Source of the DNA: Candidatus Wolfebacteria bacterium GW2011_GWE2_44_13
Lineage (GTDB): Bacteria > Patescibacteriota > Minisyncoccia > UBA6257 > UBA9933
Direction: 5' to 3'
DNA length: 64,000 bases
NCBI GenBank assembly: GCA_001000675.1
Contig: LCHW01000001.1
Coordinates: forward strand, 218,294-282,293
Shown here: piece by piece, positions 1 to 64,000 of the stretch
How positions within the stretch are numbered: position 1 is the stretch's first letter
How the letters are laid out: each line of letters starts with the position of its first letter
Made by a program: the position numbers and the translations under genes
The notes under the pieces: generated by a model
What the model was told of the DNA's origin: nothing
The model's database searches: none
Seen by the model: only the letters and a program-made list of their open reading frames with translations

Positions 1-272
1 CTTCGGTGCTCGATAACGTGCCGCTTGTCGCTGCCGCGATTAAGATGTTCTCTGACGACATCATCCCTGCGATTTGGGTATTGCTCGCACTTACCGCGGG
101 CACAGGAGGTTCTATGCTCGTCGTGGGCTCTGCCGCGGGTGTTGCCGCAATGGGACAGGTCAAAGACCTTACATTCGGCTATTACTTCAAGGTAGCGACT
201 CTGCCAGCAGTACTCGGATTTATCGGGGGTGTTCTTACTTGGACTGTGATATACTATCTCATTATTGCATAG
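1..272 (+). CDS. C-terminal fragment of a polytopic membrane transporter (ion-transporter superfamily, ArsB/NhaD-like?); 5' end lies outside the window
   Basis: ORF is open to the window start. The fragment is strongly hydrophobic and Gly/Ala-rich, as in transporter C-termini. Stop at 270-272. Confidence 0.35.
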   Translation, partial: SVLDNVPLVAAAIKMFSDDIIPAIWVLLALTAGTGGSMLVVGSAAGVAAMGQVKDLTFGYYFKVATLPAVLGFIGGVLTWTVIYYLIIA

Positions 273-285
273 CATTGTTTTACTT

Positions 286-735
286 ATGACTCAAAAAATA
301 CAATTCAAAATCGTTACGCCAGAAGCTACGGTGTATGAAAACGAAATAGACCAAGCGACGTTGCCGTGTATTAGCGGACAGGTGACGATTTTGCCAGGGC
401 ATCGTTCTTATATCGCTGCATTGCAAGCGGGGGAATTAATGCTCAAAAAAAATGGCGAAGAAATTCACCTTGCAGTTTCTGGTGGATTTGTTGAATTTGT
501 AAATAATACGTTGGTAGTGCTTGCTGATACGGCAGAACGTGCCGAAGCGATTGATATCAAGCGCGCAGAAGAAGCTCGACAACGCGCAGAAGATTTGAAG
601 AAAGAAAAGGTTTCTGTAAGTGAAATGGAATATGCTAAGGTTGCTGCGGCAATCGAACGAGAGGCAGTGCGTATCCGTGTTGCAAAAAAGCATCACACGC
701 GCCGTGGATTGCATATCGAAAACGACGAACAATAA
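286..735 (+). CDS. atpC: F0F1 ATP synthase epsilon subunit
   Basis: Matches the epsilon beta-sandwich (KIVTPE...VYE...LPGH) plus the C-terminal helical hairpin. ATG at 286; the ORF-track start at 265 is a TTG. Confidence 0.8.
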   Translation: MTQKIQFKIVTPEATVYENEIDQATLPCISGQVTILPGHRSYIAALQAGELMLKKNGEEIHLAVSGGFVEFVNNTLVVLADTAERAEAIDIKRAEEARQRAEDLKKEKVSVSEMEYAKVAAAIEREAVRIRVAKKHHTRRGLHIENDEQ

Positions 736-740
736 TAAAA

Positions 741-770
741 ACCGTGCGCCTTGGGCGCACGGTTTTTTGC
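741..770 (+). terminator. Rho-independent terminator after atpC
   Basis: Stem ACCGTGCGCC/GGCGCACGGT followed by a T6 tract. Confidence 0.6.
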
Positions 771-776
771 CGTATT

Positions 777-802
777 GTCATTCCCGCGCAGGCGGGAATC
801 CA
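777..802. repeat. Small palindromic repeat unit (ATTCCCGCG-N4-CGCGGGAAT family), copy 1
   Basis: gtcattcccgcgcaggcgggaatcca. The same unit recurs at 1893, 23222, 23261, 53105 and 53194. Confidence 0.6.
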
Positions 803-857
803 TGAACCCTATTTCTGACGGTTTTTATTTTATATTAGTGGCAGTATACTAAAAGAT

Positions 858-1550
858 ATGAAGCGGCTATTATATTGGGCAAAAGATTATGTGCATATGG
901 CACGGCATGGGTTGGCTATGTATTTTTATTCCAAACCTCCGCAACAGTATATGGATTATGTGGTTGCGGGAAAATGCCCGATTATTATCCTCCCGGGTAT
1001 TTTGAGCCGATGGGCTTTTATGAAACCGCTTGCCGATATGCTTTCGCACGAAGGCCATTCAGTATATGTTGTACCAGCGCTAGGAAATAACTTATTGCAT
1101 ATAGAAGAATCTGCTCGTATTGTGCGCGCACTTATTAACGAGCATGATATTCGTGGCGCAGTTATTGTGGCACATAGTAAAGGAGGGCTTATCGGAAAGC
1201 AATACATGGAATTTTATAACGAAGATGAACGCGTTGTGGGAATGGTGAGCCTTGCCACGCCTTATACAGGTTCTGCTATGGCTCGTATCGTACCACATAA
1301 GGCGTTTACCGAGTTAGATCCGAAGAGTAAAGCCGTTGCGCAATTACGCTCACACACAAAAGCAAATGGGCGAATTATTTCTTTAATTCCTGAATTTGAT
1401 AATCATGTATGGGCAGAAAAAGGGAGTTGGCTTGAGGGAGCGTTTGATAATATTGTTCTTCCCGTACAAGGGCATCATGCAATCGTGTTTAGTCGTTATG
1501 CGGAAGCAGTTGTGCGGCAATCCATTGATCGGCTGTCTTCGGCGATATAG
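858..1550 (+). CDS. alpha/beta-hydrolase fold protein (lipase/esterase-like)
   Basis: Nucleophile-elbow-like AHSKGG motif. Length and layout fit the alpha/beta hydrolase fold. Confidence 0.55.
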   Translation: MKRLLYWAKDYVHMARHGLAMYFYSKPPQQYMDYVVAGKCPIIILPGILSRWAFMKPLADMLSHEGHSVYVVPALGNNLLHIEESARIVRALINEHDIRGAVIVAHSKGGLIGKQYMEFYNEDERVVGMVSLATPYTGSAMARIVPHKAFTELDPKSKAVAQLRSHTKANGRIISLIPEFDNHVWAEKGSWLEGAFDNIVLPVQGHHAIVFSRYAEAVVRQSIDRLSSAI

Positions 1551-1584
1551 ACGATGATTATTTTTTCTAAGAGGAGTATACTTA

Positions 1585-1878
1585 TTGGAGTATTCATCTA
1601 ACCGAATTTATTGTATATTCATGCTATTAGAATTTTATGGGACCGAATGCCCCCATTGCATACACATGAAGCCGCTCATCGAGCGACTGAAGGCCGAGGA
1701 ACATCTCGATGTTCAATCGCTGGAAATGTGGCATAACCCCGAGAATGCAGCGAAGATGAAAGAATACGATAAAGGGTTGTGCGGAGGTGTTCCGTTTTTC
1801 TTCAATACGGAAACAGGAAAGCATATTTGCGGAGGAACTGATTATGATACGTTGAAGCAATGGGCGATAGGGAAGTAA
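1585..1878 (+). CDS. thioredoxin/glutaredoxin-fold protein with CPHC active site
   Basis: YGTECPHC redox motif and a small thioredoxin-like size. The true start may be the Met at about 1621. Confidence 0.55.
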   Translation: MEYSSNRIYCIFMLLEFYGTECPHCIHMKPLIERLKAEEHLDVQSLEMWHNPENAAKMKEYDKGLCGGVPFFFNTETGKHICGGTDYDTLKQWAIGK

Positions 1879-1892
1879 TAGCCCCTATGTTT

Positions 1893-1918
1893 GTCATTCC
1901 CGCGGAGGCGGGAATCCA
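1893..1918. repeat. Small palindromic repeat unit, copy 2
   Basis: gtcattcccgcggaggcgggaatcca. Confidence 0.6.
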
Positions 1919-1996
1919 GAGCCCTTTTAACCTTAGCGATAAATCCATTCCCGTGGTATAATAAATCATATACACAGCATATAAATAATCATACTT

Positions 1997-2389
1997 ATGG
2001 AAACGAAAAAAGTTGTTCTTGTTGTCGATGATGTGCCGGAAATAATCGAAGTTATTGCTACGGTACTTGAGCGCGATCACATCGAAGCGCTTATTGCTAA
2101 TAGCGGACAAGAAGCGATTGCGATGGCTAAAGAGCACAAGCCAGACCTTATCTTGCTCGATTTTAAGATGCCAGATATGGATGGTGCAGAAACCTACGCA
2201 AAGCTCAAAGAGGATGATACAACAAAAGATATTAAAGTTGTATTCCTAACCGCCTTCGGCAATATTAAAAAGTTGGAGCTCGACCCAAAACTTATTGCGC
2301 TAATCGAACAGACCCCAATTATTCAAAAGGGGGGAGATATCGGTGAATTGCGTACGGAAATCAGAAAGCATCTCGGAATAACCGAATAA
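1997..2389 (+). CDS. stand-alone response regulator receiver (CheY-like) domain protein
   Basis: Acidic pocket DD, the phospho-acceptor motif LILLDFKMPDMDG and a conserved K. There is no output domain. Confidence 0.75.
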   Translation: METKKVVLVVDDVPEIIEVIATVLERDHIEALIANSGQEAIAMAKEHKPDLILLDFKMPDMDGAETYAKLKEDDTTKDIKVVFLTAFGNIKKLELDPKLIALIEQTPIIQKGGDIGELRTEIRKHLGITE

Positions 2390-2391
2390 AT

Positions 2392-2420
2392 AAAAAACAA
2401 CCCTCATGGGTTGTTTTTTT
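2392..2420. terminator. Bidirectional intrinsic terminator between convergent genes
   Basis: CAACCC-tcat-GGGTTG hairpin with A-run and T-run flanks. It overlaps the stop of the minus-strand gene. Confidence 0.55.
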
Positions 2421-3162
2421 GCTCCTCTTGCGTGTGTTGTTCCTCCGCTTCTTCTTTTCGTATAATTTTTTCCTCTTCCGCCTGGAGTGTTCCAAAGCCG
2501 AACATGAGAAATATTACAATACTCGCAAGGATGATGCCGAGTAGATTAATGAAAAACAGTGCAAACGATTCCGATATAATAACTGACGAAAGATTTCTAA
2601 TCCCAATCGCAGTGGCCGCAAGCGGCGGTAAGAGTGAAACGGTAATGGCTATACCTGGAATCGCGGGAGATAGATTCGGGCGCACCCATGCATACGCTGC
2701 TCCCGCTCCTGCAGCGAAGGCAATGAGAAATAGGTTTAGGTTCGGGTGAAACGAATTAATCAGTTCGTTGTCTTCGCTTGCAAATAAGAATGCGACGATA
2801 AGTGCAATGAAAATAACAAAGCCCAATGCTTTTAAGAGATGGGTAATAATCCACTTGAGACTTTTACCGCTTGCGGTGGTGATCGCAAGGCCAATTCCCA
2901 AGAGTGGAGAGAGGAGTGGGGCTAGAATCATTCCGCCAATTAAGATAACGATGCTGCCCTCGAGTAATCCAAGCGTTACAATTAGGGTTGATATCGAGAG
3001 CATGAAATAGAAGTCGATATCCGTCCTGCTTCCAGCGATTAGCTTCTCTATTGCTTGGCGAAGTTCAGTGTGTCCAGTTTTTAAAATAGGGTTAAACATA
3101 CTCGTAGTATAGCGTTTTTTAAGCTTCTCGAAAACCCTACTTTTAGCGTAAAAAGGTTGCAA
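2404..3162 (-). CDS. DUF389-like integral membrane protein
   Basis: Multi-TM protein with a Gly/Ala/Pro-rich hydrophobic core typical of DUF389/TIGR00341 proteins, and a charged C-terminal tail. Confidence 0.45.
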   Translation of the reverse strand: MQPFYAKSRVFEKLKKRYTTSMFNPILKTGHTELRQAIEKLIAGSRTDIDFYFMLSISTLIVTLGLLEGSIVILIGGMILAPLLSPLLGIGLAITTASGKSLKWIITHLLKALGFVIFIALIVAFLFASEDNELINSFHPNLNLFLIAFAAGAGAAYAWVRPNLSPAIPGIAITVSLLPPLAATAIGIRNLSSVIISESFALFFINLLGIILASIVIFLMFGFGTLQAEEEKIIRKEEAEEQHTQEEQKNNP

Positions 3163-3196
3163 AAATGATTAATTTCAGGCAATATTAAGAGCGTAT

Positions 3197-3270
3197 TGCC
3201 AGATCGTCTAATGGTAGGACAGCGGACTCTGAATCCGTCAATCTTGGTTCGAATCCAGGTCTGGCAGCCA
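3197..3270 (+). tRNA. tRNA-Gln (anticodon CTG)
   Basis: Manual cloverleaf fold: U1:A72 acceptor TGCCAGA/TCTGGCA, U8, D-stem GTCT/GGAC, anticodon stem GCGGA/TCCGT with loop CTCTGAA, T-arm CTTGG-TTCGAAT-CCAGG, discriminator G and an encoded CCA. Confidence 0.8.
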
Positions 3271-3379
3271 ATTTGAGCGCGGTTATCGCGCCCGATTTCA
3301 TTATGGGCCTTGAGCGCCCTAGATGCAATCTAACTTCATTCTTAATCAATTCGTTTTAGCACAAAATATACAATAAAAT

Positions 3380-4663
3380 ATGAACCTAGTATTTCCAACA
3401 GAAGGCGAGGTAATTGATTTCTTTACTGTCCATACTGGGTATCTTGATGTTCATCGCATTTCTGAATTACTAGTAACTCATCAGCATGCCAACCTCCAAG
3501 AAAGTGAATGGAAACATATATATAAAGTCTTACACAAGCTTAAATCGGAAGGTTATTTATTAGTACAGAATGAGGGCGGAGATATATATAGTGAAAAATT
3601 TTCATCTACTCCAGACAGGATAGAAAAATTTAACGAGAGGAAGGCGAAGGATAAGGAATTCTATACAAATAAAAATAAAAATAGGGCGGGTACGGTTAAT
3701 TTCGATTATTCTAATAACAACGGCATATATTTTATTGGAGATGCTGATTACTTATTTGGCATTAAATTCTCATCTGCTTCTCAGGACTCTATCCATGTAT
3801 ATAATGATCATACCACTATTGATTACATTGCCTTAATAAAAAATGTTACCAATTTTGATCAAATAAATTTTAATATAAAATACGATGGAACTTCTCGATC
3901 ACGGAGTCCTGAAGTTGGACAGATAGTTTTATTTAAAAATAAAAATGGTAGATACGCTCTGATTAAAATTGAAGATATTAAAGTTGAAAACCGTGGAGAT
4001 AAAAATGACGAGGTCACTTTTTCATTTAAAATTCTCGATGATAAATATCCTGACCTAATCGTGGGCGAAGAAAGGTTCTCGGGAAATTTTTCTCTAAGTA
4101 AAAAAAGCAAGACTGACCTTGACGATAGCGTTGTAAGTGGGGATAAAATTATCGCTATGGGGATAGCTCAAGATCCAGCAAGAGAATCTTGGTACAAAAT
4201 ATCGTGGCCTATTTTTAGAAAGTTGCCAAAAAAAATTTTAGTAAGCATAATTTTCGTATCTATTTCCATAATTTTATTATTTGTTTTTGATTTTAATTTG
4301 GATAGTGTACAAATTGGTCCGTTAGGTTTTGCGCCTCCCAAGGAACAGATCGAAGAGATTCCTAAAAATATACAGGGAGAGGCTAAATTAATCGCAGATT
4401 CAATAGTGATTACAGGGTGGGAAGATCCCGGCGATTACATTGGCTATCTTAGTCAAATATCTTCTTTCTATCAGCGACATCAAGACATATATCCCGCAGA
4501 AGCTGCTACTTACAAGAGGCAATTAGTTGAATGGCAGGATAAATTGCAAAGAATAAATAATTCAGGAAGTACGATTTACAATTCTGATTTTAGGGTTTTG
4601 GAAGGATTAGTTAACTCAGCTCAAAGCCAATTAAGAAAAATTTCTACAATTATTAATCCTTAA
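3380..4663 (+). CDS. hypothetical protein with a central TM segment, in an AT-rich island
   Basis: Long ORF whose GC is lower than its surroundings. It contains one hydrophobic helix. No family was recognised. Confidence 0.5.
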   Translation: MNLVFPTEGEVIDFFTVHTGYLDVHRISELLVTHQHANLQESEWKHIYKVLHKLKSEGYLLVQNEGGDIYSEKFSSTPDRIEKFNERKAKDKEFYTNKNKNRAGTVNFDYSNNNGIYFIGDADYLFGIKFSSASQDSIHVYNDHTTIDYIALIKNVTNFDQINFNIKYDGTSRSRSPEVGQIVLFKNKNGRYALIKIEDIKVENRGDKNDEVTFSFKILDDKYPDLIVGEERFSGNFSLSKKSKTDLDDSVVSGDKIIAMGIAQDPARESWYKISWPIFRKLPKKILVSIIFVSISIILLFVFDFNLDSVQIGPLGFAPPKEQIEEIPKNIQGEAKLIADSIVITGWEDPGDYIGYLSQISSFYQRHQDIYPAEAATYKRQLVEWQDKLQRINNSGSTIYNSDFRVLEGLVNSAQSQLRKISTIINP

Positions 4664-4751
4664 GAACATGGGTTGCCTTACGAATTTTACGAGGGCTGCG
4701 TGACAAATTTGCTTCGCAAATCTGTTTTATGTTGCGTATACTTATAAAAAA

Positions 4752-5129
4752 ATGAGATATTGTTCTGAATGTAAAAAAGAAAAGAAAGGCTTTTGGTGTG
4801 ATTTTTGTAAAAATAATACTGGTAATAATTTTGTATTAAAGATTGAGCCTAGTATTGTAAAGATACGCCTTCATCTGATAAGGATGACGCATAAGCGGCT
4901 GGGAGTTAAAAAGTTTTTATTCAGAGTCTTTGTTGGTTGGCAAGAAACGAAAGGGCTCGATTCGGTTAAATATCCAGAGGGGGTGTATATACATAGAACG
5001 GTAGATCGAGAGCATGATAAATACAAAGAAATTATTATAAGCGCTGAGACTGGTGAGATAACCAGAAATGTGAGCGAGCTACTTAGCCAACATATACCGA
5101 ATAAGCAAAAGCGGAATAGTGATAACTAA
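4752..5129 (+). CDS. hypothetical zinc-ribbon protein
   Basis: N-terminal CxxC-x10-CxxC motif. The region is AT-rich. Confidence 0.4.
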   Translation: MRYCSECKKEKKGFWCDFCKNNTGNNFVLKIEPSIVKIRLHLIRMTHKRLGVKKFLFRVFVGWQETKGLDSVKYPEGVYIHRTVDREHDKYKEIIISAETGEITRNVSELLSQHIPNKQKRNSDN

Positions 5130-5572
5130 TAAACTTTTCGCATTATTTTTAAAGCGCCCGAGGTACATCGACACGATATACTAAAATAGGTAGGAAAAGC
5201 CTTGCGGGGCCTAGCCGGTGGTGACTCTAACTCGACTTGGCCAGCACTTCGGCAAGCTCAGTACAAGCCATAAACATAAAGCCACTCCTTTGAGAGTGGT
5301 TTTGTGTTTATGGGAATAAAGGCATCCTTTTTATTTTAATAAAGTTGTCACATAGCTTCTTGGGTAGTACTATATGAGTAATAAGGGAAATTAATAGTAC
5401 CTGACCCCATTAATTTCGCTCGAGGTGCGTATTAAATAATATTAAAAAGATGCCTACTATTCTTCTAATATTTCTTTAGACAATATTCATCATTTATTGG
5501 ATTGGGCTTGCTCGAGGGAACAAGCGCACTCAATATCATAAGAAGGTCGCCATAGGAGGAGCCATTCCGCGG

Positions 5573-6007
5573 TTGGTTCTCATCGCACTAATCGTTCTGC
5601 TTTGGGTTATTCCCTTATTTTCAGGCTCAGTTTTCTTCTCGAATGAAATAAATACGGTCGTCGGTCTATTCCTTTGTATATGCGGATTGGGCTTTGCCGT
5701 GTGGGCTCGACGTACGCTCGGGACTAATTGGAGTGCGAACCCGGTCGAAGTCAAAGCGAAACATGTGTTTATAACTACTGGCCCGTACCGAATAGTCAGA
5801 CATCCAATTTATACGGGTGTCATTTTTGCACTTGCGGGTACTTTCCTAGTAGATAATAGATGGCGCACGCTTCTGTTGTTTATTATAGTATCTATTGGTA
5901 TGGTGCTGCGTTCCAGATTGGAAGATGAGCTTATGGCGCGACAGTTTCCTCAAGAATATCCTGGATATAAAAAGAGGGTACCAGCTTTGATTCCGGGAGT
6001 ATTTTAA
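5573..6007 (+). CDS. isoprenylcysteine carboxyl methyltransferase (ICMT)/phospholipid methyltransferase family membrane protein
   Basis: ITTGPYRIVRHPIYTG motif with hydrophobic helices. Starts at a TTG, with an AGGAGG site 14 nt upstream. No in-frame ATG exists upstream. Confidence 0.65.
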   Translation: MVLIALIVLLWVIPLFSGSVFFSNEINTVVGLFLCICGLGFAVWARRTLGTNWSANPVEVKAKHVFITTGPYRIVRHPIYTGVIFALAGTFLVDNRWRTLLLFIIVSIGMVLRSRLEDELMARQFPQEYPGYKKRVPALIPGVF

Positions 6008-6090
6008 ATTATGCATAAAAGGGGTCAGCCACCATTAATTGTGATTATTTGTGCTATACTATTCATCAATAAATAATAATAATCATCACT

Positions 6091-6324
6091 ATGGATACCG
6101 AAGAAGACGATATAATAATAAAAGATGCATATGGAACTGTTCTTGCGAACGGTGATGCGGTTATTTTGGTCAAAGACCTAAAGGTGAAGGGTTCGACTGT
6201 GACGCTGAAAAAAGGTACGAAGATCAAGAACATTCGGCTTACTGATGACGAAGCAGAGATCGAATGCAATTCTGATGCAGTAAAGGGGCTTGTGCTGCGG
6301 ACCGAATTTGTGAAGAAAGCATAA
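6091..6324 (+). CDS. PhnA C-terminal domain protein (YjdC/PhnA-like), lacking the N-terminal zinc ribbon
   Basis: Near-colinear match to the PhnA C-terminal domain (GD.V.L.KDLKVKGS...KNIRL...IEC...EFVKK). Confidence 0.75.
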   Translation: MDTEEDDIIIKDAYGTVLANGDAVILVKDLKVKGSTVTLKKGTKIKNIRLTDDEAEIECNSDAVKGLVLRTEFVKKA

Positions 6325-6486
6325 ACTTTTGAAATTAATGGGGTCAGCTACCATTAATAATTATGTAATAAGAACAGAAAAATCGCCACATGGCGATTTT
6401 TCTGTAAGAGGCATTGAAAGAAGACTGACTGTGCACACGTACTAGTATATAGAAGCCGTAAACCTATTCACGAACCATTTTCTTAT

Positions 6487-8265
6487 ATGCACTCTATTAA
6501 AGAATATTTTCTCGCCCATAAAATCATCTCAATCGTTACCCTTATCGTTGTAGTATTTGCGGGGTATTGGGGGTATGGCAAGCTTACTGACACAAGTGCA
6601 GAACCACGTTATGTAACGGCAGCGGTGGAAAAGGGGACTTTGATTACTTCGATTACTGGAACCGGCCAAGTTTCCGCATCTAACCAGGTGGAATTAAAAG
6701 CAAAAGCGTCTGGCGATATCACTACTATTGCGGTTGTTAATGGACAAGAGGTTAAGGTGGGAGCACTTATTGTGCAGCTTGATGCGCGCGATGCGCAAAA
6801 GGCCGTACGCGATGCAGAAGTCAATTTGCAAAGTGCAAAATTATCGCTCGAAAAGCTCCGACAGCCTGCGGATACGCTTTCTGTGATTCAGTCGGAAAAT
6901 GCGTTGGCACAGGCACAACAAACAAAGCAAAACGCAGAAGATGACATCAAGAAAGCATACGATGATGGCTTCAATGCGATAGCAAATACATTTCTTGATA
7001 TCCCAACGATTATGACTGGGCTAGATGATGTATTTTTTTATGCAACAATCGATAAGGGAATGCCAAATATTAGTTGGTATATCAACCAGACATCAATCCA
7101 GGTTGCAGGGGAGCGCGAAAAGGCGATGCAAAACCAAGATGATTTTTATGCGGGATATAATGCATCGAGAGCGGCGTACACAAAAAACTTTGATGCCTAT
7201 AAGGCAGCTTCGAGAACGTCGAGTACGCAAACAATAGAGGCACTCATAGACGAAACGTATATGACCACGCGAACGATTGCCGATACGGTAAAGGCGGGCA
7301 ACAACCTTATCGACTTTGTAAAAGATTCTTTGACAAGAAACAATGTGAACGCAACCATTCCGGCAACAGTGGATGCGCATAAGGCAACATTAAATACATA
7401 CACAGGAACAACAAACGCGCACTTACTCAGCCTGCTTGCATTAAAGAGCACACTCAAGAGCAGTAGGGATGCAATTATAAATGCAGATCGAACGATAGCA
7501 GAAAAGACTGAATATATCGCAGACCTTAAGTCGGGCACTGACCCGCTCGATTTACAGGCACAGGAGTTGACTGTCCGACAGCGGGAAAATGCTCTACTTG
7601 ATGCGCGCGAGAAATTGGCCGATTATTATCTCCGAGCGCCTTTTTCTGGAACTATCGCAACATTGTCGATAAAATCATCCGACTCGATATCCTCTGGGTC
7701 TTCTATTGCAACGCTCATTACAAAACAAAAGCTTGCCGAAATATCACTTAACGAAGTTGACGTCGCAAAAGTGAAGGTGGGTCAAAAGGCAACCTTGGCA
7801 TTTGATGCGGTAGAAGGGTTGAGTATTAGCGGAGCGGTTGCCGAAATAGATACAGTAGGTGCCGTTTCTCAGGGTGTTGTGACGTATGTGGTAAAGATTG
7901 GATTTGATACGCAAGATGAGCGAGTAAAACCAGGAATGAGCGTTAGCGCTGCAATTATCACGGAAATGAAATCGGATGTTCTTACGGTCCCTAACAGTGC
8001 AGTAAAGACGCAAGACGATATCAGCTATGTTGAAATGTTTGAAGCGCCGCTTGAAAACGCGACGGGAACACAAGGTGCGATATCCTTGGTCGCTCCACAG
8101 CGAAAAACGGTAACAATAGGAATATCAAACGACACCATGACCGAAATCGTTTCTGGGCTACAAGAAGGAGATCAGATTATTACGCGGACGATAACGTCTT
8201 CTAACACGACTACGCAAACTGCCCCGAGTATATTCTCGACCGGAGGTGCGCGAATGGGTCGATAA
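6487..8265 (+). CDS. efflux transporter periplasmic adaptor (HlyD/MacA-like membrane fusion protein)
   Basis: N-terminal TM, a lipoyl/beta-barrel signature (ITGTGQV...ELKAK.SG.I) and long coiled coils. It sits immediately upstream of the ABC ATPase and permease. Confidence 0.75.
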   Translation: MHSIKEYFLAHKIISIVTLIVVVFAGYWGYGKLTDTSAEPRYVTAAVEKGTLITSITGTGQVSASNQVELKAKASGDITTIAVVNGQEVKVGALIVQLDARDAQKAVRDAEVNLQSAKLSLEKLRQPADTLSVIQSENALAQAQQTKQNAEDDIKKAYDDGFNAIANTFLDIPTIMTGLDDVFFYATIDKGMPNISWYINQTSIQVAGEREKAMQNQDDFYAGYNASRAAYTKNFDAYKAASRTSSTQTIEALIDETYMTTRTIADTVKAGNNLIDFVKDSLTRNNVNATIPATVDAHKATLNTYTGTTNAHLLSLLALKSTLKSSRDAIINADRTIAEKTEYIADLKSGTDPLDLQAQELTVRQRENALLDAREKLADYYLRAPFSGTIATLSIKSSDSISSGSSIATLITKQKLAEISLNEVDVAKVKVGQKATLAFDAVEGLSISGAVAEIDTVGAVSQGVVTYVVKIGFDTQDERVKPGMSVSAAIITEMKSDVLTVPNSAVKTQDDISYVEMFEAPLENATGTQGAISLVAPQRKTVTIGISNDTMTEIVSGLQEGDQIITRTITSSNTTTQTAPSIFSTGGARMGR

Positions 8266-8268
8266 TAT

Positions 8269-8985
8269 ATGATCAAAATAGAAAACGTTACAAAAACATA
8301 TACAACGGGCGCGACTCCTTTTCAGGCGCTAAAAGGAGTAAGCTTTGAAATTAACGACGGAGAATTTGTCGCAATCATGGGCCCTTCGGGTTCTGGTAAA
8401 TCAACGTTAATGCATATCCTTGGTGCATTGGATACGCCGACTACGGGAAAATATATTCTTGATAGCAAGGACGTATCGCAATTGTCTGACGACGAGCTTG
8501 CGGACATTCGGAAAGACCGAATCGGATTTGTATTTCAATCGTTCAATTTGCTCCCTCGTGCGAGTGTATTGAGAAATGTAATGCTTCCGCTTATGTACGC
8601 AGGCATCGACCGCAAGGAGCGGGAACAACGAGCCCGCGTAGCGCTTAAGGCAGCGGGGTTGACCGAAGAACATTATGACCATCTTTCCAATCAGCTCTCG
8701 GGTGGACAAATCCAGCGTGTCGCCATTGCCCGCGCGTTGGTAAATAACCCATCACTCATTCTTGCGGACGAACCAACTGGAAACCTTGATTCGAAAACGG
8801 GAGAGATTGTAATCGACACATTTCAAAGATTAAATATTGAACACGGGCACACGATTATACTCATTACGCACGAACGAGAACTTGCTGAACACGCAGAACG
8901 TATCTTGTTTCTCAAAGACGGACAACTGGTCGAAGATACAAAAACGCACAAACGAAGAATTATTCACACCCATGACAACAGCTGA
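8269..8985 (+). CDS. ABC transporter ATP-binding protein (MacB/LolD family)
   Basis: Walker [10 protein letters not shown], signature LSGGQ, Walker B ILADEPT and an H-loop. Confidence 0.85.
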
Positions 8986-10195
8986 TATTTTTGAAGAAAC
9001 AATCGCAGCACTCTCAGGAAACAAGGTGCGATCGGGGCTTACGATGCTCGGTATTGTTATTGGTATTAGCTCCGTCATCGCGATGGTTGCTATCGGTCAA
9101 GGCGCACAAGGTTCGATTCAGTCGAGTATCCAATCGATTGGCTCAAACCTCGTACTTGTTATGCCAGGCCAACAGCGGGGAGCCGGTATGCAGGTCAGCA
9201 CAGGTAGAGGATCTGCTCGCTCGCTTACCCAAGATGATGCTGATGCAATTGGTGCAGAAGTAGCTCTTGCTCAGGCGGTTGCGCCCGAAATATCGTCCCG
9301 TTACCAAATAACCAGTAAGGGTAAGAATACAAATACCTCGGTTGTTGGTACGACCGCTGCATATCCTTCTGTGCGCAATGTCGAGATTGAACAAGGGTCG
9401 TTTATTACGGAGCAAAACATTCGTAGCTTATCAAAAGTTGCAGTACTCGGGCCAATAACGCGTGACGATTTATTTGGCGAAGATGCGGATGCGATTGGAC
9501 AAACGATTCGCATTAAGAATATTGAGTTTAAAGTTATCGGTGTCACAAAAGAAAAGGGTGGTAGTGGATTTAGTAATCCCGATGATACAATCTTTGTTCC
9601 TTTATCTAGTGCCCAGCGTTTTCTAGCAGGGGATACGTATGTGACAACAATCAGCGTACAAGCGGAAAGTGCTGATGCGATGACCGAAATACAACAACAG
9701 ATTACCGATCTTTTATTGGCTCGTCATAATATCGCGGATGCAACCCTAGCGGATTTTAGTATTATGAATCAGGCTGATATCATATCCACGGCCTCGAGCG
9801 TTACGCAAACCTTTACCATCCTCCTTGCGGCAATTGCGGGCATTTCGCTCGTAGTCGGCGGTATCGGCATTATGAACATGATGCTCACCACCGTCACTGA
9901 GCGCACACGAGAGATTGGACTGCGTAAGGCAATTGGCGCAAAGAGAAAAGATATTAGCGCTCAATTTCTTGTTGAAGCCGTCCTCCTGACCTTTATTGGC
10001 GGATCGATTGGAATTTTCCTTGGTTGGGCTGTATCGTTTGGAGTTTCCTATTTTAATCTTGTGCAAACACAAGTAACGCTCTCATCGGTCTTGCTTGCAT
10101 TCGGTGTTTCCGCAGGGATTGGCATTGTGTTTGGCTATTACCCAGCGCGTCGCGCAGCAAGTCTTAATCCAATCGAAGCGTTACGGTACGAATAA
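8972..10195 (+). CDS. ABC transporter permease (MacB-type, FtsX domain)
   Basis: N-terminal TM, a large periplasmic domain and a C-terminal FtsX 3-TM bundle. The ATG at 8972 overlaps the ATPase stop by 14 bp. The longer ORF-track start at 8837 is unlikely. Confidence 0.8.
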   Translation: MTTADIFEETIAALSGNKVRSGLTMLGIVIGISSVIAMVAIGQGAQGSIQSSIQSIGSNLVLVMPGQQRGAGMQVSTGRGSARSLTQDDADAIGAEVALAQAVAPEISSRYQITSKGKNTNTSVVGTTAAYPSVRNVEIEQGSFITEQNIRSLSKVAVLGPITRDDLFGEDADAIGQTIRIKNIEFKVIGVTKEKGGSGFSNPDDTIFVPLSSAQRFLAGDTYVTTISVQAESADAMTEIQQQITDLLLARHNIADATLADFSIMNQADIISTASSVTQTFTILLAAIAGISLVVGGIGIMNMMLTTVTERTREIGLRKAIGAKRKDISAQFLVEAVLLTFIGGSIGIFLGWAVSFGVSYFNLVQTQVTLSSVLLAFGVSAGIGIVFGYYPARRAASLNPIEALRYE

Positions 10196-10210
10196 ATTAT
10201 TATTACTTAT

Positions 10211-10663
10211 ATGACAAAGCAACAATTCAAAAAATATTTTCCCATTATCGTAATCATTGGTATTATCAGTGCTGGTTCCTTTTATGCGGGTATGCGCTAT
10301 GAACGCGGTGGATCTGATAGATTGGCGCAAAACAACGGCATGCTTTTGGCTCCTGCAGAACGGCAGGCACGAATGGCAAGCGGAGGATTGAATGGCGCAC
10401 AGCGCAATGTTGGTGCGAGAACGAATGGAGGGGGATTAGTTGCGGGAGAAATTATTGCGAAAGATGCTACGAGCATTACCGTTAAGCTTCGAGATGGGGG
10501 ATCTAAGATAGTATTCTTATCAAACACAACGAGTGTTATGAAGTCGACTAATGGATCAACTGAAGATTTAGTCATTGGCGCACAAGTAACGACTACAGGG
10601 ACTACAAATACTGATGGCAGCATTACAGCGCAATCCGTGCAACTTCGCACTGATATGCAATAA
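10211..10663 (+). CDS. hypothetical membrane-anchored secreted protein
   Basis: N-terminal TM anchor followed by a Gly/Thr-rich ectodomain. No family was recognised. Confidence 0.4.
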   Translation: MTKQQFKKYFPIIVIIGIISAGSFYAGMRYERGGSDRLAQNNGMLLAPAERQARMASGGLNGAQRNVGARTNGGGLVAGEIIAKDATSITVKLRDGGSKIVFLSNTTSVMKSTNGSTEDLVIGAQVTTTGTTNTDGSITAQSVQLRTDMQ

Positions 10664-10743
10664 GGATGCGCTGATAAAAAATAAATGGGATTAATGGTGC
10701 CTAGCCCATTAATCCCATTTATATTAGTCATGCAGAATATATC

Positions 10744-11265
10744 CTACTGGAGCTTTCCTAAGAAGATTTCTTTTCCGTTGACGCTTAGCCTACCCTCGCT
10801 TTGATGTTCCCAAAATTCGATTGTGCCATCGGTTGAGAGATAGCGCGCTCCACTGGCGCTTATTGCTTGTGCAAGTAAAATATTTTCATATCCCAAAGAA
10901 GGTGCATCGAGAATTGCAGTCCTTGTTTTAATGCGATATACAACGCGTACTGCATTTTTCCCATCAAAATAATCTCCAGTATTGTTCACTCCTACTACGA
11001 TGCAATCTCCTTGAAGAAGCGACCATTCTTCACAGATTGCTCCACCAGGGAACAGACATTCACCTAATTGTCCTTCGGGTGTATTTTTTATTTGGATTGT
11101 GCCTCCATTTTCTGTACAAAAGATTGACGCGGGGTTTGCTTGGGTAACTGCAGTTGAAGGAGGTGTATTTGTATCTTCGGGTGTGTTCATTTTTGCGATG
11201 AATACACGAAGACCGTATAATCCCGAGAGAATAACTACGACACTGATAAGTATTTTTTTGTCCAT
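10744..11265 (-). CDS. DUF333 (putative hemolysin-like) domain fused to an MliC-like lysozyme-inhibitor domain, secreted
   Basis: Signal-like N-terminus. DUF333 motif NPASIFCTENGG...GEC...GG.C.EW, followed by an MliC-like C-terminal beta-barrel (SGARYLSTDGTIEFWEH). Confidence 0.5.
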   Translation of the reverse strand: MDKKILISVVVILSGLYGLRVFIAKMNTPEDTNTPPSTAVTQANPASIFCTENGGTIQIKNTPEGQLGECLFPGGAICEEWSLLQGDCIVVGVNNTGDYFDGKNAVRVVYRIKTRTAILDAPSLGYENILLAQAISASGARYLSTDGTIEFWEHQSEGRLSVNGKEIFLGKLQ

Positions 11266-11418
11266 ACGTATAGTATATACCTTATATCCTTTGAATAGTG
11301 GGTTATTTTTGTGGATAACTTATTATTAAAACAGTACATTGTCTTGTATACTTTAATTAATGTCATAAAAAATAAAAATGACCGTTTATAAAATCAAATA
11401 ATAATTTTACTACCCGGT

Positions 11419-12573
11419 ATGTACAAAATAAAAAGTAAGACATTGATGGTGTGCGTGGCTATCCTTATCGTGATGACCCTCACGACTCCCGTAATTACCT
11501 ATGCTGCTTGGTGGAATCCCGTCTCCTGGTTTAAAGTTTTGGTTTCCAAGATTATACCTAAAAGAGAAAAGGCACCGGAAAAGCCCCAGCCTCAAGCTAC
11601 GGAAGATTCTGGTTTTAAAAACGCGTCATCTTCAAGCAGTACTCCCGAATATCAGGTAGCTACGGGTAATGATTATCCACAACAGAATAATACCGGCAGC
11701 TCGAATAATAGTAGCCAGAGCAATAGCCAGAATGCAAATTCGAATGCAACATACTATGATGAAACGCCCGAGTTCCATGTAGCTTCATCGAGCGGTGGAC
11801 AGTCTAGCTCGGCATGTCCAGATACGGGTCAGCCTATGTGCGGTACAAATGGAGTTACCTATAGAAATTATTGTGAGTTGCAAAGTGCAGGCGCTACTTA
11901 TAACTATGGTTCAGCGTGCGTACCGCCAGCGAATACAGGCTCTTCAACTGGCTCAGCCTCGGGCTCGAACTCAGAAACGTCAGTCGGGTATTCGACTGGT
12001 TCTAATGCAACTACAGATACAAATGCCAGCGCTGCTTCGACCACTGCTACGGGCAGTGCTTCCAATGTGAACACTAATACTACTACTGGGTCGGGAACAG
12101 CGACCACAGGTGGCTCAGGCGCCGAAGTGGTAACGTTTAGCTGTGGCTTGTCGGCCAATCCGAGCCAAGCGGTTAATCTAAGAAATAGGACGGGGAGCTA
12201 CGAGTATCGGCCAATTCCGGCAACCGTTGGAGCGGATATAAAATGGTACACAAATATAATAAATACTGGCCCAGATGATATGGGTGAATGGAAGTCGGAA
12301 AATATTGGCATCGGTACGCGATGTTATTCAACTGTATATTATCAAATCGATTTAAACAGCGATAACACATGGGATGTTACTATGAAAGGGGATATGGCTC
12401 AATTGCGCGCCACCGACCCAAACATGGTAGATCATTTTGCCATCAAAAATTCTTCTAGTTGGAAGGCTGTTGCTGGAAATCATGCGTGGAGAATTTGCGC
12501 CGATGGAGCAAATAAGATTGACGAAACGAACGAAACTGATAATTGCGTTGAAGGAACAATAGAAGTTAAATAA
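11419..12573 (+). CDS. secreted low-complexity (S/T/N/G-rich) protein with a Kazal-type protease-inhibitor-like domain
   Basis: Signal/TM N-terminus. Kazal-like signature CPDTGQPMCGTNGVTYRNYCELQSAG...YGSAC. Long Ser/Thr/Asn/Gly linkers. Confidence 0.5.
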   Translation: MYKIKSKTLMVCVAILIVMTLTTPVITYAAWWNPVSWFKVLVSKIIPKREKAPEKPQPQATEDSGFKNASSSSSTPEYQVATGNDYPQQNNTGSSNNSSQSNSQNANSNATYYDETPEFHVASSSGGQSSSACPDTGQPMCGTNGVTYRNYCELQSAGATYNYGSACVPPANTGSSTGSASGSNSETSVGYSTGSNATTDTNASAASTTATGSASNVNTNTTTGSGTATTGGSGAEVVTFSCGLSANPSQAVNLRNRTGSYEYRPIPATVGADIKWYTNIINTGPDDMGEWKSENIGIGTRCYSTVYYQIDLNSDNTWDVTMKGDMAQLRATDPNMVDHFAIKNSSSWKAVAGNHAWRICADGANKIDETNETDNCVEGTIEVK

Positions 12574-12582
12574 ATTTTAATC

Positions 12583-13128
12583 ATGCATAAAAATCTCATC
12601 ATCGGTATAGTGGCTATAGTAGGTATCGTTGCGGGTATTCTCTTCTTTTCATTGCAATCGGCCCCAGTAGACGAACAGGCGAATCAAAATGCTCCAGTCA
12701 AGCAAAACGATCAAGCCGCTGTTGTTCCTGGTGCAGATAGTAGTAATGCCAATATTGCTGTTTCTGAAAAACCTAACACAGCTAAGTTCGAAGAATATTT
12801 TGACGCTCTTTATTTGGCTAAAATAGCAAATAACGAAGTTTTGAATTACAGCGCCATACCTCAGGCATCGTTATCGTTTGTGGTTGGTAGGGATCAATTT
12901 TGTACGGTTGTCGAACCTAAAAAAATAATTTCAGCGGGAACATATGCCTCGGCTATATATAACGTTAATACGAAAACGTATGTAAAACCAAAAACCGTTT
13001 TTCCTGGAACGTTTGATCCAATGTTAAACGCTGGTTGTGGATCCATCCCAGCTCAAGTAGGGAAGTATGAATATAAAGCTTACCTTGGAAATACACTAGT
13101 TATGGTCCTTCCGTTTGAAATAAAATGA
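12583..13128 (+). CDS. hypothetical membrane-anchored protein
   Basis: N-terminal TM helix. No family was recognised. Confidence 0.4.
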   Translation: MHKNLIIGIVAIVGIVAGILFFSLQSAPVDEQANQNAPVKQNDQAAVVPGADSSNANIAVSEKPNTAKFEEYFDALYLAKIANNEVLNYSAIPQASLSFVVGRDQFCTVVEPKKIISAGTYASAIYNVNTKTYVKPKTVFPGTFDPMLNAGCGSIPAQVGKYEYKAYLGNTLVMVLPFEIK

Positions 13129-13171
13129 GGTAAAGGCGGAGTTAAATGGGTTTGATGTTTTTAAATTAATA

Positions 13172-13204
13172 TAATAAAAAAAGGCCCCGACAAGGGGCCT
13201 TTTG
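13172..13204. terminator. Bidirectional intrinsic terminator
   Basis: A8-AGGCCCC-gacaa-GGGGCC-TTTT, between convergent genes. Confidence 0.6.
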
Positions 13205-13228
13205 CGAAACTGCTTTTTGAAGCCAGGG

Positions 13229-13825
13229 TTATCTCCTGCGAAGTCCTGCGCTGCATTGGCGGGTGGTTGGGGGAGCGATGGGCCGATTGTGCTTTTCGTT
13301 GAATTTGCGGAGGAGCTTTTTCTCCTCCAGTAGACGATAGGCCTTTATTTGGCCATGCCCTACAAGGGCGTTTGTCTGGTTGCAACGGAATTTGCCGTTG
13401 CGCAACGGTTTAAATGTTAACCGCGGTGCTTTTGTCATGGGTACCCCTGATCGGTCGAGGGTGACCTCTTTGACCTTGTCCGCCACTCGCATTACGCGAG
13501 ATATTTCGATTACTGTGTTCCTGTAAAACACAGCCTGTATTCTTTCGACGCTGGGTGCTATGACGAGCTCTTCGAGCTCTCCGTCATCTCTCAGTAAACC
13601 TATTTCGTGAGCGAGGTCACAACAGGCGTAAAAATACAGTTGCGTGTTGAGCTCCTCCCCTTCGGAGGTAAAGACGTAGCGTATGAAACACGCTGTTTCC
13701 AGTACCTGCCGAGATGTCCCTTCGACGACCATCCTTTTAACCTCTGCGTAAAACCTTTTGAACGCTTCCTGAAACGAAGCGCATTCAGTGCCAACTGCCA
13801 TCATTGCAACAACCACCTGAAACAT
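13229..13825 (-). CDS. hypothetical protein in a locally GC-rich segment
   Basis: 198-aa ORF with no recognisable motifs. Its 3' portion is markedly more GC-rich than the surroundings. Coding status is uncertain. Confidence 0.3.
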   Translation of the reverse strand: MFQVVVAMMAVGTECASFQEAFKRFYAEVKRMVVEGTSRQVLETACFIRYVFTSEGEELNTQLYFYACCDLAHEIGLLRDDGELEELVIAPSVERIQAVFYRNTVIEISRVMRVADKVKEVTLDRSGVPMTKAPRLTFKPLRNGKFRCNQTNALVGHGQIKAYRLLEEKKLLRKFNEKHNRPIAPPTTRQCSAGLRRR

Positions 13826-13936
13826 GGGGCCTCCTTGTGCTCGGTTAGGGTTGAATTTATATGCCCGTCGGCGGGTTATTTGTTCTGCCTCATTTATACG
13901 ATGTATTGCTTAATATTGTCAATCTCCGCGAGAATT

Positions 13937-14626
13937 TTACTCGTTTGGTATTAGTGGATAATAACGAAGCTGGGCATACAACAGTTCGAGGCTGCTTTTT
14001 ATGAGCATTGCCGCATCGGGGTTGTCTATGCGAAAGAAAAACGCTTTTTTCCTTGAAAAAAATATTACTGAATCGCGAAATGCAACGAGGGTACATGTGC
14101 CGAGAATCGGTTCACCTGTAAAACGCGCTGCGCCGCTGCGCTGTTTAATGTGCGCACCTAATTCTTTACTGATAATCGATTGAAAAACTTTAAGCATTCC
14201 TGTGCTGCCAATACTTTTTAAAACAACGCCTTTTTTGGCAATTGCCTTTTGCCATTCGGGGAGGCCCTGTTCGTTTTTAAGGAGCCACTGTATCTCCTCG
14301 TCTGATTCTACGGAATAAACAACCTCTCCTCGTTGCAATGTAAGCACTTCAGAAAGAAGTGCTTTAATTTGTTCGCGGGGAGTCGTAGATTTTTCGGAAT
14401 ATTTTTGCAGTTGTGAAGATACTATTGAGTAGAGGAACCCCTGCTGTGCTACAAGTCCTTTTTCTTTTAGAGAAGTGGCGGAGTTATAAATACTTGTGCG
14501 CGCAAGGTTTACGGCTCGTGCTATTTCTGAAATAGATGCTTGTTTTTCTGCGGATAGTAAATAACGCAAAACCTTTTCTTCGGTTGGCGTTACGGCGAGA
14601 TAGGGGAAAGAGGGCTTATTGCGCAT
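13937..14626 (-). CDS. winged-helix (MarR/TrmB-like) transcriptional regulator
   Basis: N-terminal wHTH (EEKVLRYLL...ASISEIARAVNLARTSIYNSATSLKEKGLV). Start set at the Met at 14626 (MRNKP), which abuts a palindromic operator. Confidence 0.5.
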   Translation of the reverse strand: MRNKPSFPYLAVTPTEEKVLRYLLSAEKQASISEIARAVNLARTSIYNSATSLKEKGLVAQQGFLYSIVSSQLQKYSEKSTTPREQIKALLSEVLTLQRGEVVYSVESDEEIQWLLKNEQGLPEWQKAIAKKGVVLKSIGSTGMLKVFQSIISKELGAHIKQRSGAARFTGEPILGTCTLVAFRDSVIFFSRKKAFFFRIDNPDAAMLIKSSLELLYAQLRYYPLIPNE

Positions 14627-14631
14627 AGGGT

Positions 14632-14658
14632 AAATATGTACAAATATTGTACATATTT
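14632..14658. promoter_or_regulatory. Perfect 12-bp inverted repeat, putative operator, in a divergent promoter region
   Basis: AAATATGTACAA-ata-TTGTACATATTT (contains TGTACA twice). It overlaps the start codon of the wHTH regulator. Confidence 0.4.
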
Positions 14659-14728
14659 TTACAGTATCGTCAACCCATGGTTCAATACAATTATATACAT
14701 TAATGATCGGTTCCCGAATCAATACACT

Positions 14729-15796
14729 ATGAATCAATTTAAAAAATGGGCTCTATGGATTGCCACGGTTGTTATTATCGCTATCGGAGGATACCAAGCA
14801 TGGAGTAATTCTGCAGGAGTTATTTCAAAGGATTCAATTACAATAGGGTTTATTGGTCCGTTAACTGGTGAGAATGCTGCAATTGGGGAAGGCATAAAAA
14901 ATGCAATTGCGTTGTCTGCAAAAGATGTCGATGTGCGCGTTATTTACGAGGACGACCAGTTTGATGGCAAGAAAGGTATTGCTGCATATCAAAAATTGCG
15001 AACTATGGATAAGGTTGATGCGATTATCAATACAACGCCGACAGTTATTGACGCAATTACTCCGTTGTTGCAAGCTGACCCCATTGTCGTTATACAAATT
15101 GCAGAGCCTGAATTAAGTGGGGATGATACGATATTTCAAATTATGCCAAGCGGTGCGTCGCTCTATGCTCGATTGGGAGAGATGGCTCGAGAAGACTACG
15201 CTTCTTTTGCTTTTGTGCATCAAGAAGGAGCGGCTTTTGAAAAAGCTAAGAATTATTTCAAAAAAACGTACGAAAATCCAAGCGTTAAATTTAACGAATA
15301 TCGCATTGATGACAGTAAAGATTATCGAACCGTTATTGCGAAAATGAAACGCGATGGCGTTATAGCATATACGGTTATTGCTACGCCAAGCGTAGGGGTG
15401 CAATTTATTAAGCAGGTAAAAGAGCAAGGAGTCGGCTCTGTGTTGGTATGTAATGCTGATATGGAGGTTACGATAAGCGAATATCTAAAAGTGCTGCCAC
15501 AGGGCGTGTTTGAGGGGTGTAAATCGGCTATGTTCGCCGACAGAATGGCAGATAGTTTTAAAGTTGCGTATAAAAATGCGTATGGGGTTGATGCAGGATT
15601 TGCGACTGATTACGGATTTGATGCGGTGCGTATTATTAAAAATACATACGATACAGATAACGAAACATGGGTAAATGCCTTAAAGCATCTATTGTTCGAC
15701 GGAGCTTCGGGAAGAATTCAGTTTGACGATCTCGGCGTGCGTGTCCCTGAAATTGAAGAGCATGTGTTTAAAGATGGTGTGTTTGTGAAGAGGTAA
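14729..15796 (+). CDS. ABC-type substrate-binding protein (Peripla_BP_6/LivJ-like, amino-acid binding)
   Basis: Signal anchor followed by a type-I periplasmic binding fold (ITIGFIGPLTGENAAIGEGIKNAIALS). Start taken at MNQFKKW. Confidence 0.65.
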   Translation: MNQFKKWALWIATVVIIAIGGYQAWSNSAGVISKDSITIGFIGPLTGENAAIGEGIKNAIALSAKDVDVRVIYEDDQFDGKKGIAAYQKLRTMDKVDAIINTTPTVIDAITPLLQADPIVVIQIAEPELSGDDTIFQIMPSGASLYARLGEMAREDYASFAFVHQEGAAFEKAKNYFKKTYENPSVKFNEYRIDDSKDYRTVIAKMKRDGVIAYTVIATPSVGVQFIKQVKEQGVGSVLVCNADMEVTISEYLKVLPQGVFEGCKSAMFADRMADSFKVAYKNAYGVDAGFATDYGFDAVRIIKNTYDTDNETWVNALKHLLFDGASGRIQFDDLGVRVPEIEEHVFKDGVFVKR

Positions 15797-15844
15797 CGAG
15801 TTTATCCTATGGGTGGAATTAAAGAGGGCGAATATCTTGAATTT

Positions 15845-15875
15845 AAAAAAGCCCGCTTTCGCGGGCTTTTGTTGG
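15845..15875. terminator. Bidirectional intrinsic terminator
   Basis: AGCCCGC-tttc-GCGGGCT with A-run and T-run flanks. Confidence 0.6.
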
Positions 15876-15889
15876 TTACGTCGAAGCGG

Positions 15890-17674
15890 TTATTTTATTG
15901 TAAATAACAACAACCCCTTAATAAGGTTTATTGCATATCCTGTTTCTGATAACTCTCCGCCGATTCGTTCGATATGATATTTGAATGCGATTGCATCGTT
16001 TTCAAATACTATAATTATCTGGTCTTTTGGAACACTGCCTGTATTTGTTTTGCTTAATGTATTGAGAAATGCGTTGAGATTTTTTTCGGCGATAAGTACG
16101 CCACCCTTTGTCACTTCAAATGTATTTTTCGCTGTGTTTATTTTGAATTGATATTGTACGCCCGCAATTGTTTGCGTGGATTCCATGCCTTGATTTGGTA
16201 TGGCGTAATCAAATTGTGTTATTTGTGTGGCTTGTGTATTTACTTCGGAATTATAGTAGAAATTTTGCTGACCCGATGCCCAACTTTCGAGATAGGGTAG
16301 GCCGAACTTTTCCATAACCTGTTTCTTTTGCTCTTCACGATTTGCGGCGAGACTGGATAATACTTCTTTGCTGAATATTGGCGTAAGACTGTTTTTTCCG
16401 TGGGTGGTAATAAGATAGCTTGTGATGGCTCCTATTTCTTTTTTATCACCAAAAGAAACATCTGCGTCGCGTACCGCATGTATTCCGTCGTCAGCGAGAA
16501 TCCTATTTTTCACGAGTAGATTCTCAAGTCTGTTTTGCTGGCTTCTTTCAGAAATAGCCAACGCGCCGAGGGGGCCAAAGGATGATACAAGTGCGATAAG
16601 AAACAAGCTAACAGGGATTATTCGTAGATCCTTCTTTTTACTGATAAGAAAATAAGAAGACAAGGCTAAGAGCCAAAAGCCGGCTACCAACACATAATAT
16701 CTATTTTCTGTTATGCCGTACTGCGAAATGCGAAACCATAGCGCCCAGAAAAGCATGCCTATTTGGGGGATAAGCACCATGTGAAATATATCACCAGCTT
16801 TCCGTATCCATGCAATGACATTTCTTAGCGGATACAAGCATATGTATACGAGCATGCCGAGCACTGAAAATCCGAGAATCATATATGCGAGCGTGCCCAC
16901 GGGCCATTCCTGCGTTATGCCTATTCTAATTACATATGCATAGAGAATAAGGAAGTACAGGGATACAAGCGGTACAAACACATACTGGAGAAGTAAGCGC
17001 AGTTCTTTCGGGTATTCTGCGGATTCTATGGTGTGCCCAACATTTTGTGGTATGCGGGATAACAAGAATGCTGGTCCGAAAAAACTAAATAAAACAATCG
17101 CCATGTCTTGATACGCATGTTCGCTAATAGCTATAGTAAAAAGATGACCGATGGCTGATAGGGCAATAGAAACACCAGCTTGTGTTAAGGCTAGCCAAAT
17201 GATGGTTAACGCTATTGAGATGACGAGATAGGCATTAAAATACCATATTTTATCTGAAGCACTTTCGATTCTTTTCTTTATGTATGGTGCAAATGAAATT
17301 AAAAATACAAGACACAGCCCCCACAAAACAGAGCGAAGAATAATCGCATCTTCCGCTGTGTTAAGATCGGCAGGTAAGTAAGAATAATATCCGGCTAAAA
17401 GTCCAAAGCCTGCTAGGCTTATACTGGATCGGATTTTCTTGCTCCAGTTGTTTTGTTCGCACAAGAGAGTGATGGAGATAAAAAGCAAAAATCCTAATAT
17501 GGATGTAATAAGTATTTTTGCCAAAACTGCAGTATTGCCAACTTGATGGGCGAGTAAGAGCCCTGCGCTGACGGTTGCTATCGAAAATAGAAATGAAAAA
17601 GGAAACCGCCGAGCTGCGGTTTGTAGGCTCTCAATGAGTGATAGTATGGCGCGTAATTTTAGTATGTTTTTCAT
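15890..17674 (-). CDS. large polytopic membrane protein (DUF4153-like?) with a C-terminal extracytoplasmic domain
   Basis: At least 10 predicted TM helices and then a soluble C-terminal domain. No catalytic motifs were recognised. Confidence 0.45.
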   Translation of the reverse strand: MKNILKLRAILSLIESLQTAARRFPFSFLFSIATVSAGLLLAHQVGNTAVLAKILITSILGFLLFISITLLCEQNNWSKKIRSSISLAGFGLLAGYYSYLPADLNTAEDAIILRSVLWGLCLVFLISFAPYIKKRIESASDKIWYFNAYLVISIALTIIWLALTQAGVSIALSAIGHLFTIAISEHAYQDMAIVLFSFFGPAFLLSRIPQNVGHTIESAEYPKELRLLLQYVFVPLVSLYFLILYAYVIRIGITQEWPVGTLAYMILGFSVLGMLVYICLYPLRNVIAWIRKAGDIFHMVLIPQIGMLFWALWFRISQYGITENRYYVLVAGFWLLALSSYFLISKKKDLRIIPVSLFLIALVSSFGPLGALAISERSQQNRLENLLVKNRILADDGIHAVRDADVSFGDKKEIGAITSYLITTHGKNSLTPIFSKEVLSSLAANREEQKKQVMEKFGLPYLESWASGQQNFYYNSEVNTQATQITQFDYAIPNQGMESTQTIAGVQYQFKINTAKNTFEVTKGGVLIAEKNLNAFLNTLSKTNTGSVPKDQIIIVFENDAIAFKYHIERIGGELSETGYAINLIKGLLLFTIK

Positions 17675-17682
17675 AGACGCTT

Positions 17683-17889
17683 TTATTTAGTTTTATATTC
17701 CAAAATATCCCCTGGCTGACAATCCAAGGCTTTGCAAATTGCTTCTAATGTGGAGAGACGGATTGCTTTTGCCTTGCCATTTTTTAATATGGAAAGATTT
17801 GCCATGGTGATGCCTATTTTTTCTGCGAGTTCGGTGACGCTCATTTTTCTTTTAGCCATCACCACATCAATGTTTATTATAATTGCCAT
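17683..17889 (-). CDS. XRE-family helix-turn-helix transcriptional regulator (YozG-like, HTH_3)
   Basis: 68-aa HTH_3 protein (MSVTELAEKIGITMANLSILKNGKAKAIRLSTLEAICKALDCQPGDILEY). Confidence 0.8.
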   Translation of the reverse strand: MAIIINIDVVMAKRKMSVTELAEKIGITMANLSILKNGKAKAIRLSTLEAICKALDCQPGDILEYKTK

Positions 17890-17895
17890 AATTGT

Positions 17896-18381
17896 TTAAA
17901 CGGTTAAGTCGTTTTCTGATTTTATATCTATCGCGCTTTGTAACAACTTTTGCAGAACTGCAGCAAAGGTTGCAATAATAAGAGAAGCGAAAATAATAAT
18001 CAACCCAATTGCTACGAGACCTGGAGCATCATCTGCATCGGCGAGAGAGAACAAGAAAGGGAGTGTGCCTGTGTATATCGCGCTAATAGTTAATGCGCAA
18101 TACTTAATGGTCGTTAAAGCTTTTACGGACAATCCAGAAAAGGCTGTGTTTTTATCAATAAACCCTAATAACTTCAAGGCTTGGTACAGGGCGATGAAAA
18201 ACGGAATTGTCGTTATATACGCACCAATCAATACATAGCGCAAGTCAGCAAACTCTGGCTTTATTGATCCTACGTTTGCGAGCCATGGAAATAAAAAGAT
18301 GCATAGGGCGGCTACTGCGATTCCCATAAGAAAAATGGCGGTTCGTAGGAAAATTGTTGATCCACGTTTTGTGAGCTTCAT
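17896..18381 (-). CDS. small polytopic membrane protein (DUF2975-like), partner of the XRE regulator
   Basis: Four TM helices. It lies immediately upstream of and co-oriented with the 68-aa XRE gene, an arrangement that recurs across bacteria. Confidence 0.4.
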   Translation of the reverse strand: MKLTKRGSTIFLRTAIFLMGIAVAALCIFLFPWLANVGSIKPEFADLRYVLIGAYITTIPFFIALYQALKLLGFIDKNTAFSGLSVKALTTIKYCALTISAIYTGTLPFLFSLADADDAPGLVAIGLIIIFASLIIATFAAVLQKLLQSAIDIKSENDLTV

Positions 18382-18514
18382 AAATGGCTTTATATAGTAT
18401 TACTAGGTTATTTATCTATACAGTAATCCTTGATTTATCGTTTGTCAATATATTATTATTGTTATCCTTTGCTATTAAGCAACGAAACAGCCTTTATGGT
18501 ATCCTTATTTTATT

Positions 18515-19108
18515 ATGAAAAAAGAAGTATCTATTTTTCTTACCATCGCGGTAGTCGCTGTTATTGGCTATGGTATTGTGCAACTGTTGCCCGATAAAAC
18601 AGATGAGGGTGTGGTTAAAAAACAAGATATGTATGGCAACGCCGAACTTGGCTTTTCGTTTGTGTATCCGACTGGAGCGAACGGGTATGTATTAGAAGAA
18701 CGTGATCCATTAGACATTGAAGATATTGTTGTGCGGACGGTTACACTTATGCGCAGTGAAGATTATGCGAATATAAAAAATATACCTATCGGCAGTGAAG
18801 GACCACCTGTGATTAGTGTAATGGTTGTTAAAAATGATAAAAAACAACCACTCCGAACGTGGGCTGAGTCGGCTATAGCATTTAGTAATATTCATCTCAA
18901 AACTACTGACGTTGTTGAAACGACCATTGATGGGGTACAGGCGATTCGTTATATGGCTGACGGACTATATGCGTCGGATACTGTCGTAGTTATACATGGA
19001 GAATATACCTATGTTTTTACCGGACAATTTTTAGATGCACAATCGGACCTTCGAAACGATTTCCAACCATTACTTGATTCTGTGCGCTTTGTTCCAAAAA
19101 CAAATTAA
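18515..19108 (+). CDS. hypothetical secreted/membrane-anchored protein
   Basis: N-terminal TM/signal. No family was recognised. Confidence 0.4.
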   Translation: MKKEVSIFLTIAVVAVIGYGIVQLLPDKTDEGVVKKQDMYGNAELGFSFVYPTGANGYVLEERDPLDIEDIVVRTVTLMRSEDYANIKNIPIGSEGPPVISVMVVKNDKKQPLRTWAESAIAFSNIHLKTTDVVETTIDGVQAIRYMADGLYASDTVVVIHGEYTYVFTGQFLDAQSDLRNDFQPLLDSVRFVPKTN

Positions 19109-19120
19109 TTATTTACAACC

Positions 19121-19567
19121 ATGCCTGAAATAACATTTCAAAAAGCGACGATTGAGGATATTGATGCCTTTATCGCGATTGAACAAAAATCTGCACATTC
19201 GTATATGTATTCAAATTGTGCGGATAGGGAAGATGCCGAGGATGAGCTTAAAAATTGCGAGGTGTATTTTATTAAAAAAGATGGTGTGATTGTGGGGAGT
19301 ACAGAATACCAGATCAAAGAGCCCGGACATGCGTACATGAGCGGACTTGTTATCGACCCAGCTTTTCAAGGACAGGGCATTGCGAGAAAGGCGATCGAGT
19401 TTAAGCTTGAACAACTAAAGGACATGAAGCGAATCGATTTAGTAACCCATCCACATAACAGTAAGGTGATATGCATGTACCTTTCGTATGGATTTATTAT
19501 TGAGGCGTGGAAAGATAATTATTATGGCGATGGGCAGCCGAGGCTTGTGCTGGCGCTTAATCGATAA
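19121..19567 (+). CDS. GNAT family N-acetyltransferase
   Basis: Acetyl-CoA binding motif A (QGQGIARKA) within a GNAT-sized fold. Confidence 0.75.
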   Translation: MPEITFQKATIEDIDAFIAIEQKSAHSYMYSNCADREDAEDELKNCEVYFIKKDGVIVGSTEYQIKEPGHAYMSGLVIDPAFQGQGIARKAIEFKLEQLKDMKRIDLVTHPHNSKVICMYLSYGFIIEAWKDNYYGDGQPRLVLALNR

Positions 19568-19568
19568 T

Positions 19569-19597
19569 AAAAAAACCGTCTGAAACGGTTTTTTTAT
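19569..19597. terminator. Bidirectional intrinsic terminator
   Basis: A7-ACCGT-ctgaa-ACGGT-T7. Confidence 0.65.
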
Positions 19598-20052
19598 TAT
19601 GCGATTTTTAGTATTTCAAATTCGCGTTCTTTTGTGCCGACCATTCCTTTTGCGCGTTGTCCCACTGCCTTATTAAGAAAAAGTGCCCCTAGTGGAGATG
19701 CGTATGAAAGGGTCTGTTCTGTAAAGGTGATATGACTTCCGATGCGAAATGTTTTTTCTTCGCCTGTTTCGCTATCGCGTGCGGTAACGGTATGGCCGAT
19801 TGCTACGGCGGCGTTTGTTTTGGGGATAGCGATTATCGTGGCATTTCTGCGAATATGCTCAAGGTCTTGCAAGCGTTGCTCCAATAATCGTGCCTGTTGC
19901 TGGGCATTTTCAAAAGGGAAGTTATCGTGCCATGTTTCAGAAGATTGCGTTACGGCATTGCGCAATTCTGCTCCCGTTTCCTGTAATTTCACAATGGTTT
20001 CTTCGATATATGACTCAAGTATTTTTAGATCGTCTTCGAGAAAATAAGGCAT
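19597..20052 (-). CDS. greA: transcription elongation factor GreA
   Basis: N-terminal coiled coil (LT..G...L..EL) and a C-terminal FKBP-like domain. Start at the Met at 20052 (MPYFLEDD). The longer ORF-track start at 20124 would include leader repeats. Confidence 0.8.
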   Translation of the reverse strand: MPYFLEDDLKILESYIEETIVKLQETGAELRNAVTQSSETWHDNFPFENAQQQARLLEQRLQDLEHIRRNATIIAIPKTNAAVAIGHTVTARDSETGEEKTFRIGSHITFTEQTLSYASPLGALFLNKAVGQRAKGMVGTKEREFEILKIA

Positions 20053-20055
20053 ACC

Positions 20056-20169
20056 TTTATATAACGAAGTATGGTCTATAAAGTTACGCTTCGTCGGTGC
20101 TATTGATACGGAAATGAAATACATTTATACAACGAAGTATGACCTATGAAGTCACGCTTCGTCGGTGCC
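20056..20169 (-). repeat. Two tandem ~45-bp imperfect direct repeats, each a stem-loop (ACGAAG...CTTCGT), in the greA 5' leader
   Basis: Copies at 20056-20100 and 20125-20169 share about 40 of 45 positions. A third hairpin CGTCGGTG-N19-CACCGACG follows at 20159-20193. Confidence 0.5.
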
Positions 20170-20264
20170 GTGGAAAATAAAACGTCACCGACGCTCTGGC
20201 ACGTTGCACGCTCTTCCGCTCTCCGTATAAACGAATGGAGAGCGTTTCGCTAGCAACGCCCAAT

Positions 20265-20291
20265 TAAAAAAGGGGCAGCCGAAGCTGCCCC
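20265..20291 (-). terminator. Intrinsic terminator for the minus-strand 3D-domain gene
   Basis: GGGGCAGC-cgaa-GCTGCCCC. On the minus strand it is followed by a U-run. Confidence 0.6.
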
Positions 20292-20317
20292 ATTACGGTG
20301 CGTGGGGTCCCGTCCCA

Positions 20318-20758
20318 CTAAATCTTGTACATGACAATAGTCTTGTCGCTGCCTCGTCCCCAAGACTCCGCAGCTATTCGTCCAGCATCGCTTTCTCCGA
20401 CAAAAAAGTCAAAGCGGTGTCGGTTCTTGATTGCGCCTCCCTTGTCTTCGACCGTCCAAATGCCGAAGGATTTACCGTCTATGAAGACTCGGAACTTCGT
20501 GCCTACCGGATGGTAGGTTAAGTCGGCCGCGAGGTACCCAATGCGCGCCCGTTTCCCCGAATAGGTGATACCCGTTCCGTTGAGGTGGATATCACCTTGA
20601 TAAGAACCCGTCACATACCTCCGCTGCCCCTTTACGGGCTTATAATATGCGGTTGTGTCTGCGACAATGGGCTGTGGGGAATGTGCTGCCGTTGCGGTGC
20701 TTGTCGTATCTGTATAGCAAAATATTGCCAACAGTAGTACGACAATGTAAATCTTCAT
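20318..20758 (-). CDS. 3D-domain protein (MltA/YocH C-terminal-like, cell-wall associated)
   Basis: Signal peptide. 3D-domain signature (TYSGKRARIGYLAADLTYHPVGTKF...VEDKGGAIKNRHRFDFFV) with the three conserved Asp. Confidence 0.6.
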   Translation of the reverse strand: MKIYIVVLLLAIFCYTDTTSTATAAHSPQPIVADTTAYYKPVKGQRRYVTGSYQGDIHLNGTGITYSGKRARIGYLAADLTYHPVGTKFRVFIDGKSFGIWTVEDKGGAIKNRHRFDFFVGESDAGRIAAESWGRGSDKTIVMYKI

Positions 20759-20866
20759 TTCGTTGACCTCTCTTTCCGTGTGTAGTTGTAAAGGTGCTTA
20801 TATGAAAACAAAAACGGCTCTTGGGGAGCTGTTTTCGTTATTGAATCTACTATAGCAGGGAACGTA

Positions 20867-21796
20867 TTAATTGTCAACTTTCTTGATTGAAAGGTGTAAA
20901 TGCATTGGCTTTTTCCCCTCTATCTGGATTCGTTTGATGATAAGGGTGTTTTCCATTGAAACGTCCGCTTCGAGGATTTTGACCCGTTTTTCTTGCCCAA
21001 AGTGCATGTTGCAGAACGATGATGCTATGGTCCACGTCCCTGGCTCTGGATTAAGGGCACGAATCTTGCGTTCAATCTTGAGTGCAATATCACCTCCTTC
21101 TGTCCTTGCCCGCTCTATGTCGTGGATGTCGATAAACGCATCTTCAACGGTGTACTTTTTCGTGAGCGTTGCTTTTTCATGGTCTTGTTCCTTTGGCGTT
21201 ATTTTTCCTGCCACAAAGTCGGGGAGTACCGCAGCTAAGAGTTCGCCACCAATTTCGGAAAGCTTCTTTTCGAGTTGGATATAATTCATTGTCCCGATTT
21301 GCACTGTTTCTTGTGCAACGATTGGACCGTGATCCATTTTTTCATCTATCATAAACAAAGATACTCCGGTAATATCGACTCCATCGATGAGTGTAGTTTG
21401 TAGCGGAGATGCACCTCGATATATAGGAAGGAGTGATGGATGGATACCAATCGTGCCATGTTTTGGAATATCAAGAATGTTTTTCTTGAGTAATTTTCCA
21501 TAAGCGGCTACTACAAAAACATCGGCATCAAATGCCTTTAGTTGTTCTGCGAATGCGTCGTCGAGTACCTCTGGTTGTAAGAGTGGAATGTTAAGGGTTG
21601 GGTCTTGGAGCTGGTGTTCCAATACAAAAAGCTTTATTGCCGGAGGGGTGATAACTTTTTTACGCCCCACGGGTCTATCGGGGTTACATACGATTGCTGC
21701 GGGAATGATGCCGCGGTTGAGGAGTTTTTCGAGTGCATCGGCTGCAAATCCTGGAGTTCCGAAAAATATAAATGTAGGCTGGGAGGCGTTTTCCAT
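20867..21796 (-). CDS. fmt: methionyl-tRNA formyltransferase
   Basis: Formyl_trans_N motifs (IFFGTP, HPSLLPIYRGASPLQ) and a C-terminal Fmt domain. Confidence 0.85.
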   Translation of the reverse strand: MENASQPTFIFFGTPGFAADALEKLLNRGIIPAAIVCNPDRPVGRKKVITPPAIKLFVLEHQLQDPTLNIPLLQPEVLDDAFAEQLKAFDADVFVVAAYGKLLKKNILDIPKHGTIGIHPSLLPIYRGASPLQTTLIDGVDITGVSLFMIDEKMDHGPIVAQETVQIGTMNYIQLEKKLSEIGGELLAAVLPDFVAGKITPKEQDHEKATLTKKYTVEDAFIDIHDIERARTEGGDIALKIERKIRALNPEPGTWTIASSFCNMHFGQEKRVKILEADVSMENTLIIKRIQIEGKKPMHLHLSIKKVDN

Positions 21797-21838
21797 GTAT
21801 GGCGTTCTTTTCTGTTAATTGTATGGTATCATTATACC

Positions 21839-22276
21839 ATGAAATTTTTCATAGCGTCACCGTGGAAAAATAAGGAGCAGGTAGAGGAGCTTACCCAGGA
21901 ATTGGAGCAATTAGGGCACACTGCATATTCTTATGTGCAGAGCGGATCTAACCTGTTAACAGGAAAGCCTATTGAGGATGAAATGAAGGAATTTAGTCAG
22001 GCATTAACCAATTGGAAGATCGATGATCGCATTGGAAAAATTGCACAGTCTGAAATTCAGGCATTGCGAGAATCTGATATTGTTATTCTGCTCCTCCCTG
22101 CGGGAGATTCCTCGCACATGGAAGCGGGTATCGGATATGGAATGGGAAAGCGAATGGTGTTAATCGGACCAGTTGAAAAACCAGAAATCATCTATACATT
22201 GTTTAATCATGTGTATCTTGATATCAGTTCATTCTTGAAAGCATTTTCATTTGTTGAGCATAAAGATACTGCATAA
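21839..22276 (+). CDS. nucleoside 2-deoxyribosyltransferase-like protein
   Basis: Flavodoxin-like pattern of the NDT superfamily (ASPW...DIVILLLPAGDSSHMEAGIGYGMGKRMVLI). Start at the ATG at 21839. The longer ORF-track start overlaps fmt antisense. Confidence 0.45.
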   Translation: MKFFIASPWKNKEQVEELTQELEQLGHTAYSYVQSGSNLLTGKPIEDEMKEFSQALTNWKIDDRIGKIAQSEIQALRESDIVILLLPAGDSSHMEAGIGYGMGKRMVLIGPVEKPEIIYTLFNHVYLDISSFLKAFSFVEHKDTA

Positions 22277-22306
22277 AAATACCGCCCCATTGGGCGGTAT
22301 TTTTAT
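22277..22306. terminator. Bidirectional intrinsic terminator inside a 19-bp inverted repeat
   Basis: CTGCATAAAAATACCGCCC-catt-GGGCGGTATTTTTATGCAG. Confidence 0.65.
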
Positions 22307-22830
22307 GCAGTATCTTCTGTGTCAGATTCAACTGTTCCTTCGTGTAGGTTCTGTGCCTTGTCGATAAATACAATTCCGTTGAGATGATCAACTTCGTGTT
22401 GGAACACGCGTGCAATTAATCCAGTCGCGCGTATGGTTACGGCACGTTGGTGTTTATCAAATCCGGTAAGTACGATTTCTTTTGGACGGGTTACTGTGCC
22501 ATACGTATTAGGAACGCTGAGGCAGCCTTCCTCCATGGTAAACTGTTCTTTTGAAGGGCGTTCAATTTTTGGATTGAATATAGCATACCACTTTGGGCGG
22601 CCGTTTCTTTGTGGGATTCCTGCGACAAATAATTGCATGTCGAGCCCTACTTGGTTTGCGCTAAGCCCAACGCCATTTGCACGACGCATAATTGAGCGCA
22701 TGGTATTTACCAGTTCGCGAACTTCCTTCTCTGTATATTTTGAGAAATCAAAATTAGCCGGTCGTTTCCTGAGAAACTTTTCCTCCGACTTGTTGCTTAT
22801 CGTCCAAATTTGCTGATCGCTCGTTATCAT
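22303..22830 (-). CDS. def: peptide deformylase
   Basis: Motifs GVGLSANQVG, EGCLSVP and HEVDHLNG. Confidence 0.85.
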   Translation of the reverse strand: MITSDQQIWTISNKSEEKFLRKRPANFDFSKYTEKEVRELVNTMRSIMRRANGVGLSANQVGLDMQLFVAGIPQRNGRPKWYAIFNPKIERPSKEQFTMEEGCLSVPNTYGTVTRPKEIVLTGFDKHQRAVTIRATGLIARVFQHEVDHLNGIVFIDKAQNLHEGTVESDTEDTA

Positions 22831-23170
22831 GTTCCTTTTTTATAGGTGGTACCTTTTCTTTGCGTGGTTTCTTTTCTGTCGGTGCTTTTACTCCTTTTGG
22901 TGCTTTGGGTAGGGGGTAGCGCTCGTGCAATACCTTCATAAAATATGCACCTTTGTTCGCTATGCCCTTGCGGTCAGCCGTGTCTTTGGCAATCGACATC
23001 AAAATTGATTCGTCGTGCTGTTTCGCTAGCTTTATATAGAGCGCCTTATGCTTGGCATCTCCGAGTATCTGAGCAAGCTGGAGTCCGATATCTTGAAATT
23101 GCTTATATACATGGGATTTCTTACCCCGTGCCTTTAGTGTTTCTAGATAGTCTTTTGCGAACATTGACAA
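22754..23170 (-). CDS. hypothetical protein with a Lys-rich C-terminal tail, overlapping the def start by 77 nt
   Basis: 138-aa ORF. The N-terminal 90 aa look globular and the C-terminal part is low-complexity basic. The overlap with def makes its 3' end questionable. Confidence 0.3.
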   Translation of the reverse strand: MSMFAKDYLETLKARGKKSHVYKQFQDIGLQLAQILGDAKHKALYIKLAKQHDESILMSIAKDTADRKGIANKGAYFMKVLHERYPLPKAPKGVKAPTEKKPRKEKVPPIKKEHDNERSANLDDKQQVGGKVSQETTG

Positions 23171-23221
23171 TAGTATACATTTGTTCTCTAAATTTGTCTA
23201 GGGGCTGTACGGGTAAAATAT

Positions 23222-23285
23222 GTCATTCCCGCGGAGGCGGGAATCCACGGTATTTCATAGATTCCCGCCTCCGCGGGAATGACAA
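23222..23285. repeat. Inverted pair of the small palindromic repeat unit (copies 3a and 3b)
   Basis: gtcattcccgcggaggcgggaatcca, 13 nt, then attcccgcctccgcgggaatgacaa. The pair can form a 25-bp hairpin. Confidence 0.65.
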
Positions 23286-23337
23286 GGCAGGAGAGGCTAT
23301 TAGAAATCTACAAATAGAAATTGTATACTAAATATAC

Positions 23338-23754
23338 ATGTGGATTGTCTACGCACTACTATCAGCTATTGCAGCGGCGTTTGTCGCTATTTTTGCAAAG
23401 CTTGGATTAAAACAAATTGATACTGTTCTTGCGACGACCGTGCGCTCGATTATTATGGCCGCGTTTCTTGTCGGTGTGAGCTTGTGGTTACGAAAGTTTG
23501 ATGGATTTACGCCTACTTCATGGACAGGGCGTGAGTGGGGATTAATTGTTCTTGCGGGCATTAGCGGTGCAATATCATGGATATTTTATTTTATGGCATT
23601 GCGATCTGCTGATGCATCACGCGTTGCAGCAATTGATCGTACGAGCTTGGTATTTGTTGCATTGCTTGCCGTTGTTATTCTTGGTGAACATTTAACTACC
23701 AAAGCAATTTTAGGAATTGTCTGTATGGTTGTCGGTGCAATTTTGATAATATAA
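23338..23754 (+). CDS. EamA-like (DMT superfamily) small membrane transporter
   Basis: Four TM helices, EamA-domain-like and 138 aa. Confidence 0.55.
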   Translation: MWIVYALLSAIAAAFVAIFAKLGLKQIDTVLATTVRSIIMAAFLVGVSLWLRKFDGFTPTSWTGREWGLIVLAGISGAISWIFYFMALRSADASRVAAIDRTSLVFVALLAVVILGEHLTTKAILGIVCMVVGAILII

Positions 23755-23757
23755 AAA

Positions 23758-23790
23758 AGAGCGGCCCCGAGAAGGGGCCGCTTTTGGTTT
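23758..23790. terminator. Bidirectional intrinsic terminator
   Basis: AGCGGCCCC-gagaa-GGGGCCGCT-TTT. Confidence 0.65.
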
Positions 23791-23805
23791 ATGCGTGGCG
23801 AGGGG

Positions 23806-24222
23806 CTAGTCGCCGGAGTCGTCATCGTTCCATTCGTAGGCCTCCTGAATGGCTTTGTGTAGCGGAGGGAGGTCGAGAATGCGTTTGTCCGTCATGTCCA
23901 CTTCCTCGTATGTTCGAAGTATTCCGTCTTGTTCTTCGGGCTGAAATAAATCGAGCAGCTCTTGTTTGCGGGTATGCCGATAGGGCGAAAACCCTACAAA
24001 CGCTGCCATGATGATCCACTTACTTTCGAAATCATCATGGCAATCGCACTGCTTGATCAATTCCAGGAGTTTTGTTGCAGACGCTTCGGTTCCGACAAGC
24101 GCGATCCATACTGCGGCCGCTGTTGCCGTCGCCTCATCGGTTGCTTCGCTAAAGATCTGCTCGAGTAGCGCCATGCGACTCTCGAGTGCGCGTGCCACGG
24201 CTTGCTCAATTTGAATGTTCAC
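23806..24222 (-). CDS. hypothetical acidic protein
   Basis: ORF with an acidic C-terminus. No family was recognised. Confidence 0.4.
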   Translation of the reverse strand: MNIQIEQAVARALESRMALLEQIFSEATDEATATAAAVWIALVGTEASATKLLELIKQCDCHDDFESKWIIMAAFVGFSPYRHTRKQELLDLFQPEEQDGILRTYEEVDMTDKRILDLPPLHKAIQEAYEWNDDDSGD

Positions 24223-24300
24223 AATCTGGACTCCTTTCGTTCTGGGGTTAATGGATAATAGCTAGCTTCTTTATATAATACTTTTTTATAGGTGTCAAAA

Positions 24301-24330
24301 AAATAACCGCCCGAAGGCGGTTATTTTTGA
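24301..24330 (-). terminator. Intrinsic terminator of the glycosyltransferase gene
   Basis: ATAACCGCC-cgaa-GGCGGTTAT flanked by A and T runs. Confidence 0.6.
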
Positions 24331-26064
24331 TTAGTCTATGATCACTACATGTGCTTGGGGAGGGGTGCTTTTTTCTTGCTCGGAAAGAACGTAGAAAATG
24401 TTTTTTGCGCGCTGCTTTTCTGGAGTAAACGAATCGGTTATAAACATAACCGTCTGCGTTGACATTGGTAGTCCGCGCACGTCTGTTCCTCCCGCCCGGA
24501 CGAACACATACTTAGGGGTTTCGATAGGAAGTTCGTTGAGCTCGTGTCCAATGTCGACATACTTTTGTGTAAATGCACCGAAGGTGTTTGGATCCTTTGC
24601 CCATTTATGAAAATAGATGAAATATGCTTCTGTAGGAAGGAGTACGAAGAGAATGACTGTAAATATTGTGACAAGTATCTCTTTTACATGTGACCACGTT
24701 GATTCAGGGTCAGCTCCTTTTGCAAACGCTACTAATTTTTCGTAGATCCAAATGCCTCCCGCGCCCGCAAGAATAAATACGGGAGGAATCATAAGAATGG
24801 CGCGTAGTGCATGTGGAATGCCTTCGTTTGAAATGACAACTGGAAGCATTGCTACTAATAGCCATGCAAGCGGGATGAGTCTTGAAAGCGGGGATGGACG
24901 TTCGACAGAAGAAGGAGGCGTCGTGGCATCTATTGGCGTATCTTCATTGAACGCCGTTCCTTTAAATAAATTAAGGAAGAACATCCACGCAACATACACT
25001 GCGGCAATAAATCCGCACAGGAACATGATACCTACTGGCCAGAACAATTCTGCGCGTCCTGCAAGGTTATGGCGCCAGTTCATATCTCCTTGTACATAGA
25101 ACATGCCAATGGTTTTCCCGACGTTCAGCACGAGTTCAACAATAGGATGCTCCATACTGAATATGGAAATCTGGCTCGTGCGACCAAGAAAATCTTCTGG
25201 AGTTGCGATAAAGTGCCACGCAAGGGGAAGTACTGCAAACAGTGCGCATACAACAAAGATGGTAAATGCACGGAGCAGTTCTTTGCGCGCGTCTTTCATA
25301 GCGATATACCAATACATAAACATGGCGACTGGTATGAGTGGCATGATGCGATAGGCAATATAACTATTGAATCCAAGCCCAAATATAAACCCAGCTGCAC
25401 CGGTGAATAACAACGTATAAAGATTCAACCCCCAATAGGTTTTTTCTTTTGGCATAGCAAAAACAGAGGGAGCTCCTAGCTCGAGCTTAACGGTGGTTGC
25501 TTGTTGGCGTGTCTTGAATTCGTCGAGCTTGCGCGCAATCATGAGCGTAAGATACGTGCCCCATGTCATAAAGAAGGGAGCCATGATTGCACGAAATCCG
25601 ATACGTGAAAAGTTGATATGCCAAAAGGATGTTGCAATAAGAAATGCGGCAAGAAGCGCAATCTTTTCGTGGCGCTGCAACGTTGTTTCAAATCCGTCTT
25701 CCTTGTGTGTCTTTCTTGCAGGGAGAAAGAGCTCTCGCGCGAGAAAATATACTCCAAGAACCGTAAAAATTCCAAAGAGTGCGCTTACTCCGCGGAGTGC
25801 TCCAGGTACATTACCAAACAGCGCAATTGAAATCGCTTGAATATTGATAAAGAATCCCTCGCGCCCATTATTCTCAGGATAAAATGTTTTGAATTGTCCT
25901 GTGGATAATGCTTCAAGTGCATTGTTGCCATTCATTGCCTCGTCGGGATAGAGCCCTGGAGGTGTTCCGTTAATATTGTAGAGCCTTAGGAAAGAGGCTA
26001 TAATAATAATACTGAATAGGAGTAATGCAGCTAACCGTTTTGGATTTGTAAATAAGGTTGCCAT
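24331..26064 (-). CDS. glycosyltransferase family 39/83 (PMT/ArnT-like) integral membrane protein
   Basis: At least 10 TM helices. The first extracytoplasmic loop carries a DE motif (LYPDEAMNG). The architecture resembles PMT/ArnT. Confidence 0.55.
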   Translation of the reverse strand: MATLFTNPKRLAALLLFSIIIIASFLRLYNINGTPPGLYPDEAMNGNNALEALSTGQFKTFYPENNGREGFFINIQAISIALFGNVPGALRGVSALFGIFTVLGVYFLARELFLPARKTHKEDGFETTLQRHEKIALLAAFLIATSFWHINFSRIGFRAIMAPFFMTWGTYLTLMIARKLDEFKTRQQATTVKLELGAPSVFAMPKEKTYWGLNLYTLLFTGAAGFIFGLGFNSYIAYRIMPLIPVAMFMYWYIAMKDARKELLRAFTIFVVCALFAVLPLAWHFIATPEDFLGRTSQISIFSMEHPIVELVLNVGKTIGMFYVQGDMNWRHNLAGRAELFWPVGIMFLCGFIAAVYVAWMFFLNLFKGTAFNEDTPIDATTPPSSVERPSPLSRLIPLAWLLVAMLPVVISNEGIPHALRAILMIPPVFILAGAGGIWIYEKLVAFAKGADPESTWSHVKEILVTIFTVILFVLLPTEAYFIYFHKWAKDPNTFGAFTQKYVDIGHELNELPIETPKYVFVRAGGTDVRGLPMSTQTVMFITDSFTPEKQRAKNIFYVLSEQEKSTPPQAHVVIID

Positions 26065-26222
26065 ACTTCAGGTGAGTAGATGTAATTAATGAACTGCTTG
26101 ATGATGAGTTTAGTAATACTCACGTTTGCATTACATGTAATTGCGCGTACTCTTATGAATAGTTAGGTTGTTACATATAAGTATATAGGAAGTCATCGTT
26201 TTTTAACATAACACAATTTCTT

Positions 26223-26660
26223 ATGGCAGAAGAAACAACAAACCAAGTTTTAATTTCTCCGGAAAACACAGTTGCAAAAATGCATCCGCATCCTTTTGCA
26301 TATATTACCTATTACCTTGGAGGATTATTTATATTCCTTGTTTCTTATTGGTATGGATATTTGTATACGGCGGTGGGATTGCTCGTAATGATTGTGAGTG
26401 AGCTGCTTCGTCGTGCCGATACATTTTATATTTTAAATGAAGGTGTTGCGCGCAACTTTTCTCTTTTCTCGACGCGCCATATTTTTACGGGATACGATAA
26501 CATTCGTACGGTAACAGTATCACAAGGCCCCATTAATCGTATATTAGGAGTTGGCGATATCACGCTCATCACCTCTGGGCTTGAGGAGGGGACGATTCAA
26601 TTTACTGGGGTTAAGAAACCAGCTGAAGTAGCTAAGCTCATTCAAGACCGTCTTGTATAA
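26223..26660 (+). CDS. bacterial PH-domain (bPH_2/YdbT-like) membrane protein
   Basis: Two TM helices followed by a bPH-like C-terminal domain (GDITLITSG...QF). Confidence 0.45.
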   Translation: MAEETTNQVLISPENTVAKMHPHPFAYITYYLGGLFIFLVSYWYGYLYTAVGLLVMIVSELLRRADTFYILNEGVARNFSLFSTRHIFTGYDNIRTVTVSQGPINRILGVGDITLITSGLEEGTIQFTGVKKPAEVAKLIQDRLV

Positions 26661-26677
26661 CGCACACTGTACTATTT

Positions 26678-27091
26678 ATGGATAATCAGAATTTTGAAGC
26701 AGCAACACCAGAGACAAGCCAAATCGAATCGGATCTTAATCGTGTCAAGCAAGCTGTGCATGAACAAACAGGAGGAAGTGCAACGCCCGAAGTAACGGAG
26801 CGCGCGTTGGTGCGTCAGTCGTTGCAACCCATGGTTAATATAGCTAGTACTCCTGCTCCGACGCAGCAGACGCACGCGGCAGCGGATGACGCGATGCTCC
26901 CTGAATATCTAAAGGATGCTTCACCGGAAATAAAAGATCGTGTTGAGCGGCTTGTTGAAGATGCTTTTGCAAATGGCGTTGAGCACGCTGCTATTGCTGC
27001 GCAAGCATTTGGACCGTTTGTTGTAGATGCATTGCATGATGCGCTTTCGGATCGATTTTATGAGGAGTTGCAAAAACGAAAATTCGTCTAA
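26678..27091 (+). CDS. hypothetical protein
   Basis: ORF only. No motifs were recognised. Confidence 0.4.
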   Translation: MDNQNFEAATPETSQIESDLNRVKQAVHEQTGGSATPEVTERALVRQSLQPMVNIASTPAPTQQTHAAADDAMLPEYLKDASPEIKDRVERLVEDAFANGVEHAAIAAQAFGPFVVDALHDALSDRFYEELQKRKFV

Positions 27092-27122
27092 TATGCAACA
27101 CATGACACTGGCCGACTACTGT

Positions 27123-27203
27123 GTTGTGGGTCCCCATTACCTCAGTCGAAGCACTACTGTGCATCTTCCTCGCTAATGCTCCCACGCCTTGTATTCGACT
27201 CAG
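27123..27203 (+). promoter_or_regulatory. Conserved 5' element E1, upstream of the VirD4/TraD-like ATPase gene
   Basis: About 92% identical to 33418-33498. Both copies end exactly 39 bp before their downstream ATG. A terminal stem GTGGG/CCCAC can form. Confidence 0.55.
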
Positions 27204-27241
27204 TCTCATGTGTTGTATAGGTTTGTTAGTATCTTATTTAT

Positions 27242-29617
27242 ATGAATATATTTCTCATACTCCTTTCTATTGCCATTGCACTCCTTATTGTTATCGGTGT
27301 GCTGTATTTTTTTGTGCGACGAAAGGCGAATAGAGTGCGCATGCAACAAGCGCTTGATTTACACCTATTGTTGCTTCGCTTCCCGCGCATTCAGCGTGCT
27401 GATCAGGAAAAGAAGGACTTTAAAGATGAGATTAATCTTTCTGCGCAGTTGTACAGCACACTCCTTGGATTGAAAGTTCCGTTTGCGCTTGAAACTGCAG
27501 TACATCACGTGGGAGAAGAAATTCATTTTTATGTTGGCGTACCTAAGGGTGCGCTTGATCCAGTTCGTCGACAAATAGAGGGCTTGTTTAAAGATGTGCA
27601 AGTTGAGCCGGCTGACGATTACAATATATTTAATTCTACGGGTGTGAGTGCGGGTATGTATGTAAAACAGCATTATCCATACGCACTCCCTATCCGTACG
27701 TATCAAGAAGCGAATATCGATACATTCTCATCTATTCTCAGTGGATTTTCTAAGGTAAGTGAAATAGGTGAGGGAGCTGCATTGCAAGTTATCGTGCGCC
27801 CTGTTCCTGAATCTTCGAAAAAAACAGTGTTCAAAATGATTGGACAACTGCGACAAGGTGAAAAATTTGAGGACGTGCTTCGTGCTGATAGCGCATTGGG
27901 TGATATACAAAAAGCGCTCGTGGGTAAAAAAGAAGAAACCGTGGGAACTCCCGAGCAACCACGCACGGTGAATGAGGATGCCGTAAAGGCGCTCGAATCA
28001 AAGATTTCTAAGCCACTTGTATTTGCAAACGTGCGTGTTGTTACTTCTGCTATAAATACATTACAGGCAGAAGATATGTTAAGCGGTATTACGCATGGGT
28101 TTGCACAATTTGCCGCCCCTTTCCGACAAGAATTGCGCATTGCTAAGCCAAAACAATTACAAAAGTTTCTTCGGCAGTATTCGTTCCGCGAGTTTGACCA
28201 AGACACTGCTATTTGCTTGAACACAGAAGAAGTTGCGAGCTTATTTCATATGCCTACATCGTCACTCGAAGTTCCGCGTATTAAAATGTTGGAATCACGC
28301 GAATCGCCACCTCCAGAGAATTTGCCAAACGAGGGCACGCTTATCGGGGAGAGCTCTTTCCGTGGTGATGTGAAGAAAATATTTCTTACGCCACAAGACC
28401 GCATGCGCCATGTGTATGCCATTGGTCAAACGGGTACCGGTAAGTCTACCTTGCTTGTGCAGATGGCACTCGAAGATATTAAACAAGGCAAGGGTGTTTG
28501 TATTATCGATCCACACGGAGAGCTTGTTGATAAAACGCTGAGCCTCATCCCTGAACATCGCTATGATGATGTTATTGTGTTTGACCCAGCCGACATTGCA
28601 ACGCCGATGGGATTGAATATGCTCGAATACGATTTTAATAGACCTGAACAAAAGTCCTTTATTGTTGATGAGCTCTACAATATTATGGATAAGTTGTACG
28701 ACATGAAGACGTCGGGTGGTCCGATGTTTGAGTTGTATATGAAAAACGCTATTTTGTTGCTTATGGAAGATGCACGTAATGAGCCAGCAACAATCATGGA
28801 AATTCAACGGTTATTTACCGATGACGCGTTCCGTGAACGAAAGCTTGCGCGTATTCATAATCCTGTGGTTATTGATTTCTGGGAAAAGGAAGCTGCTAAA
28901 TCGACAGGAGAACATTCATTAGCAAACATGTCTTCCTATATTACGTCTAAGTTCAACGTGTTTACGACAAATGATTTTATGCGCCCGATTATCGGACAAA
29001 CGCAATCGTCGTTTAATTTTCGACAGGCAATGGATGAGGGGAAGATTTTGTTGGTGAGCTTGTCAAAAGGAAAAATCGGCGATTTTAACATGGGATTGCT
29101 TGGTATGATTATTGTTGGAAAAATATTGATGGCTGCATTGTCGCGTACGGATATTCCTGAGCATGAACGAAGGGAGTTTAATTTGTATCTTGACGAATTC
29201 CAAAATTTTTCTACGGATGCAATTTCTACGATATTTTCTGAAGCCCGTAAATATGCACTCAGCCTTACGGTTGCGCATCAATATGTAGGGCAGATGACAG
29301 ATAAGATAAAGGCGTCGGTGTTTGGTAACGTTGGATCAAAAATTATTCTTCGCGTTGGTATGGACGATGCAGAAGTGTTTGAAAAAGATCTTATGCCTAC
29401 GTTTACGAAAAATGATTTGGTAAACTTAAAAGCAGGACAGGCATATGCGAAGCCACTTATTAATGGGCAAGTAGTGCGGCCGTTTAACATACAGCTATTT
29501 AATGTGCAGTGGGGCGACCGAGGGCTTGTAGATAAATTGCGCGAGCTTTCTCGTTTGAAATATGGAAAGGATCGGGATAGTGTCGAGGGAGATATTTTGC
29601 GAAGATTACGATTATGA
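27242..29617 (+). CDS. TraD/TrwB/VirD4-like coupling-protein-type P-loop ATPase (T4SS DNA-transfer family) with an N-terminal TM anchor
   Basis: N-terminal TM. Walker A HVYAIGQTGTGKST, then GVCIIDPHGE and Walker B LYLDEFQNF. The 791-aa size fits. The exact subfamily is uncertain and HerA/FtsK-like alternatives are not excluded. Confidence 0.5.
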   Translation: MNIFLILLSIAIALLIVIGVLYFFVRRKANRVRMQQALDLHLLLLRFPRIQRADQEKKDFKDEINLSAQLYSTLLGLKVPFALETAVHHVGEEIHFYVGVPKGALDPVRRQIEGLFKDVQVEPADDYNIFNSTGVSAGMYVKQHYPYALPIRTYQEANIDTFSSILSGFSKVSEIGEGAALQVIVRPVPESSKKTVFKMIGQLRQGEKFEDVLRADSALGDIQKALVGKKEETVGTPEQPRTVNEDAVKALESKISKPLVFANVRVVTSAINTLQAEDMLSGITHGFAQFAAPFRQELRIAKPKQLQKFLRQYSFREFDQDTAICLNTEEVASLFHMPTSSLEVPRIKMLESRESPPPENLPNEGTLIGESSFRGDVKKIFLTPQDRMRHVYAIGQTGTGKSTLLVQMALEDIKQGKGVCIIDPHGELVDKTLSLIPEHRYDDVIVFDPADIATPMGLNMLEYDFNRPEQKSFIVDELYNIMDKLYDMKTSGGPMFELYMKNAILLLMEDARNEPATIMEIQRLFTDDAFRERKLARIHNPVVIDFWEKEAAKSTGEHSLANMSSYITSKFNVFTTNDFMRPIIGQTQSSFNFRQAMDEGKILLVSLSKGKIGDFNMGLLGMIIVGKILMAALSRTDIPEHERREFNLYLDEFQNFSTDAISTIFSEARKYALSLTVAHQYVGQMTDKIKASVFGNVGSKIILRVGMDDAEVFEKDLMPTFTKNDLVNLKAGQAYAKPLINGQVVRPFNIQLFNVQWGDRGLVDKLRELSRLKYGKDRDSVEGDILRRLRL

Positions 29618-29958
29618 TTGTGCCAAACATTATTGCAGACAAATATTTACGGGTAGTACTCGCTGTCAGCTTTGCACTACACAGTGTTATTACCGTACTG
29701 ATGTTAGTAAAGTTTTTGTCGCGACGCGAATCGATTGTGCTTCATTTTGATGTATATCGGGGGATCGATTTTGTGGGTGGGCGCGTTGACTTGATCGGGA
29801 TACTTTTTTCCGGATTTATTATGATTGCACTCAATTTTTTACTTGCCGATTTTCTTTATACACGCGATCGATTCTTTGCGTATGTGCTTTCTTTTGCGAG
29901 TCTGTTACTTGCAATACTGTTCGCCATTTTAATGGTGATTATTTACTCAATTAATTAA
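29614..29958 (+). CDS. small membrane protein, translationally coupled to the ATPase
   Basis: ATGA start/stop overlap with the ATPase gene. Three TM helices. Confidence 0.4.
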   Translation: MIVPNIIADKYLRVVLAVSFALHSVITVLMLVKFLSRRESIVLHFDVYRGIDFVGGRVDLIGILFSGFIMIALNFLLADFLYTRDRFFAYVLSFASLLLAILFAILMVIIYSIN

Positions 29959-29969
29959 TGCGCAAGCGA

Positions 29970-30731
29970 TTATGCCTTTGCAATAACGAGTGCAAGGATT
30001 TGCTTTGCCCCTGCTCGTTTTAACGTACGTGCCGCTTCTGAGAGGGTTGCTCCTGAGGTTGAAACATCATCTATTAAGATGATGTTTTTATTACGAACAG
30101 CATCGGGGCGAGGAATTGCAAACGCGCCATGCATACGTGCAAAGCGTTCGGCATGCGTTTTTTCTTTTGCCTGCGGGTCGTTATTAATGCATTTAACCAG
30201 CAACTCATCGTATGGAAAATGCATGGCATGGGCAAATGCTTGTGCAATATACGCCGATTGATTAAATCCTCGTGTATGCTCCTTGCTTGTGTGTAGGGGG
30301 ATAGGGACGATGATTGGATTGGTAGTGAATATGCGAGGTTGCGGATCGAGCCCTTGCGCATACGTAATAAGAAGAAGCGAAAGCGTTTTTGTGAGGGCGT
30401 GTACTTTTTCGTATTTGCATTGATGAATACAACTACGGACAATGGGGTCGCTGTACTGTGCTGCTGCGCCAAGGAGATAGGGGAATTGAGCAGACAATTT
30501 TTCACTATGATTACAGGTGCGCTTGTTGTTTGCGATGCGCGCGGTACAAATAGGGCATATGAGCGCACTATTTTTAATAATCGCCTGATAACATGGTTTA
30601 CAAATTGGTTCGACTCCGGAATCGAGATATACTTCGCACTGTGCGCAGAGCGGAGGGAAAAGAATGTCGAGTGCGATGCGCGACATGCGTGTACTGAGCG
30701 AAAAGAGATGGTTTAATTTTCCATTTTTCAT
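29970..30731 (-). CDS. comFC: ComF family protein (ComFC-like phosphoribosyltransferase with a double zinc ribbon)
   Basis: N-terminal CxxC...CxxC zinc ribbons and a C-terminal PRTase motif NIILIDDVSTSGATL. The start may lie at 30731 or 30773. Confidence 0.7.
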   Translation of the reverse strand: MKNGKLNHLFSLSTRMSRIALDILFPPLCAQCEVYLDSGVEPICKPCYQAIIKNSALICPICTARIANNKRTCNHSEKLSAQFPYLLGAAAQYSDPIVRSCIHQCKYEKVHALTKTLSLLLITYAQGLDPQPRIFTTNPIIVPIPLHTSKEHTRGFNQSAYIAQAFAHAMHFPYDELLVKCINNDPQAKEKTHAERFARMHGAFAIPRPDAVRNKNIILIDDVSTSGATLSEAARTLKRAGAKQILALVIAKA

Positions 30732-30789
30732 GATTCTATAGTATAGTATATGATATAGCGTTTTAGAACGCATTTATTTTATTGTCATT

Positions 30790-31869
30790 ATGTTCGGAAT
30801 GAAATTATTCGGCTCATCTTCATATCTTGGTGTCGATATCGGCACGACATCTATTAAAATTGTTGAGATAGGGAAGGGGAGTTCCGGCCCGGAATTACAA
30901 AATTACGGTATTTTAGAGAGCTATGGGCACTTGGAGCGCGTGAATAACGCTATTCAAACGAGCTCGCTTAAAATTATGGAAGCGGATACAATCCAGCTTC
31001 TTAAGACACTTATTGCACGTTCGAATTTTAAATCAAAAGAAGTCATCGCTTCCATTCCCTCTTTTGCTGTTTTCATTACGTTATTTGAGATACCGCAAAT
31101 GAAAGATGCTGACATTGCTAAAGCAATGCAGTTTCAAATTGGGCAATATATTCCACTTCCTATTACCGAGGTTTCTATCGATTGGCTTAAAGTGGGTGAA
31201 CGTCAAGATGAGCAGGGCTTTGTGAAAGAGCAAATATTACTCGTTTCTATTCCAAATGAAACTGTTGATAAGTATCGACGTATTTTTTCTGCGGCTGGAT
31301 TGAATTTGCGAGCCATTGAAATAGAAAGCTTGTCGTTGTTGCGCGCTATTTCGGATGCATCAATGCCTCCAACGCTGATTGTGGATATTGGTTCGCGTTC
31401 AACAAACATTGCCGTCGTTGATAAGGGTAACTTGCGCTATAACTATCAGACTGATATGTCGAGTGCAGGTATTACGCAGGCGTTGGCAGGAGGGCTTGGG
31501 GTAAAAATTCGGCGTGCGGAAAAATTAAAACGAGAGCGCGGAATTCTTGGTGGCTCTGAATCGGAGCTATCCACATTGATGATACCGTTTGTTGATGCTA
31601 TACTTAATGAAGTAAAGCGTGCAAAAATAAAGTATGAACAAAGTTTCGGCAACGTCATTACGCAAGTTATTCTTGTGGGTGGTGGCGCGAAGATGCCGGG
31701 GATTGTTCCGTATGCGCAGGAGCAGCTTGGACTTCCGGTTATGATTAGTAATCCGTTTCTTAAAATACATTATCCTCCGTCAATTGAGCCTATTGTTCGG
31801 GATCTTGGCCCAACATTTGCTACTGCTATCGGTCTTGGAATTAAAGAATTTACGGACGGCTCTCTTTAA
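30790..31869 (+). CDS. pilM: type IV pilus assembly protein PilM
   Basis: Actin-like ATPase fold (LGVDIGTTSIKIVEI...). It leads the pilM-N-O series. Confidence 0.8.
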   Translation: MFGMKLFGSSSYLGVDIGTTSIKIVEIGKGSSGPELQNYGILESYGHLERVNNAIQTSSLKIMEADTIQLLKTLIARSNFKSKEVIASIPSFAVFITLFEIPQMKDADIAKAMQFQIGQYIPLPITEVSIDWLKVGERQDEQGFVKEQILLVSIPNETVDKYRRIFSAAGLNLRAIEIESLSLLRAISDASMPPTLIVDIGSRSTNIAVVDKGNLRYNYQTDMSSAGITQALAGGLGVKIRRAEKLKRERGILGGSESELSTLMIPFVDAILNEVKRAKIKYEQSFGNVITQVILVGGGAKMPGIVPYAQEQLGLPVMISNPFLKIHYPPSIEPIVRDLGPTFATAIGLGIKEFTDGSL

Positions 31870-31946
31870 ACGGAGTTGTAAGATCGTATCGCACAAAATA
31901 ATTTCGCCTACCATTTGTATTACATAGCTCTTATCTCTTAATTATT

Positions 31947-32495
31947 ATGCCTTATACACAATCAGCCCTACAAACTGAATTATCACGACAGCGCGAAGCT
32001 GCTGCCGGATGGCCTTGGCGATTAATGACCCTATCGGTTATCGTACTTCTTGCGGTGGTTGCCGTATATCTGGGTATGCGTTTTGGGTTTGAAGAGGCGT
32101 ATTTAAAAGGGGCTCTAGCCGATGAAGAAGCTACGTATGCAGCGACGTTTAAATCGGTAAGTCCTGAAGATCAAAAAAGGGTTTTCGATTTCTATTCTCA
32201 ACTCAGTAATATTGATACGCTGTTGAAAAAGCAGGGGAAGGTTACTCCGTACGCTGTAATTATTGAGCAAAATACGCTTAACGCAATTACATTCTCGAAT
32301 CTAGATATTAAAACAAGCGATACTGCTATTGTCGCGGTTATTGTCGGCAGAACGGCAACATACTCATCGATTGTGCAACAGTTAGGGTTGTTTAAAGCTG
32401 CTCCTGATGTTTCTGATGTAAAGCTGCTTGGTGCTCGGTTTGTTAATCCGACCGATGGCATTAATTTTTCTATCCAGATAACCTTTGATCGATAA
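31947..32495 (+). CDS. pilN: PilN-like type IV pilus assembly protein
   Basis: Single N-terminal TM plus a periplasmic domain. Its position after pilM fits. Confidence 0.5.
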   Translation: MPYTQSALQTELSRQREAAAGWPWRLMTLSVIVLLAVVAVYLGMRFGFEEAYLKGALADEEATYAATFKSVSPEDQKRVFDFYSQLSNIDTLLKKQGKVTPYAVIIEQNTLNAITFSNLDIKTSDTAIVAVIVGRTATYSSIVQQLGLFKAAPDVSDVKLLGARFVNPTDGINFSIQITFDR

Positions 32496-32501
32496 TCCCT
32501 T

Positions 32502-33086
32502 ATGAAATATCTCTCAAAACGATTTGCTAGCATCCTCCTTTCATTTGCTTTTTTTGCGGCGTCACTTGTTGTGTATGCCAATTTAATTCAGCCGACCTAC
32601 GATAACATTAAGGTGGAGCAGGGGAAGCTTATTGCTGCGCAGCAAAAAAATAGCGAATATACGAATGTTTTCACACGCTTAAAACAAGTTTCTACTAATT
32701 TCCAACAATCACCGGAATTACAAAATAGGGTCTCGATGGCATTTCCACTTGATGCGAACGTTTCAGATTCAATGAATCAAATTTCCGCAGTTGCTTTAGC
32801 GAATGGACTCACTATTGCATCAATTGATATTACGAGTGCTCCTGTTATTCCGACTGTTACTAAAAAAGCTGGCGACATTTCCTTTATAAAAGGAACAGGC
32901 GTTCTTAAGAATGCTATTGTTGTAGCAGGAACATACGAAGAAATAAAAGCATTTTTGCAAGGCGTTGAAACGGGTGTGCGTATCGCAAATATTAAGCTTG
33001 TGCGACTCACTCGATCTGCAAATCCGGCTACGCCGGAAATAATTAACGCAAGCGTCGAAATAGAAACCTATTATCAGGCTAAATAA
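32502..33086 (+). CDS. pilO: PilO-like type IV pilus assembly protein
   Basis: N-terminal TM, a coiled coil and a periplasmic domain. Its position after pilN fits. Confidence 0.5.
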   Translation: MKYLSKRFASILLSFAFFAASLVVYANLIQPTYDNIKVEQGKLIAAQQKNSEYTNVFTRLKQVSTNFQQSPELQNRVSMAFPLDANVSDSMNQISAVALANGLTIASIDITSAPVIPTVTKKAGDISFIKGTGVLKNAIVVAGTYEEIKAFLQGVETGVRIANIKLVRLTRSANPATPEIINASVEIETYYQAK

Positions 33087-33095
33087 CTATTACTT

Positions 33096-33389
33096 ATGGC
33101 AATTGTACTTGAAGGAGAAAAAAAGAATATTGATTGGAGTTTTGCGCTCGGGACAGTGGTTGTAGTTGGTATCGTTGGAGCCTCTATAATCTATTTGTTT
33201 TTTGTGAGCCCAGAAACAGTGCAACAACTCACGACTCCTGAGCAACGCACGTTGAGCGAGTTTTCAAAAACTTCTTTTAAGCCTGAAGAAATTTTAAATA
33301 GTGCTGCGTTTCAGGAACTGCGAACTGTGGCGCCGCTTACGAGCCCGACGGAAGAGGAGGTGGGGAAAATAAACCCTTTCCTTCCTTAA
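33096..33389 (+). CDS. small single-TM protein, possibly a PilP-like accessory component
   Basis: 97 aa with one TM helix. It sits last in the pilMNO sub-cluster. Confidence 0.35.
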   Translation: MAIVLEGEKKNIDWSFALGTVVVVGIVGASIIYLFFVSPETVQQLTTPEQRTLSEFSKTSFKPEEILNSAAFQELRTVAPLTSPTEEEVGKINPFLP

Positions 33390-33417
33390 AATTTTCTACG
33401 GCTGGTGCACTCCTTCG

Positions 33418-33498
33418 TTGTGGGCCCCCATTACCTCGGTCGAAGCACTATCGTGCATCTTCCTCGCTAATGCTCCCACGTCTTGTATTGCACTCAAG
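33418..33498 (+). promoter_or_regulatory. Conserved 5' element E2, upstream of pilB
   Basis: A paralogous copy of 27123-27203, with identical 39-bp spacing to the start codon. Confidence 0.55.
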
Positions 33499-33536
33499 CG
33501 TAAAAAATTTCTCAACTTTATTTTCGAACGAACTTT

Positions 33537-35276
33537 ATGGACAACAAAACACTCATTGACGCATTAATTCAAGATGGGCTCCTCGGAGAAATCGAAGGGC
33601 GTAAGGTGCTGCAAGAAGCGGCGCTTGCGCGTCGGCAAGTAGATGAGTTGATTTACGAACAGCGTTTAGTTGATGAAGAACAGCTTGCCATGGAAAAGGG
33701 CAAGCTTTTGAATGTGCCCTATCGAAAAATAGATCCACAAGAAATTCTCGATGATACGCTTAAACTGTTCCCAGAAGAAACAGTGCGTAACTATAAAGTT
33801 ATTCCGATCAGTATTAAGGATGACATGTTAGTGGTGGGGATGATTAACCCAGATGATGCACAGGCCCAGGAGGCGCTTAAATTTATTGCAAAGCAGCGTC
33901 GATTAAATTTGGGAGCATATATTATTACTCAAGCATTGTGGGAGCTTGTTTTACGTCGTTATTCTCCGTATCGAAGTCTTATTGACGAAGCGGTGAAGGC
34001 GAGCACATCACTTGCATCGAAAAATACTGGACCAACACAAGTTGTGCGGCTCGAAGAAAATAAGGGAGCAAGTGCTGACGAAACGCCTATTATCCGTATT
34101 GTATCGACCACACTTAAAGAGGCAGTTTGGGAAAAGGCTTCGGATATCCACATAGAACCACAACGCAATCGTGGGCGTATTCGCTTTCGTATTGACGGTG
34201 AGTTGCGGGAAGTTTCTTCGTTTCCGCTTGTTCTGCACGCATCGATTGTTTCTCGTATTAAAATTCTTGCGAACTTAAAGATAGACGAAACGCGTATTCC
34301 GCAAGACGGACGTTTTCGAACCGTGCTCTTTGGGCGCGATATCGATTATCGTGTTGCTACGTTTCCAACTCCTGTAGGGGAGAAGGTTGTTATCCGTGTG
34401 CTTGACCCATCGACTGGTTTGAAAGGCCTTGAAGATCTTGGATTACGCGGTAAAAATTTACAAACCGTAAAAACAGGGATTGAAAAACCATACGGCGTTA
34501 TTTTGATTACTGGTCCTACGGGATCTGGAAAAAGTACGACACTGTATGCATTGATGCAATTGCTAAATAAAGAAGACATTAACATTGTTAGTCTTGAAGA
34601 TCCAGTTGAATATTACATGGATGGATTAAACCAATCGCAGGTAAAGCCTGAAATCGGATATGACTTCGCCTCTGGTTTGCGACAAATTCTTCGACAAGAT
34701 CCAGATGTTATCATGGTAGGAGAAATCCGCGATGAAGAAACTGCGGGGCTTACTATCCAGGCTGCGTTAACCGGACATATTGTGCTTTCCACATTACACA
34801 CGAACAATTCGGTTGGCGTTATTCCGCGTCTTATGGATATGAAGGTACAGCCGTTTCTTATTCCTGCAGCACTTAACATTATGCTTGCACAGCGATTAAT
34901 AACGCGTTTGTGCCAACAATGCCGTGTGAGTGACGTTGCGTCGCCACAAGTTACAGAAGTTATTAGCCGTGAACTCGCACAGCTATCTCCAGAAATTCGC
35001 AGTGCGTATCCTGCTCAAGGACCCTATTCAGTATTCCATTCTCCAGGATGTGAAGCGTGTAAGGGGAAAGGAGTTTCAGGGCGCCTCGCAGTATTTGAGG
35101 TTATGATCATGACTCCTGAATTGGAAAAGGTTATCAATGAAGGCGCAACCGAAGCCTCGATTCTTGCGGAAGCTCGCCGACAAGGTATGGTTACGATGCA
35201 CCAAGACGGTATTCTTAAGGCGCTTGAAGGTTTGGTTTCAATTGAAGAAGTTTTGCGAGAGACCGTTGAAATGTGA
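33537..35276 (+). CDS. pilB: type IV pilus assembly ATPase PilB (GspE family)
   Basis: N-terminal GSPII_E_N domain, Walker A GPTGSGKST, Asp/His boxes and the tetracysteine motif CxxC...CxxC. Confidence 0.85.
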   Translation: MDNKTLIDALIQDGLLGEIEGRKVLQEAALARRQVDELIYEQRLVDEEQLAMEKGKLLNVPYRKIDPQEILDDTLKLFPEETVRNYKVIPISIKDDMLVVGMINPDDAQAQEALKFIAKQRRLNLGAYIITQALWELVLRRYSPYRSLIDEAVKASTSLASKNTGPTQVVRLEENKGASADETPIIRIVSTTLKEAVWEKASDIHIEPQRNRGRIRFRIDGELREVSSFPLVLHASIVSRIKILANLKIDETRIPQDGRFRTVLFGRDIDYRVATFPTPVGEKVVIRVLDPSTGLKGLEDLGLRGKNLQTVKTGIEKPYGVILITGPTGSGKSTTLYALMQLLNKEDINIVSLEDPVEYYMDGLNQSQVKPEIGYDFASGLRQILRQDPDVIMVGEIRDEETAGLTIQAALTGHIVLSTLHTNNSVGVIPRLMDMKVQPFLIPAALNIMLAQRLITRLCQQCRVSDVASPQVTEVISRELAQLSPEIRSAYPAQGPYSVFHSPGCEACKGKGVSGRLAVFEVMIMTPELEKVINEGATEASILAEARRQGMVTMHQDGILKALEGLVSIEEVLRETVEM

Positions 35277-35362
35277 TAGAATGCATGTAATAGATTCCGT
35301 GTGGCACGATACAATATTTCGTTTAGGCCCATGCGACAATACACAATACATATATTATTTTT

Positions 35363-36436
35363 ATGGATTACAAACAACAGCTAAACGATTTACTTCTCGC
35401 TACCGCAAAACAAAATGCTTCCGATCTTCATATTGGTGTTGGTAAATATCCAATGCTTCGTATTGATGGATTGTTGATTCCGCTCCAAAAAGATGGAGTG
35501 GTTACTCCTGAAGCTGCAACTGGCTTAATTACTGAATTGCTAACGCCACAGCAACTTGAAGTTGTTGATAAAAATCGAGAAATAGATTTTTCGTATACCT
35601 ACGAAGATAAGGCGCGATTTCGTGTAAACGTTTTTTACCAACGGGGTTTTATGGCTGCTGCGTTGCGCTTGATTCCTGCGGATGCGCGAACTATTGAAGA
35701 TCTTGGCTTGCCACCTATTTTGCATGATTTCACGAAACTGTCACAAGGGTTTGTGTTAGTGGTAGGACCTGCAGGACATGGAAAATCTACGACACTCGCT
35801 GCGCTTATTGATGAAATCAACCATGCGCGCACGGAGCATATTATTACTATCGAAGATCCTGTTGAGTATATGTTTGTGCAGGATAAATCAATTGTTTCTC
35901 AACGTGAAGTTTTGAGTGACACGCCCGATTTTCATACCGCGCTGAAGTCGCTACTTCGACAAGATCCTGACGTTGTTATGATTGGAGAAATGCGCGATAA
36001 AGAATCTATTGCCATTGCTATGACTGCGGCAGAAACAGGACATCTTGTATTTTCTACATTACACACAAACTCCGCAGCACAAACCATCGACCGTATCATT
36101 GATAGTTTCCCGCCTGATCAACAGAGCCAAGTTGCTTCACAGTTAGCCGCTACGTTAGTAGGTATTGTTTCGCAGCGATTAGTTCCACGTGTTGATGGAG
36201 GACGCGTTCCTGCGTGTGAAATCATGATTGTGAACTCAGCTATCCGGAACCTTATTCGCGAGCGAAAGGCGTATCAGATCGACCTTGTCATCGAAACCTC
36301 TATGCAGGAAGGTATGACAACCTTAAACAGGGCGCTTTCTACATTGGTGCGTAGTAGGCAGATAGCACTGGAAGAAGCCGAACTATACTCATTGAATGCA
36401 AGTGAGTTGCGCATACTTATCGAGCGTGTAACGTGA
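35363..36436 (+). CDS. pilT: twitching-motility/retraction ATPase PilT
   Basis: About 357 aa, lacking the N-terminal GSPII_E_N extension. Walker A GPAGHGKST and the PilT His box. Confidence 0.85.
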   Translation: MDYKQQLNDLLLATAKQNASDLHIGVGKYPMLRIDGLLIPLQKDGVVTPEAATGLITELLTPQQLEVVDKNREIDFSYTYEDKARFRVNVFYQRGFMAAALRLIPADARTIEDLGLPPILHDFTKLSQGFVLVVGPAGHGKSTTLAALIDEINHARTEHIITIEDPVEYMFVQDKSIVSQREVLSDTPDFHTALKSLLRQDPDVVMIGEMRDKESIAIAMTAAETGHLVFSTLHTNSAAQTIDRIIDSFPPDQQSQVASQLAATLVGIVSQRLVPRVDGGRVPACEIMIVNSAIRNLIRERKAYQIDLVIETSMQEGMTTLNRALSTLVRSRQIALEEAELYSLNASELRILIERVT

Positions 36437-36557
36437 GAAAGCTCGTAAGCTCGTAAGAAAAGAAGCTTGTAAGCAAATACAGACAGAGGTGGCGCGCCGC
36501 GTACTTCACTCACTGCATGCGTTTTACAGGAGGGAATTTAGTTGGAAAATCATACTC

Positions 36558-37769
36558 ATGAAATTTAAATACCAAGCAAGAAATAAAGACGGGGAACTGC
36601 AGGTTGGGTTCGTCGAGTCATATTCGCAAAACGGTGCGGCGGATGTTTTGGTATCACATGGCCTATATGTATTGAGTCTCGAAAATGAATCAAAGGATAA
36701 TTTCTTTGATAAGTTTTTGGCCATGTTTAAGCATGTTTCGTTGACCGATCTCATGATCTTTACGCGACAATTTGCAACGCTTATGGAGGCAAAGGTTTCC
36801 CTTGGAGACTCTATGAAAAATCTCCAAAAGCAAACGCGTAGTGCGATGATGAAAGAGGTAATTTATGAAATCGGTACGGATGTTGATAGCGGCTTGTCGT
36901 TATCGCAGGCACTTGAGCGACAAAAAGACGTTTTTTCTGAATTCTATGTCAGCATGATTCGATCCGCGGAAATAACAGGCCGGCTCGAAGAGGCTATTAT
37001 TTATCTTGCCGAATATATTGAAAAGCAGAAGCTGTGGCGTTCCCGCATTATCAACGCATTGATTTATCCGGCAATTCTTGTGGCCATGTTTCTTGGTATT
37101 GTGGTACTTATGGTCACAATGATCTTGCCGAATATTAAGCCAATCTTAATAGAAGCGGGTGATCTTCCTTGGTACACCGATGTGGTGCTTAACGGAGGTG
37201 ATTTTATTATTGCGTGGTGGTGGATTGCTATTATTGTTATCATTCCTGCAGTCATGTTTTTTCTTGAATATATCCGCAGTGATGAGGGAAAGGTTGTTGT
37301 TGATGAGGTGTTGTTGCGAACGCCGGTGTTTGGGTCGCTTTTTTCAAAAATGTATATCGCACGCTTTGCGGAGTCGCTCGGCATTCTTGTGAAGGGCGGT
37401 ATTCCTATTGCGCAAGCACTCGAAATTACGTCGCGTTCAATTGGGAGTAGCGTGTTTCAAGATATTCTCCATGATGTAAGTGATCGAGTTCGAGGAGGAG
37501 AGCTGCTTTCTGCTGCTCTTGAACGCTATGAGTACTATTTCCCTTCGCTGGTGAGTCAGATGATTGCTATTGGTGAAACAACAGGGCGACTTGAAGAATT
37601 GTTAGGACGTATTGCTATTTTCTATACCCGTGACGTTGATGATATGATGAGTCGGCTTGGTGAGTTGGTGCAGCCACTTATCATCGCAATCATTGGTGTG
37701 TTTGTTGGGTTCTTGTTTGCTTCTATCCTTGTTCCGATATATAATTTAGTTAAGTCGTTTGGCGGATAG
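36558..37769 (+). CDS. pilC: type IV pilus platform protein PilC (GspF family)
   Basis: Two T2SSF repeats with three TM segments. Start at MKFKYQ. Confidence 0.8.
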   Translation: MKFKYQARNKDGELQVGFVESYSQNGAADVLVSHGLYVLSLENESKDNFFDKFLAMFKHVSLTDLMIFTRQFATLMEAKVSLGDSMKNLQKQTRSAMMKEVIYEIGTDVDSGLSLSQALERQKDVFSEFYVSMIRSAEITGRLEEAIIYLAEYIEKQKLWRSRIINALIYPAILVAMFLGIVVLMVTMILPNIKPILIEAGDLPWYTDVVLNGGDFIIAWWWIAIIVIIPAVMFFLEYIRSDEGKVVVDEVLLRTPVFGSLFSKMYIARFAESLGILVKGGIPIAQALEITSRSIGSSVFQDILHDVSDRVRGGELLSAALERYEYYFPSLVSQMIAIGETTGRLEELLGRIAIFYTRDVDDMMSRLGELVQPLIIAIIGVFVGFLFASILVPIYNLVKSFGG

Positions 37770-37818
37770 TCCAAATGTATTTAATAGATATATTTAAAAT
37801 TAAAAAAAATAATCGTTT

Positions 37819-38268
37819 ATGAAATCACAGCTTTCTCAAAAAGGCAGCGCCTTGAGCCTGTCGAAAGGTTTTACACTCGTCGAAATGTTGATCGTTATTG
37901 CGATCATCGCAATTCTCGCATCTGTTTCTTTGGTCAGCGTTAGTGGCGTGCGTCAGTCTGCTCGCGATACAAAGCGTGTGTCCGATATCAACAAGATTCA
38001 GCAACAGCTTGAAGTATACTATTCACGAACTGGGAAGTATCCAACTGCTATCACTGATATTGAGGATTTTATTAATACAAAAGATCCGATTGGGGAATTA
38101 TATGAATATAGTGTTTATAATGGCGATCAGAGCTATGTCGTCGGTATTATGTTGGAAGGGGGAAGCTCGGCAACTGAAGAATCGAACGAAATAGACACTC
38201 TTCCTTCTGGAGCTGCACTTAGTAGTGTAGATTGTAACAATACCCTTGGTTTCTGCGTTGGTAACTAA
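37819..38268 (+). CDS. pilA: type IV pilin (major pilin candidate) with a class III prepilin signal
   Basis: The leader ends KG|FTLVEMLIVIAIIAILA (N-methylation motif with Glu5). Confidence 0.7.
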   Translation: MKSQLSQKGSALSLSKGFTLVEMLIVIAIIAILASVSLVSVSGVRQSARDTKRVSDINKIQQQLEVYYSRTGKYPTAITDIEDFINTKDPIGELYEYSVYNGDQSYVVGIMLEGGSSATEESNEIDTLPSGAALSSVDCNNTLGFCVGN

Positions 38269-38285
38269 TATTTATTTTATATACC

Positions 38286-39188
38286 GTGGATTACTTCCTG
38301 TATCTTTGTTTAGCCGTTTTCGGCCTAATCTTTGGAAGCTTTCTCAACGTTGTAACTATTCGATATAACCCCGACAAGGGGTTTTCGAATATTTATTCCT
38401 TGGGCGGGCGCTCCCATTGCCCTCATTGTCACAAGCAACTTACGTGGTACGAGCTTGTGCCTGTTTTTAGTTTTCTCTTTTTACTTGGCAAGTGTCGCCA
38501 TTGTGGGCATCGTATATCGTTTCAATATCCTGTTGTTGAATTATTGACATCGGCAATTTTTGTTACTGTTCCTTTATACGTTGCACATTTTTCGCGTATG
38601 TTTTTCTGGAGCGCTGATCTTTCGTACGGCTCATGGTTATTTTCCGCGCTCGCTGCCCTGTGGACGGCTGTGTTTGTACTATTTCTTATTCTCGCAGTCA
38701 TTGATTTGAAGCACATGATTATTCCTGATTCGATTAATATTGCGTTGGCATTTATTGGAGTCGCTATTGCCGGAGTAACACAATGGCTACATGGATTCGA
38801 TGCTATTCACGGATCATTTTTGCGTCATTACGCAATGATTTTCGGGTTGCGTGAATCTATTTGGACGAACCATCTATTCGCTGCATGTATTGGACTCCTA
38901 TTTTTTGGAAGTATTATCGTGTTGAGTAAAGGGCGTGCTATGGGGTGGGGCGATTTTAAATTAGCGGGTGCACTGGGCCTTATCTTTGGGTGGCCAGATA
39001 TCGTGCTTGTCCTAATGTTCTCGTTTATTATTGGCTCGATTATTTCTATTGGTCTTATGTTGCGTGGTCGCAAGACCATGAAAGATGCGGTTCCGTTTGG
39101 GCCGTTTTTGGTGTTAGGGGCAATAACTGTTTTTTTCTTTGGATTTCAATTGATGTCCCTATATTTTGACCTGTTCGGTGTGGTATAA
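38286..39188 (+). CDS. pilD: prepilin peptidase PilD (A24 family)
   Basis: N-terminal tetracysteine Zn motif (CPHC...CRHC) and a DiS_P_DiS peptidase core with the catalytic Asp residues. Confidence 0.8.
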   Translation: MDYFLYLCLAVFGLIFGSFLNVVTIRYNPDKGFSNIYSLGGRSHCPHCHKQLTWYELVPVFSFLFLLGKCRHCGHRISFQYPVVELLTSAIFVTVPLYVAHFSRMFFWSADLSYGSWLFSALAALWTAVFVLFLILAVIDLKHMIIPDSINIALAFIGVAIAGVTQWLHGFDAIHGSFLRHYAMIFGLRESIWTNHLFAACIGLLFFGSIIVLSKGRAMGWGDFKLAGALGLIFGWPDIVLVLMFSFIIGSIISIGLMLRGRKTMKDAVPFGPFLVLGAITVFFFGFQLMSLYFDLFGVV

Positions 39189-39195
39189 TGGATGC

Positions 39196-39780
39196 ATGGT
39201 ATTATTCGTCAAGCAATATATTCGAAAGAGAAAATCTCACAGCGATGGGGGGTTTACGCTTATCGAGATGACGATTGTAATTGGCCTTGTTGTGACACTA
39301 TCTATAGCCGCTACTGTTTTTAATAAATCAATTGCGCAACAAATTCTTGTTTCGCGAGAGCATGCAAAGGTAGTCGCTTTTTTTGTTCGAGCACGTTCTG
39401 CCGGACTTACAATTCCTAAAACTGATACTACCATTGAGCTTGTTTGTGCGTATGGTGTGCATATTGATGCCGCAACGCGCGCGATAACATTATTTAAAGA
39501 TTTAGGTACGCTTGGCGGAGCATGTGATTCAGCGGATCATCTATATACGATGGATGCCGAAAAAATAGACCAGACTATTTTAGACCCATTGGTATCTGTA
39601 ACGGCTAGCAATATTACAAATATCGTATTTATCCCTCCTTTTGGTGACGTTATTATTTCTGACGGAGGATTAGAGTATAGTTCGGCTACGGTTACGGTTT
39701 CGGGTGTTGTAACAAATCTTTCTCGTGGCGTGAAAGTAAATACGTTTGGGCAAATTACTGAATTTACACCGATACCATGA
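39196..39780 (+). CDS. minor pilin/pseudopilin with a prepilin signal
   Basis: Signal ...DGG|FTLIEMTIV. ATG at 39196. Confidence 0.55.
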   Translation: MVLFVKQYIRKRKSHSDGGFTLIEMTIVIGLVVTLSIAATVFNKSIAQQILVSREHAKVVAFFVRARSAGLTIPKTDTTIELVCAYGVHIDAATRAITLFKDLGTLGGACDSADHLYTMDAEKIDQTILDPLVSVTASNITNIVFIPPFGDVIISDGGLEYSSATVTVSGVVTNLSRGVKVNTFGQITEFTPIP

Positions 39781-40283
39781 AGCAACGACATATTAAAAAA
39801 ACAAGCGGATTTTTGCTTATCGAAGCCATGGTTGCTATGAGTGTGCTACTCACGAGCGTAATGGGTGTTTTTATATTAATGTCACAATCAATTAAACTGA
39901 CGCGCACCTTGAACGATCAATATGTCGCAACGTATCTTGCGGGAGAAGGAATTGAGATTGCAAAGAATATTCTTGATGCAAGCGTTGTTGCTGACCCTGC
40001 GGCATGGAATGTTAACAATAACTTTCATCAGAATGGATGTTATGCGCTTGATTATGCTAGTAATGTGCTTGCCGATTCGTGCTCGGATATGCCACTGAGC
40101 TTTAATGGAACGAACTACGGATACTCGGTTGGGGGAGAAACGAGTTCGTTTGTGCGAAAAGTTAACCTTGCCTTAGTTATGGACGGCTCTACGCAAATAG
40201 GTGTTCGGGTAACGTCTACTGTTACGTGGGCAGGAGGAACGCGAACATTTGCACTGGAAGATGTATTTTATGCATGGCTCTAA
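39777..40283 (+). CDS. minor pilin/pseudopilin (PilV-like)
   Basis: Signal ...TSG|FLLIEAMVAM. Its start overlaps the previous stop by 4 bp. Confidence 0.55.
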   Translation: MKQRHIKKTSGFLLIEAMVAMSVLLTSVMGVFILMSQSIKLTRTLNDQYVATYLAGEGIEIAKNILDASVVADPAAWNVNNNFHQNGCYALDYASNVLADSCSDMPLSFNGTNYGYSVGGETSSFVRKVNLALVMDGSTQIGVRVTSTVTWAGGTRTFALEDVFYAWL

Positions 40284-40288
40284 TTGAT

Positions 40289-40954
40289 ATGAACAGCAAT
40301 AAAAACAAACAATTACATACCGTGCGTAGGGAGGGCTTTACGCTCGTAGAGATGATTGTTGCCTTTGGCATCTTTACTATTTTTATCACGGTCGCCGCAG
40401 GAAGTTTTGTGCGGTCGGTGCGCATTCAGCGTGTATCGTTGCAGCTTATGGCTATTAACGACAACATGGCAATTACGATGGAACAAATGATGCGTGAGAT
40501 GCGTGTCGGGTATAATTTTTGTACGGCAGAGTCTATCCCTAATACGCTAAGCGCAACTGTGCAATCGCAATGTGCTTTCATGATCCCCGGGCAGGAAATT
40601 CAATTTTTTAAAAAGGGCGATGTTCCTGTTCGGTATCGAAGAACTGCATCAGGGAGTATTCAAAAAGGTGTTGGAGTAGCGGAGGACGAGCCAATTGATG
40701 TATGTGCGGAAGGAGAGTCTGTCGACGGAATTTGTTACCGAACGATTACCGCAGAAAATACCGATGTTATGGGGGCTAATTTTCAAGTATTGCATAATGA
40801 TGTTGAGATTGGATTGCTGTATCCGCCCCGTATTGTATTAAGCTTTTCAATTACAAGTACTGACCCATTAGTAAAAACAATGACTTCCCCAATCACTATC
40901 CAAACGACAATTAGTGCGCGTTGCGGAAAGCAATCGTGTCCTGCGGATAACTAA
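40289..40954 (+). CDS. minor pilin/pseudopilin (PilW-like)
   Basis: Signal ...REG|FTLVEMIVAFG. ATG at 40289. Confidence 0.55.
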   Translation: MNSNKNKQLHTVRREGFTLVEMIVAFGIFTIFITVAAGSFVRSVRIQRVSLQLMAINDNMAITMEQMMREMRVGYNFCTAESIPNTLSATVQSQCAFMIPGQEIQFFKKGDVPVRYRRTASGSIQKGVGVAEDEPIDVCAEGESVDGICYRTITAENTDVMGANFQVLHNDVEIGLLYPPRIVLSFSITSTDPLVKTMTSPITIQTTISARCGKQSCPADN

Positions 40955-40979
40955 ATGACAGATATAGTAATGCGTAACC

Positions 40980-41384
40980 ATGAAATTATCCCACTCAAAA
41001 TTTAAGAATCAGCGAGGACAGGCTATGATTTTGACCGTGCTCGTACTTTCGAGTATTGTGCTTTCTCTCTCTGCTATTGGCGGCTATTTAATGATGGTTC
41101 GATTACGAGTAAGTACTGATATCGGCAACACGATGCGCGCAATTTATATTGCAGATGCGGGGCTTGGATGCGAAGCATACAATCATTTTAAAAATGCGGA
41201 TGCTCCCGGGTTTTGCGCTCCTGGCACTGAACGAAATACATTTACGTTTGACGGAACGGTTGCGGATGCACCAAGCTTTTATCACGAAACAGAAACAATT
41301 TCTGCTGGTGTAGATTCCCGTATCAACGCAAAAGGGTATGCACGAACAGCAAGTCGCTCGTTACATCTCGAGTTCGGGTTTTAA
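40980..41384 (+). CDS. PilX-like minor pilin
   Basis: PilX N-terminal-like segment QRGQAMILTVLVLSSIVLSL. Confidence 0.45.
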   Translation: MKLSHSKFKNQRGQAMILTVLVLSSIVLSLSAIGGYLMMVRLRVSTDIGNTMRAIYIADAGLGCEAYNHFKNADAPGFCAPGTERNTFTFDGTVADAPSFYHETETISAGVDSRINAKGYARTASRSLHLEFGF

Positions 41385-41442
41385 CGAGAACTATACATAG
41401 AGTAGGTTTATTGAACCCGCCCAGACTGTCTCGCTAGGCGGG

Positions 41443-41582
41443 ATTTATCCCCACACCAATCATCGATTGCGAAGCAGTATTAAAGACGTCTTATGAAAGG
41501 CAGTTTTTATTATTATACGGTGCTGGGGTGTGTAATAATAACTTCGAAATGATTATCGATAATTGGTGTGGGGATTTATTTT
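41443..41582 (+). promoter_or_regulatory. leuS leader bounded by a 23-bp long-range inverted repeat
   Basis: ATTTATCCCCACACCAATCATCGAT (41444-41468) is the reverse complement of ATCGATAATTGGTGTGGGGATTT (41556-41578). A hairpin CCCGCC-N15-GGCGGG sits upstream. Confidence 0.3.
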
Positions 41583-41637
41583 GGGGGTAAAATGGGATAT
41601 AGTTATATACATCATATAACCAGCTAGCGACATTATT

Positions 41638-44463
41638 ATGCAATTCAAAAACGTTGAAAAAAAGTGGAGAGCCGTTTGGGAGAAAGAGGGAATATACACC
41701 GTTAAAGATTCTGTCCCTGGCAAGAAGAATTTTTATAGTATGGTCATGTTTCCGTATCCATCTGGCAACCTGCATATTGGCCATTGGTATAACTTTGGTC
41801 CTGCGGATGTTTTTGCGCGTTTTAAGCGCATGACAGGGTTTAACGTCTTCTCCCCAATCGGATTTGATGCGTTTGGATTGCCTGCAGAAAATGCGGCTAT
41901 TAAAAATGGCATACATCCAAAAACGTGGACGTATAAAAATATTAAAACAATGACTGCTCAACTAGAGCAGATGGGCACGATGTATGATTGGGAGCGACGT
42001 GTTGTTACCGCTGACCCCGAATATTATAAATGGACGCAATGGATGTTTTTGCAGTTGTTTCATGCAGGACTTGCGTATCGCACAAAAGCGAAAGCAAATT
42101 GGTGTCCGAAAGATCATACTGTATTGGCAAATGAACAAGTTATTGATGGAAAGTGTGACCGATGTGGTACGGAAGTTGTACAGCGAAATATTGATCAGTG
42201 GCTTTTTAAAATTACTGACTACGCAGAGCGATTGCTGCAAGATCTTGAAGGGCTGGATTGGCCTGAAAAAACAAAGACCATGCAACGCAATTGGATTGGA
42301 AAATCCGAAGGCGTTACTATTAATTTCCCCCTCGTAACAAGCGAGGCAGTTGCGGTTGTCGATACTATGAAATTTAACCCATCGCTTGTGTCTTTGGTAC
42401 TTTCGGGAGAAAAATATATTAGCTATCGCTTAGAACCTAAACATATAAAGGTAGGGGATGTTTGCGGTTTAGTGCACGCGGGGACAAAAAAGCAGTTTGC
42501 ACTTGCCCGCATTACGGGAGTGGAAAAGCGCACCATGGGTGAGCTATCCGAACAAGAAGTTGGACACGAAAAATTTGCAAATCGCAAAGCGATGTACACA
42601 ACATATGCGAAGTACTACGGGAAGCCGGTTACAAATACTACGGATGTCTGGGTGTATACGTTCGAATGCATGCCTGAATCTGTTGCGGTGTTTACTACTC
42701 GAGTGGATACTATTTATGGATGTACGTATGTTGTTGTTGCGCCGGAACATGCATTAATTGAATCGTTTAAACAGCAAATCGAAAATTATAAAGCGGTTGC
42801 GACGTATGTAACTAAGTCGCGTAAAAAATTGGAGCGTGAGCGAATTATTGAAGAAAAAGAAAAGACAGGCGTTCGACTGCAGGGCGTTTCTGCAATCAAC
42901 CCATTTACGGGAGAAAGCGTTCCTGTGTTTGTTGCCGATTATGTGTTAGGGGGATATGGAACGGGTGCGGTCATGGCCGTTCCTGCACACGATGAACGTG
43001 ATTTTATATTTGCAAAACAATTTTCATTACCAATCAAAACGTCGATTGTTAATGCAAAAAAAGATGTGTCTGCTGGTTGCATGATGGACGATGGAACGCT
43101 CGTTGATTCGGAAGCATTTACGGGTATGGATTCAGCTACTGCGCGTACTCAGATGACGGCATGGCTCGAACAACAGAAGATGGGTGCGGGGAAAGTTAAT
43201 TATAAGCTACGTGATTGGCTTATTTCTCGTCAGCGCTATTGGGGATCGCCTATCCCGCTTGTATTTTGTGAACATTGCAAACAACGTATTGCAAGCGGTG
43301 ATTATAAGAAAGGGGAATTTACACAAGGAGAGCTATCCAACCCAGGATGGGTTGGCGTTGCGTCGGAAGCACTTCCCGTGCTTTTGCCATTAGTGAAGGA
43401 ATATTTACCGACTGAAGATGGTAAGTCGCCGTTGGCACATTCTAAGTCGTTTATGCGCGCTACGTGCTCAAAATGTGGCGGTAAAGGTATGCGAGAAACA
43501 GATACTATGGATACATTCGTGTGCTCTTCGTGGTACTATTTGCGCTATCCCGATCCGCAGAATGCAAAACAATTTGCGGATAAGAAAAAGCTCGCAGCGT
43601 GGCTGCCTGCCGATATGTATGTTGGTGGAGCGGAACATTCCGTTTTGCACCTTCTCTACGCACGCTTTTTTACGAAGGCACTGTATGATTTGAAGCATGT
43701 GCCATTTAAAGAACCGTTTGCTGCGTTGCGACACCAAGGGATGATTCTTGGACCTGATGGGCAGAAGATGTCGAAATCAAAAGGTAATGTGATTGATCCG
43801 GATGAGCTTGTTGGTACATTTGGTGCTGACGCAGTGCGTATGTACCTTTGTTTTATGGGTCCGTATGATCAAGGGGGAGCGTGGCAGCCAGGGGGAATGG
43901 TTGGTATTGCTCGATTTTTGCAACGCGTAGAGTCTCTGTACACTACGAATGCAAAAGATAGCGTGTGCAAAAAACCAAGCACCGCAGTCAATCCTTTGAA
44001 GAAGGTAATGCATCAGACGATAAAGAAAGTTACCGAAGATATTGCTGATTTTCATTTTAATACCGCAATAAGTTCGTTGATGATTTTACTCAATACGATG
44101 GATGAATATCGAGAACATCTTGATGGTGAGGTGCTCGAACAGTTCCTCTTATTGTTAGCGCCATTTGCACCTTATATTGCAGAGGAGTTATATCGAGAAG
44201 CGTTGGGACAAAAGAAATCGATTCACTTGGCATTGTATCCGAAATACAATCCTCATTTTACTGTGGAAAATGAATTCGATCTTGTTGTCCAAATTAATGG
44301 CAAGGTTCGTGATACTATTCGAGTGCCGAAAGGTATTACGCAAGAGCGAGCACGTGAGCTTGCGCTTACTTCGAAAAAAGTATTTGCCGTTGCTCCAGGT
44401 ATGCAGGTGCGAAAGGTTATCTTTGTGCCTGATCGATTGATTAATCTTGTTGTTGAATTATGA
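41638..44463 (+). CDS. leuS: leucyl-tRNA synthetase with a ~105-aa ASCH (YqfB-like) domain inserted at the start of the CP1 editing domain
   Basis: HIGH motif (HIGH is HIGHW here), a KMSKS-like motif (KMSKSKGN), the CP1 editing motif (TTRVDTIYGCTYVV) and the anticodon-binding domain. The inserted segment (aa ~233-349) aligns with YqfB-type ASCH domains. Confidence 0.9.
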   Translation: MQFKNVEKKWRAVWEKEGIYTVKDSVPGKKNFYSMVMFPYPSGNLHIGHWYNFGPADVFARFKRMTGFNVFSPIGFDAFGLPAENAAIKNGIHPKTWTYKNIKTMTAQLEQMGTMYDWERRVVTADPEYYKWTQWMFLQLFHAGLAYRTKAKANWCPKDHTVLANEQVIDGKCDRCGTEVVQRNIDQWLFKITDYAERLLQDLEGLDWPEKTKTMQRNWIGKSEGVTINFPLVTSEAVAVVDTMKFNPSLVSLVLSGEKYISYRLEPKHIKVGDVCGLVHAGTKKQFALARITGVEKRTMGELSEQEVGHEKFANRKAMYTTYAKYYGKPVTNTTDVWVYTFECMPESVAVFTTRVDTIYGCTYVVVAPEHALIESFKQQIENYKAVATYVTKSRKKLERERIIEEKEKTGVRLQGVSAINPFTGESVPVFVADYVLGGYGTGAVMAVPAHDERDFIFAKQFSLPIKTSIVNAKKDVSAGCMMDDGTLVDSEAFTGMDSATARTQMTAWLEQQKMGAGKVNYKLRDWLISRQRYWGSPIPLVFCEHCKQRIASGDYKKGEFTQGELSNPGWVGVASEALPVLLPLVKEYLPTEDGKSPLAHSKSFMRATCSKCGGKGMRETDTMDTFVCSSWYYLRYPDPQNAKQFADKKKLAAWLPADMYVGGAEHSVLHLLYARFFTKALYDLKHVPFKEPFAALRHQGMILGPDGQKMSKSKGNVIDPDELVGTFGADAVRMYLCFMGPYDQGGAWQPGGMVGIARFLQRVESLYTTNAKDSVCKKPSTAVNPLKKVMHQTIKKVTEDIADFHFNTAISSLMILLNTMDEYREHLDGEVLEQFLLLLAPFAPYIAEELYREALGQKKSIHLALYPKYNPHFTVENEFDLVVQINGKVRDTIRVPKGITQERARELALTSKKVFAVAPGMQVRKVIFVPDRLINLVVEL

Positions 44464-44612
44464 CAAAATATATCGGCGTAATTATCGCATGGATCATTAT
44501 CCTTGGTATTGCACTCTATATTGTGCGTCACTACGCAGATTTTCTTGGCGGGTTTTCTACTGCGCAGGATGCAATAAACGCAGGAGGGATATTTGATAAA
44601 TACTTCAAGTAA
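44460..44612 (+). CDS. possible 50-aa small membrane protein overlapping the leuS stop
   Basis: ATGA overlap with the leuS stop. One hydrophobic helix. Below the ORF-track size cutoff, so speculative. Confidence 0.25.
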   Translation: MTKYIGVIIAWIIILGIALYIVRHYADFLGGFSTAQDAINAGGIFDKYFK

Positions 44613-44650
44613 GCAATAAAAAAGCGACCGTGGGGCCGCTTTTTTATTGC
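44613..44650. terminator. Bidirectional intrinsic terminator (leuS / htrA convergent)
   Basis: GCAATAAAAAAGCGACCG-tgg-GGCCGCTTTTTTATTGC, a long imperfect hairpin with A/T runs. Confidence 0.6.
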
Positions 44651-45718
44651 TTACTTTTTTTCCGCTAATTTTGGCGATAACGTGTATAATTTTTTCTTAC
44701 GCATGACCGTGAGATTTATTGTGTCTCCGACTGTATAGTTTTCTAACAGTTCTCCAAGCGTTTTCTTTTGAGTTATTTGTTCTGCATTGCATTCGAGAAT
44801 CAAATCATGATCTTTGAGGCCGGCAATTGCTGCAGGACTTTTATCGATAATGCTTTTCATGTACGCATTGGGGCTAATAACAAGCGCACCATAATCGACA
44901 GGAAGCTTTAGCTTTTCTTGGATCTTTTCGTTGATAGTAATGTAATGCACACCAAGAAATGGTTGTCGAATTCTTCCGTACAACTGTAGGTCGGCAAGAT
45001 CCTTTATAAGCGTATTAATGGGAAGTGCAAACCCGATATTTTGTGCGCCTTGAATAATAGCAACGTTAATACCGATTACTTTTCCTGCGCTATTGATTAA
45101 TGGTCCGCCGGAATTTCCAGGGTTGATTGCTGCATCAGTTTGAATAAGCCCGTGAATTTCTTGTACAGGAGAGTGTAGGTCTATTTGTGCCGTAATTGCA
45201 CGCGAAAGGCCAGAGATAATTCCCTTGGAAACGGTGTTTTGAAACATACCTAAAGCATTTCCTACGGTGATAACTGGTTCACCCAGTTCAAGATGCGCTG
45301 AATCGCCTAATGTAAGGAACGGAAAGGCTCCTGGACCCTTTATTTTTAAAATAGCAATGTCACTCAAGGGGTCACGCGCTAGTATGGTTGCGGGATATAT
45401 TGTCCCATCGTTTGTTATAACGGTATAGAAGTTCTTTGTTTCGCTAACGATATGTCGGTTACTTACGACAATGCCTGATGGATCAACAATAAAGCCAGAG
45501 CCATTACCAACTTTAAGCAAGCCATTTTTATCGGTCTGTTGCTTCAAAAAGCCAAGTTCGCGGCGCTTGAGCCATAGGGGGATTTTGGGAAACTGTTCAG
45601 CCTCTTTTTCGATTTCCCCGAATTTTTTCGATACAACGATTGTTACTGTTGCTGGTATGACTTTTTTGACCACCGATACGAAATTGTCTGTGTGTTCCAT
45701 ATGCATATATTGTAGCAT
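44651..45718 (-). CDS. htrA: HtrA/DegP-family serine protease with a PDZ domain
   Basis: Catalytic triad context (HIV...D...GNSGGPL) and a C-terminal PDZ. Confidence 0.8.
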   Translation of the reverse strand: MLQYMHMEHTDNFVSVVKKVIPATVTIVVSKKFGEIEKEAEQFPKIPLWLKRRELGFLKQQTDKNGLLKVGNGSGFIVDPSGIVVSNRHIVSETKNFYTVITNDGTIYPATILARDPLSDIAILKIKGPGAFPFLTLGDSAHLELGEPVITVGNALGMFQNTVSKGIISGLSRAITAQIDLHSPVQEIHGLIQTDAAINPGNSGGPLINSAGKVIGINVAIIQGAQNIGFALPINTLIKDLADLQLYGRIRQPFLGVHYITINEKIQEKLKLPVDYGALVISPNAYMKSIIDKSPAAIAGLKDHDLILECNAEQITQKKTLGELLENYTVGDTINLTVMRKKKLYTLSPKLAEKK

Positions 45719-45794
45719 GAAGTGAGTTTACTCGGAACAGAGAATATATATTTTAATATTGGCATAACCTTTCTAACAAGGTATACTTCACCAT

Positions 45795-46670
45795 ATGAAT
45801 ATTCGGCGGCCGACCGATTTGCAAAAAAAGCGCGACAAGCGCGATACGAGAAAAAAATACATCGCTGCTGGTATCGGTGTTGCTTTTTTACTGGTGACTA
45901 TCGGCTTAGTGGTTACTGTGAAACAATCATCACTATTTCGCGTACAAGAAATAACAATTTCAGGTGTTCCTTCGGCATATGGAGCACAAGTGCGGAGCGC
46001 TCTCGAAGCCTTTGCTTACGAACATTCATTTTTGGCGAAATTTTTGGGCGTTGAAAATATACTTGCATGGGATGGTAATCCAAAAGAATTTCTTGCCGCA
46101 AATCCTCAATTTAGACTATTGCATGTTCAGAAAGATTATATCCATCGAGCAATTGCAATTACGGTTGATGGTCGCGAAAAATTTGGTGTTTGGTGCGGGG
46201 CCGCTGATGACAACGAGAATATTGTTCCCGCAGAAGGTATTGCAACCACAACCAACGAAGTTACTATTCAGGATGAGCCTTTACATGAATGCTATTGGTT
46301 TGATCGCGATGGGGTGTTGTTTGCTAAGGCGCCTCAAGTGCAAAGCGAGCTGTTTAATCGTGTGTATGATTCTACGGGGCGCGTACTTACATTGCGGGAC
46401 GCAATTCTCCCTGATAAGCTACTTGCTAATTTAATGCGCGTGTTTACCTTGCTCGATGTTGCTCAAATAAATACAAAAACTGTTTTTATTCGCGATATTG
46501 CGCTAGAAGAAGTCGATACGAGCTCACTTTCCGACCCGCGCATTATGTTTAGCTTGCGCTCTGACCCAACATTTTCGTTAAGCGCTATCAATGCGTTAAA
46601 ACAATCAGGAGATTGGGATCGTCTTGAATATGTCGATTTTAGGGCAGAAAACAGGGCTTCTTATCGGTAA
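45795..46670 (+). CDS. ftsQ: FtsQ/DivIB-like cell division protein (POTRA domain)
   Basis: Basic cytoplasmic N-terminus, a single TM and a POTRA-like segment (FRVQEITISG). Confidence 0.4.
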   Translation: MNIRRPTDLQKKRDKRDTRKKYIAAGIGVAFLLVTIGLVVTVKQSSLFRVQEITISGVPSAYGAQVRSALEAFAYEHSFLAKFLGVENILAWDGNPKEFLAANPQFRLLHVQKDYIHRAIAITVDGREKFGVWCGAADDNENIVPAEGIATTTNEVTIQDEPLHECYWFDRDGVLFAKAPQVQSELFNRVYDSTGRVLTLRDAILPDKLLANLMRVFTLLDVAQINTKTVFIRDIALEEVDTSSLSDPRIMFSLRSDPTFSLSAINALKQSGDWDRLEYVDFRAENRASYR

Positions 46671-46737
46671 TGCGCTTAATTACCGACGCGTTTCTTAAAG
46701 TGGTTTAAGTGTGTTACTATAGAGTAATTATAGTCCT

Positions 46738-48432
46738 ATGGAAGGAAATATTTTTTTACAAATAAGCGCATTGTTGGCATTGACCGTATCTATTGCGTTT
46801 TTTGTGCGTCTTTTGAAACAGCCACTCATTGTTGCGTATATTATTGCCGGTATTGTAGCGGGGCCACTCTTTTTTAACTTATTGCACGGGGGTAAGGAGC
46901 TGTATGAGGTTTTTGCGCAATTTGGCGTTATCCTCCTCCTTTTTATTATCGGACTTAACTTAAATTTTAGTCATCTAAAAAGCATTGGGAAGGTTTCGTT
47001 TATAACAGGAATGGGGCAGATTATTTTTACGGTCATTATCGGAACGCTTATTTTGTTGGCACTGCATATGCCACTCGTAACTGCGCTTTATTTAGCAATC
47101 GCTATAACATTTTCGAGTACGATTATTATCATGAAGTTGCTGAGCGATAAGAAAGAAACAGAAACTATTTACGGAAAATATACGATCGGCCTCATGCTGG
47201 TCCAAGATGTTGTTGCGGTAGTTATATTGGTTGCAATTGGCTTCTTACGATACGAGGGCGCACTTATGGATTCTTTAGGGATTTTGATTTTTAAGATAGC
47301 TATTATCGGGGCACTTATCGTTGCCGCTGCAAAGTATCTTCTGCCTAAATTATTAGACCAAGTTTCTTATTCTAGTGAGCTGCTGTTTATTTTTACAATC
47401 GCGTGGTGCTTTGGTGTTTCGAGCTTGGTTTTTCTTTCTGGATTTTCCATTGAAATGGGTGCAATTGCTGCAGGCCTTTCTCTCGGCGCCTCGCCCTATC
47501 AGCCGGAAATTGCAAGTCGTATTAAGCCGCTGCGGGACTTTTTCCTTGTTATATTTTTTGTTGTGTTGGGTGGTGAGATGGCCTTTGCTAGTACAAGTGC
47601 CATATGGCTTCCAGGAATTATCCTTTCACTCTTTATCTTGATTGGGAACCCTATTATCTTATTCCTACTCTTTAGAAGTCTTAAGTTTACGCGAAGGAAT
47701 AGTTTCTTAGCGGGAGTAACGGCGGCGCAGGTGAGTGAATTTGGGTTTGTTATCTTATTTACTGGAGAACAGATGGGGCATCTTTCTGGCACAGAGCTTC
47801 CTGTCTTTACTATTGTTGCGCTCCTTACCATCTTTTTCTCCTCATATCTTATTATGTATAGTGAGCGAGTTTATAATTTCCTACTCCCATTCTTTGCGTT
47901 ATTTGGTAAAGATAAATATTTGCAGGAGAACCAAGTTCCTGCGATATACGATGCGTGGATTGTTGGGTATCACCGCATTGGACGAAGAGTTTGTGATGCG
48001 TTGTCGGAGAAAAAGGTTCCCTTTGCAGTGGTTGATTTTGATCCATCCGCAATAAAGTCATTGCGTCGTCAAAAAATACCATCTTTTTTTGGAGACATTG
48101 CAGATATTGAATTTGTACAAGACTTACCTTTGGTGAATAGTAAATTAGTATTAATCACTATCCCATCTACTGACGATCAAATCGTGCTTATCAATCATTT
48201 GCGCAATGCGAAAAGTACAGCATTGATAATCGCCAATGCGGAGCAACACGCAAATATGCATATTCTCTATCAAGCAGGTGCCGATTACGTCATGATGCCG
48301 CACATGGTGGGAGGGGATTGGATTGCCGATATTATAAAAACAAAAGAGTGGATCCCCGAAACATTCGATGAACTTAAGGCTGATCAAAGAAAGCAAGATC
48401 GAACACTTGGACTTGGAAAACAGATTGCATAA
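46738..48432 (+). CDS. monovalent cation:proton antiporter (CPA2, KefB-like) with a C-terminal RCK/TrkA-N domain
   Basis: Na_H_Exchanger TM core followed by a Rossmann-like TrkA-N domain (VGYHRIGRRVCDAL). Confidence 0.75.
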   Translation: MEGNIFLQISALLALTVSIAFFVRLLKQPLIVAYIIAGIVAGPLFFNLLHGGKELYEVFAQFGVILLLFIIGLNLNFSHLKSIGKVSFITGMGQIIFTVIIGTLILLALHMPLVTALYLAIAITFSSTIIIMKLLSDKKETETIYGKYTIGLMLVQDVVAVVILVAIGFLRYEGALMDSLGILIFKIAIIGALIVAAAKYLLPKLLDQVSYSSELLFIFTIAWCFGVSSLVFLSGFSIEMGAIAAGLSLGASPYQPEIASRIKPLRDFFLVIFFVVLGGEMAFASTSAIWLPGIILSLFILIGNPIILFLLFRSLKFTRRNSFLAGVTAAQVSEFGFVILFTGEQMGHLSGTELPVFTIVALLTIFFSSYLIMYSERVYNFLLPFFALFGKDKYLQENQVPAIYDAWIVGYHRIGRRVCDALSEKKVPFAVVDFDPSAIKSLRRQKIPSFFGDIADIEFVQDLPLVNSKLVLITIPSTDDQIVLINHLRNAKSTALIIANAEQHANMHILYQAGADYVMMPHMVGGDWIADIIKTKEWIPETFDELKADQRKQDRTLGLGKQIA

Positions 48433-48490
48433 TTACTAATGCATAAAGAGAGGTTTATGGAGCTAAAAACGAACGCACTGCGTTCGTTTT

Positions 48491-49078
48491 TTAATCTGTT
48501 GCTGGGGTATTACGTATAACCGCAATACTGAAATTGTAAGGGATATCATTCCATTCCGCTGCATGGTCTACGCCAACGCGCTTCTTTTTCTCGATGTGTT
48601 CCGCAGGAATTTCGATGTCTCGATCCTCGAGCCATAACCCGTTTTCTTGTATTGCTTGTAACGCATTGAATGAATCGTCAATTTTAAGAAATTGCGTAAT
48701 TGTTTCTGGTCCATCAATATGCTCCAACTCTCCGGTTGGCAAAAGTACGAGTGCGCTTCGTATCAATACTGCGGCGGGATAGTCCTTAGGGCCGGTTACG
48801 ATATGGAGCATCCACCGCATGTCATAGGTAAGATGCGTGTGGAGTATGCCTGCTTCTGCAAACATGGGCTCGTTATGTTCCGCGCGTCCTTCGTATGCAC
48901 GAGATGCTTTATCCTCGGGTCCTTCATACGCTTCTACTTCGGTAATCATAAGCGTCCATTGATGACCGTTATGTTCTCGGATAAGAAATTTGCCCAGAAG
49001 CTCTTGCGCTACAACAGGAGCGGGTCGATTAAGAAAATCATGCTGTAATACGCGTGTCATATGTGTATCGTACAACAA
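48491..49078 (-). CDS. mpg: DNA-3-methyladenine glycosylase (Mpg/AAG family)
   Basis: Pattern VAQELLGKFLI...ITEVEAYEGPEDKASRAY is typical of the AAG fold. Confidence 0.75.
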   Translation of the reverse strand: MLYDTHMTRVLQHDFLNRPAPVVAQELLGKFLIREHNGHQWTLMITEVEAYEGPEDKASRAYEGRAEHNEPMFAEAGILHTHLTYDMRWMLHIVTGPKDYPAAVLIRSALVLLPTGELEHIDGPETITQFLKIDDSFNALQAIQENGLWLEDRDIEIPAEHIEKKKRVGVDHAAEWNDIPYNFSIAVIRNTPATD

Positions 49079-49084
49079 AAAAAC

Positions 49085-49110
49085 CTCCCGATAAAGAAGG
49101 GAGGCTTTTC
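49085..49110 (-). terminator. Intrinsic terminator downstream of hsp20
   Basis: CCTCCC-N9-GGGAGG followed by a U-run on the minus strand. Confidence 0.55.
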
Positions 49111-49112
49111 TG

Positions 49113-49547
49113 TTATTTTTTAGTACTTACCTTGCTTGGCTTTCTGTTGCGTGCGATCACCTTTACGGTCTTTTGTGCCACGTGCTTTGCTTTGGGCATG
49201 GTAATCGTAAGGATGCCATTTTCGCATGTCGCTTCTATTTTATTCTCCTGCACGGGTGCCGGTAGGCGAATCATTCGCTCGAATGAACCCCTTCGGATTT
49301 CTTTTCTCCAATACCCCTTATCTTTCTCCTCTTTTTGTTTTTGCGAAGTTCCTGAGACATGCAAGATACCGTCTTTAACCGACACCTCAATCTTATCCGC
49401 ATCAATCCCCGGGACATGCATTTCTGCGACGATGGCAGCACCCTTTTCGTACATATCCATTGAAGGGCGTGTTATACCGTACTCGAGTTCTTCTCCCTCA
49501 AAAAATCGATCTATATCAAACAATGACTGGTATGGAAGTAGCGTCAT
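49113..49547 (-). CDS. Hsp20/alpha-crystallin family small heat-shock protein
   Basis: Alpha-crystallin domain (...EVSVKDGILHVSG...GSFERMIRLP...NGILTITMPK). Confidence 0.8.
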   Translation of the reverse strand: MTLLPYQSLFDIDRFFEGEELEYGITRPSMDMYEKGAAIVAEMHVPGIDADKIEVSVKDGILHVSGTSQKQKEEKDKGYWRKEIRRGSFERMIRLPAPVQENKIEATCENGILTITMPKAKHVAQKTVKVIARNRKPSKVSTKK

Positions 49548-49632
49548 ATGTGTTGTGTTAGAGCTAATAATGAAGTCGACCTTTTTTCTTTAGTATAATT
49601 ATACTATAATCGTTATAACAACAACATAAACC

Positions 49633-50184
49633 ATGTCCACCCCTTCCGATCAATCGCATCCGCTTGTTGCCGCACTCGAGGCGTTATTGTTTGTGCATGG
49701 CGATCCATTGGAAGTTAAAAAGATCGCTTCGGTTCTTAAGACTACTGAGCAAGAGGTTGAGGCTGCAATTAGTGGACTCATAGAATATTTACAGCAGGCA
49801 GAGCGTGGCTTGATGCTTGTACGACAGGAGTCTCGTGTGCAGCTTGCTACGAAGCCCGCCTTTTCTTCGCTTGTTGAATATTTAGTAAAAGATGAATTTG
49901 AGGAAAAGTTAACCCCTGCTGCCCTGGAGACACTTTCTCTTATTGCGTATCTTGGCCCTATCTCCCGCGCTCGCGTGGATTATTTACGTGGCGTTAACTC
50001 ATCCTATTCAGTGCGCAATTTGTTAATGCGAGGACTTGTTGAAAAATCTACGGATCCGCAGACACCGCATGTTGTTGCATATCGTGTGAGTTTTGATTTA
50101 TTGAAGCATCTAGGAGTTTCTTCAATCGAAGACCTCCCTGATTATCAAAAATATAAAGCCATTACTGCAGACGCCGAGGCGTAA
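49633..50184 (+). CDS. scpB: segregation and condensation protein B
   Basis: Tandem wHTH ScpB motifs (LEALLFV..DPL...LETLSLIAYLGPISRARVDYLRGVNS). Confidence 0.8.
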   Translation: MSTPSDQSHPLVAALEALLFVHGDPLEVKKIASVLKTTEQEVEAAISGLIEYLQQAERGLMLVRQESRVQLATKPAFSSLVEYLVKDEFEEKLTPAALETLSLIAYLGPISRARVDYLRGVNSSYSVRNLLMRGLVEKSTDPQTPHVVAYRVSFDLLKHLGVSSIEDLPDYQKYKAITADAEA

Positions 50185-50211
50185 TAGTGTGGATTTTGAG
50201 GTTTCTGTACA

Positions 50212-50236
50212 TAAAAACCGCTTAGGCGGTTTTTTG
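50212..50236 (+). terminator. Intrinsic terminator after scpB
   Basis: AAAACCGC-ttag-GCGGTTTT-TT. Confidence 0.65.
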
Positions 50237-50396
50237 CCCCGTAGTAGATATTCGCTTTGCTCGCTTGTAGGCGAGCGCAAAACATGCCTGTTTTGCAGAG
50301 CGAATATTTACTACAGGGTTTTGATTATCAGGGATTCTTTTGCTAGAATGGGCATAGTGTGGGGTAGGAAGTACCCCCTTATTACTTAGTCTATAA

Positions 50397-51389
50397 TTGT
50401 GTATGAGAAAGAGTCGCATTATCTTACTTACGTTATTTATTTCATTATCTTTCGCAGCTTTTCAAGCAATGGGAGAAGAGGGAAATCAATATACTGTTGA
50501 TCAAACCGCTATCGTAAAAGATAGTTTTTCCGATACTATCCCCGAATGGTCCCCAATCATTATTACCGAGGGCAGTGTTTCTGAGGTTGTTTCGCAACCC
50601 ACTTTCGCTACAGGGGGAGTAGCTGCAACATCGAGCGAAAAGCAGGTATGTGGCTTTGGAGTGGGTGCGCGCGAAGGGTTGGTGAGCTACTTAAATACCG
50701 ACACTACGTTGTTTGATCGTAAAACGGAGGGCCGTTGGCCAATCGCTTCTATCACTAAGTTGATGACAGCAATCGTTGCTACTGAATTGGAGATGGAAAA
50801 GCAGACTATTGAAATTACAGAAGCTATGCGTGCAACCGAAGGAGAGGCGGGGAATTTTAAAACAGGGGAGCGTGTTAGTGGAACCGATTTGCTTGTGAGC
50901 ATGCTATTAGTGTCAAGCAATGATGCTGCTGAAGCATTTGCACAGACGTATGGCCGAGATGCCTTCGTGCGAAGAATGAATGCAAAAGCACAGGAACTTC
51001 GTATGCACAATACGCATTACGCTGATCCCTCTGGATTATCCCCGATGAATCAATCGACTCCAAATGATTTGTATACATTAGCGGGATATCTGTATACTGC
51101 ACATCCTGATTTGCTAAAGATTACGCAACAGAAAAAGGCGACCATCACTGATCTCGCTACGAATCGTAAGCGCGTGCTCGCTACCATTAATGAATTTGCA
51201 GGACAAGCTCTTTTTGCTAATTCTGGCAGAGTAACTTTTGTTGGAGGAAAAACTGGTTATATTGCTGAAGCAGAAGGGAACGGAAATTTGTTAACCGTAT
51301 TCACGTATAATAAACAACCATTCGTTATTGTGGTGCTCGGAAGCCCTGATCGATTTGGTGAAACACGAACACTACTCAAATGTATTTAA
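50397..51389 (+). CDS. D-alanyl-D-alanine carboxypeptidase (peptidase S11, PBP5/6-like)
   Basis: Signal anchor plus the SxxK (ASITK), SxN (SSND) and KTG (KTGY) motifs. Confidence 0.75.
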   Translation: MCMRKSRIILLTLFISLSFAAFQAMGEEGNQYTVDQTAIVKDSFSDTIPEWSPIIITEGSVSEVVSQPTFATGGVAATSSEKQVCGFGVGAREGLVSYLNTDTTLFDRKTEGRWPIASITKLMTAIVATELEMEKQTIEITEAMRATEGEAGNFKTGERVSGTDLLVSMLLVSSNDAAEAFAQTYGRDAFVRRMNAKAQELRMHNTHYADPSGLSPMNQSTPNDLYTLAGYLYTAHPDLLKITQQKKATITDLATNRKRVLATINEFAGQALFANSGRVTFVGGKTGYIAEAEGNGNLLTVFTYNKQPFVIVVLGSPDRFGETRTLLKCI

Positions 51390-52459
51390 CACACGCATTT
51401 CTTATTGTAAAAATTCTCAGCTTCTTTATGGCATCATTTCTTGTTGCTATTTTATTAGCTCCGATACTCATCCATTTTTTGTATAAATATAAAGCATGGA
51501 AAAAGAAGCCAAAGGAAAAATCTATTGGTGGATATGATACGCCCGTGTTTCAAAAGTTTCACGCAAAAAAAGAAGTTTCTACTCCGCGCATGGGCGGTAT
51601 CTTAATTTGGGGGACCGTGCTGGTTATCGCAATAATCGATTTTATTCTTGTGCGCATTCTGCCGCATCCGTTATCCGAGCAAGTTGATTTCTTGAGTCGA
51701 TCACAAACATGGCTTCCATTATTCACACTCATAGCTGCATCATTGCTTGGGCTCGTGGATGATATTATGACGGTTCGCAATAGCGGAAATTATGTGAGCG
51801 GAGGATTGCGATTTAAGTGGCGGCTCGCTATTGTTTCTTTAATCGCACTTGTGGGTGCGTGGTGGTTCCATTTTAAACTTGGATGGAGCACGCTCTACAT
51901 TCCTTTTTACGGAAATCTTGAAATCGATGGATTGTATATGGTGCTCTTCGTGTTAACTATGCTCGCTACATTTTCGAGTGGCGTGGTGGATGGATTGGAT
52001 GGATTAGCTGCGGGAGTTATGATTCCGATTTTCACTGCGTTTGGAATTATTGCATATTCGCGCGGACTCTACGATCTAGTCACCTTTATCGTTATTATCG
52101 TGGGTGTGCTGTTTACGTATCTTTGGTATAACGTACCTCCCGCAAAATTTTACATGGGAGAGACGGGTATCCTCGGTCTTACGGCAGTGCTTGCAGTTAT
52201 TGCGTTTCTCACGAACTCAGTTTTCTTCCTTCCTATTATCGGCATCGTACTCGTAATCGAATCACTCTCGGTTATCATACAGCTTGTGTCGAAAAAATTG
52301 CGCAATGGGAAAAAAGTATTTATCGCTGCTCCCATCCATCATCACTTCGAAGCACTTGGTTGGAGTGAGAGTCAGATCACGATGCGCTTCTGGTTGGTTT
52401 CTGGAGTGTTCTCTGGCATTGGATTGATTCTGTATTTTTTGAGTAAGTTCTTGTATTGA
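51380..52459 (+). CDS. mraY: phospho-N-acetylmuramoyl-pentapeptide transferase
   Basis: MraY motifs TPRMGG, LGLVDD, DGLDGLA and PIHHHFE. The start may be 51380 or the Met at 51428. Confidence 0.85.
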   Translation: MYLTHAFLIVKILSFFMASFLVAILLAPILIHFLYKYKAWKKKPKEKSIGGYDTPVFQKFHAKKEVSTPRMGGILIWGTVLVIAIIDFILVRILPHPLSEQVDFLSRSQTWLPLFTLIAASLLGLVDDIMTVRNSGNYVSGGLRFKWRLAIVSLIALVGAWWFHFKLGWSTLYIPFYGNLEIDGLYMVLFVLTMLATFSSGVVDGLDGLAAGVMIPIFTAFGIIAYSRGLYDLVTFIVIIVGVLFTYLWYNVPPAKFYMGETGILGLTAVLAVIAFLTNSVFFLPIIGIVLVIESLSVIIQLVSKKLRNGKKVFIAAPIHHHFEALGWSESQITMRFWLVSGVFSGIGLILYFLSKFLY

Positions 52460-52460
52460 T

Positions 52461-52493
52461 AAAAAACAGACCCTTTGGGGTCTGTTTTTTTGG
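52461..52493. terminator. Bidirectional intrinsic terminator
   Basis: A6-CAGACCC-tttg-GGGTCTG-T7. Confidence 0.65.
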
Positions 52494-52496
52494 TCC

Positions 52497-52955
52497 TTAT
52501 ATTTCTATCCCTTTGGTACGATAGTAGTCCGAAAGATGTTGCTTGAGGTCAGCCCTTTCTTGCTCGTTTTCTATAATGTGGAATGCTATGGTAACTTGTT
52601 CTAGCTTGGCGCGTACCTCTGGGAAAGGGGATGATGTATTAACTCCTACAACCGTTTCAAGAATGTGCTTGCGCATATTGGTGGTTGACCCAATAGTGAA
52701 TGGCTTACCGGCGCAGAGCATGACATAGACCCCTGGCTTTGCGTCGAGGGCAAAGACTGTTTTTAGGGATAAGTTTGCGATCCCTTGAGGGGAGCGTCCG
52801 ATATCGAGATACCCATTTTTGCGTAATTGATCGATATGGTAGGAAACTGTGTTTGTCGAAGCCACCCCTATTTGGCGGGCAATCTCTCGAAAAGAAGGAA
52901 GTACTCCGCCGTTCTTTTCATATAGCTCTACGATTTGCTTTTGAGGTTTTGTCAT
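52497..52955 (-). CDS. LexA-type DNA-binding domain fused to a GIY-YIG nuclease domain
   Basis: The N-terminus matches the LexA wHTH (LT.KQ..V...........PSFREIARQIGVASTNTVSYHIDQLRKNGYL). The C-terminus has GIY-YIG hallmarks (GVYVM...KPFTIGSTTNMRKHILE). There is no S24 peptidase domain. Confidence 0.55.
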   Translation of the reverse strand: MTKPQKQIVELYEKNGGVLPSFREIARQIGVASTNTVSYHIDQLRKNGYLDIGRSPQGIANLSLKTVFALDAKPGVYVMLCAGKPFTIGSTTNMRKHILETVVGVNTSSPFPEVRAKLEQVTIAFHIIENEQERADLKQHLSDYYRTKGIEI

Positions 52956-53104
52956 TGGATTATATTTAGAACACGATTAGAACATTTAAATGCGACATGA
53001 TATAAGGCTCCTTATTTGTTTATAGAACAAGTATAGAACGCTTTGGATGTTTGGTCAACTGGTTTGCGGTTCTTTGTTTAGATGTATATATTAACAAGGA
53101 CTTA

Positions 53105-53130
53105 GATTCCGGCTTCCGCCGGAATGACAA
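53105..53130. repeat. Small palindromic repeat unit (GC variant ATTCCGGCG), copy 4a
   Basis: gattccggcttccgccggaatgacaa. It is inverted relative to copy 4b. Confidence 0.6.
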
Positions 53131-53193
53131 TACAAAAATACAGCACAAAGATAAGCATCCATATTTTAAGAGGAAGGTTGAGCTCCTTCGTGT

Positions 53194-53219
53194 GTCATTC
53201 CGGCGGAGGCCGGAATCCA
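53194..53219. repeat. Small palindromic repeat unit, copy 4b
   Basis: gtcattccggcggaggccggaatcca. With 4a it brackets a 63-bp AT-rich spacer. A partial unit also occurs at 53521-53535. Confidence 0.6.
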
Positions 53220-53280
53220 GTACAATAAGAACATGAAATAATATTACGTATATATCCTTGCGAGTAAGCGCAACGGTACA

Positions 53281-53517
53281 TTGTATATAGGCGTGACCAA
53301 TGATTTAAAGAGGCGAGGGTATAAGCATAAAGAAAAACTGGTAAAAGGGTTTACGAAAGTGTATAGCGTGGACAAGCTGGTTTATTTTGAAATGACAGAA
53401 AATATAACAAGCGCAATCGAAAGAGAAAAGCGGTTAAAGGAGTGGAATAGAAAGTGGAAATTAAAGTTAATTGAAAAAGAAAATCCCGAATGGAAAGATT
53501 TATATGGGATGCTCTAA
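53281..53517 (+). CDS. small GIY-YIG nuclease family protein (UPF0213/COG2827-like), N-terminus apparently truncated
   Basis: Motifs YIGVTNDLKRR...H...K...E. The family-typical residues YYVYILASKRNGTL are encoded in-frame upstream from 53242, but they follow a stop and have no ATG/GTG/TTG start. The only available start is the TTG at 53281. Confidence 0.55.
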   Translation: MYIGVTNDLKRRGYKHKEKLVKGFTKVYSVDKLVYFEMTENITSAIEREKRLKEWNRKWKLKLIEKENPEWKDLYGML

Positions 53518-54029
53518 CCTGGATTCCGGCCGGAGTTTATCCATGAACCATGGGGGTGAGCTTGTCGAACCATTGCCGAGCGGGCTCAAAGTGACAATAC
53601 AAGAACATAGAGCAAATCCCACTGTTGTAAGATTCTGACCTCCCTGCTAATCGACAGGGAGGCGCCAAAAATGACGATGGGGGCGGTCGTCCACCACCGT
53701 CATTTTCGGGAGGGTTTTGAGGTTCGTTCTTGTCGAGCAATGTGTTACTGGAATTAATTTCTAGGGTTGCTGGGTCGTGTAAAAATGGATTTTCCTATTG
53801 TGCGAGTAACGTAAGTCGCGTATACTTAAAGAAGTATTTTATACGTGGGTAATAAAAATAAATAAAGATCGAGCCTTCCTCTTGCGCGGAAACAATCGAT
53901 ACGCTTGCTCTCCTGCGATACTCTTGCGTGCATCGTTGAGCAATTATAGAAAATCTGTCATCTCCTGTTGCGAGATTATTTTTTGTTTTTATCTCTGTAT
54001 AATAAATTCTTATGTCCGTGCGTTTGCCT

Positions 54030-54073
54030 ACTTAGCACAAAGTCTCTCCTTCTCTGGAGAGACTTTGTGCTAA
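54030..54073. repeat. Perfect 19-bp inverted repeat hairpin (6-nt loop)
   Basis: CTTAGCACAAAGTCTCTCC-ttctct-GGAGAGACTTTGTGCTAAG. It abuts the duplicated tRNA-Gly fragment. Confidence 0.7.
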
Positions 54074-54079
54074 GTGTAT

Positions 54080-54326
54080 GAGCGGGTAAAGGGAAGCGCC
54101 TACAAGTCTTGTCTCGCCCTGCCTACCGGCAGGCAGGCGTCGCTCAACAAGCTCGCAGGCCGCCCCTGACTTGGCGTTGCTAGCGAGCGAAGTGAGCGTG
54201 CAACGTGCCGAAATGCCGGCGGAATATAGGGTTATAGTGAAGCCGGCCGCGATACGTCCTGCTGGACGCATATCGCTGCGGTCTTCGATTCCCTACACGA
54301 GTGAAGCAGTTCACTCGTTTTACCCG
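54080..54326. other. GC-rich (~60%) 250-bp structured element bounded by inverted copies of the tRNA-Gly 3' end. It is probably an integration scar, a miniature element or an unidentified ncRNA.
   Basis: Left end gagcgggtaaagggaa is identical to 54367-54382 of the adjacent tRNA gene. The right end ttcgattccct[23-nt hairpin]tttacccgc is the same tRNA 3' end in the opposite orientation. The interior contains several perfect hairpins. Confidence 0.5.
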
Positions 54327-54330
54327 CAAA

Positions 54331-54366
54331 CATAATAAAGCCCCAAAGGGCTTTATTATGTTTTTT
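54331..54366. terminator. 16-bp perfect palindromic hairpin flanking tRNA-Gly
   Basis: AAACATAATAAAGCCC-caaa-GGGCTTTATTATGTTT followed by T6. Confidence 0.5.
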
Positions 54367-54367
54367 G

Positions 54368-54438
54368 AGCGGGTAAAGGGAATCGAACCCTCGCTTCAAC
54401 CTTGGGAAGGTTGCGCACTACCACTATGCAATACCCGC
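54368..54438 (-). tRNA. tRNA-Gly (anticodon CCC)
   Basis: Manual cloverleaf fold on the minus strand: acceptor GCGGGTA/TACCCGC, D-stem GCAT/GTGC, anticodon stem CAACC/GGTTG with loop TTCCCAA, T-arm GAGGG-TTCGATT-CCCTT and discriminator U. CCA is not encoded. Confidence 0.8.
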
Positions 54439-54497
54439 TGTTCGGATGCTATATTAAGCTTTTGTATTATACGAAAAGAATAGGGGTTACCGCAACC

Positions 54498-55328
54498 TTA
54501 TTTGTTTGTATACGGGAAAGGCACTATCGTATCTCCATTGCGAATAGGAGTTTCTTCGAGTAGTTTTTTGCGAAGGTTTATTGCCTCGTGTAAAAAATCG
54601 ATAACCTCGGCGTTATTGGAATCGATGAGTGCCGTTAGCTCTTCAAGTTTTGTATTAAAGGTGGCGGAATCCGATTGTGTTATTACATTACCCTCGCTTG
54701 TTTGAATATATAACTCGGCAAGCTCTGGTTTGTTTGCGTGTATCGGATATGCTAAATAATCGACTGACCCCGTTATTGTATTAAGAAATCGAATTGATAA
54801 TGTGGTTTGCTTTGGGTGAAATGCTCTTTCAAAATATTGCGCACGAGTTAAGTCGTGAGTGCATGGGTTGCTTATGTTTATTGTAAATGTGTCGATGCGG
54901 TTTTGATATGGCCAACTTTTTGTAATAGTGATTAAGTCCTTTTGCCTACGGAGAGTTAGGATGCTTTTCTCGCCGCGGGTAATTGGAAATGAGTCTGCAG
55001 AATAGCTGTTCACTATTGTGCTTATATCGATTGGTTCGCAATGCATAAGATAGGGATCTACTAAGAATAGTTTTTCTTGTATAGGGCAAAGAACTGAACG
55101 ATGTCGGCCATTAATCATGTCTTCTACGAGATAGGCCTTAGAGAAGCCTGCGGCAATTAACGTATTGCGCAGAGAACGTGCCTGTTCATAACAATTTGAT
55201 CCGAATTTTTTAGACGGACGTTGTCCATCGAGAATATAGAGTGAAGCTGCCGAGCTGTATTGGAACGATAGTGAGTCGATTAGAATTTGCCTTAATTTCT
55301 GGAATTCCATATGCGCATACCATAGCAC
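54498..55328 (-). CDS. hypothetical protein with a possible Cys-His-Asp hydrolase/transferase triad (NAT/transglutaminase-like fold?)
   Basis: C(GSNCYEQA), H (31 aa later) and D (15 aa later). This spacing resembles arylamine N-acetyltransferase/transglutaminase-like cysteine enzymes. The assignment is weak. Confidence 0.35.
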   Translation of the reverse strand: MLWYAHMEFQKLRQILIDSLSFQYSSAASLYILDGQRPSKKFGSNCYEQARSLRNTLIAAGFSKAYLVEDMINGRHRSVLCPIQEKLFLVDPYLMHCEPIDISTIVNSYSADSFPITRGEKSILTLRRQKDLITITKSWPYQNRIDTFTINISNPCTHDLTRAQYFERAFHPKQTTLSIRFLNTITGSVDYLAYPIHANKPELAELYIQTSEGNVITQSDSATFNTKLEELTALIDSNNAEVIDFLHEAINLRKKLLEETPIRNGDTIVPFPYTNK

Positions 55329-55409
55329 TGCTGCGCAAAAAGGGGAATACCGCCGCTGGTATTTTGGGGTGCTTTTTGCTATACTTCGATATACACATAA
55401 GCGCCATAA

Positions 55410-57449
55410 ATGGCCTTTTATTTTCGAAGTATGGCAAAAAAAGCAGAAAACATCGAAGAATTACCTCAAGAGGAGAAAGAAGTAAAGAAGGTCGCTACTA
55501 AAAAAGGAGACGATCCTATTGATAACCGTGGAAATGCTTCCTATAGCGCCAAGGATATTCAGGTACTCGAAGGTTTAGAGCCTGTGCGTAAGCGCCCAGG
55601 TATGTATATCGGTTCAACGGGGTCGCAAGGGTTGCACCATCTTATTTGGGAAGTGTTCGACAACTCGCTCGACGAGGCTATGGCAGGATATGCCAAGCAC
55701 ATTACGGTAGAGCTTGGAAAGGATGGGTCTGTTACGGTGTCCGATGATGGACGTGGTATCCCTGTCGACATTCATCCGAAGACGAAAAAGTCTGCGCTTG
55801 AAACAGCCGCAACAACCTTGCACGCAGGAGGAAAATTTGATGGCGATTCGTATAAGGTATCTGGTGGTTTGCACGGGGTAGGACTTTCGGTTGTAAACGC
55901 GCTTTCCACATGGATGAAGATAGAAGTGTGCAAAGATGGTTCGAAGTATATGCAGGAGTACCGAATCGGTAAGCCGTTAGCTGATGTTAAAAAAATTGGC
56001 AAAGCTGAGCGAGGAAACGGAACAAAGGTTACGTTCAAGCCAGATGATACTATTTTTTCTACTCTTGAATTTGAGCGAAAAGAAATTGTCGGGCACTTGC
56101 GCCAGCAGGCGTTTCTTACTAAGGGTATCCGCATTGAAATTATCGATAGTCGAGAAGATGTGCCTTTTTACTACTCGTTCTATTTTGAAGGAGGACTTGT
56201 TTCATTTGTACAATATGTGAATAGCAGTCATACCCCCGTACATAAAGAGGTTTTTTATGTACATCGCAGCTACGAAGATATCGATGTTGAAACGGCATTT
56301 ATTTATAACGACGATCCCGATGCGCGTGAATTGAGCTTTGCAAACAATATTTATACACCTGACGGTGGTATGCATGTTACCGGTTTTCGCACTGCTTTGA
56401 CTCGTGTATTAAATGACTTTGCTCGAAGCAACAATGCAATAAAAGGATCAGATGAAAACCTAACAGGTGACGATGTGCGCGAGGGCATCACCGCAATTAT
56501 TTCTGTAAAATTGCGCGACCCACAATTTGAAGGACAGACAAAAGCTCGCCTTGGAACGCCTGCAGCACGCGGCGCAGTTGAATCTGTTGTATCGGAAGGT
56601 CTTAAAGAATATTTTGAAAAATATTCAAACGATGCAAAGGCAATCATTGAAAAATGTATGCTTGCGCAGAAAGCTCGTAAAGCTGCAAAGGCTGCAAAAG
56701 AAACCGTATTGCGTAAGGGAATGCTCGAGGGCATGACCTTGCCAGGAAAGCTTTCAGATTGCTCGAGCCGCAAAGCCGCTGACTCGGAACTCTATATTGT
56801 TGAGGGAGATTCCGCAGGAGGAAGTGCAAAGCAGGGAAGAGATCGCCGCTTTCAAGCCATTCTTCCTTTGAAGGGAAAGATTTTAAACGTTGAACGAGCC
56901 CGTTTGGATAAGATGCTTGTTAACAATGAAATCAAGTCATTGGTTATTGCATTGGGCACTGCTATTTCGGATAGCTTTGATATCGAGAAGTTGCGCTACC
57001 ATAAGGTTATCCTTATGACCGACGCCGATGTTGACGGTGCGCACATCAGAACATTGTTGCTAACATTGTTTTATCGATATTTCCGACAAATTATTGAAGG
57101 AGGATTTTTGTATATTGCACAACCACCATTGTTCCGATTACAGATTGGAAAGGATGTTCGCTACGTGTATACTCCTGAGCAGAAAGATACCGCAATCGCA
57201 GAAATGACTGCAGGGAAAAAAGGTGAAGCGAATGTTAATGTGCAGCGCTATAAGGGTCTTGGAGAAATGAACCCTGACCAGCTGTGGGAAACGACCATGA
57301 ACCCTGAATTTCGAACTCTATTGCAAGTCGCTATCGATGATGCACAAGAGGCAGATCGATTGTTTGAAATCTTAATGAGTGACGAGGTTGCCCCGAGAAA
57401 ACAATTCATCCAGTCAAAAGCTACTCTTGTAAAAAATCTCGACATCTAA
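55410..57449 (+). CDS. gyrB: type IIA topoisomerase ATPase subunit, DNA gyrase subunit B (ParE not strictly excluded)
   Basis: GHKL ATPase motifs (EVFDNSLDEAMAGY, GGLHGVGLSVVNALS), a TOPRIM domain (EGDSAGGSA), PLKGKILNVE and C-terminal GyrB motifs. Confidence 0.8.
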   Translation: MAFYFRSMAKKAENIEELPQEEKEVKKVATKKGDDPIDNRGNASYSAKDIQVLEGLEPVRKRPGMYIGSTGSQGLHHLIWEVFDNSLDEAMAGYAKHITVELGKDGSVTVSDDGRGIPVDIHPKTKKSALETAATTLHAGGKFDGDSYKVSGGLHGVGLSVVNALSTWMKIEVCKDGSKYMQEYRIGKPLADVKKIGKAERGNGTKVTFKPDDTIFSTLEFERKEIVGHLRQQAFLTKGIRIEIIDSREDVPFYYSFYFEGGLVSFVQYVNSSHTPVHKEVFYVHRSYEDIDVETAFIYNDDPDARELSFANNIYTPDGGMHVTGFRTALTRVLNDFARSNNAIKGSDENLTGDDVREGITAIISVKLRDPQFEGQTKARLGTPAARGAVESVVSEGLKEYFEKYSNDAKAIIEKCMLAQKARKAAKAAKETVLRKGMLEGMTLPGKLSDCSSRKAADSELYIVEGDSAGGSAKQGRDRRFQAILPLKGKILNVERARLDKMLVNNEIKSLVIALGTAISDSFDIEKLRYHKVILMTDADVDGAHIRTLLLTLFYRYFRQIIEGGFLYIAQPPLFRLQIGKDVRYVYTPEQKDTAIAEMTAGKKGEANVNVQRYKGLGEMNPDQLWETTMNPEFRTLLQVAIDDAQEADRLFEILMSDEVAPRKQFIQSKATLVKNLDI

Positions 57450-57480
57450 TTAAGAATGCATTTTGTCAACAAATCGTTGC

Positions 57481-57548
57481 GTTGCGGGTCCCCAGTGCTT
57501 CGGTTGCCGTATTGATAATACGTCGCCCTTGCACTGTTCCCGCGCCTT
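57481..57548 (+). promoter_or_regulatory. Divergent third member (E3) of the E1/E2 element family, upstream of secE-nusG-rplK
   Basis: Same 68-nt length. Ends GTTGCGGGTCCCCA...TTCCCGCGCCTT are conserved and the middle is divergent. The terminal stem GCGGG/CCCGC covaries with GTGGG/CCCAC of E1/E2. Confidence 0.3.
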
Positions 57549-57671
57549 ATGCTTTATTCGACAAAATGTATTCTCACCGCATTGCTGGCTAATGTGTGCT
57601 AACCATATAAAACCTTGCATTTTACTGGGGTTTAGTGTATGGTAATTACTGTCTAACATATTATATATATT

Positions 57672-57857
57672 ATGGTTTCACGTCTTACTTCCTATTTCAG
57701 AGAATCACAACTCGAACTCAAGCGGGTTAATTGGCCTACTCGACAAGAAACGGTGCGGTTAACGAGCATGGTTATTGGACTTTCGCTTATATTTGCCGTA
57801 TTTTTGGGCATTTTGGATATGGTATTTAACTATATTCTTGTTCAATACTTCATCTAA
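57672..57857 (+). CDS. secE: preprotein translocase subunit SecE
   Basis: 61 aa with a single C-terminal TM helix. Its position upstream of nusG fits. Confidence 0.7.
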   Translation: MVSRLTSYFRESQLELKRVNWPTRQETVRLTSMVIGLSLIFAVFLGILDMVFNYILVQYFI

Positions 57858-57912
57858 AAAGTCGCTCATCGCATTCGCTCGCTTCATTGCAAGCGCGTAA
57901 TTTCTATCAATT

Positions 57913-58506
57913 ATGACTGAAACATCATCACATCAAACTCCAGAAAAAAAGGCTGAAAAGAAGGAGCTTTCTCAGAAGGGGGAGCGACACTGGTACGCGG
58001 TACACACCTATTCGGGTTATGAGGATGCCGTTGCGCGTTACTTGAAACAGCGTGTTGATTCCTTGGAAATGGACGATAAGATATTCAACGTCGTCGTTCC
58101 AAAGGAAAAAAGCATTAAGATAAAAAACGGAAAGCGAAAGGAGTCTGAAGAAAAAATATATCCTGGTTATGTACTTGTTGATATGGTCATGAGTGAAGAC
58201 TCATGGTATGTTGTCCGCAATACACCACGCGTTACCGGTTTCGTTGGATCTGATTCTACTGAGCCAACACCATTGTCAAAAGAAGAAGTAGATTTCCTCA
58301 TTGCTCGCATGGAGGGCGGTGAAAAGAAAATTAAATTGGATTATGTGGTAGGAGAATCGGTAAAGATTTCAGATGGTCCATTTAAAGATTACGAAGGAAA
58401 GATAAGTGAAATTGATCAAGAACACGCAAAAATAAAGGTGCTTGTACCGATCTTCGGACGAGAAACTGCTGTCGAGCTTGATTCCTTGCAGTTGCAAAAA
58501 ATATAA
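57913..58506 (+). CDS. nusG: transcription termination/antitermination factor NusG
   Basis: NGN domain (WYAVHTYSGYE) and a C-terminal KOW motif (VGESVKISDGPFKDYEGKI). Confidence 0.85.
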   Translation: MTETSSHQTPEKKAEKKELSQKGERHWYAVHTYSGYEDAVARYLKQRVDSLEMDDKIFNVVVPKEKSIKIKNGKRKESEEKIYPGYVLVDMVMSEDSWYVVRNTPRVTGFVGSDSTEPTPLSKEEVDFLIARMEGGEKKIKLDYVVGESVKISDGPFKDYEGKISEIDQEHAKIKVLVPIFGRETAVELDSLQLQKI

Positions 58507-58527
58507 ACATCAGTACAATACACGAAT

Positions 58528-58953
58528 ATGGCAAAAGCAATCAAAACAATAGTAAAGCTCCAGATCCCTGGTGGCGCAGCAAACCCTGCTCCTCCGATTG
58601 GTCCGGCACTTGGTCAGCACGGCGTAAACATTGCGCAGTTCTGTCAGCAATTCAACGAGGCAACTAAGGATATGGTAGGCACTATCATTCCTGCAGAAAT
58701 CAGCATCTATGAAGATCGAACCTTCGACTTCAAGTTGAAGACTCCTCCTGCATCTGACTTGTTGCGTAAAGCAGCAGGCGTTACAAAAGGATCTGCAAAC
58801 CCGTTGAAAATCAAAGTAGGAACTGTTACCGAGGCACAGGTACGCGAGATCGCGCAGCGTAAGATGGAAGATCTTAACACCGAGAATGTTGAACAGGCCG
58901 CTAAGATTATCAAAGGTGCAGCCCGATCAATGGGAATCGAGATTAAAGAATAA
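58528..58953 (+). CDS. rplK: 50S ribosomal protein L11
   Basis: Near-canonical L11 sequence ([26 protein letters not shown]). Confidence 0.9.
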
Positions 58954-58963
58954 GGAAGCTATG

Positions 58964-58992
58964 AAAAAGAGGCGGAAACGCCTCTTTTTTGC
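58964..58992 (+). terminator. Intrinsic terminator after rplK (rplA does not follow)
   Basis: AGAGGCG-gaaa-CGCCTCT-T6. Confidence 0.65.
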
Positions 58993-59007
58993 TATACTAA
59001 ATTTATT

Positions 59008-59739
59008 ATGGATATCAAGAAGAAAACAGTTTTTATTACTGGTGCCGCATCGGGTATCGGACTGGAGACTGCTAAAAAATTTATACAAGAAGGCGCAAAC
59101 GTAACCATCTATTCTCGGGGAACCAATAAAATTCCCGAAGATGCATTCCCGGCTGATCGCGTATTAATTTGCGAAGGAGATGTGTGTGACCGAGATGCTG
59201 TGGGACGATCGGTAAATGCAACAATGAAAAAGTTTGGCTCGCTCGATGTTCTTATTAATAATGCGGGCGTTGCACAGAGAAAGCGATTTGAAGATATGCT
59301 CGAAGAGGAATGGAACAAGATGCTCAATGTGAATTTGTGTGGAATGTTCATCGTTACGCAGGAAGCACTTAAGGCTATGGTTACAGGAGCTCCAGAGCGC
59401 CACCATGATGGGTGTATTGTTAACCATAAATGCATCATTAATATTTCATCGGGAGCTGGGCTGTTCGGCATCCCCGAACTTTCGATTTATTCAGCAACAA
59501 AAGGTGCTATCATCGCCTTCACGCAGGCGTTGTCAGGCGAGTTGGTCCAGTCGGGGATTGAGGTTATTGCCGTTACCCCAGGGTCTGTCGGGACTGACAT
59601 GTTCAAGGACTTGTTTAAGGGAAAGGAAGCCCACCACACCCCCGCAGATGTCGCTGAGGTGCTCTACAAGACGGCCATTGGGGAAATGAAGCCCGATAGT
59701 CGCCTAATCGTCGACACGTTCTATCACGAGCGGGTTTGA
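59008..59739 (+). CDS. SDR-family oxidoreductase (short-chain dehydrogenase/reductase)
   Basis: TGAASGIG cofactor motif, NNAG, and the catalytic S...YSATK. Confidence 0.8.
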   Translation: MDIKKKTVFITGAASGIGLETAKKFIQEGANVTIYSRGTNKIPEDAFPADRVLICEGDVCDRDAVGRSVNATMKKFGSLDVLINNAGVAQRKRFEDMLEEEWNKMLNVNLCGMFIVTQEALKAMVTGAPERHHDGCIVNHKCIINISSGAGLFGIPELSIYSATKGAIIAFTQALSGELVQSGIEVIAVTPGSVGTDMFKDLFKGKEAHHTPADVAEVLYKTAIGEMKPDSRLIVDTFYHERV

Positions 59740-59740
59740 A
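59698..59740 (+). repeat. 43-bp perfect direct repeat, copy 1 (3' end of the SDR gene)
   Basis: agtcgcctaatcgtcgacacgttctatcacgagcgggtttgaa. It is identical to 60221-60263. Confidence 0.8.
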
Positions 59741-60230
59741 AAGGAACAATATGAAAAACGAAATTGAACGAAAATTTTTTGTTAAGGAAATGACAGATCT
59801 TTCCGGCGCGCAGCCCCTTCATTATGAGCGTTATTTTCTGGATCGTGGGAATGGAAAAGAAGTTAGAATTTCTAAAATAAACGATTCATATATTTATGAA
59901 GAAAAATCTGAGTTATCCGAGTTAGAACGAACCCGCGATAAAAAAGAAATAACAAAAGAAGAATTTTATAAATTGAAGGAAAATGCTTCTGAGGGTCTTA
60001 TCCGTGACCGCTATAGCTTTTCTTCGAACCCCGATATTGTTATTCAGGTGTATCATGGGCGGTTTGAAGGGCTAGTTTGCGCTGAAGTTGAATTTGATTC
60101 TGCGGAAGCTGCAAACGCATTTTCTCCGTTGTCTTGGATGGGTAGAGAAATGACTGGGTTGCCAATTGCACGTGATGCTCGACTTATTGAGTTGAGTAGC
60201 GAAGAATTTAAAAAATATTTAGTCGCCTAA
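59736..60230 (+). CDS. CYTH-domain protein (triphosphate tunnel metalloenzyme / class IV adenylate cyclase-like)
   Basis: N-terminal EIERKF (ExExK) motif and a CYTH-sized 164 aa. The gene is bracketed by the 43-bp direct repeats. Confidence 0.6.
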   Translation: MKRNNMKNEIERKFFVKEMTDLSGAQPLHYERYFLDRGNGKEVRISKINDSYIYEEKSELSELERTRDKKEITKEEFYKLKENASEGLIRDRYSFSSNPDIVIQVYHGRFEGLVCAEVEFDSAEAANAFSPLSWMGREMTGLPIARDARLIELSSEEFKKYLVA

Positions 60231-60263
60231 TCGTCGACACGTTCTATCACGAGCGGGTTTGAA
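60221..60263 (+). repeat. 43-bp perfect direct repeat, copy 2 (3' end of the CYTH gene)
   Basis: Identical to 59698-59740. It retains a ghost of the SDR C-terminal reading frame (SRLIVDTFYHERV*). Confidence 0.8.
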
Positions 60264-60265
60264 GT

Positions 60266-60727
60266 ATGAATAAAACTGCGTTTGTAAAAATATCGGGGGA
60301 TTTGATTTCTCGTGAAGATGTTCTCGATTGGATTCGTGTTCTTACGCAGGATTATTTTGTGGTTGTTTGTTCTGGTGGCGGTACGCAAATTAACAAAGCA
60401 TTTGAAGAACGAGGAATCCCCGTGGTATTCGGTCCACTTGGCAGGGAGATTGAACGGTTTGAGGATCGTCAGTTTGCGCGCGAAATTTTGGAAAAGAATC
60501 AGGCGGAAATTCAAGATCTATTACAGGCAAAACAGATACAAGCGACTGTTGTAATTCCCGTACTCGATATTGGTTCTGTACTATGCCATATAAACGGGGA
60601 TGTCTATGTATTGGCGGCATATCTTGGATTTGATGCATTGTACGTACTCACCTTGGAAGATCGAGTTGCGAAAAAGACAGAGGAATTTAAAATGTATCCG
60701 AAGGTAACGGTAGTGGGGTTTGACTAA
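60266..60727 (+). CDS. amino-acid-kinase-fold (AAK) protein, short form
   Basis: N-terminal KISGDL...VVVCSGGG, typical of the carbamate/uridylate/isopentenyl-phosphate kinase fold. At 153 aa it is atypically short. Confidence 0.45.
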   Translation: MNKTAFVKISGDLISREDVLDWIRVLTQDYFVVVCSGGGTQINKAFEERGIPVVFGPLGREIERFEDRQFAREILEKNQAEIQDLLQAKQIQATVVIPVLDIGSVLCHINGDVYVLAAYLGFDALYVLTLEDRVAKKTEEFKMYPKVTVVGFD

Positions 60728-60793
60728 TAGATAATTACTGTGCCATAGTGTCGGCAGCTGCTTATTTAAAATCCCTAAAAGAAGGAGGTCGGT

Positions 60794-61216
60794 ATGCACG
60801 TTTTTGCACATCCGTTGACCCAGTGCCTTGTGTGCGCTGTGGGGTTTGGGATCTGGCCGATATTGCGGCAGTATTATGGGCTGCCTGTTGGCTTGGCGAT
60901 GAGTATCATGAGTGTGGTGCAGTTTTTTGTAGTACTCGGGTTCTCTAATTTTTCTCCAGCTCCGTTGGTGCAGGGCACTGTTCTGTTTGTGCTGTTCGGA
61001 GCTATTCCGAGCGGAGTTGCCATCTTTTGCTACGGGCTATTGCTTGACCAGGGAAAGGGTGTTGTCACGACATGGCTTCCTGTAATGGCGGTAATGGTCC
61101 CCATTGTTATGGTAATTGGCGGCGTGCTGTTGCTCGGCGAAACGATGACCATGCAAAAAATAATAGGAGTTGGTGTCGCGTGCTACAGCATTTACTTGTT
61201 GAGTACCTCCCCGTAA
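60794..61216 (+). CDS. EamA-like small membrane protein (DMT superfamily)
   Basis: Four TM helices and EamA-like at 140 aa. Confidence 0.45.
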   Translation: MHVFAHPLTQCLVCAVGFGIWPILRQYYGLPVGLAMSIMSVVQFFVVLGFSNFSPAPLVQGTVLFVLFGAIPSGVAIFCYGLLLDQGKGVVTTWLPVMAVMVPIVMVIGGVLLLGETMTMQKIIGVGVACYSIYLLSTSP

Positions 61217-61225
61217 TCATTCGGA

Positions 61226-61264
61226 AAATAAAAACGCCTCGACTTCGGTCGAGGCGTTATTTTT
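61226..61264. terminator. Bidirectional intrinsic terminator
   Basis: AACGCCTCGAC-ttcg-GTCGAGGCGTT flanked by A and T runs. Confidence 0.65.
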
Positions 61265-61269
61265 ACACA

Positions 61270-62013
61270 TTACGCATCAGTTTTTCGAATGGTGATATCG
61301 GAGAATCCTTCGCTTTGCTCTACATGAATATGTTGATCGCGGAGTAGATGCAAGAGTGCAAGAAAGAGAACAACAACTTCTTTCTTTGATTTTTCACTAA
61401 TAAGATGTCCAAAACTTTTTATTCCGCTGGTTACTTTTGTTAAAATTTCTTCGATCTTCTCCTCGAGTTTTATGATTGTGTTCTCTACCTTTTTAAATTC
61501 CAGTACTGCTTGCTTGAGGGTTTCAAACACAGTCGCCATTGCTCCTTGCATTGCAGTAGGCGTAACTTCTGGAGACGGATAGAAAATAGTAGGACGACCA
61601 AGGAGTAGTGGGCGAGCAATACACGTCTGGTCTCGCTCATAGAGCTCTTTGATGTGTACCATAGCGGGCTTAAATTGATGGTAGAACTTGAGCCGATGTT
61701 CGAGATCTTTAATATCCTCCTCTTCCTCTGTGGATAATTCGAGTGATGGAAGCAACGCCTTTGATTTAATGAGAAGGAGGCGAGAGGCGATTGCTACGAA
61801 GTCCGAAAGAAAGCGAATCTCTGCTTCGTTGCGCTCTTTTCCAGCACTGTTCATTTCTTGCACAAATTTCAAAAAATCATCAGTTACTAGTGCGAGACTG
61901 ACTTGTGTGATTTCTAATTTACGCGCCTCGATCATTTCAAGAAGCGTTTCAATGGGGCCGGTAAATTGTGCATTTTTTATTTGATACATTGCAATAGAAA
62001 AACATGAGACCAC
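61270..62013 (-). CDS. scpA: segregation and condensation protein A
   Basis: Kleisin ScpA N-terminal motifs (F.GPIETLLEMIEARKLEITQVSLALVTDDFL) and a C-terminal winged helix. Confidence 0.8.
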   Translation of the reverse strand: MVSCFSIAMYQIKNAQFTGPIETLLEMIEARKLEITQVSLALVTDDFLKFVQEMNSAGKERNEAEIRFLSDFVAIASRLLLIKSKALLPSLELSTEEEEDIKDLEHRLKFYHQFKPAMVHIKELYERDQTCIARPLLLGRPTIFYPSPEVTPTAMQGAMATVFETLKQAVLEFKKVENTIIKLEEKIEEILTKVTSGIKSFGHLISEKSKKEVVVLFLALLHLLRDQHIHVEQSEGFSDITIRKTDA

Positions 62014-62022
62014 TAACAGCTA

Positions 62023-63282
62023 TTATAACTCTTTTTTATCGAATAGTGTTGTTAGGGGATCAACGTAGCCGTATTCGCCAGGGTGCCCCGGTACGTATCC
62101 ATAGCACGCATGCGGTTCGCCGGTTGTTTTAAGTGTGCACGCAGTATCGCCTTCTGGATTTTCTAGTACTGGCTTTGTCTTTAATTCAAAGTGAAGATGG
62201 ATGTCATCTGGATTTTGGCTTGCACATCCGTCGGTACCAACTTTCCAATTATTCTGACAGCCGTAGGCGCTGTTGCCAACCGTACCAAGGGCAGACCCTT
62301 TTTCTATTTGTGCGCCTTCTGTCGCGGTCGTCGCAATGGATGCAAGATGTGCGTATACGCCATACAATGTTTTCCCTTCGATTATGTGCTCAACAATAAC
62401 TGTTGCGCCCATGCCATGGTCTGCCCCATCATTTTGTTGTACTTTTACTACTATCCCGTCGGTGATGGCGTATGCATTGAGGTCGATTGCATCTCTATTG
62501 GCAGAAAAATCGACACCGGTGTGTTCGTCGTAATCGAGCATGAGTTTGTCGAGATTACCAGAATAATTCCACGCACTACGTAGCGGACTATTAAAACGTT
62601 GGCGAATCCAAAATTGATCCAAGGCGACGGGTGATTGGAGACCCTCTTTCTCGCTTAATCCATGCGTTGTCTTGTAGATAATTAATTGATCGCCGCGTTT
62701 GAGAAATTCGAATAAGCGTTTTGCAACTTCAGTTTCAAACCGTAGACACCCGCCACTGAATTTTGAGGTTACTTTGGTGCCGTCATCATAAAAAGGGATT
62801 TCATGCATAAAGAAATCCTCCGTAATTTGAATTGCGTACGGCATATTTACAGGGAACAGGGAAGAGCGATGTTTTTCTCTCATAACCCCTACACGAAAAT
62901 ATCCTGTTGGCGTTTGAAACCATACTCCTTCTGGCGATTGATAGGCGACCGGTAGAATTTCTACAATCTTGCCGTTTTCGAAAAGAATCGCTTTTTGTGT
63001 GGTTAGATCGATTTGCAATCCTTTTTGTTCGGTCAATTTAGGCGCTTCAAAACAATATTGCTTGTCAGCCTCATTTTTGAATACAAGCGTTTCCGCACAA
63101 ACATTGGGACGTGTATCTGACGGCACCATGAACGGTAGTTGTTTTGAAAGCTCGGCCACTTGTGAGTGCGCGGGGAGTTGCGTAGGAGGTTCGGGGTAAA
63201 CCGCTTTGCCAATATTCCATCCACCCCAAAAAAGGAGCGGAGAAGCGACAAGGATTCCGGCGGTTGTTTTGAGGGGTTGCAT
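62023..63282 (-). CDS. M23 family metallopeptidase (LytM-like) with an N-terminal domain
   Basis: Signal anchor. M23 motifs HTGVDF...D and HLHFE near the C-terminus. Confidence 0.75.
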   Translation of the reverse strand: MQPLKTTAGILVASPLLFWGGWNIGKAVYPEPPTQLPAHSQVAELSKQLPFMVPSDTRPNVCAETLVFKNEADKQYCFEAPKLTEQKGLQIDLTTQKAILFENGKIVEILPVAYQSPEGVWFQTPTGYFRVGVMREKHRSSLFPVNMPYAIQITEDFFMHEIPFYDDGTKVTSKFSGGCLRFETEVAKRLFEFLKRGDQLIIYKTTHGLSEKEGLQSPVALDQFWIRQRFNSPLRSAWNYSGNLDKLMLDYDEHTGVDFSANRDAIDLNAYAITDGIVVKVQQNDGADHGMGATVIVEHIIEGKTLYGVYAHLASIATTATEGAQIEKGSALGTVGNSAYGCQNNWKVGTDGCASQNPDDIHLHFELKTKPVLENPEGDTACTLKTTGEPHACYGYVPGHPGEYGYVDPLTTLFDKKEL

Positions 63283-63296
63283 CAGTGTAATTGTTC

Positions 63297-64000
63297 TTAT
63301 TTCTCTATTTGAATTGAATGAATATATTTCTCGTTCGTGAAATATATCGAACTATTTTCTGCGATGTATCGATAATCGGTGAACCCTGTAAGTACGTTGA
63401 ATACGTTAAGCGGTTTCCGATCATCTAATTCCGTTAAGAACAGTTCATTTGGATATTCTACAAACAGGTGGTAGGAATCCGCATACCATTGTATTGAGTG
63501 AATCAATTCTTTTTGCGCAAGTGTAATTGAGATACTGTCGCCCTCTTTTTTGCGAATATCCCCATTAAACTCTTCGATGAATTGAATTGTTATCGTGCCG
63601 TTTTGTTGCACTATTGCGAGCTTCTTTCCATCGGGAGAGAAGGTGAATGATTTTACGCCTTCGGCGATGCGGGTGAGCACCTCTGTTTTTGGGGTAAAGA
63701 GAAACAACCCATTTTTAACATCGGTAAATGCAATTGCGCCTCCACTGCCCGTTGTTCCGATTGCGGTTATGTACGTTGTGGTCGCGATTTGTTTGTTTAA
63801 TCCGTCGAGCGCAGTTTGTGTTTTAAATATAAGATTAAGAGAAGAAACTTCTTGGCGATGTTCCTTGGTTGTTTGCACGCTGATAATCGTCGAGTCTTTC
63901 ATTCCCCATGTTACGACTGATCCTTTTGCTAATGATTCGATACTCTTCTTTTCTGAATCAAAGAGTTTAAAGCCCGCGCTGTCTTCGATAATAAATTGCG
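63297..64000 (-). CDS. PD40/TolB-like beta-propeller repeat protein; 5' end beyond the window
   Basis: FSPDGKKLA-type PD40 repeat. The reading frame stays open upstream of the Met at 63902 through to the window edge. Confidence 0.4.
   Translation of the reverse strand, partial: QFIIEDSAGFKLFDSEKKSIESLAKGSVVTWGMKDSTIISVQTTKEHRQEVSSLNLIFKTQTALDGLNKQIATTTYITAIGTTGSGGAIAFTDVKNGLFLFTPKTEVLTRIAEGVKSFTFSPDGKKLAIVQQNGTITIQFIEEFNGDIRKKEGDSISITLAQKELIHSIQWYADSYHLFVEYPNELFLTELDDRKPLNVFNVLTGFTDYRYIAENSSIYFTNEKYIHSIQIEK

Follow-up and report, generated by a model that had tools for sequence, protein, structure and literature searches.

The 3′ end of a short-chain dehydrogenase gene recurs as a repeat between accessory genes of a variable operon in a Candidatus Wolfebacteria subclade

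Introduction

Members of the CPR/Patescibacteria have tiny genomes in which few mobile elements can be recognised. To our knowledge, no genetic system is available for these bacteria, and the gain, loss and shuffling of their accessory genes are poorly understood; we likewise know of no study of recombination in a CPR host. Transposon target duplications are typically 2–14 bp long and are accompanied by terminal inverted repeats and a transposase. The cag island of Helicobacter pylori is bracketed by a 31-bp duplicate of the 3′ end of glr. The minimum usually quoted for RecA-dependent exchange in E. coli is about 25–30 nt.

At tRNA genes of Prochlorococcus, successive integrations of tycheposons are separated by partial copies of the target (10.1101/2020.12.28.424599). 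The minimal mobile elements of Neisseria (Saunders and Snyder 2002; Snyder 2007, cited in PMC3787668) are presented in that account as different genes that occupy one site between conserved flanks in close relatives. Their exchange is ascribed there to transformation together with homologous recombination in the flanks, without mobility genes (PMC3787668). The locus described here lies in a 64-kb window, the whole stretch of DNA that was analysed and to which all coordinates refer. It is a concrete, sequence-level case in which a short repeat, derived from the gene next to it, organises variation in gene content, and it offers natural presence/absence and order variants together with evidence that the repeat copies are kept identical.

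Results

A 44-nt direct repeat brackets the CYTH gene

The features of the locus are as follows.

59008..59739, + strand: SDR (short-chain dehydrogenase) gene, 243 aa; Pfam adh_short, E=8e-52; conserved anchor of the array
59697..59740, + strand: R1, native copy of the repeat; SDR codons 231-243, TGA stop and 1 nt
59741..59750, + strand: CYTH leader, 10 nt, with an AAGGA ribosome-binding motif read from the sequence
59751..60230, + strand: CYTH/TTM gene, 159 aa; last two codons and TAA stop inside R2
59793..60143, + strand: CYTH divergent block; 56 mismatches in 351 nt (16%) against sister strains
60220..60263, + strand: R2, second identical copy; CYTH stop and CYTH-kinase spacer
60266..60727, + strand: small amino-acid-kinase-like gene, 153 aa; Pfam AA_kinase, E=1e-5, N-terminal part only
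60716..60724, + strand: GGGTTTGAC, putative remnant of a third copy (R3), from the kinase C-termini of relatives
60720..60749, + strand: promoter-like site TTGACT-18-CATAGT, TG-extended; consensus match only
60794..61216, + strand: gene for an EamA-like small membrane protein; usual last member of the array
61233-61258: bidirectional terminator common to the EamA-like gene and convergent scpA

A perfect direct repeat, R, is present at 59697-59740 (R1) and 60220-60263 (R2) with a spacing of 523 nt, and it is the sole long perfect direct repeat within the window. The first-pass annotation had reported a perfect 43-bp repeat around the CYTH gene. The two copies are real, the 43-mer occurring exactly twice (59698-59740 and 60221-60263), but identity reaches one base further left and the length is 44 nt. 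In 100 shuffles the 43-mer found no match, even with 3 mismatches tolerated. The repeat derives from the 3′-terminal 40–44 nt of the SDR gene. R1 is the native copy, because the C-terminus ..RLIVDTFYHxRV is conserved across the SDR family; it is conserved in 24 homologs.

The second copy had been described as the 3′ end of the CYTH gene. It does overlap that end, but only its first 11 nt code for CYTH (GTC GCC TAA, V A stop); the remaining 33 nt form the entire CYTH-kinase spacer except for 2 nt that adjoin the kinase ATG at 60266. The TAA stop of CYTH within R2 corresponds to the SDR codons CTA ATC read in +1. As annotated, the SDR C-terminal peptide can be read in the second copy in another frame, which is +1 relative to CYTH and belongs to no plausible ORF. 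A programmed frameshift adding this SDR tail to CYTH, prompted by the A-run TTTAAAAAATAT just before R2, was rejected because L079, one of the related loci described below, has no slippery run at that position.

The 479 nt between R1 and R2 consist of the 10-nt leader, with one strain-specific mismatch at 59744, and the CYTH ORF only; no integrase or excisionase is encoded there, and the insert has neither terminal inverted repeats nor a transposase. The CYTH/TTM assignment comes from an EXEXK motif and from family profile matches to PDB 2FBL and 3TYP (E~1e-13); a Pfam search of the protein gave no match at E<=0.01. GC3 varies from module to module and is lowest in the operon, at 30%, in CYTH.

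At least five assemblies, which differ in sample and assembler, contain both copies in identical form: MEGAHIT k127, the 2012 AMFJ01 assembly, two from JGI and a 601-nt contig. The Logan contigs, at k=31, are interrupted within R, as expected of a true 44-nt repeat, and assemblies at k=127/141, where k exceeds the repeat length, show the same SDR-R1-CYTH-R2-kinase structure. The presence of the repeat pair in at least five independent assemblies confirms that it is real and not an artefact. Assembly error, named in the first-pass annotation as what might undo its reading, is thus contradicted by these assemblies and by the agreement of diverged relatives.

Single-strand DNA folding of R with its flanks gave no significant hairpin or dyad (z=-0.13). 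An Rfam search of the region returned no family at R and only two sub-threshold matches elsewhere, and no terminator-like site was found at R. An RNA element or terminator in R was rejected on these grounds. R begins ..AACCGCC and finishes ..GGTTTGA; neither attC core is present, and inspection by eye revealed no GTTRRRY/RYYYAAC cores or dif-like arms.

Gene content and order vary around R in relatives

The array is flanked upstream by gyrB, secE, nusG and rplK and downstream by scpA and ykuD/M23; rplK precedes SDR in all relatives. No recombinase domain, Phage_integrase or other, was detected in 30 scanned ORFs out of the 33 of >=180 aa, and there is no recombinase among gyrB, secE, nusG, rplK, scpA and ykuD. 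A reverse transcriptase was not found among the neighbouring genes. Type IV pilus and ComF-like genes are encoded in the window, which makes DNA uptake by this strain plausible.

Between SDR and scpA, at least seven different gene contents were observed. The layouts that were read are given below (R, repeat copy).

Window: SDR(R1)-CYTH-R2-kinase-(R3 remnant)-EamA
L078-80: SDR(R)-CYTH-R-EamA
L015: SDR(R)-kinase-R-NUDIX-r-EamA
L083: SDR(R)-NUDIX-kinase-R-EamA
L081: SDR(R)-kinase
L084: SDR(R)-EamA

The taxon sample is small: a search of metagenome contigs with the SDR protein supplied two useful relatives, and the window's own species was absent from the genome-contig results. SDR is joined to the kinase gene through a single R in L015-17 (SDR 83% identical) and L081 (72%), and R to EamA in L084, so that single-R empty sites are seen in all of these. 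The R-to-kinase junction is stop, 3 nt and ATG in the window, L015 and L081, and the R-to-NUDIX junction is ..CAAAGGGTTTAA plus 5–6 nt in L015 and L083. Gene order is also permuted, with kinase-R-NUDIX in L015 and NUDIX-kinase-R in L083. The comparison of relatives proposed in the first-pass annotation thus did yield CYTH-less loci with one R copy (L015-17, L081), and the intact SDR-kinase junction that it expected on removal of CYTH exists naturally in them. These results support the reading of CYTH as a dispensable single-gene module bounded by R.

When R was scanned for at up to 11 mismatches in 40, copies turned up at SDR ends and immediately 3′ of CYTH or kinase genes and nowhere else, with none expected by chance. 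The right boundary of R is the SDR stop in every case. The left boundary lies at -44/-45 from the SDR stop after CYTH and at -41/-42 after kinase, so that the two nearly coincide. ORFs begin 3–11 nt after one R and end inside the next.

A separate observation concerns these boundaries and goes against the gene-conversion account given in the Discussion: near-identical boundaries are not expected from two independent illegitimate duplications. Their coincidence is better explained by a site-specific process or by strong selection for the stop that R carries.

In L015 and L082/83 a copy of R lies directly 3′ of the kinase gene, and the stop is the same GCC TGA. The kinase terminates in ..GFD* in the window and, in close relatives, in ..GF[PS]A* with a full R fused to it (C-termini P0241-P0247). 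GGGTTTGAC is therefore probably what is left of a third R copy, and its loss would fit a deletion between GGnTTT (the kinase G-F codons) and GGTTT (the R end). Loss of R while the neighbouring gene stays was seen in the window (R3), L081 and L022. The putative -35 of the promoter-like site overlaps the R-end remnant, and the motif ..GTTTGAC, ~17–21 nt, CATAGT..CAGTT..GGAGG..ATG is found 5′ of the EamA-like gene in every relative read.

Of 52 species-representative Patescibacteria loci centred on a kinase homolog, not one had SDR within 3.5 kb, nor CYTH. Wide conservation of a CYTH-kinase or SDR-kinase pair was thus rejected; the SDR/CYTH/kinase linkage is specific to the Wolfebacteria subclade.

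The duplication is shared by lineages and its copies resemble each other within genomes

The duplication is common to a sister strain group that is 97% identical; in L018-20, R2 carries a single mismatch. L078, L079 and L080 likewise have SDR-R-CYTH-R with an unchanged left boundary (-44/-45), and these are lineages in which CYTH is 78–81% and SDR 71–78% identical to the window. The divergence between lineages is similar for CYTH, kinase, SDR and ScpA and speaks against a recent mobile source in common.

Within a genome, R1 and R2 differ at 0, 1, 2, 3 and 4 of 40 positions in five genomes, against a between-genome mean of 8.4; values as low were obtained in 4 of 120 permutations, and these statistics refer to 5–7 genomes only. 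Two genomes show no homogenisation, L078 (9 mismatches) and L083 (11 mismatches). The window-specific SDR codon changes AAC>AGT, CTG>CTA, GTG>GTC, CAT>CAC and CAG>GAG are all mirrored in R2. Within-genome differences between R1 and R2 are synonymous in the SDR frame in 20 of 28 cases, compared with 21% for random changes; the other two reading frames show no synonymous bias. Together, the within-genome likeness and the synonymous bias point to gene conversion. The perfect identity of R1 and R2 is best taken as concerted evolution and not as youth, because the duplication is shared with sister and distant lineages and R is not CYTH-specific. The first-pass annotation had set its reading against the presence of both copies lineage-wide with independent divergence. 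Half of that picture is seen: copies are widespread, but their divergence ranges from concerted (0–4 mismatches) to independent (9–11). Pairwise identities give a star-like phylogeny of the lineages, which sets neither the direction of each change (gain or loss) nor the ancestral layout.

Recombination at the locus is also suggested by the CYTH gene itself. The flanks of its divergent block differ from sister strains by 0.1–0.7%; over the whole gene, the differing codons comprise 37 synonymous and 15 non-synonymous. The block is best read as an allele imported by recombination, and a 16%-divergent CYTH allele within flanks differing by <1% indicates that recombination acts at the array locus. 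The two CYTH alleles coexist in one sample, as seen from the 601-nt contig L012. This contig is neither an excised molecule nor one that runs from repeat to repeat: the distance from its start to the first CYTH position that distinguishes the alleles is exactly 127 nt, which equals the assembly k, and it is therefore one arm of a strain bubble. The viral contigs searched had no R match, and the CYTH relatives there are only 24–28% identical; a phage as vehicle was rejected, since R and a close CYTH relative are absent from them.

Discussion

We favour, with some reserve, the reading that R is the unit of an old, variable operon punctuated by repeats of the SDR 3′ end, in which the copies are homogenised by conversion and recombination of R with R removes or shuffles genes. 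In this subclade of groundwater Candidatus Wolfebacteria the array reads SDR(R) - [accessory gene - R]n - promoter-like spacer - EamA-like gene - convergent scpA, R being a copy of the terminal 40–45 nt of SDR. The accessory ORFs, CYTH and kinase-like, each enter the next R by a few nt and terminate at T(G/A)A, supplied by SDR CT(G/A) ATC in +1. The duplications would be older than the split of the lineages, and neighbouring copies would be held alike by non-reciprocal homologous recombination (gene conversion), the donor being either the coding copy, which is under selection, or SDR ends acquired from relatives. Beyond a certain drift, copies would no longer be converted and would decay. Single-gene modules would be lost or re-ordered through reciprocal or unequal exchange between copies of R, along with microhomology deletions at R ends; the loss and permutation of genes seen among relatives could be attributed to such recombination between R copies.

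A recombinase encoded in trans offers another, improbable but not negligible, explanation. R would then be the attachment site of a site-specific enzyme, which would excise single-gene cassettes of the form leader-ORF-R as circles and insert them at the SDR-proximal R. Tandem cassettes with partial copies of the target gene 3′ end between them would be the outcome. The nearly identical boundaries of R at two unrelated genes, the right one fixed at the SDR stop, speak for such a process, as do the minimal cassettes with ORFs opening 3–11 nt after one R and ending in the next, the permuted order of L015 and L083, the different GC3 of the modules, and the ~40-nt length of R, which is the quoted typical att length of integrative elements. 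The enzyme, however, did not appear among the 30 scanned ORFs of >=180 aa or the array-flanking genes, and R carries no significant hairpin or dyad (z=-0.13), cores or dif-like arms. Viral contigs have neither R nor a close CYTH relative, and recent mobility is unsupported, as the cassette genes have diverged between lineages as much as host genes. Moreover, exchange at a fixed point does not homogenise copies, so that gene conversion would still be required. More doubtful is the broader proposal that R arrays represent an undescribed, integron-like cassette system of the CPR, with its recombination site at the 3′ end of a conserved, housekeeping-adjacent gene. Stop-less minimal ORFs could be captured, ordered and expressed in such a system, driven by a host recombinase in trans or by RecA acting on the ~40-nt site.

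Slightly less credible again is that R is a retained functional cis element, for translation initiation or coupling, RNA processing or as a -35 box, and that its likeness to SDR is due to selection and not to conversion. The R end GTTTGAC does overlap the promoter-like -35 of the EamA-like gene in every lineage read, and this piece persists even where the remaining R is gone; the stop codons of CYTH and kinase come from R, and in three lineages the kinase ATG follows R at a distance of 3 nt. Shared, lineage-specific substitutions that are synonymous in SDR would nevertheless not result from selection on a site. Both an Rfam match and a significant fold are absent, and the window (R3), L081 and L022 have lost R and kept the neighbouring gene. 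A cis role can thus be added to conversion but does not replace it.

The first-pass annotation had taken the repeat for a sign that the CYTH gene was recently inserted between SDR and kinase, or was an amplification intermediate. A fresh 44-nt target duplication in the window strain would account for the perfect identity of R1 and R2, for relatives that lack CYTH and have a single R at the SDR-kinase junction, and for a CYTH GC3 that is lowest in the operon. But the same duplication with the same boundary is present in the 97% sister group and in three lineages (L078, L079, L080) of ~20–30% protein divergence, CYTH has diverged between lineages as much as its flanking genes, and R also stands 3′ of kinase in other lineages. 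In addition, 44 nt far exceeds transposase target duplications, and terminal inverted repeats are absent. Recent insertion is, on this comparison, largely refuted and very unlikely, and an amplification intermediate is likewise contradicted by a duplication so old and so widely shared. An assembly artefact, in which a repeat had been collapsed or duplicated or two strains joined into a chimera, is conceivable for metagenome-derived sequence with two CYTH alleles in the same samples. It has next to no probability, as the structure is identical across samples, years and assemblers, including k=127/141 above the repeat length, and diverged relatives have the same architecture.

Perfect identity of flanking repeats, as this locus cautions, gives no date for an insertion. 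R is a testable case of concerted evolution on a tract of 40–44 nt and a natural recombination marker for uncultivated populations. If a dedicated recombinase is involved, a new cassette-capture system would be at hand; if none is, ordinary homologous recombination on very short repeats would suffice for integron-like modularity.

Among known systems, a transposon or IS target-site duplication was rejected, R being 44 nt long and unaccompanied by inverted termini or a transposase; the annotation had rightly considered the repeat too long for this. A diversity-generating retroelement (VR/TR) was also rejected: a reverse transcriptase is absent nearby, the window copies are identical, and differences in relatives include C/T, A/G and G/T changes, not changes at A positions only.

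Tandem integrative elements resemble the array in that ~40 nt of the target-gene 3′ end are duplicated beyond each unit without disruption of the target gene: the SDR end is intact in R1, R2 is an identical copy beyond the insert, and empty sites with a single R exist (L015-17, L081, L084). Partial target copies between units and degraded remnants are further likenesses. In contrast, the units here are single ORFs of ~0.5 kb, the CYTH and kinase modules carrying no more than a leader and the ORF, with no integrase or other mobility gene; the target is the protein-coding SDR gene and not a tRNA; the ORFs borrow their stop codon from R; and the R copies evolve in concert, with cargo as old as host genes.

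Integrons, especially sedentary chromosomal ones, share with the array promoterless minimal ORFs, each followed by a recombination-site-like repeat within which the ORF may end. Cassette order and content vary among relatives, and the repeats are more alike within than between genomes; single-ORF, site-bounded arrays of variable content or order are found in the window, L015, L078-80, L081, L083 and L084. An integron was nonetheless rejected, since intI was not found nearby (flanking genes and 30 scanned ORFs of >=180 aa) and R is a 40–44-nt coding fragment in direct orientation, without the bulged hairpin of attC or core sites. The arrays are also tiny, with 0–2 cassettes.

As far as the cited account of minimal mobile elements goes, the likeness lies in variable content between conserved flanks, here SDR and scpA with at least seven contents. 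The mosaic CYTH allele points to homologous import at the locus, and competence-type genes, those for a pilus and a ComF-like protein, are present in the window. The elements of that account are without internal direct repeats, whereas here the modules are set apart by R, itself derived from a flank, which provides points for recombination within the array.

For concerted evolution by gene conversion, the 40–44 nt of R are an unusually short tract, near the minimum quoted for RecA-dependent exchange. The array nevertheless resembles such cases in that identity is higher within than between genomes and the non-coding copy tracks the selected coding copy.

Duplication of the SDR gene end around the CYTH gene

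The 43-mer reported in the first-pass annotation occurs exactly twice in the window (59698-59740 and 60221-60263), and shuffled sequences contained no match to it even with three mismatches allowed. The claimed perfect duplication flanking the CYTH gene was borne out as a repeat of 44 nt, one further base being identical on the left (59697-59740 and 60220-60263; spacing 523 nt). No other long perfect direct repeat is present in the 64 kb. The repeat is denoted R, with R1 and R2 as the copies before and after CYTH.

59008-59739, SDR (short-chain dehydrogenase) gene, 243 aa, Pfam adh_short E=8e-52
59697-59740, R1: the last 13 SDR codons, the TGA stop and one base
59751-60230, CYTH gene, 159 aa, its final codons overlapping the start of R2
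60220-60263, R2: coding only in GTC GCC TAA (V, A, stop), the remainder being spacer until 2 nt before the kinase ATG
60266 (ATG), amino-acid-kinase-like gene, 153 aa

The SDR C-terminus (..RLIVDTFYHxRV) is kept in 24 homologs, down to ~47% identity, which identifies R1 as native and R2 as the duplicate. The middle gene encodes a CYTH/triphosphate-tunnel protein with the N-terminal motif EIERKF. A Pfam search of this protein gave no match at E<=0.01; the CYTH family profile matches PDB 2FBL (NE1496) and 3TYP (E about 1e-13), and homologs are annotated in the sources as CYTH or adenylate cyclase.

By the source names of matching sequences, the host is a Candidatus Wolfebacteria (CPR/Patescibacteria) of the Rifle aquifer. 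The order SDR-R1-CYTH-R2-kinase was recovered at 100% identity over 2.2 kb in several independent assemblies (a MEGAHIT k127 contig of 541 kb, two JGI assemblies, the 2012 AMFJ01 assembly and a 601-nt contig from another sample), which rules out an assembly artefact. In k=31 assemblies the breaks fall inside the repeat, as expected when the true repeat is longer than k.

Other repeated sequences were seen in the window. Four copies (775-802, 1891-1918, 23220-23247 and 53192-53219) of a GC-rich palindrome of 28 nt, TTGTCATTCCCGCG(C/G)AGGCGGGAATCCA (family D3), could represent a REP-like or terminator-like element. Two ATPase genes, VirD4/HerA-like (27242-29617) and PilB-like (33537-35276), are each closely preceded by a copy of a 95-nt repeat (27108-27202 and 33402-33496; 86% identical), possibly a common leader, promoter or small RNA. 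The copies of a 50-nt repeat, 88% identical (20051-20100 and 20119-20168; family D5), are 68 nt apart.

Age and distribution of the duplication

Loci of relatives (L013-L020, L022, L023 and L078-L084) were compared with the window. Both copies are present in sister strains L013, L014 and L018-20 (including GCA_000993695.1 and GCA_003508115.1), whose flanking genes differ from the window by 0.1-0.7%; R2 of L018-20 carries one C>T change. SDR-R1-CYTH-R2 is also found in the more distant L078, L079 and L080 (CYTH 78-81%, SDR 71-78% identical), where R2 starts at the window-matching position, 44-45 nt before the SDR stop. The CYTH stop in these three loci is TGA, from SDR codons CTG ATC in the +1 frame; the window has CTA ATC in both copies, and its CYTH stop is therefore TAA. 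At L015 and L082/L083 the kinase gene is followed by an SDR-end copy (..GGA TTT CCC GCC TGA TCGTGGACACGTTCTATCATCA..) with the same R-borne stop and a left boundary 41-42 nt before the R end. A scan at <=11/40 mismatches, covering the window and the loci fetched up to that point, confined R-like sequences to SDR ends and sites directly 3' of CYTH or kinase genes; none is expected by chance. The duplication is old and not CYTH-specific. The earlier view of a recent insertion or amplification intermediate is not supported, the duplication being shared with L078-80 and R also following the kinase gene.

In L015-L017 (SDR 83% identical) and L081 (SDR 72%), the kinase gene directly follows SDR, without CYTH. 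The junction, ..CGGGTTTGA + 3 nt + ATG, has the layout of the window R2-kinase junction, and this structure is exactly what R1 x R2 recombination would yield. These loci thus provide natural examples of the SDR-kinase junction that deletion of the CYTH cassette had been proposed to leave. Neither SDR nor CYTH lies near the kinase homolog in 52 further Patescibacteria species, which makes the arrangement specific to this Wolfebacteria subclade.

Array layouts and junctions

Layouts from rplK-SDR to the convergent scpA gene, assembled from the loci compared (r, remnant of the R end)
L023: SDR directly facing scpA
L084: SDR(R)-EamA
L081: SDR(R)-kinase
L078-80: SDR(R)-CYTH-R-EamA
L083: SDR(R)-NUDIX-kinase-R-EamA
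L015: SDR(R)-kinase-R-NUDIX-r-EamA
window: SDR(R)-CYTH-R-kinase-r-EamA
L022: SDR-CYTH, then unrelated genes; without R2

The stored gene call at L083 1-128 is a 38-aa reverse ORF; the + strand encodes the SDR C-terminus (..DNRMIVDTFYHQRV and stop), missed by the caller, which changes the reading of this locus to the one tabulated.

The junctions recur between loci. R is joined to the kinase gene by stop + 3 nt + ATG in the window, L015 and L081, and to NUDIX by ..CAAAGGGTTTAA + 5-6 nt + ATG in L015 and L083. The R-to-EamA junction in L078-80, L082/83 and L084 reads ..GTTTGAC, ~17-21 nt, CATAGT..CAGTT..GGAGG..ATG. The GTTTGAC..CATAGT motif also precedes the EamA-like gene in the window and L015, where R is reduced to its end; at 60720-60749 of the window it scores as a predicted TG-extended promoter-like site. 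The kinase C-terminus is ..GFD and stop in the window and ..GF[PS]A and stop, fused to R, in the closest relatives. We infer that a third R copy was lost from the window by deletion between the kinase G-F GGnTTT and the R-end GGTTT, leaving the remnant GGGTTTGAC at 60716-60724.

Further features of these loci were observed. At L078 958-1059 the SDR stop and the CYTH start are separated by a ~100-nt purine-rich spacer (AAGGAAAAAG-type motifs), because of which the called CYTH is extended to 176 aa. L022 and L023 (3733-3757 in each) have a common, distinct SDR stop and downstream sequence (TAAGGGnAGTnAnATGGA), in contrast to ..GGTTTGA of the R-array lineages. The EamA-like protein (window 60794-61216; orthologs in L015, L078-80, L082 and L084) shows 33-68% identity against ~70-90% for its neighbours, and GC3 within the operon is highest in its gene (59%; CYTH, 30%).

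Likeness of R copies within genomes

R1 and R2 differ per 40-nt core at 0 positions in the window, 1 in L018, 2 in L080, 3 in L079, 4 in L015, 9 in L078 and 11 in L083; copies from different genomes differ on average at 8.4 of 40. When R2 was permuted among five genomes, a within-genome mismatch sum as low as observed arose in only 4/120 permutations. All SDR codon changes of the window lineage (AAC>AGT, CTG>CTA, GTG>GTC, CAT>CAC and CAG>GAG) are found in R2, and the numerous private changes of L080 are common to both its copies. Between lineages CYTH (75-81% protein, ~70-75% nucleotide identity) is as diverged as SDR, kinase and ScpA; the module is therefore long resident, and a non-coding R2 left to drift freely should by now differ widely from R1.

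Among the 28 R1/R2 differences, 20 are synonymous or stop-to-stop in the SDR frame (random expectation ~21%), and the other two frames show no synonymous bias. Selection on the SDR coding sequence has thus left its mark on the non-coding copies. The simplest reading, suggestive rather than conclusive with few genomes, is that coding copies have repeatedly overwritten the others in a non-reciprocal way (gene conversion); pairs drifted too far (L078 and L083) would have escaped conversion. Parts of R may also be regulatory (-35 box, stop codons, translation-initiation context), adding to its retention, although such a role cannot account for the synonymous changes shared between copies.

Recombination at the locus and possible DNA uptake

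The 2.2-kb operon of the window differs from that of the sister strains at 66 positions, 56 of which are concentrated in 351 nt of CYTH:

59793-60143, divergent CYTH block, 16% divergence (56/351 nt); flanking genes <1%

Of the codons that differ across the gene as a whole, 37 are synonymous and 15 non-synonymous; no difference falls in the first 42 or last 76 nt of CYTH or in either repeat. The pattern points to a mosaic allele whose interior came, through homologous recombination, from a relative of moderate divergence. L012, the 601-nt contig, has its start exactly 127 nt ahead of the first CYTH position that distinguishes the alleles, a distance equal to the assembler's k; it is therefore a bubble arm and shows that both CYTH alleles coexist in one sample. 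The window also carries, at ~29970-41000, type IV pilus/DNA-uptake machinery (ComF-like, PilM, PilO, PilB, PilT-like, PilC, prepilin peptidase and pilin-like genes), which makes DNA uptake plausible.

Mechanism and comparison with known systems

The account that we favour, with some reserve, is as follows. The SDR 3' end would have been duplicated long ago, and its copies (R) would punctuate a small accessory-gene operon, with neighbouring copies kept alike by gene conversion. Single-gene modules would be lost or re-ordered through microhomology deletions and through reciprocal or unequal recombination of one R copy with another; whole modules and alleles could also pass between related strains when their flanks recombine homologously. 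The account explains neither the origin of the first gene-R units nor the regularity of the R boundaries: on the left these differ by only ~3 nt after two unrelated genes, and on the right R always finishes at the SDR stop.

These boundaries are the main argument for R as an att-like site of a recombinase acting in trans, an explanation we consider unlikely. It would resemble tycheposons, in which tandem integrations are separated by partial target copies (10.1101/2020.12.28.424599), or alternatively the logic of integron cassettes. The narrow boundary could also come from selection for the R-borne stop; an early stop is available in R in the +1 frame only. No recombinase domain was detected in 30 of the 33 ORFs >=180 aa or in array-flanking genes, and R has neither integron core sites nor dyad symmetry. 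It showed no significant single-strand fold (z=-0.13) and no Rfam match, and none of the terminator-like sites of the region coincides with it. Neither R nor any close CYTH relative was found in the viral contigs searched. A transposon was rejected, 44 nt exceeding a transposase target duplication and the insert having no inverted ends, as was a DGR, there being no reverse transcriptase and no adenine-specific pattern in the R mismatches. The locus fails the defining tests of integrons, integrase-bearing integrative elements, transposons and DGRs.

The locus behaves like a miniature cassette array. Its content varies while the flanks are conserved, and it has no mobility genes, which fits the descriptive definition of a minimal mobile element of the Neisseria type (PMC3787668). 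Modules bounded by repeats at the 3' end of a gene are a known kind of locus; what is unusual here is that the repeat is a protein-coding fragment, that it supplies the modules' stop codons, and that, as the data suggest, a repeat of 40-44 nt evolves in concert in a CPR bacterium.
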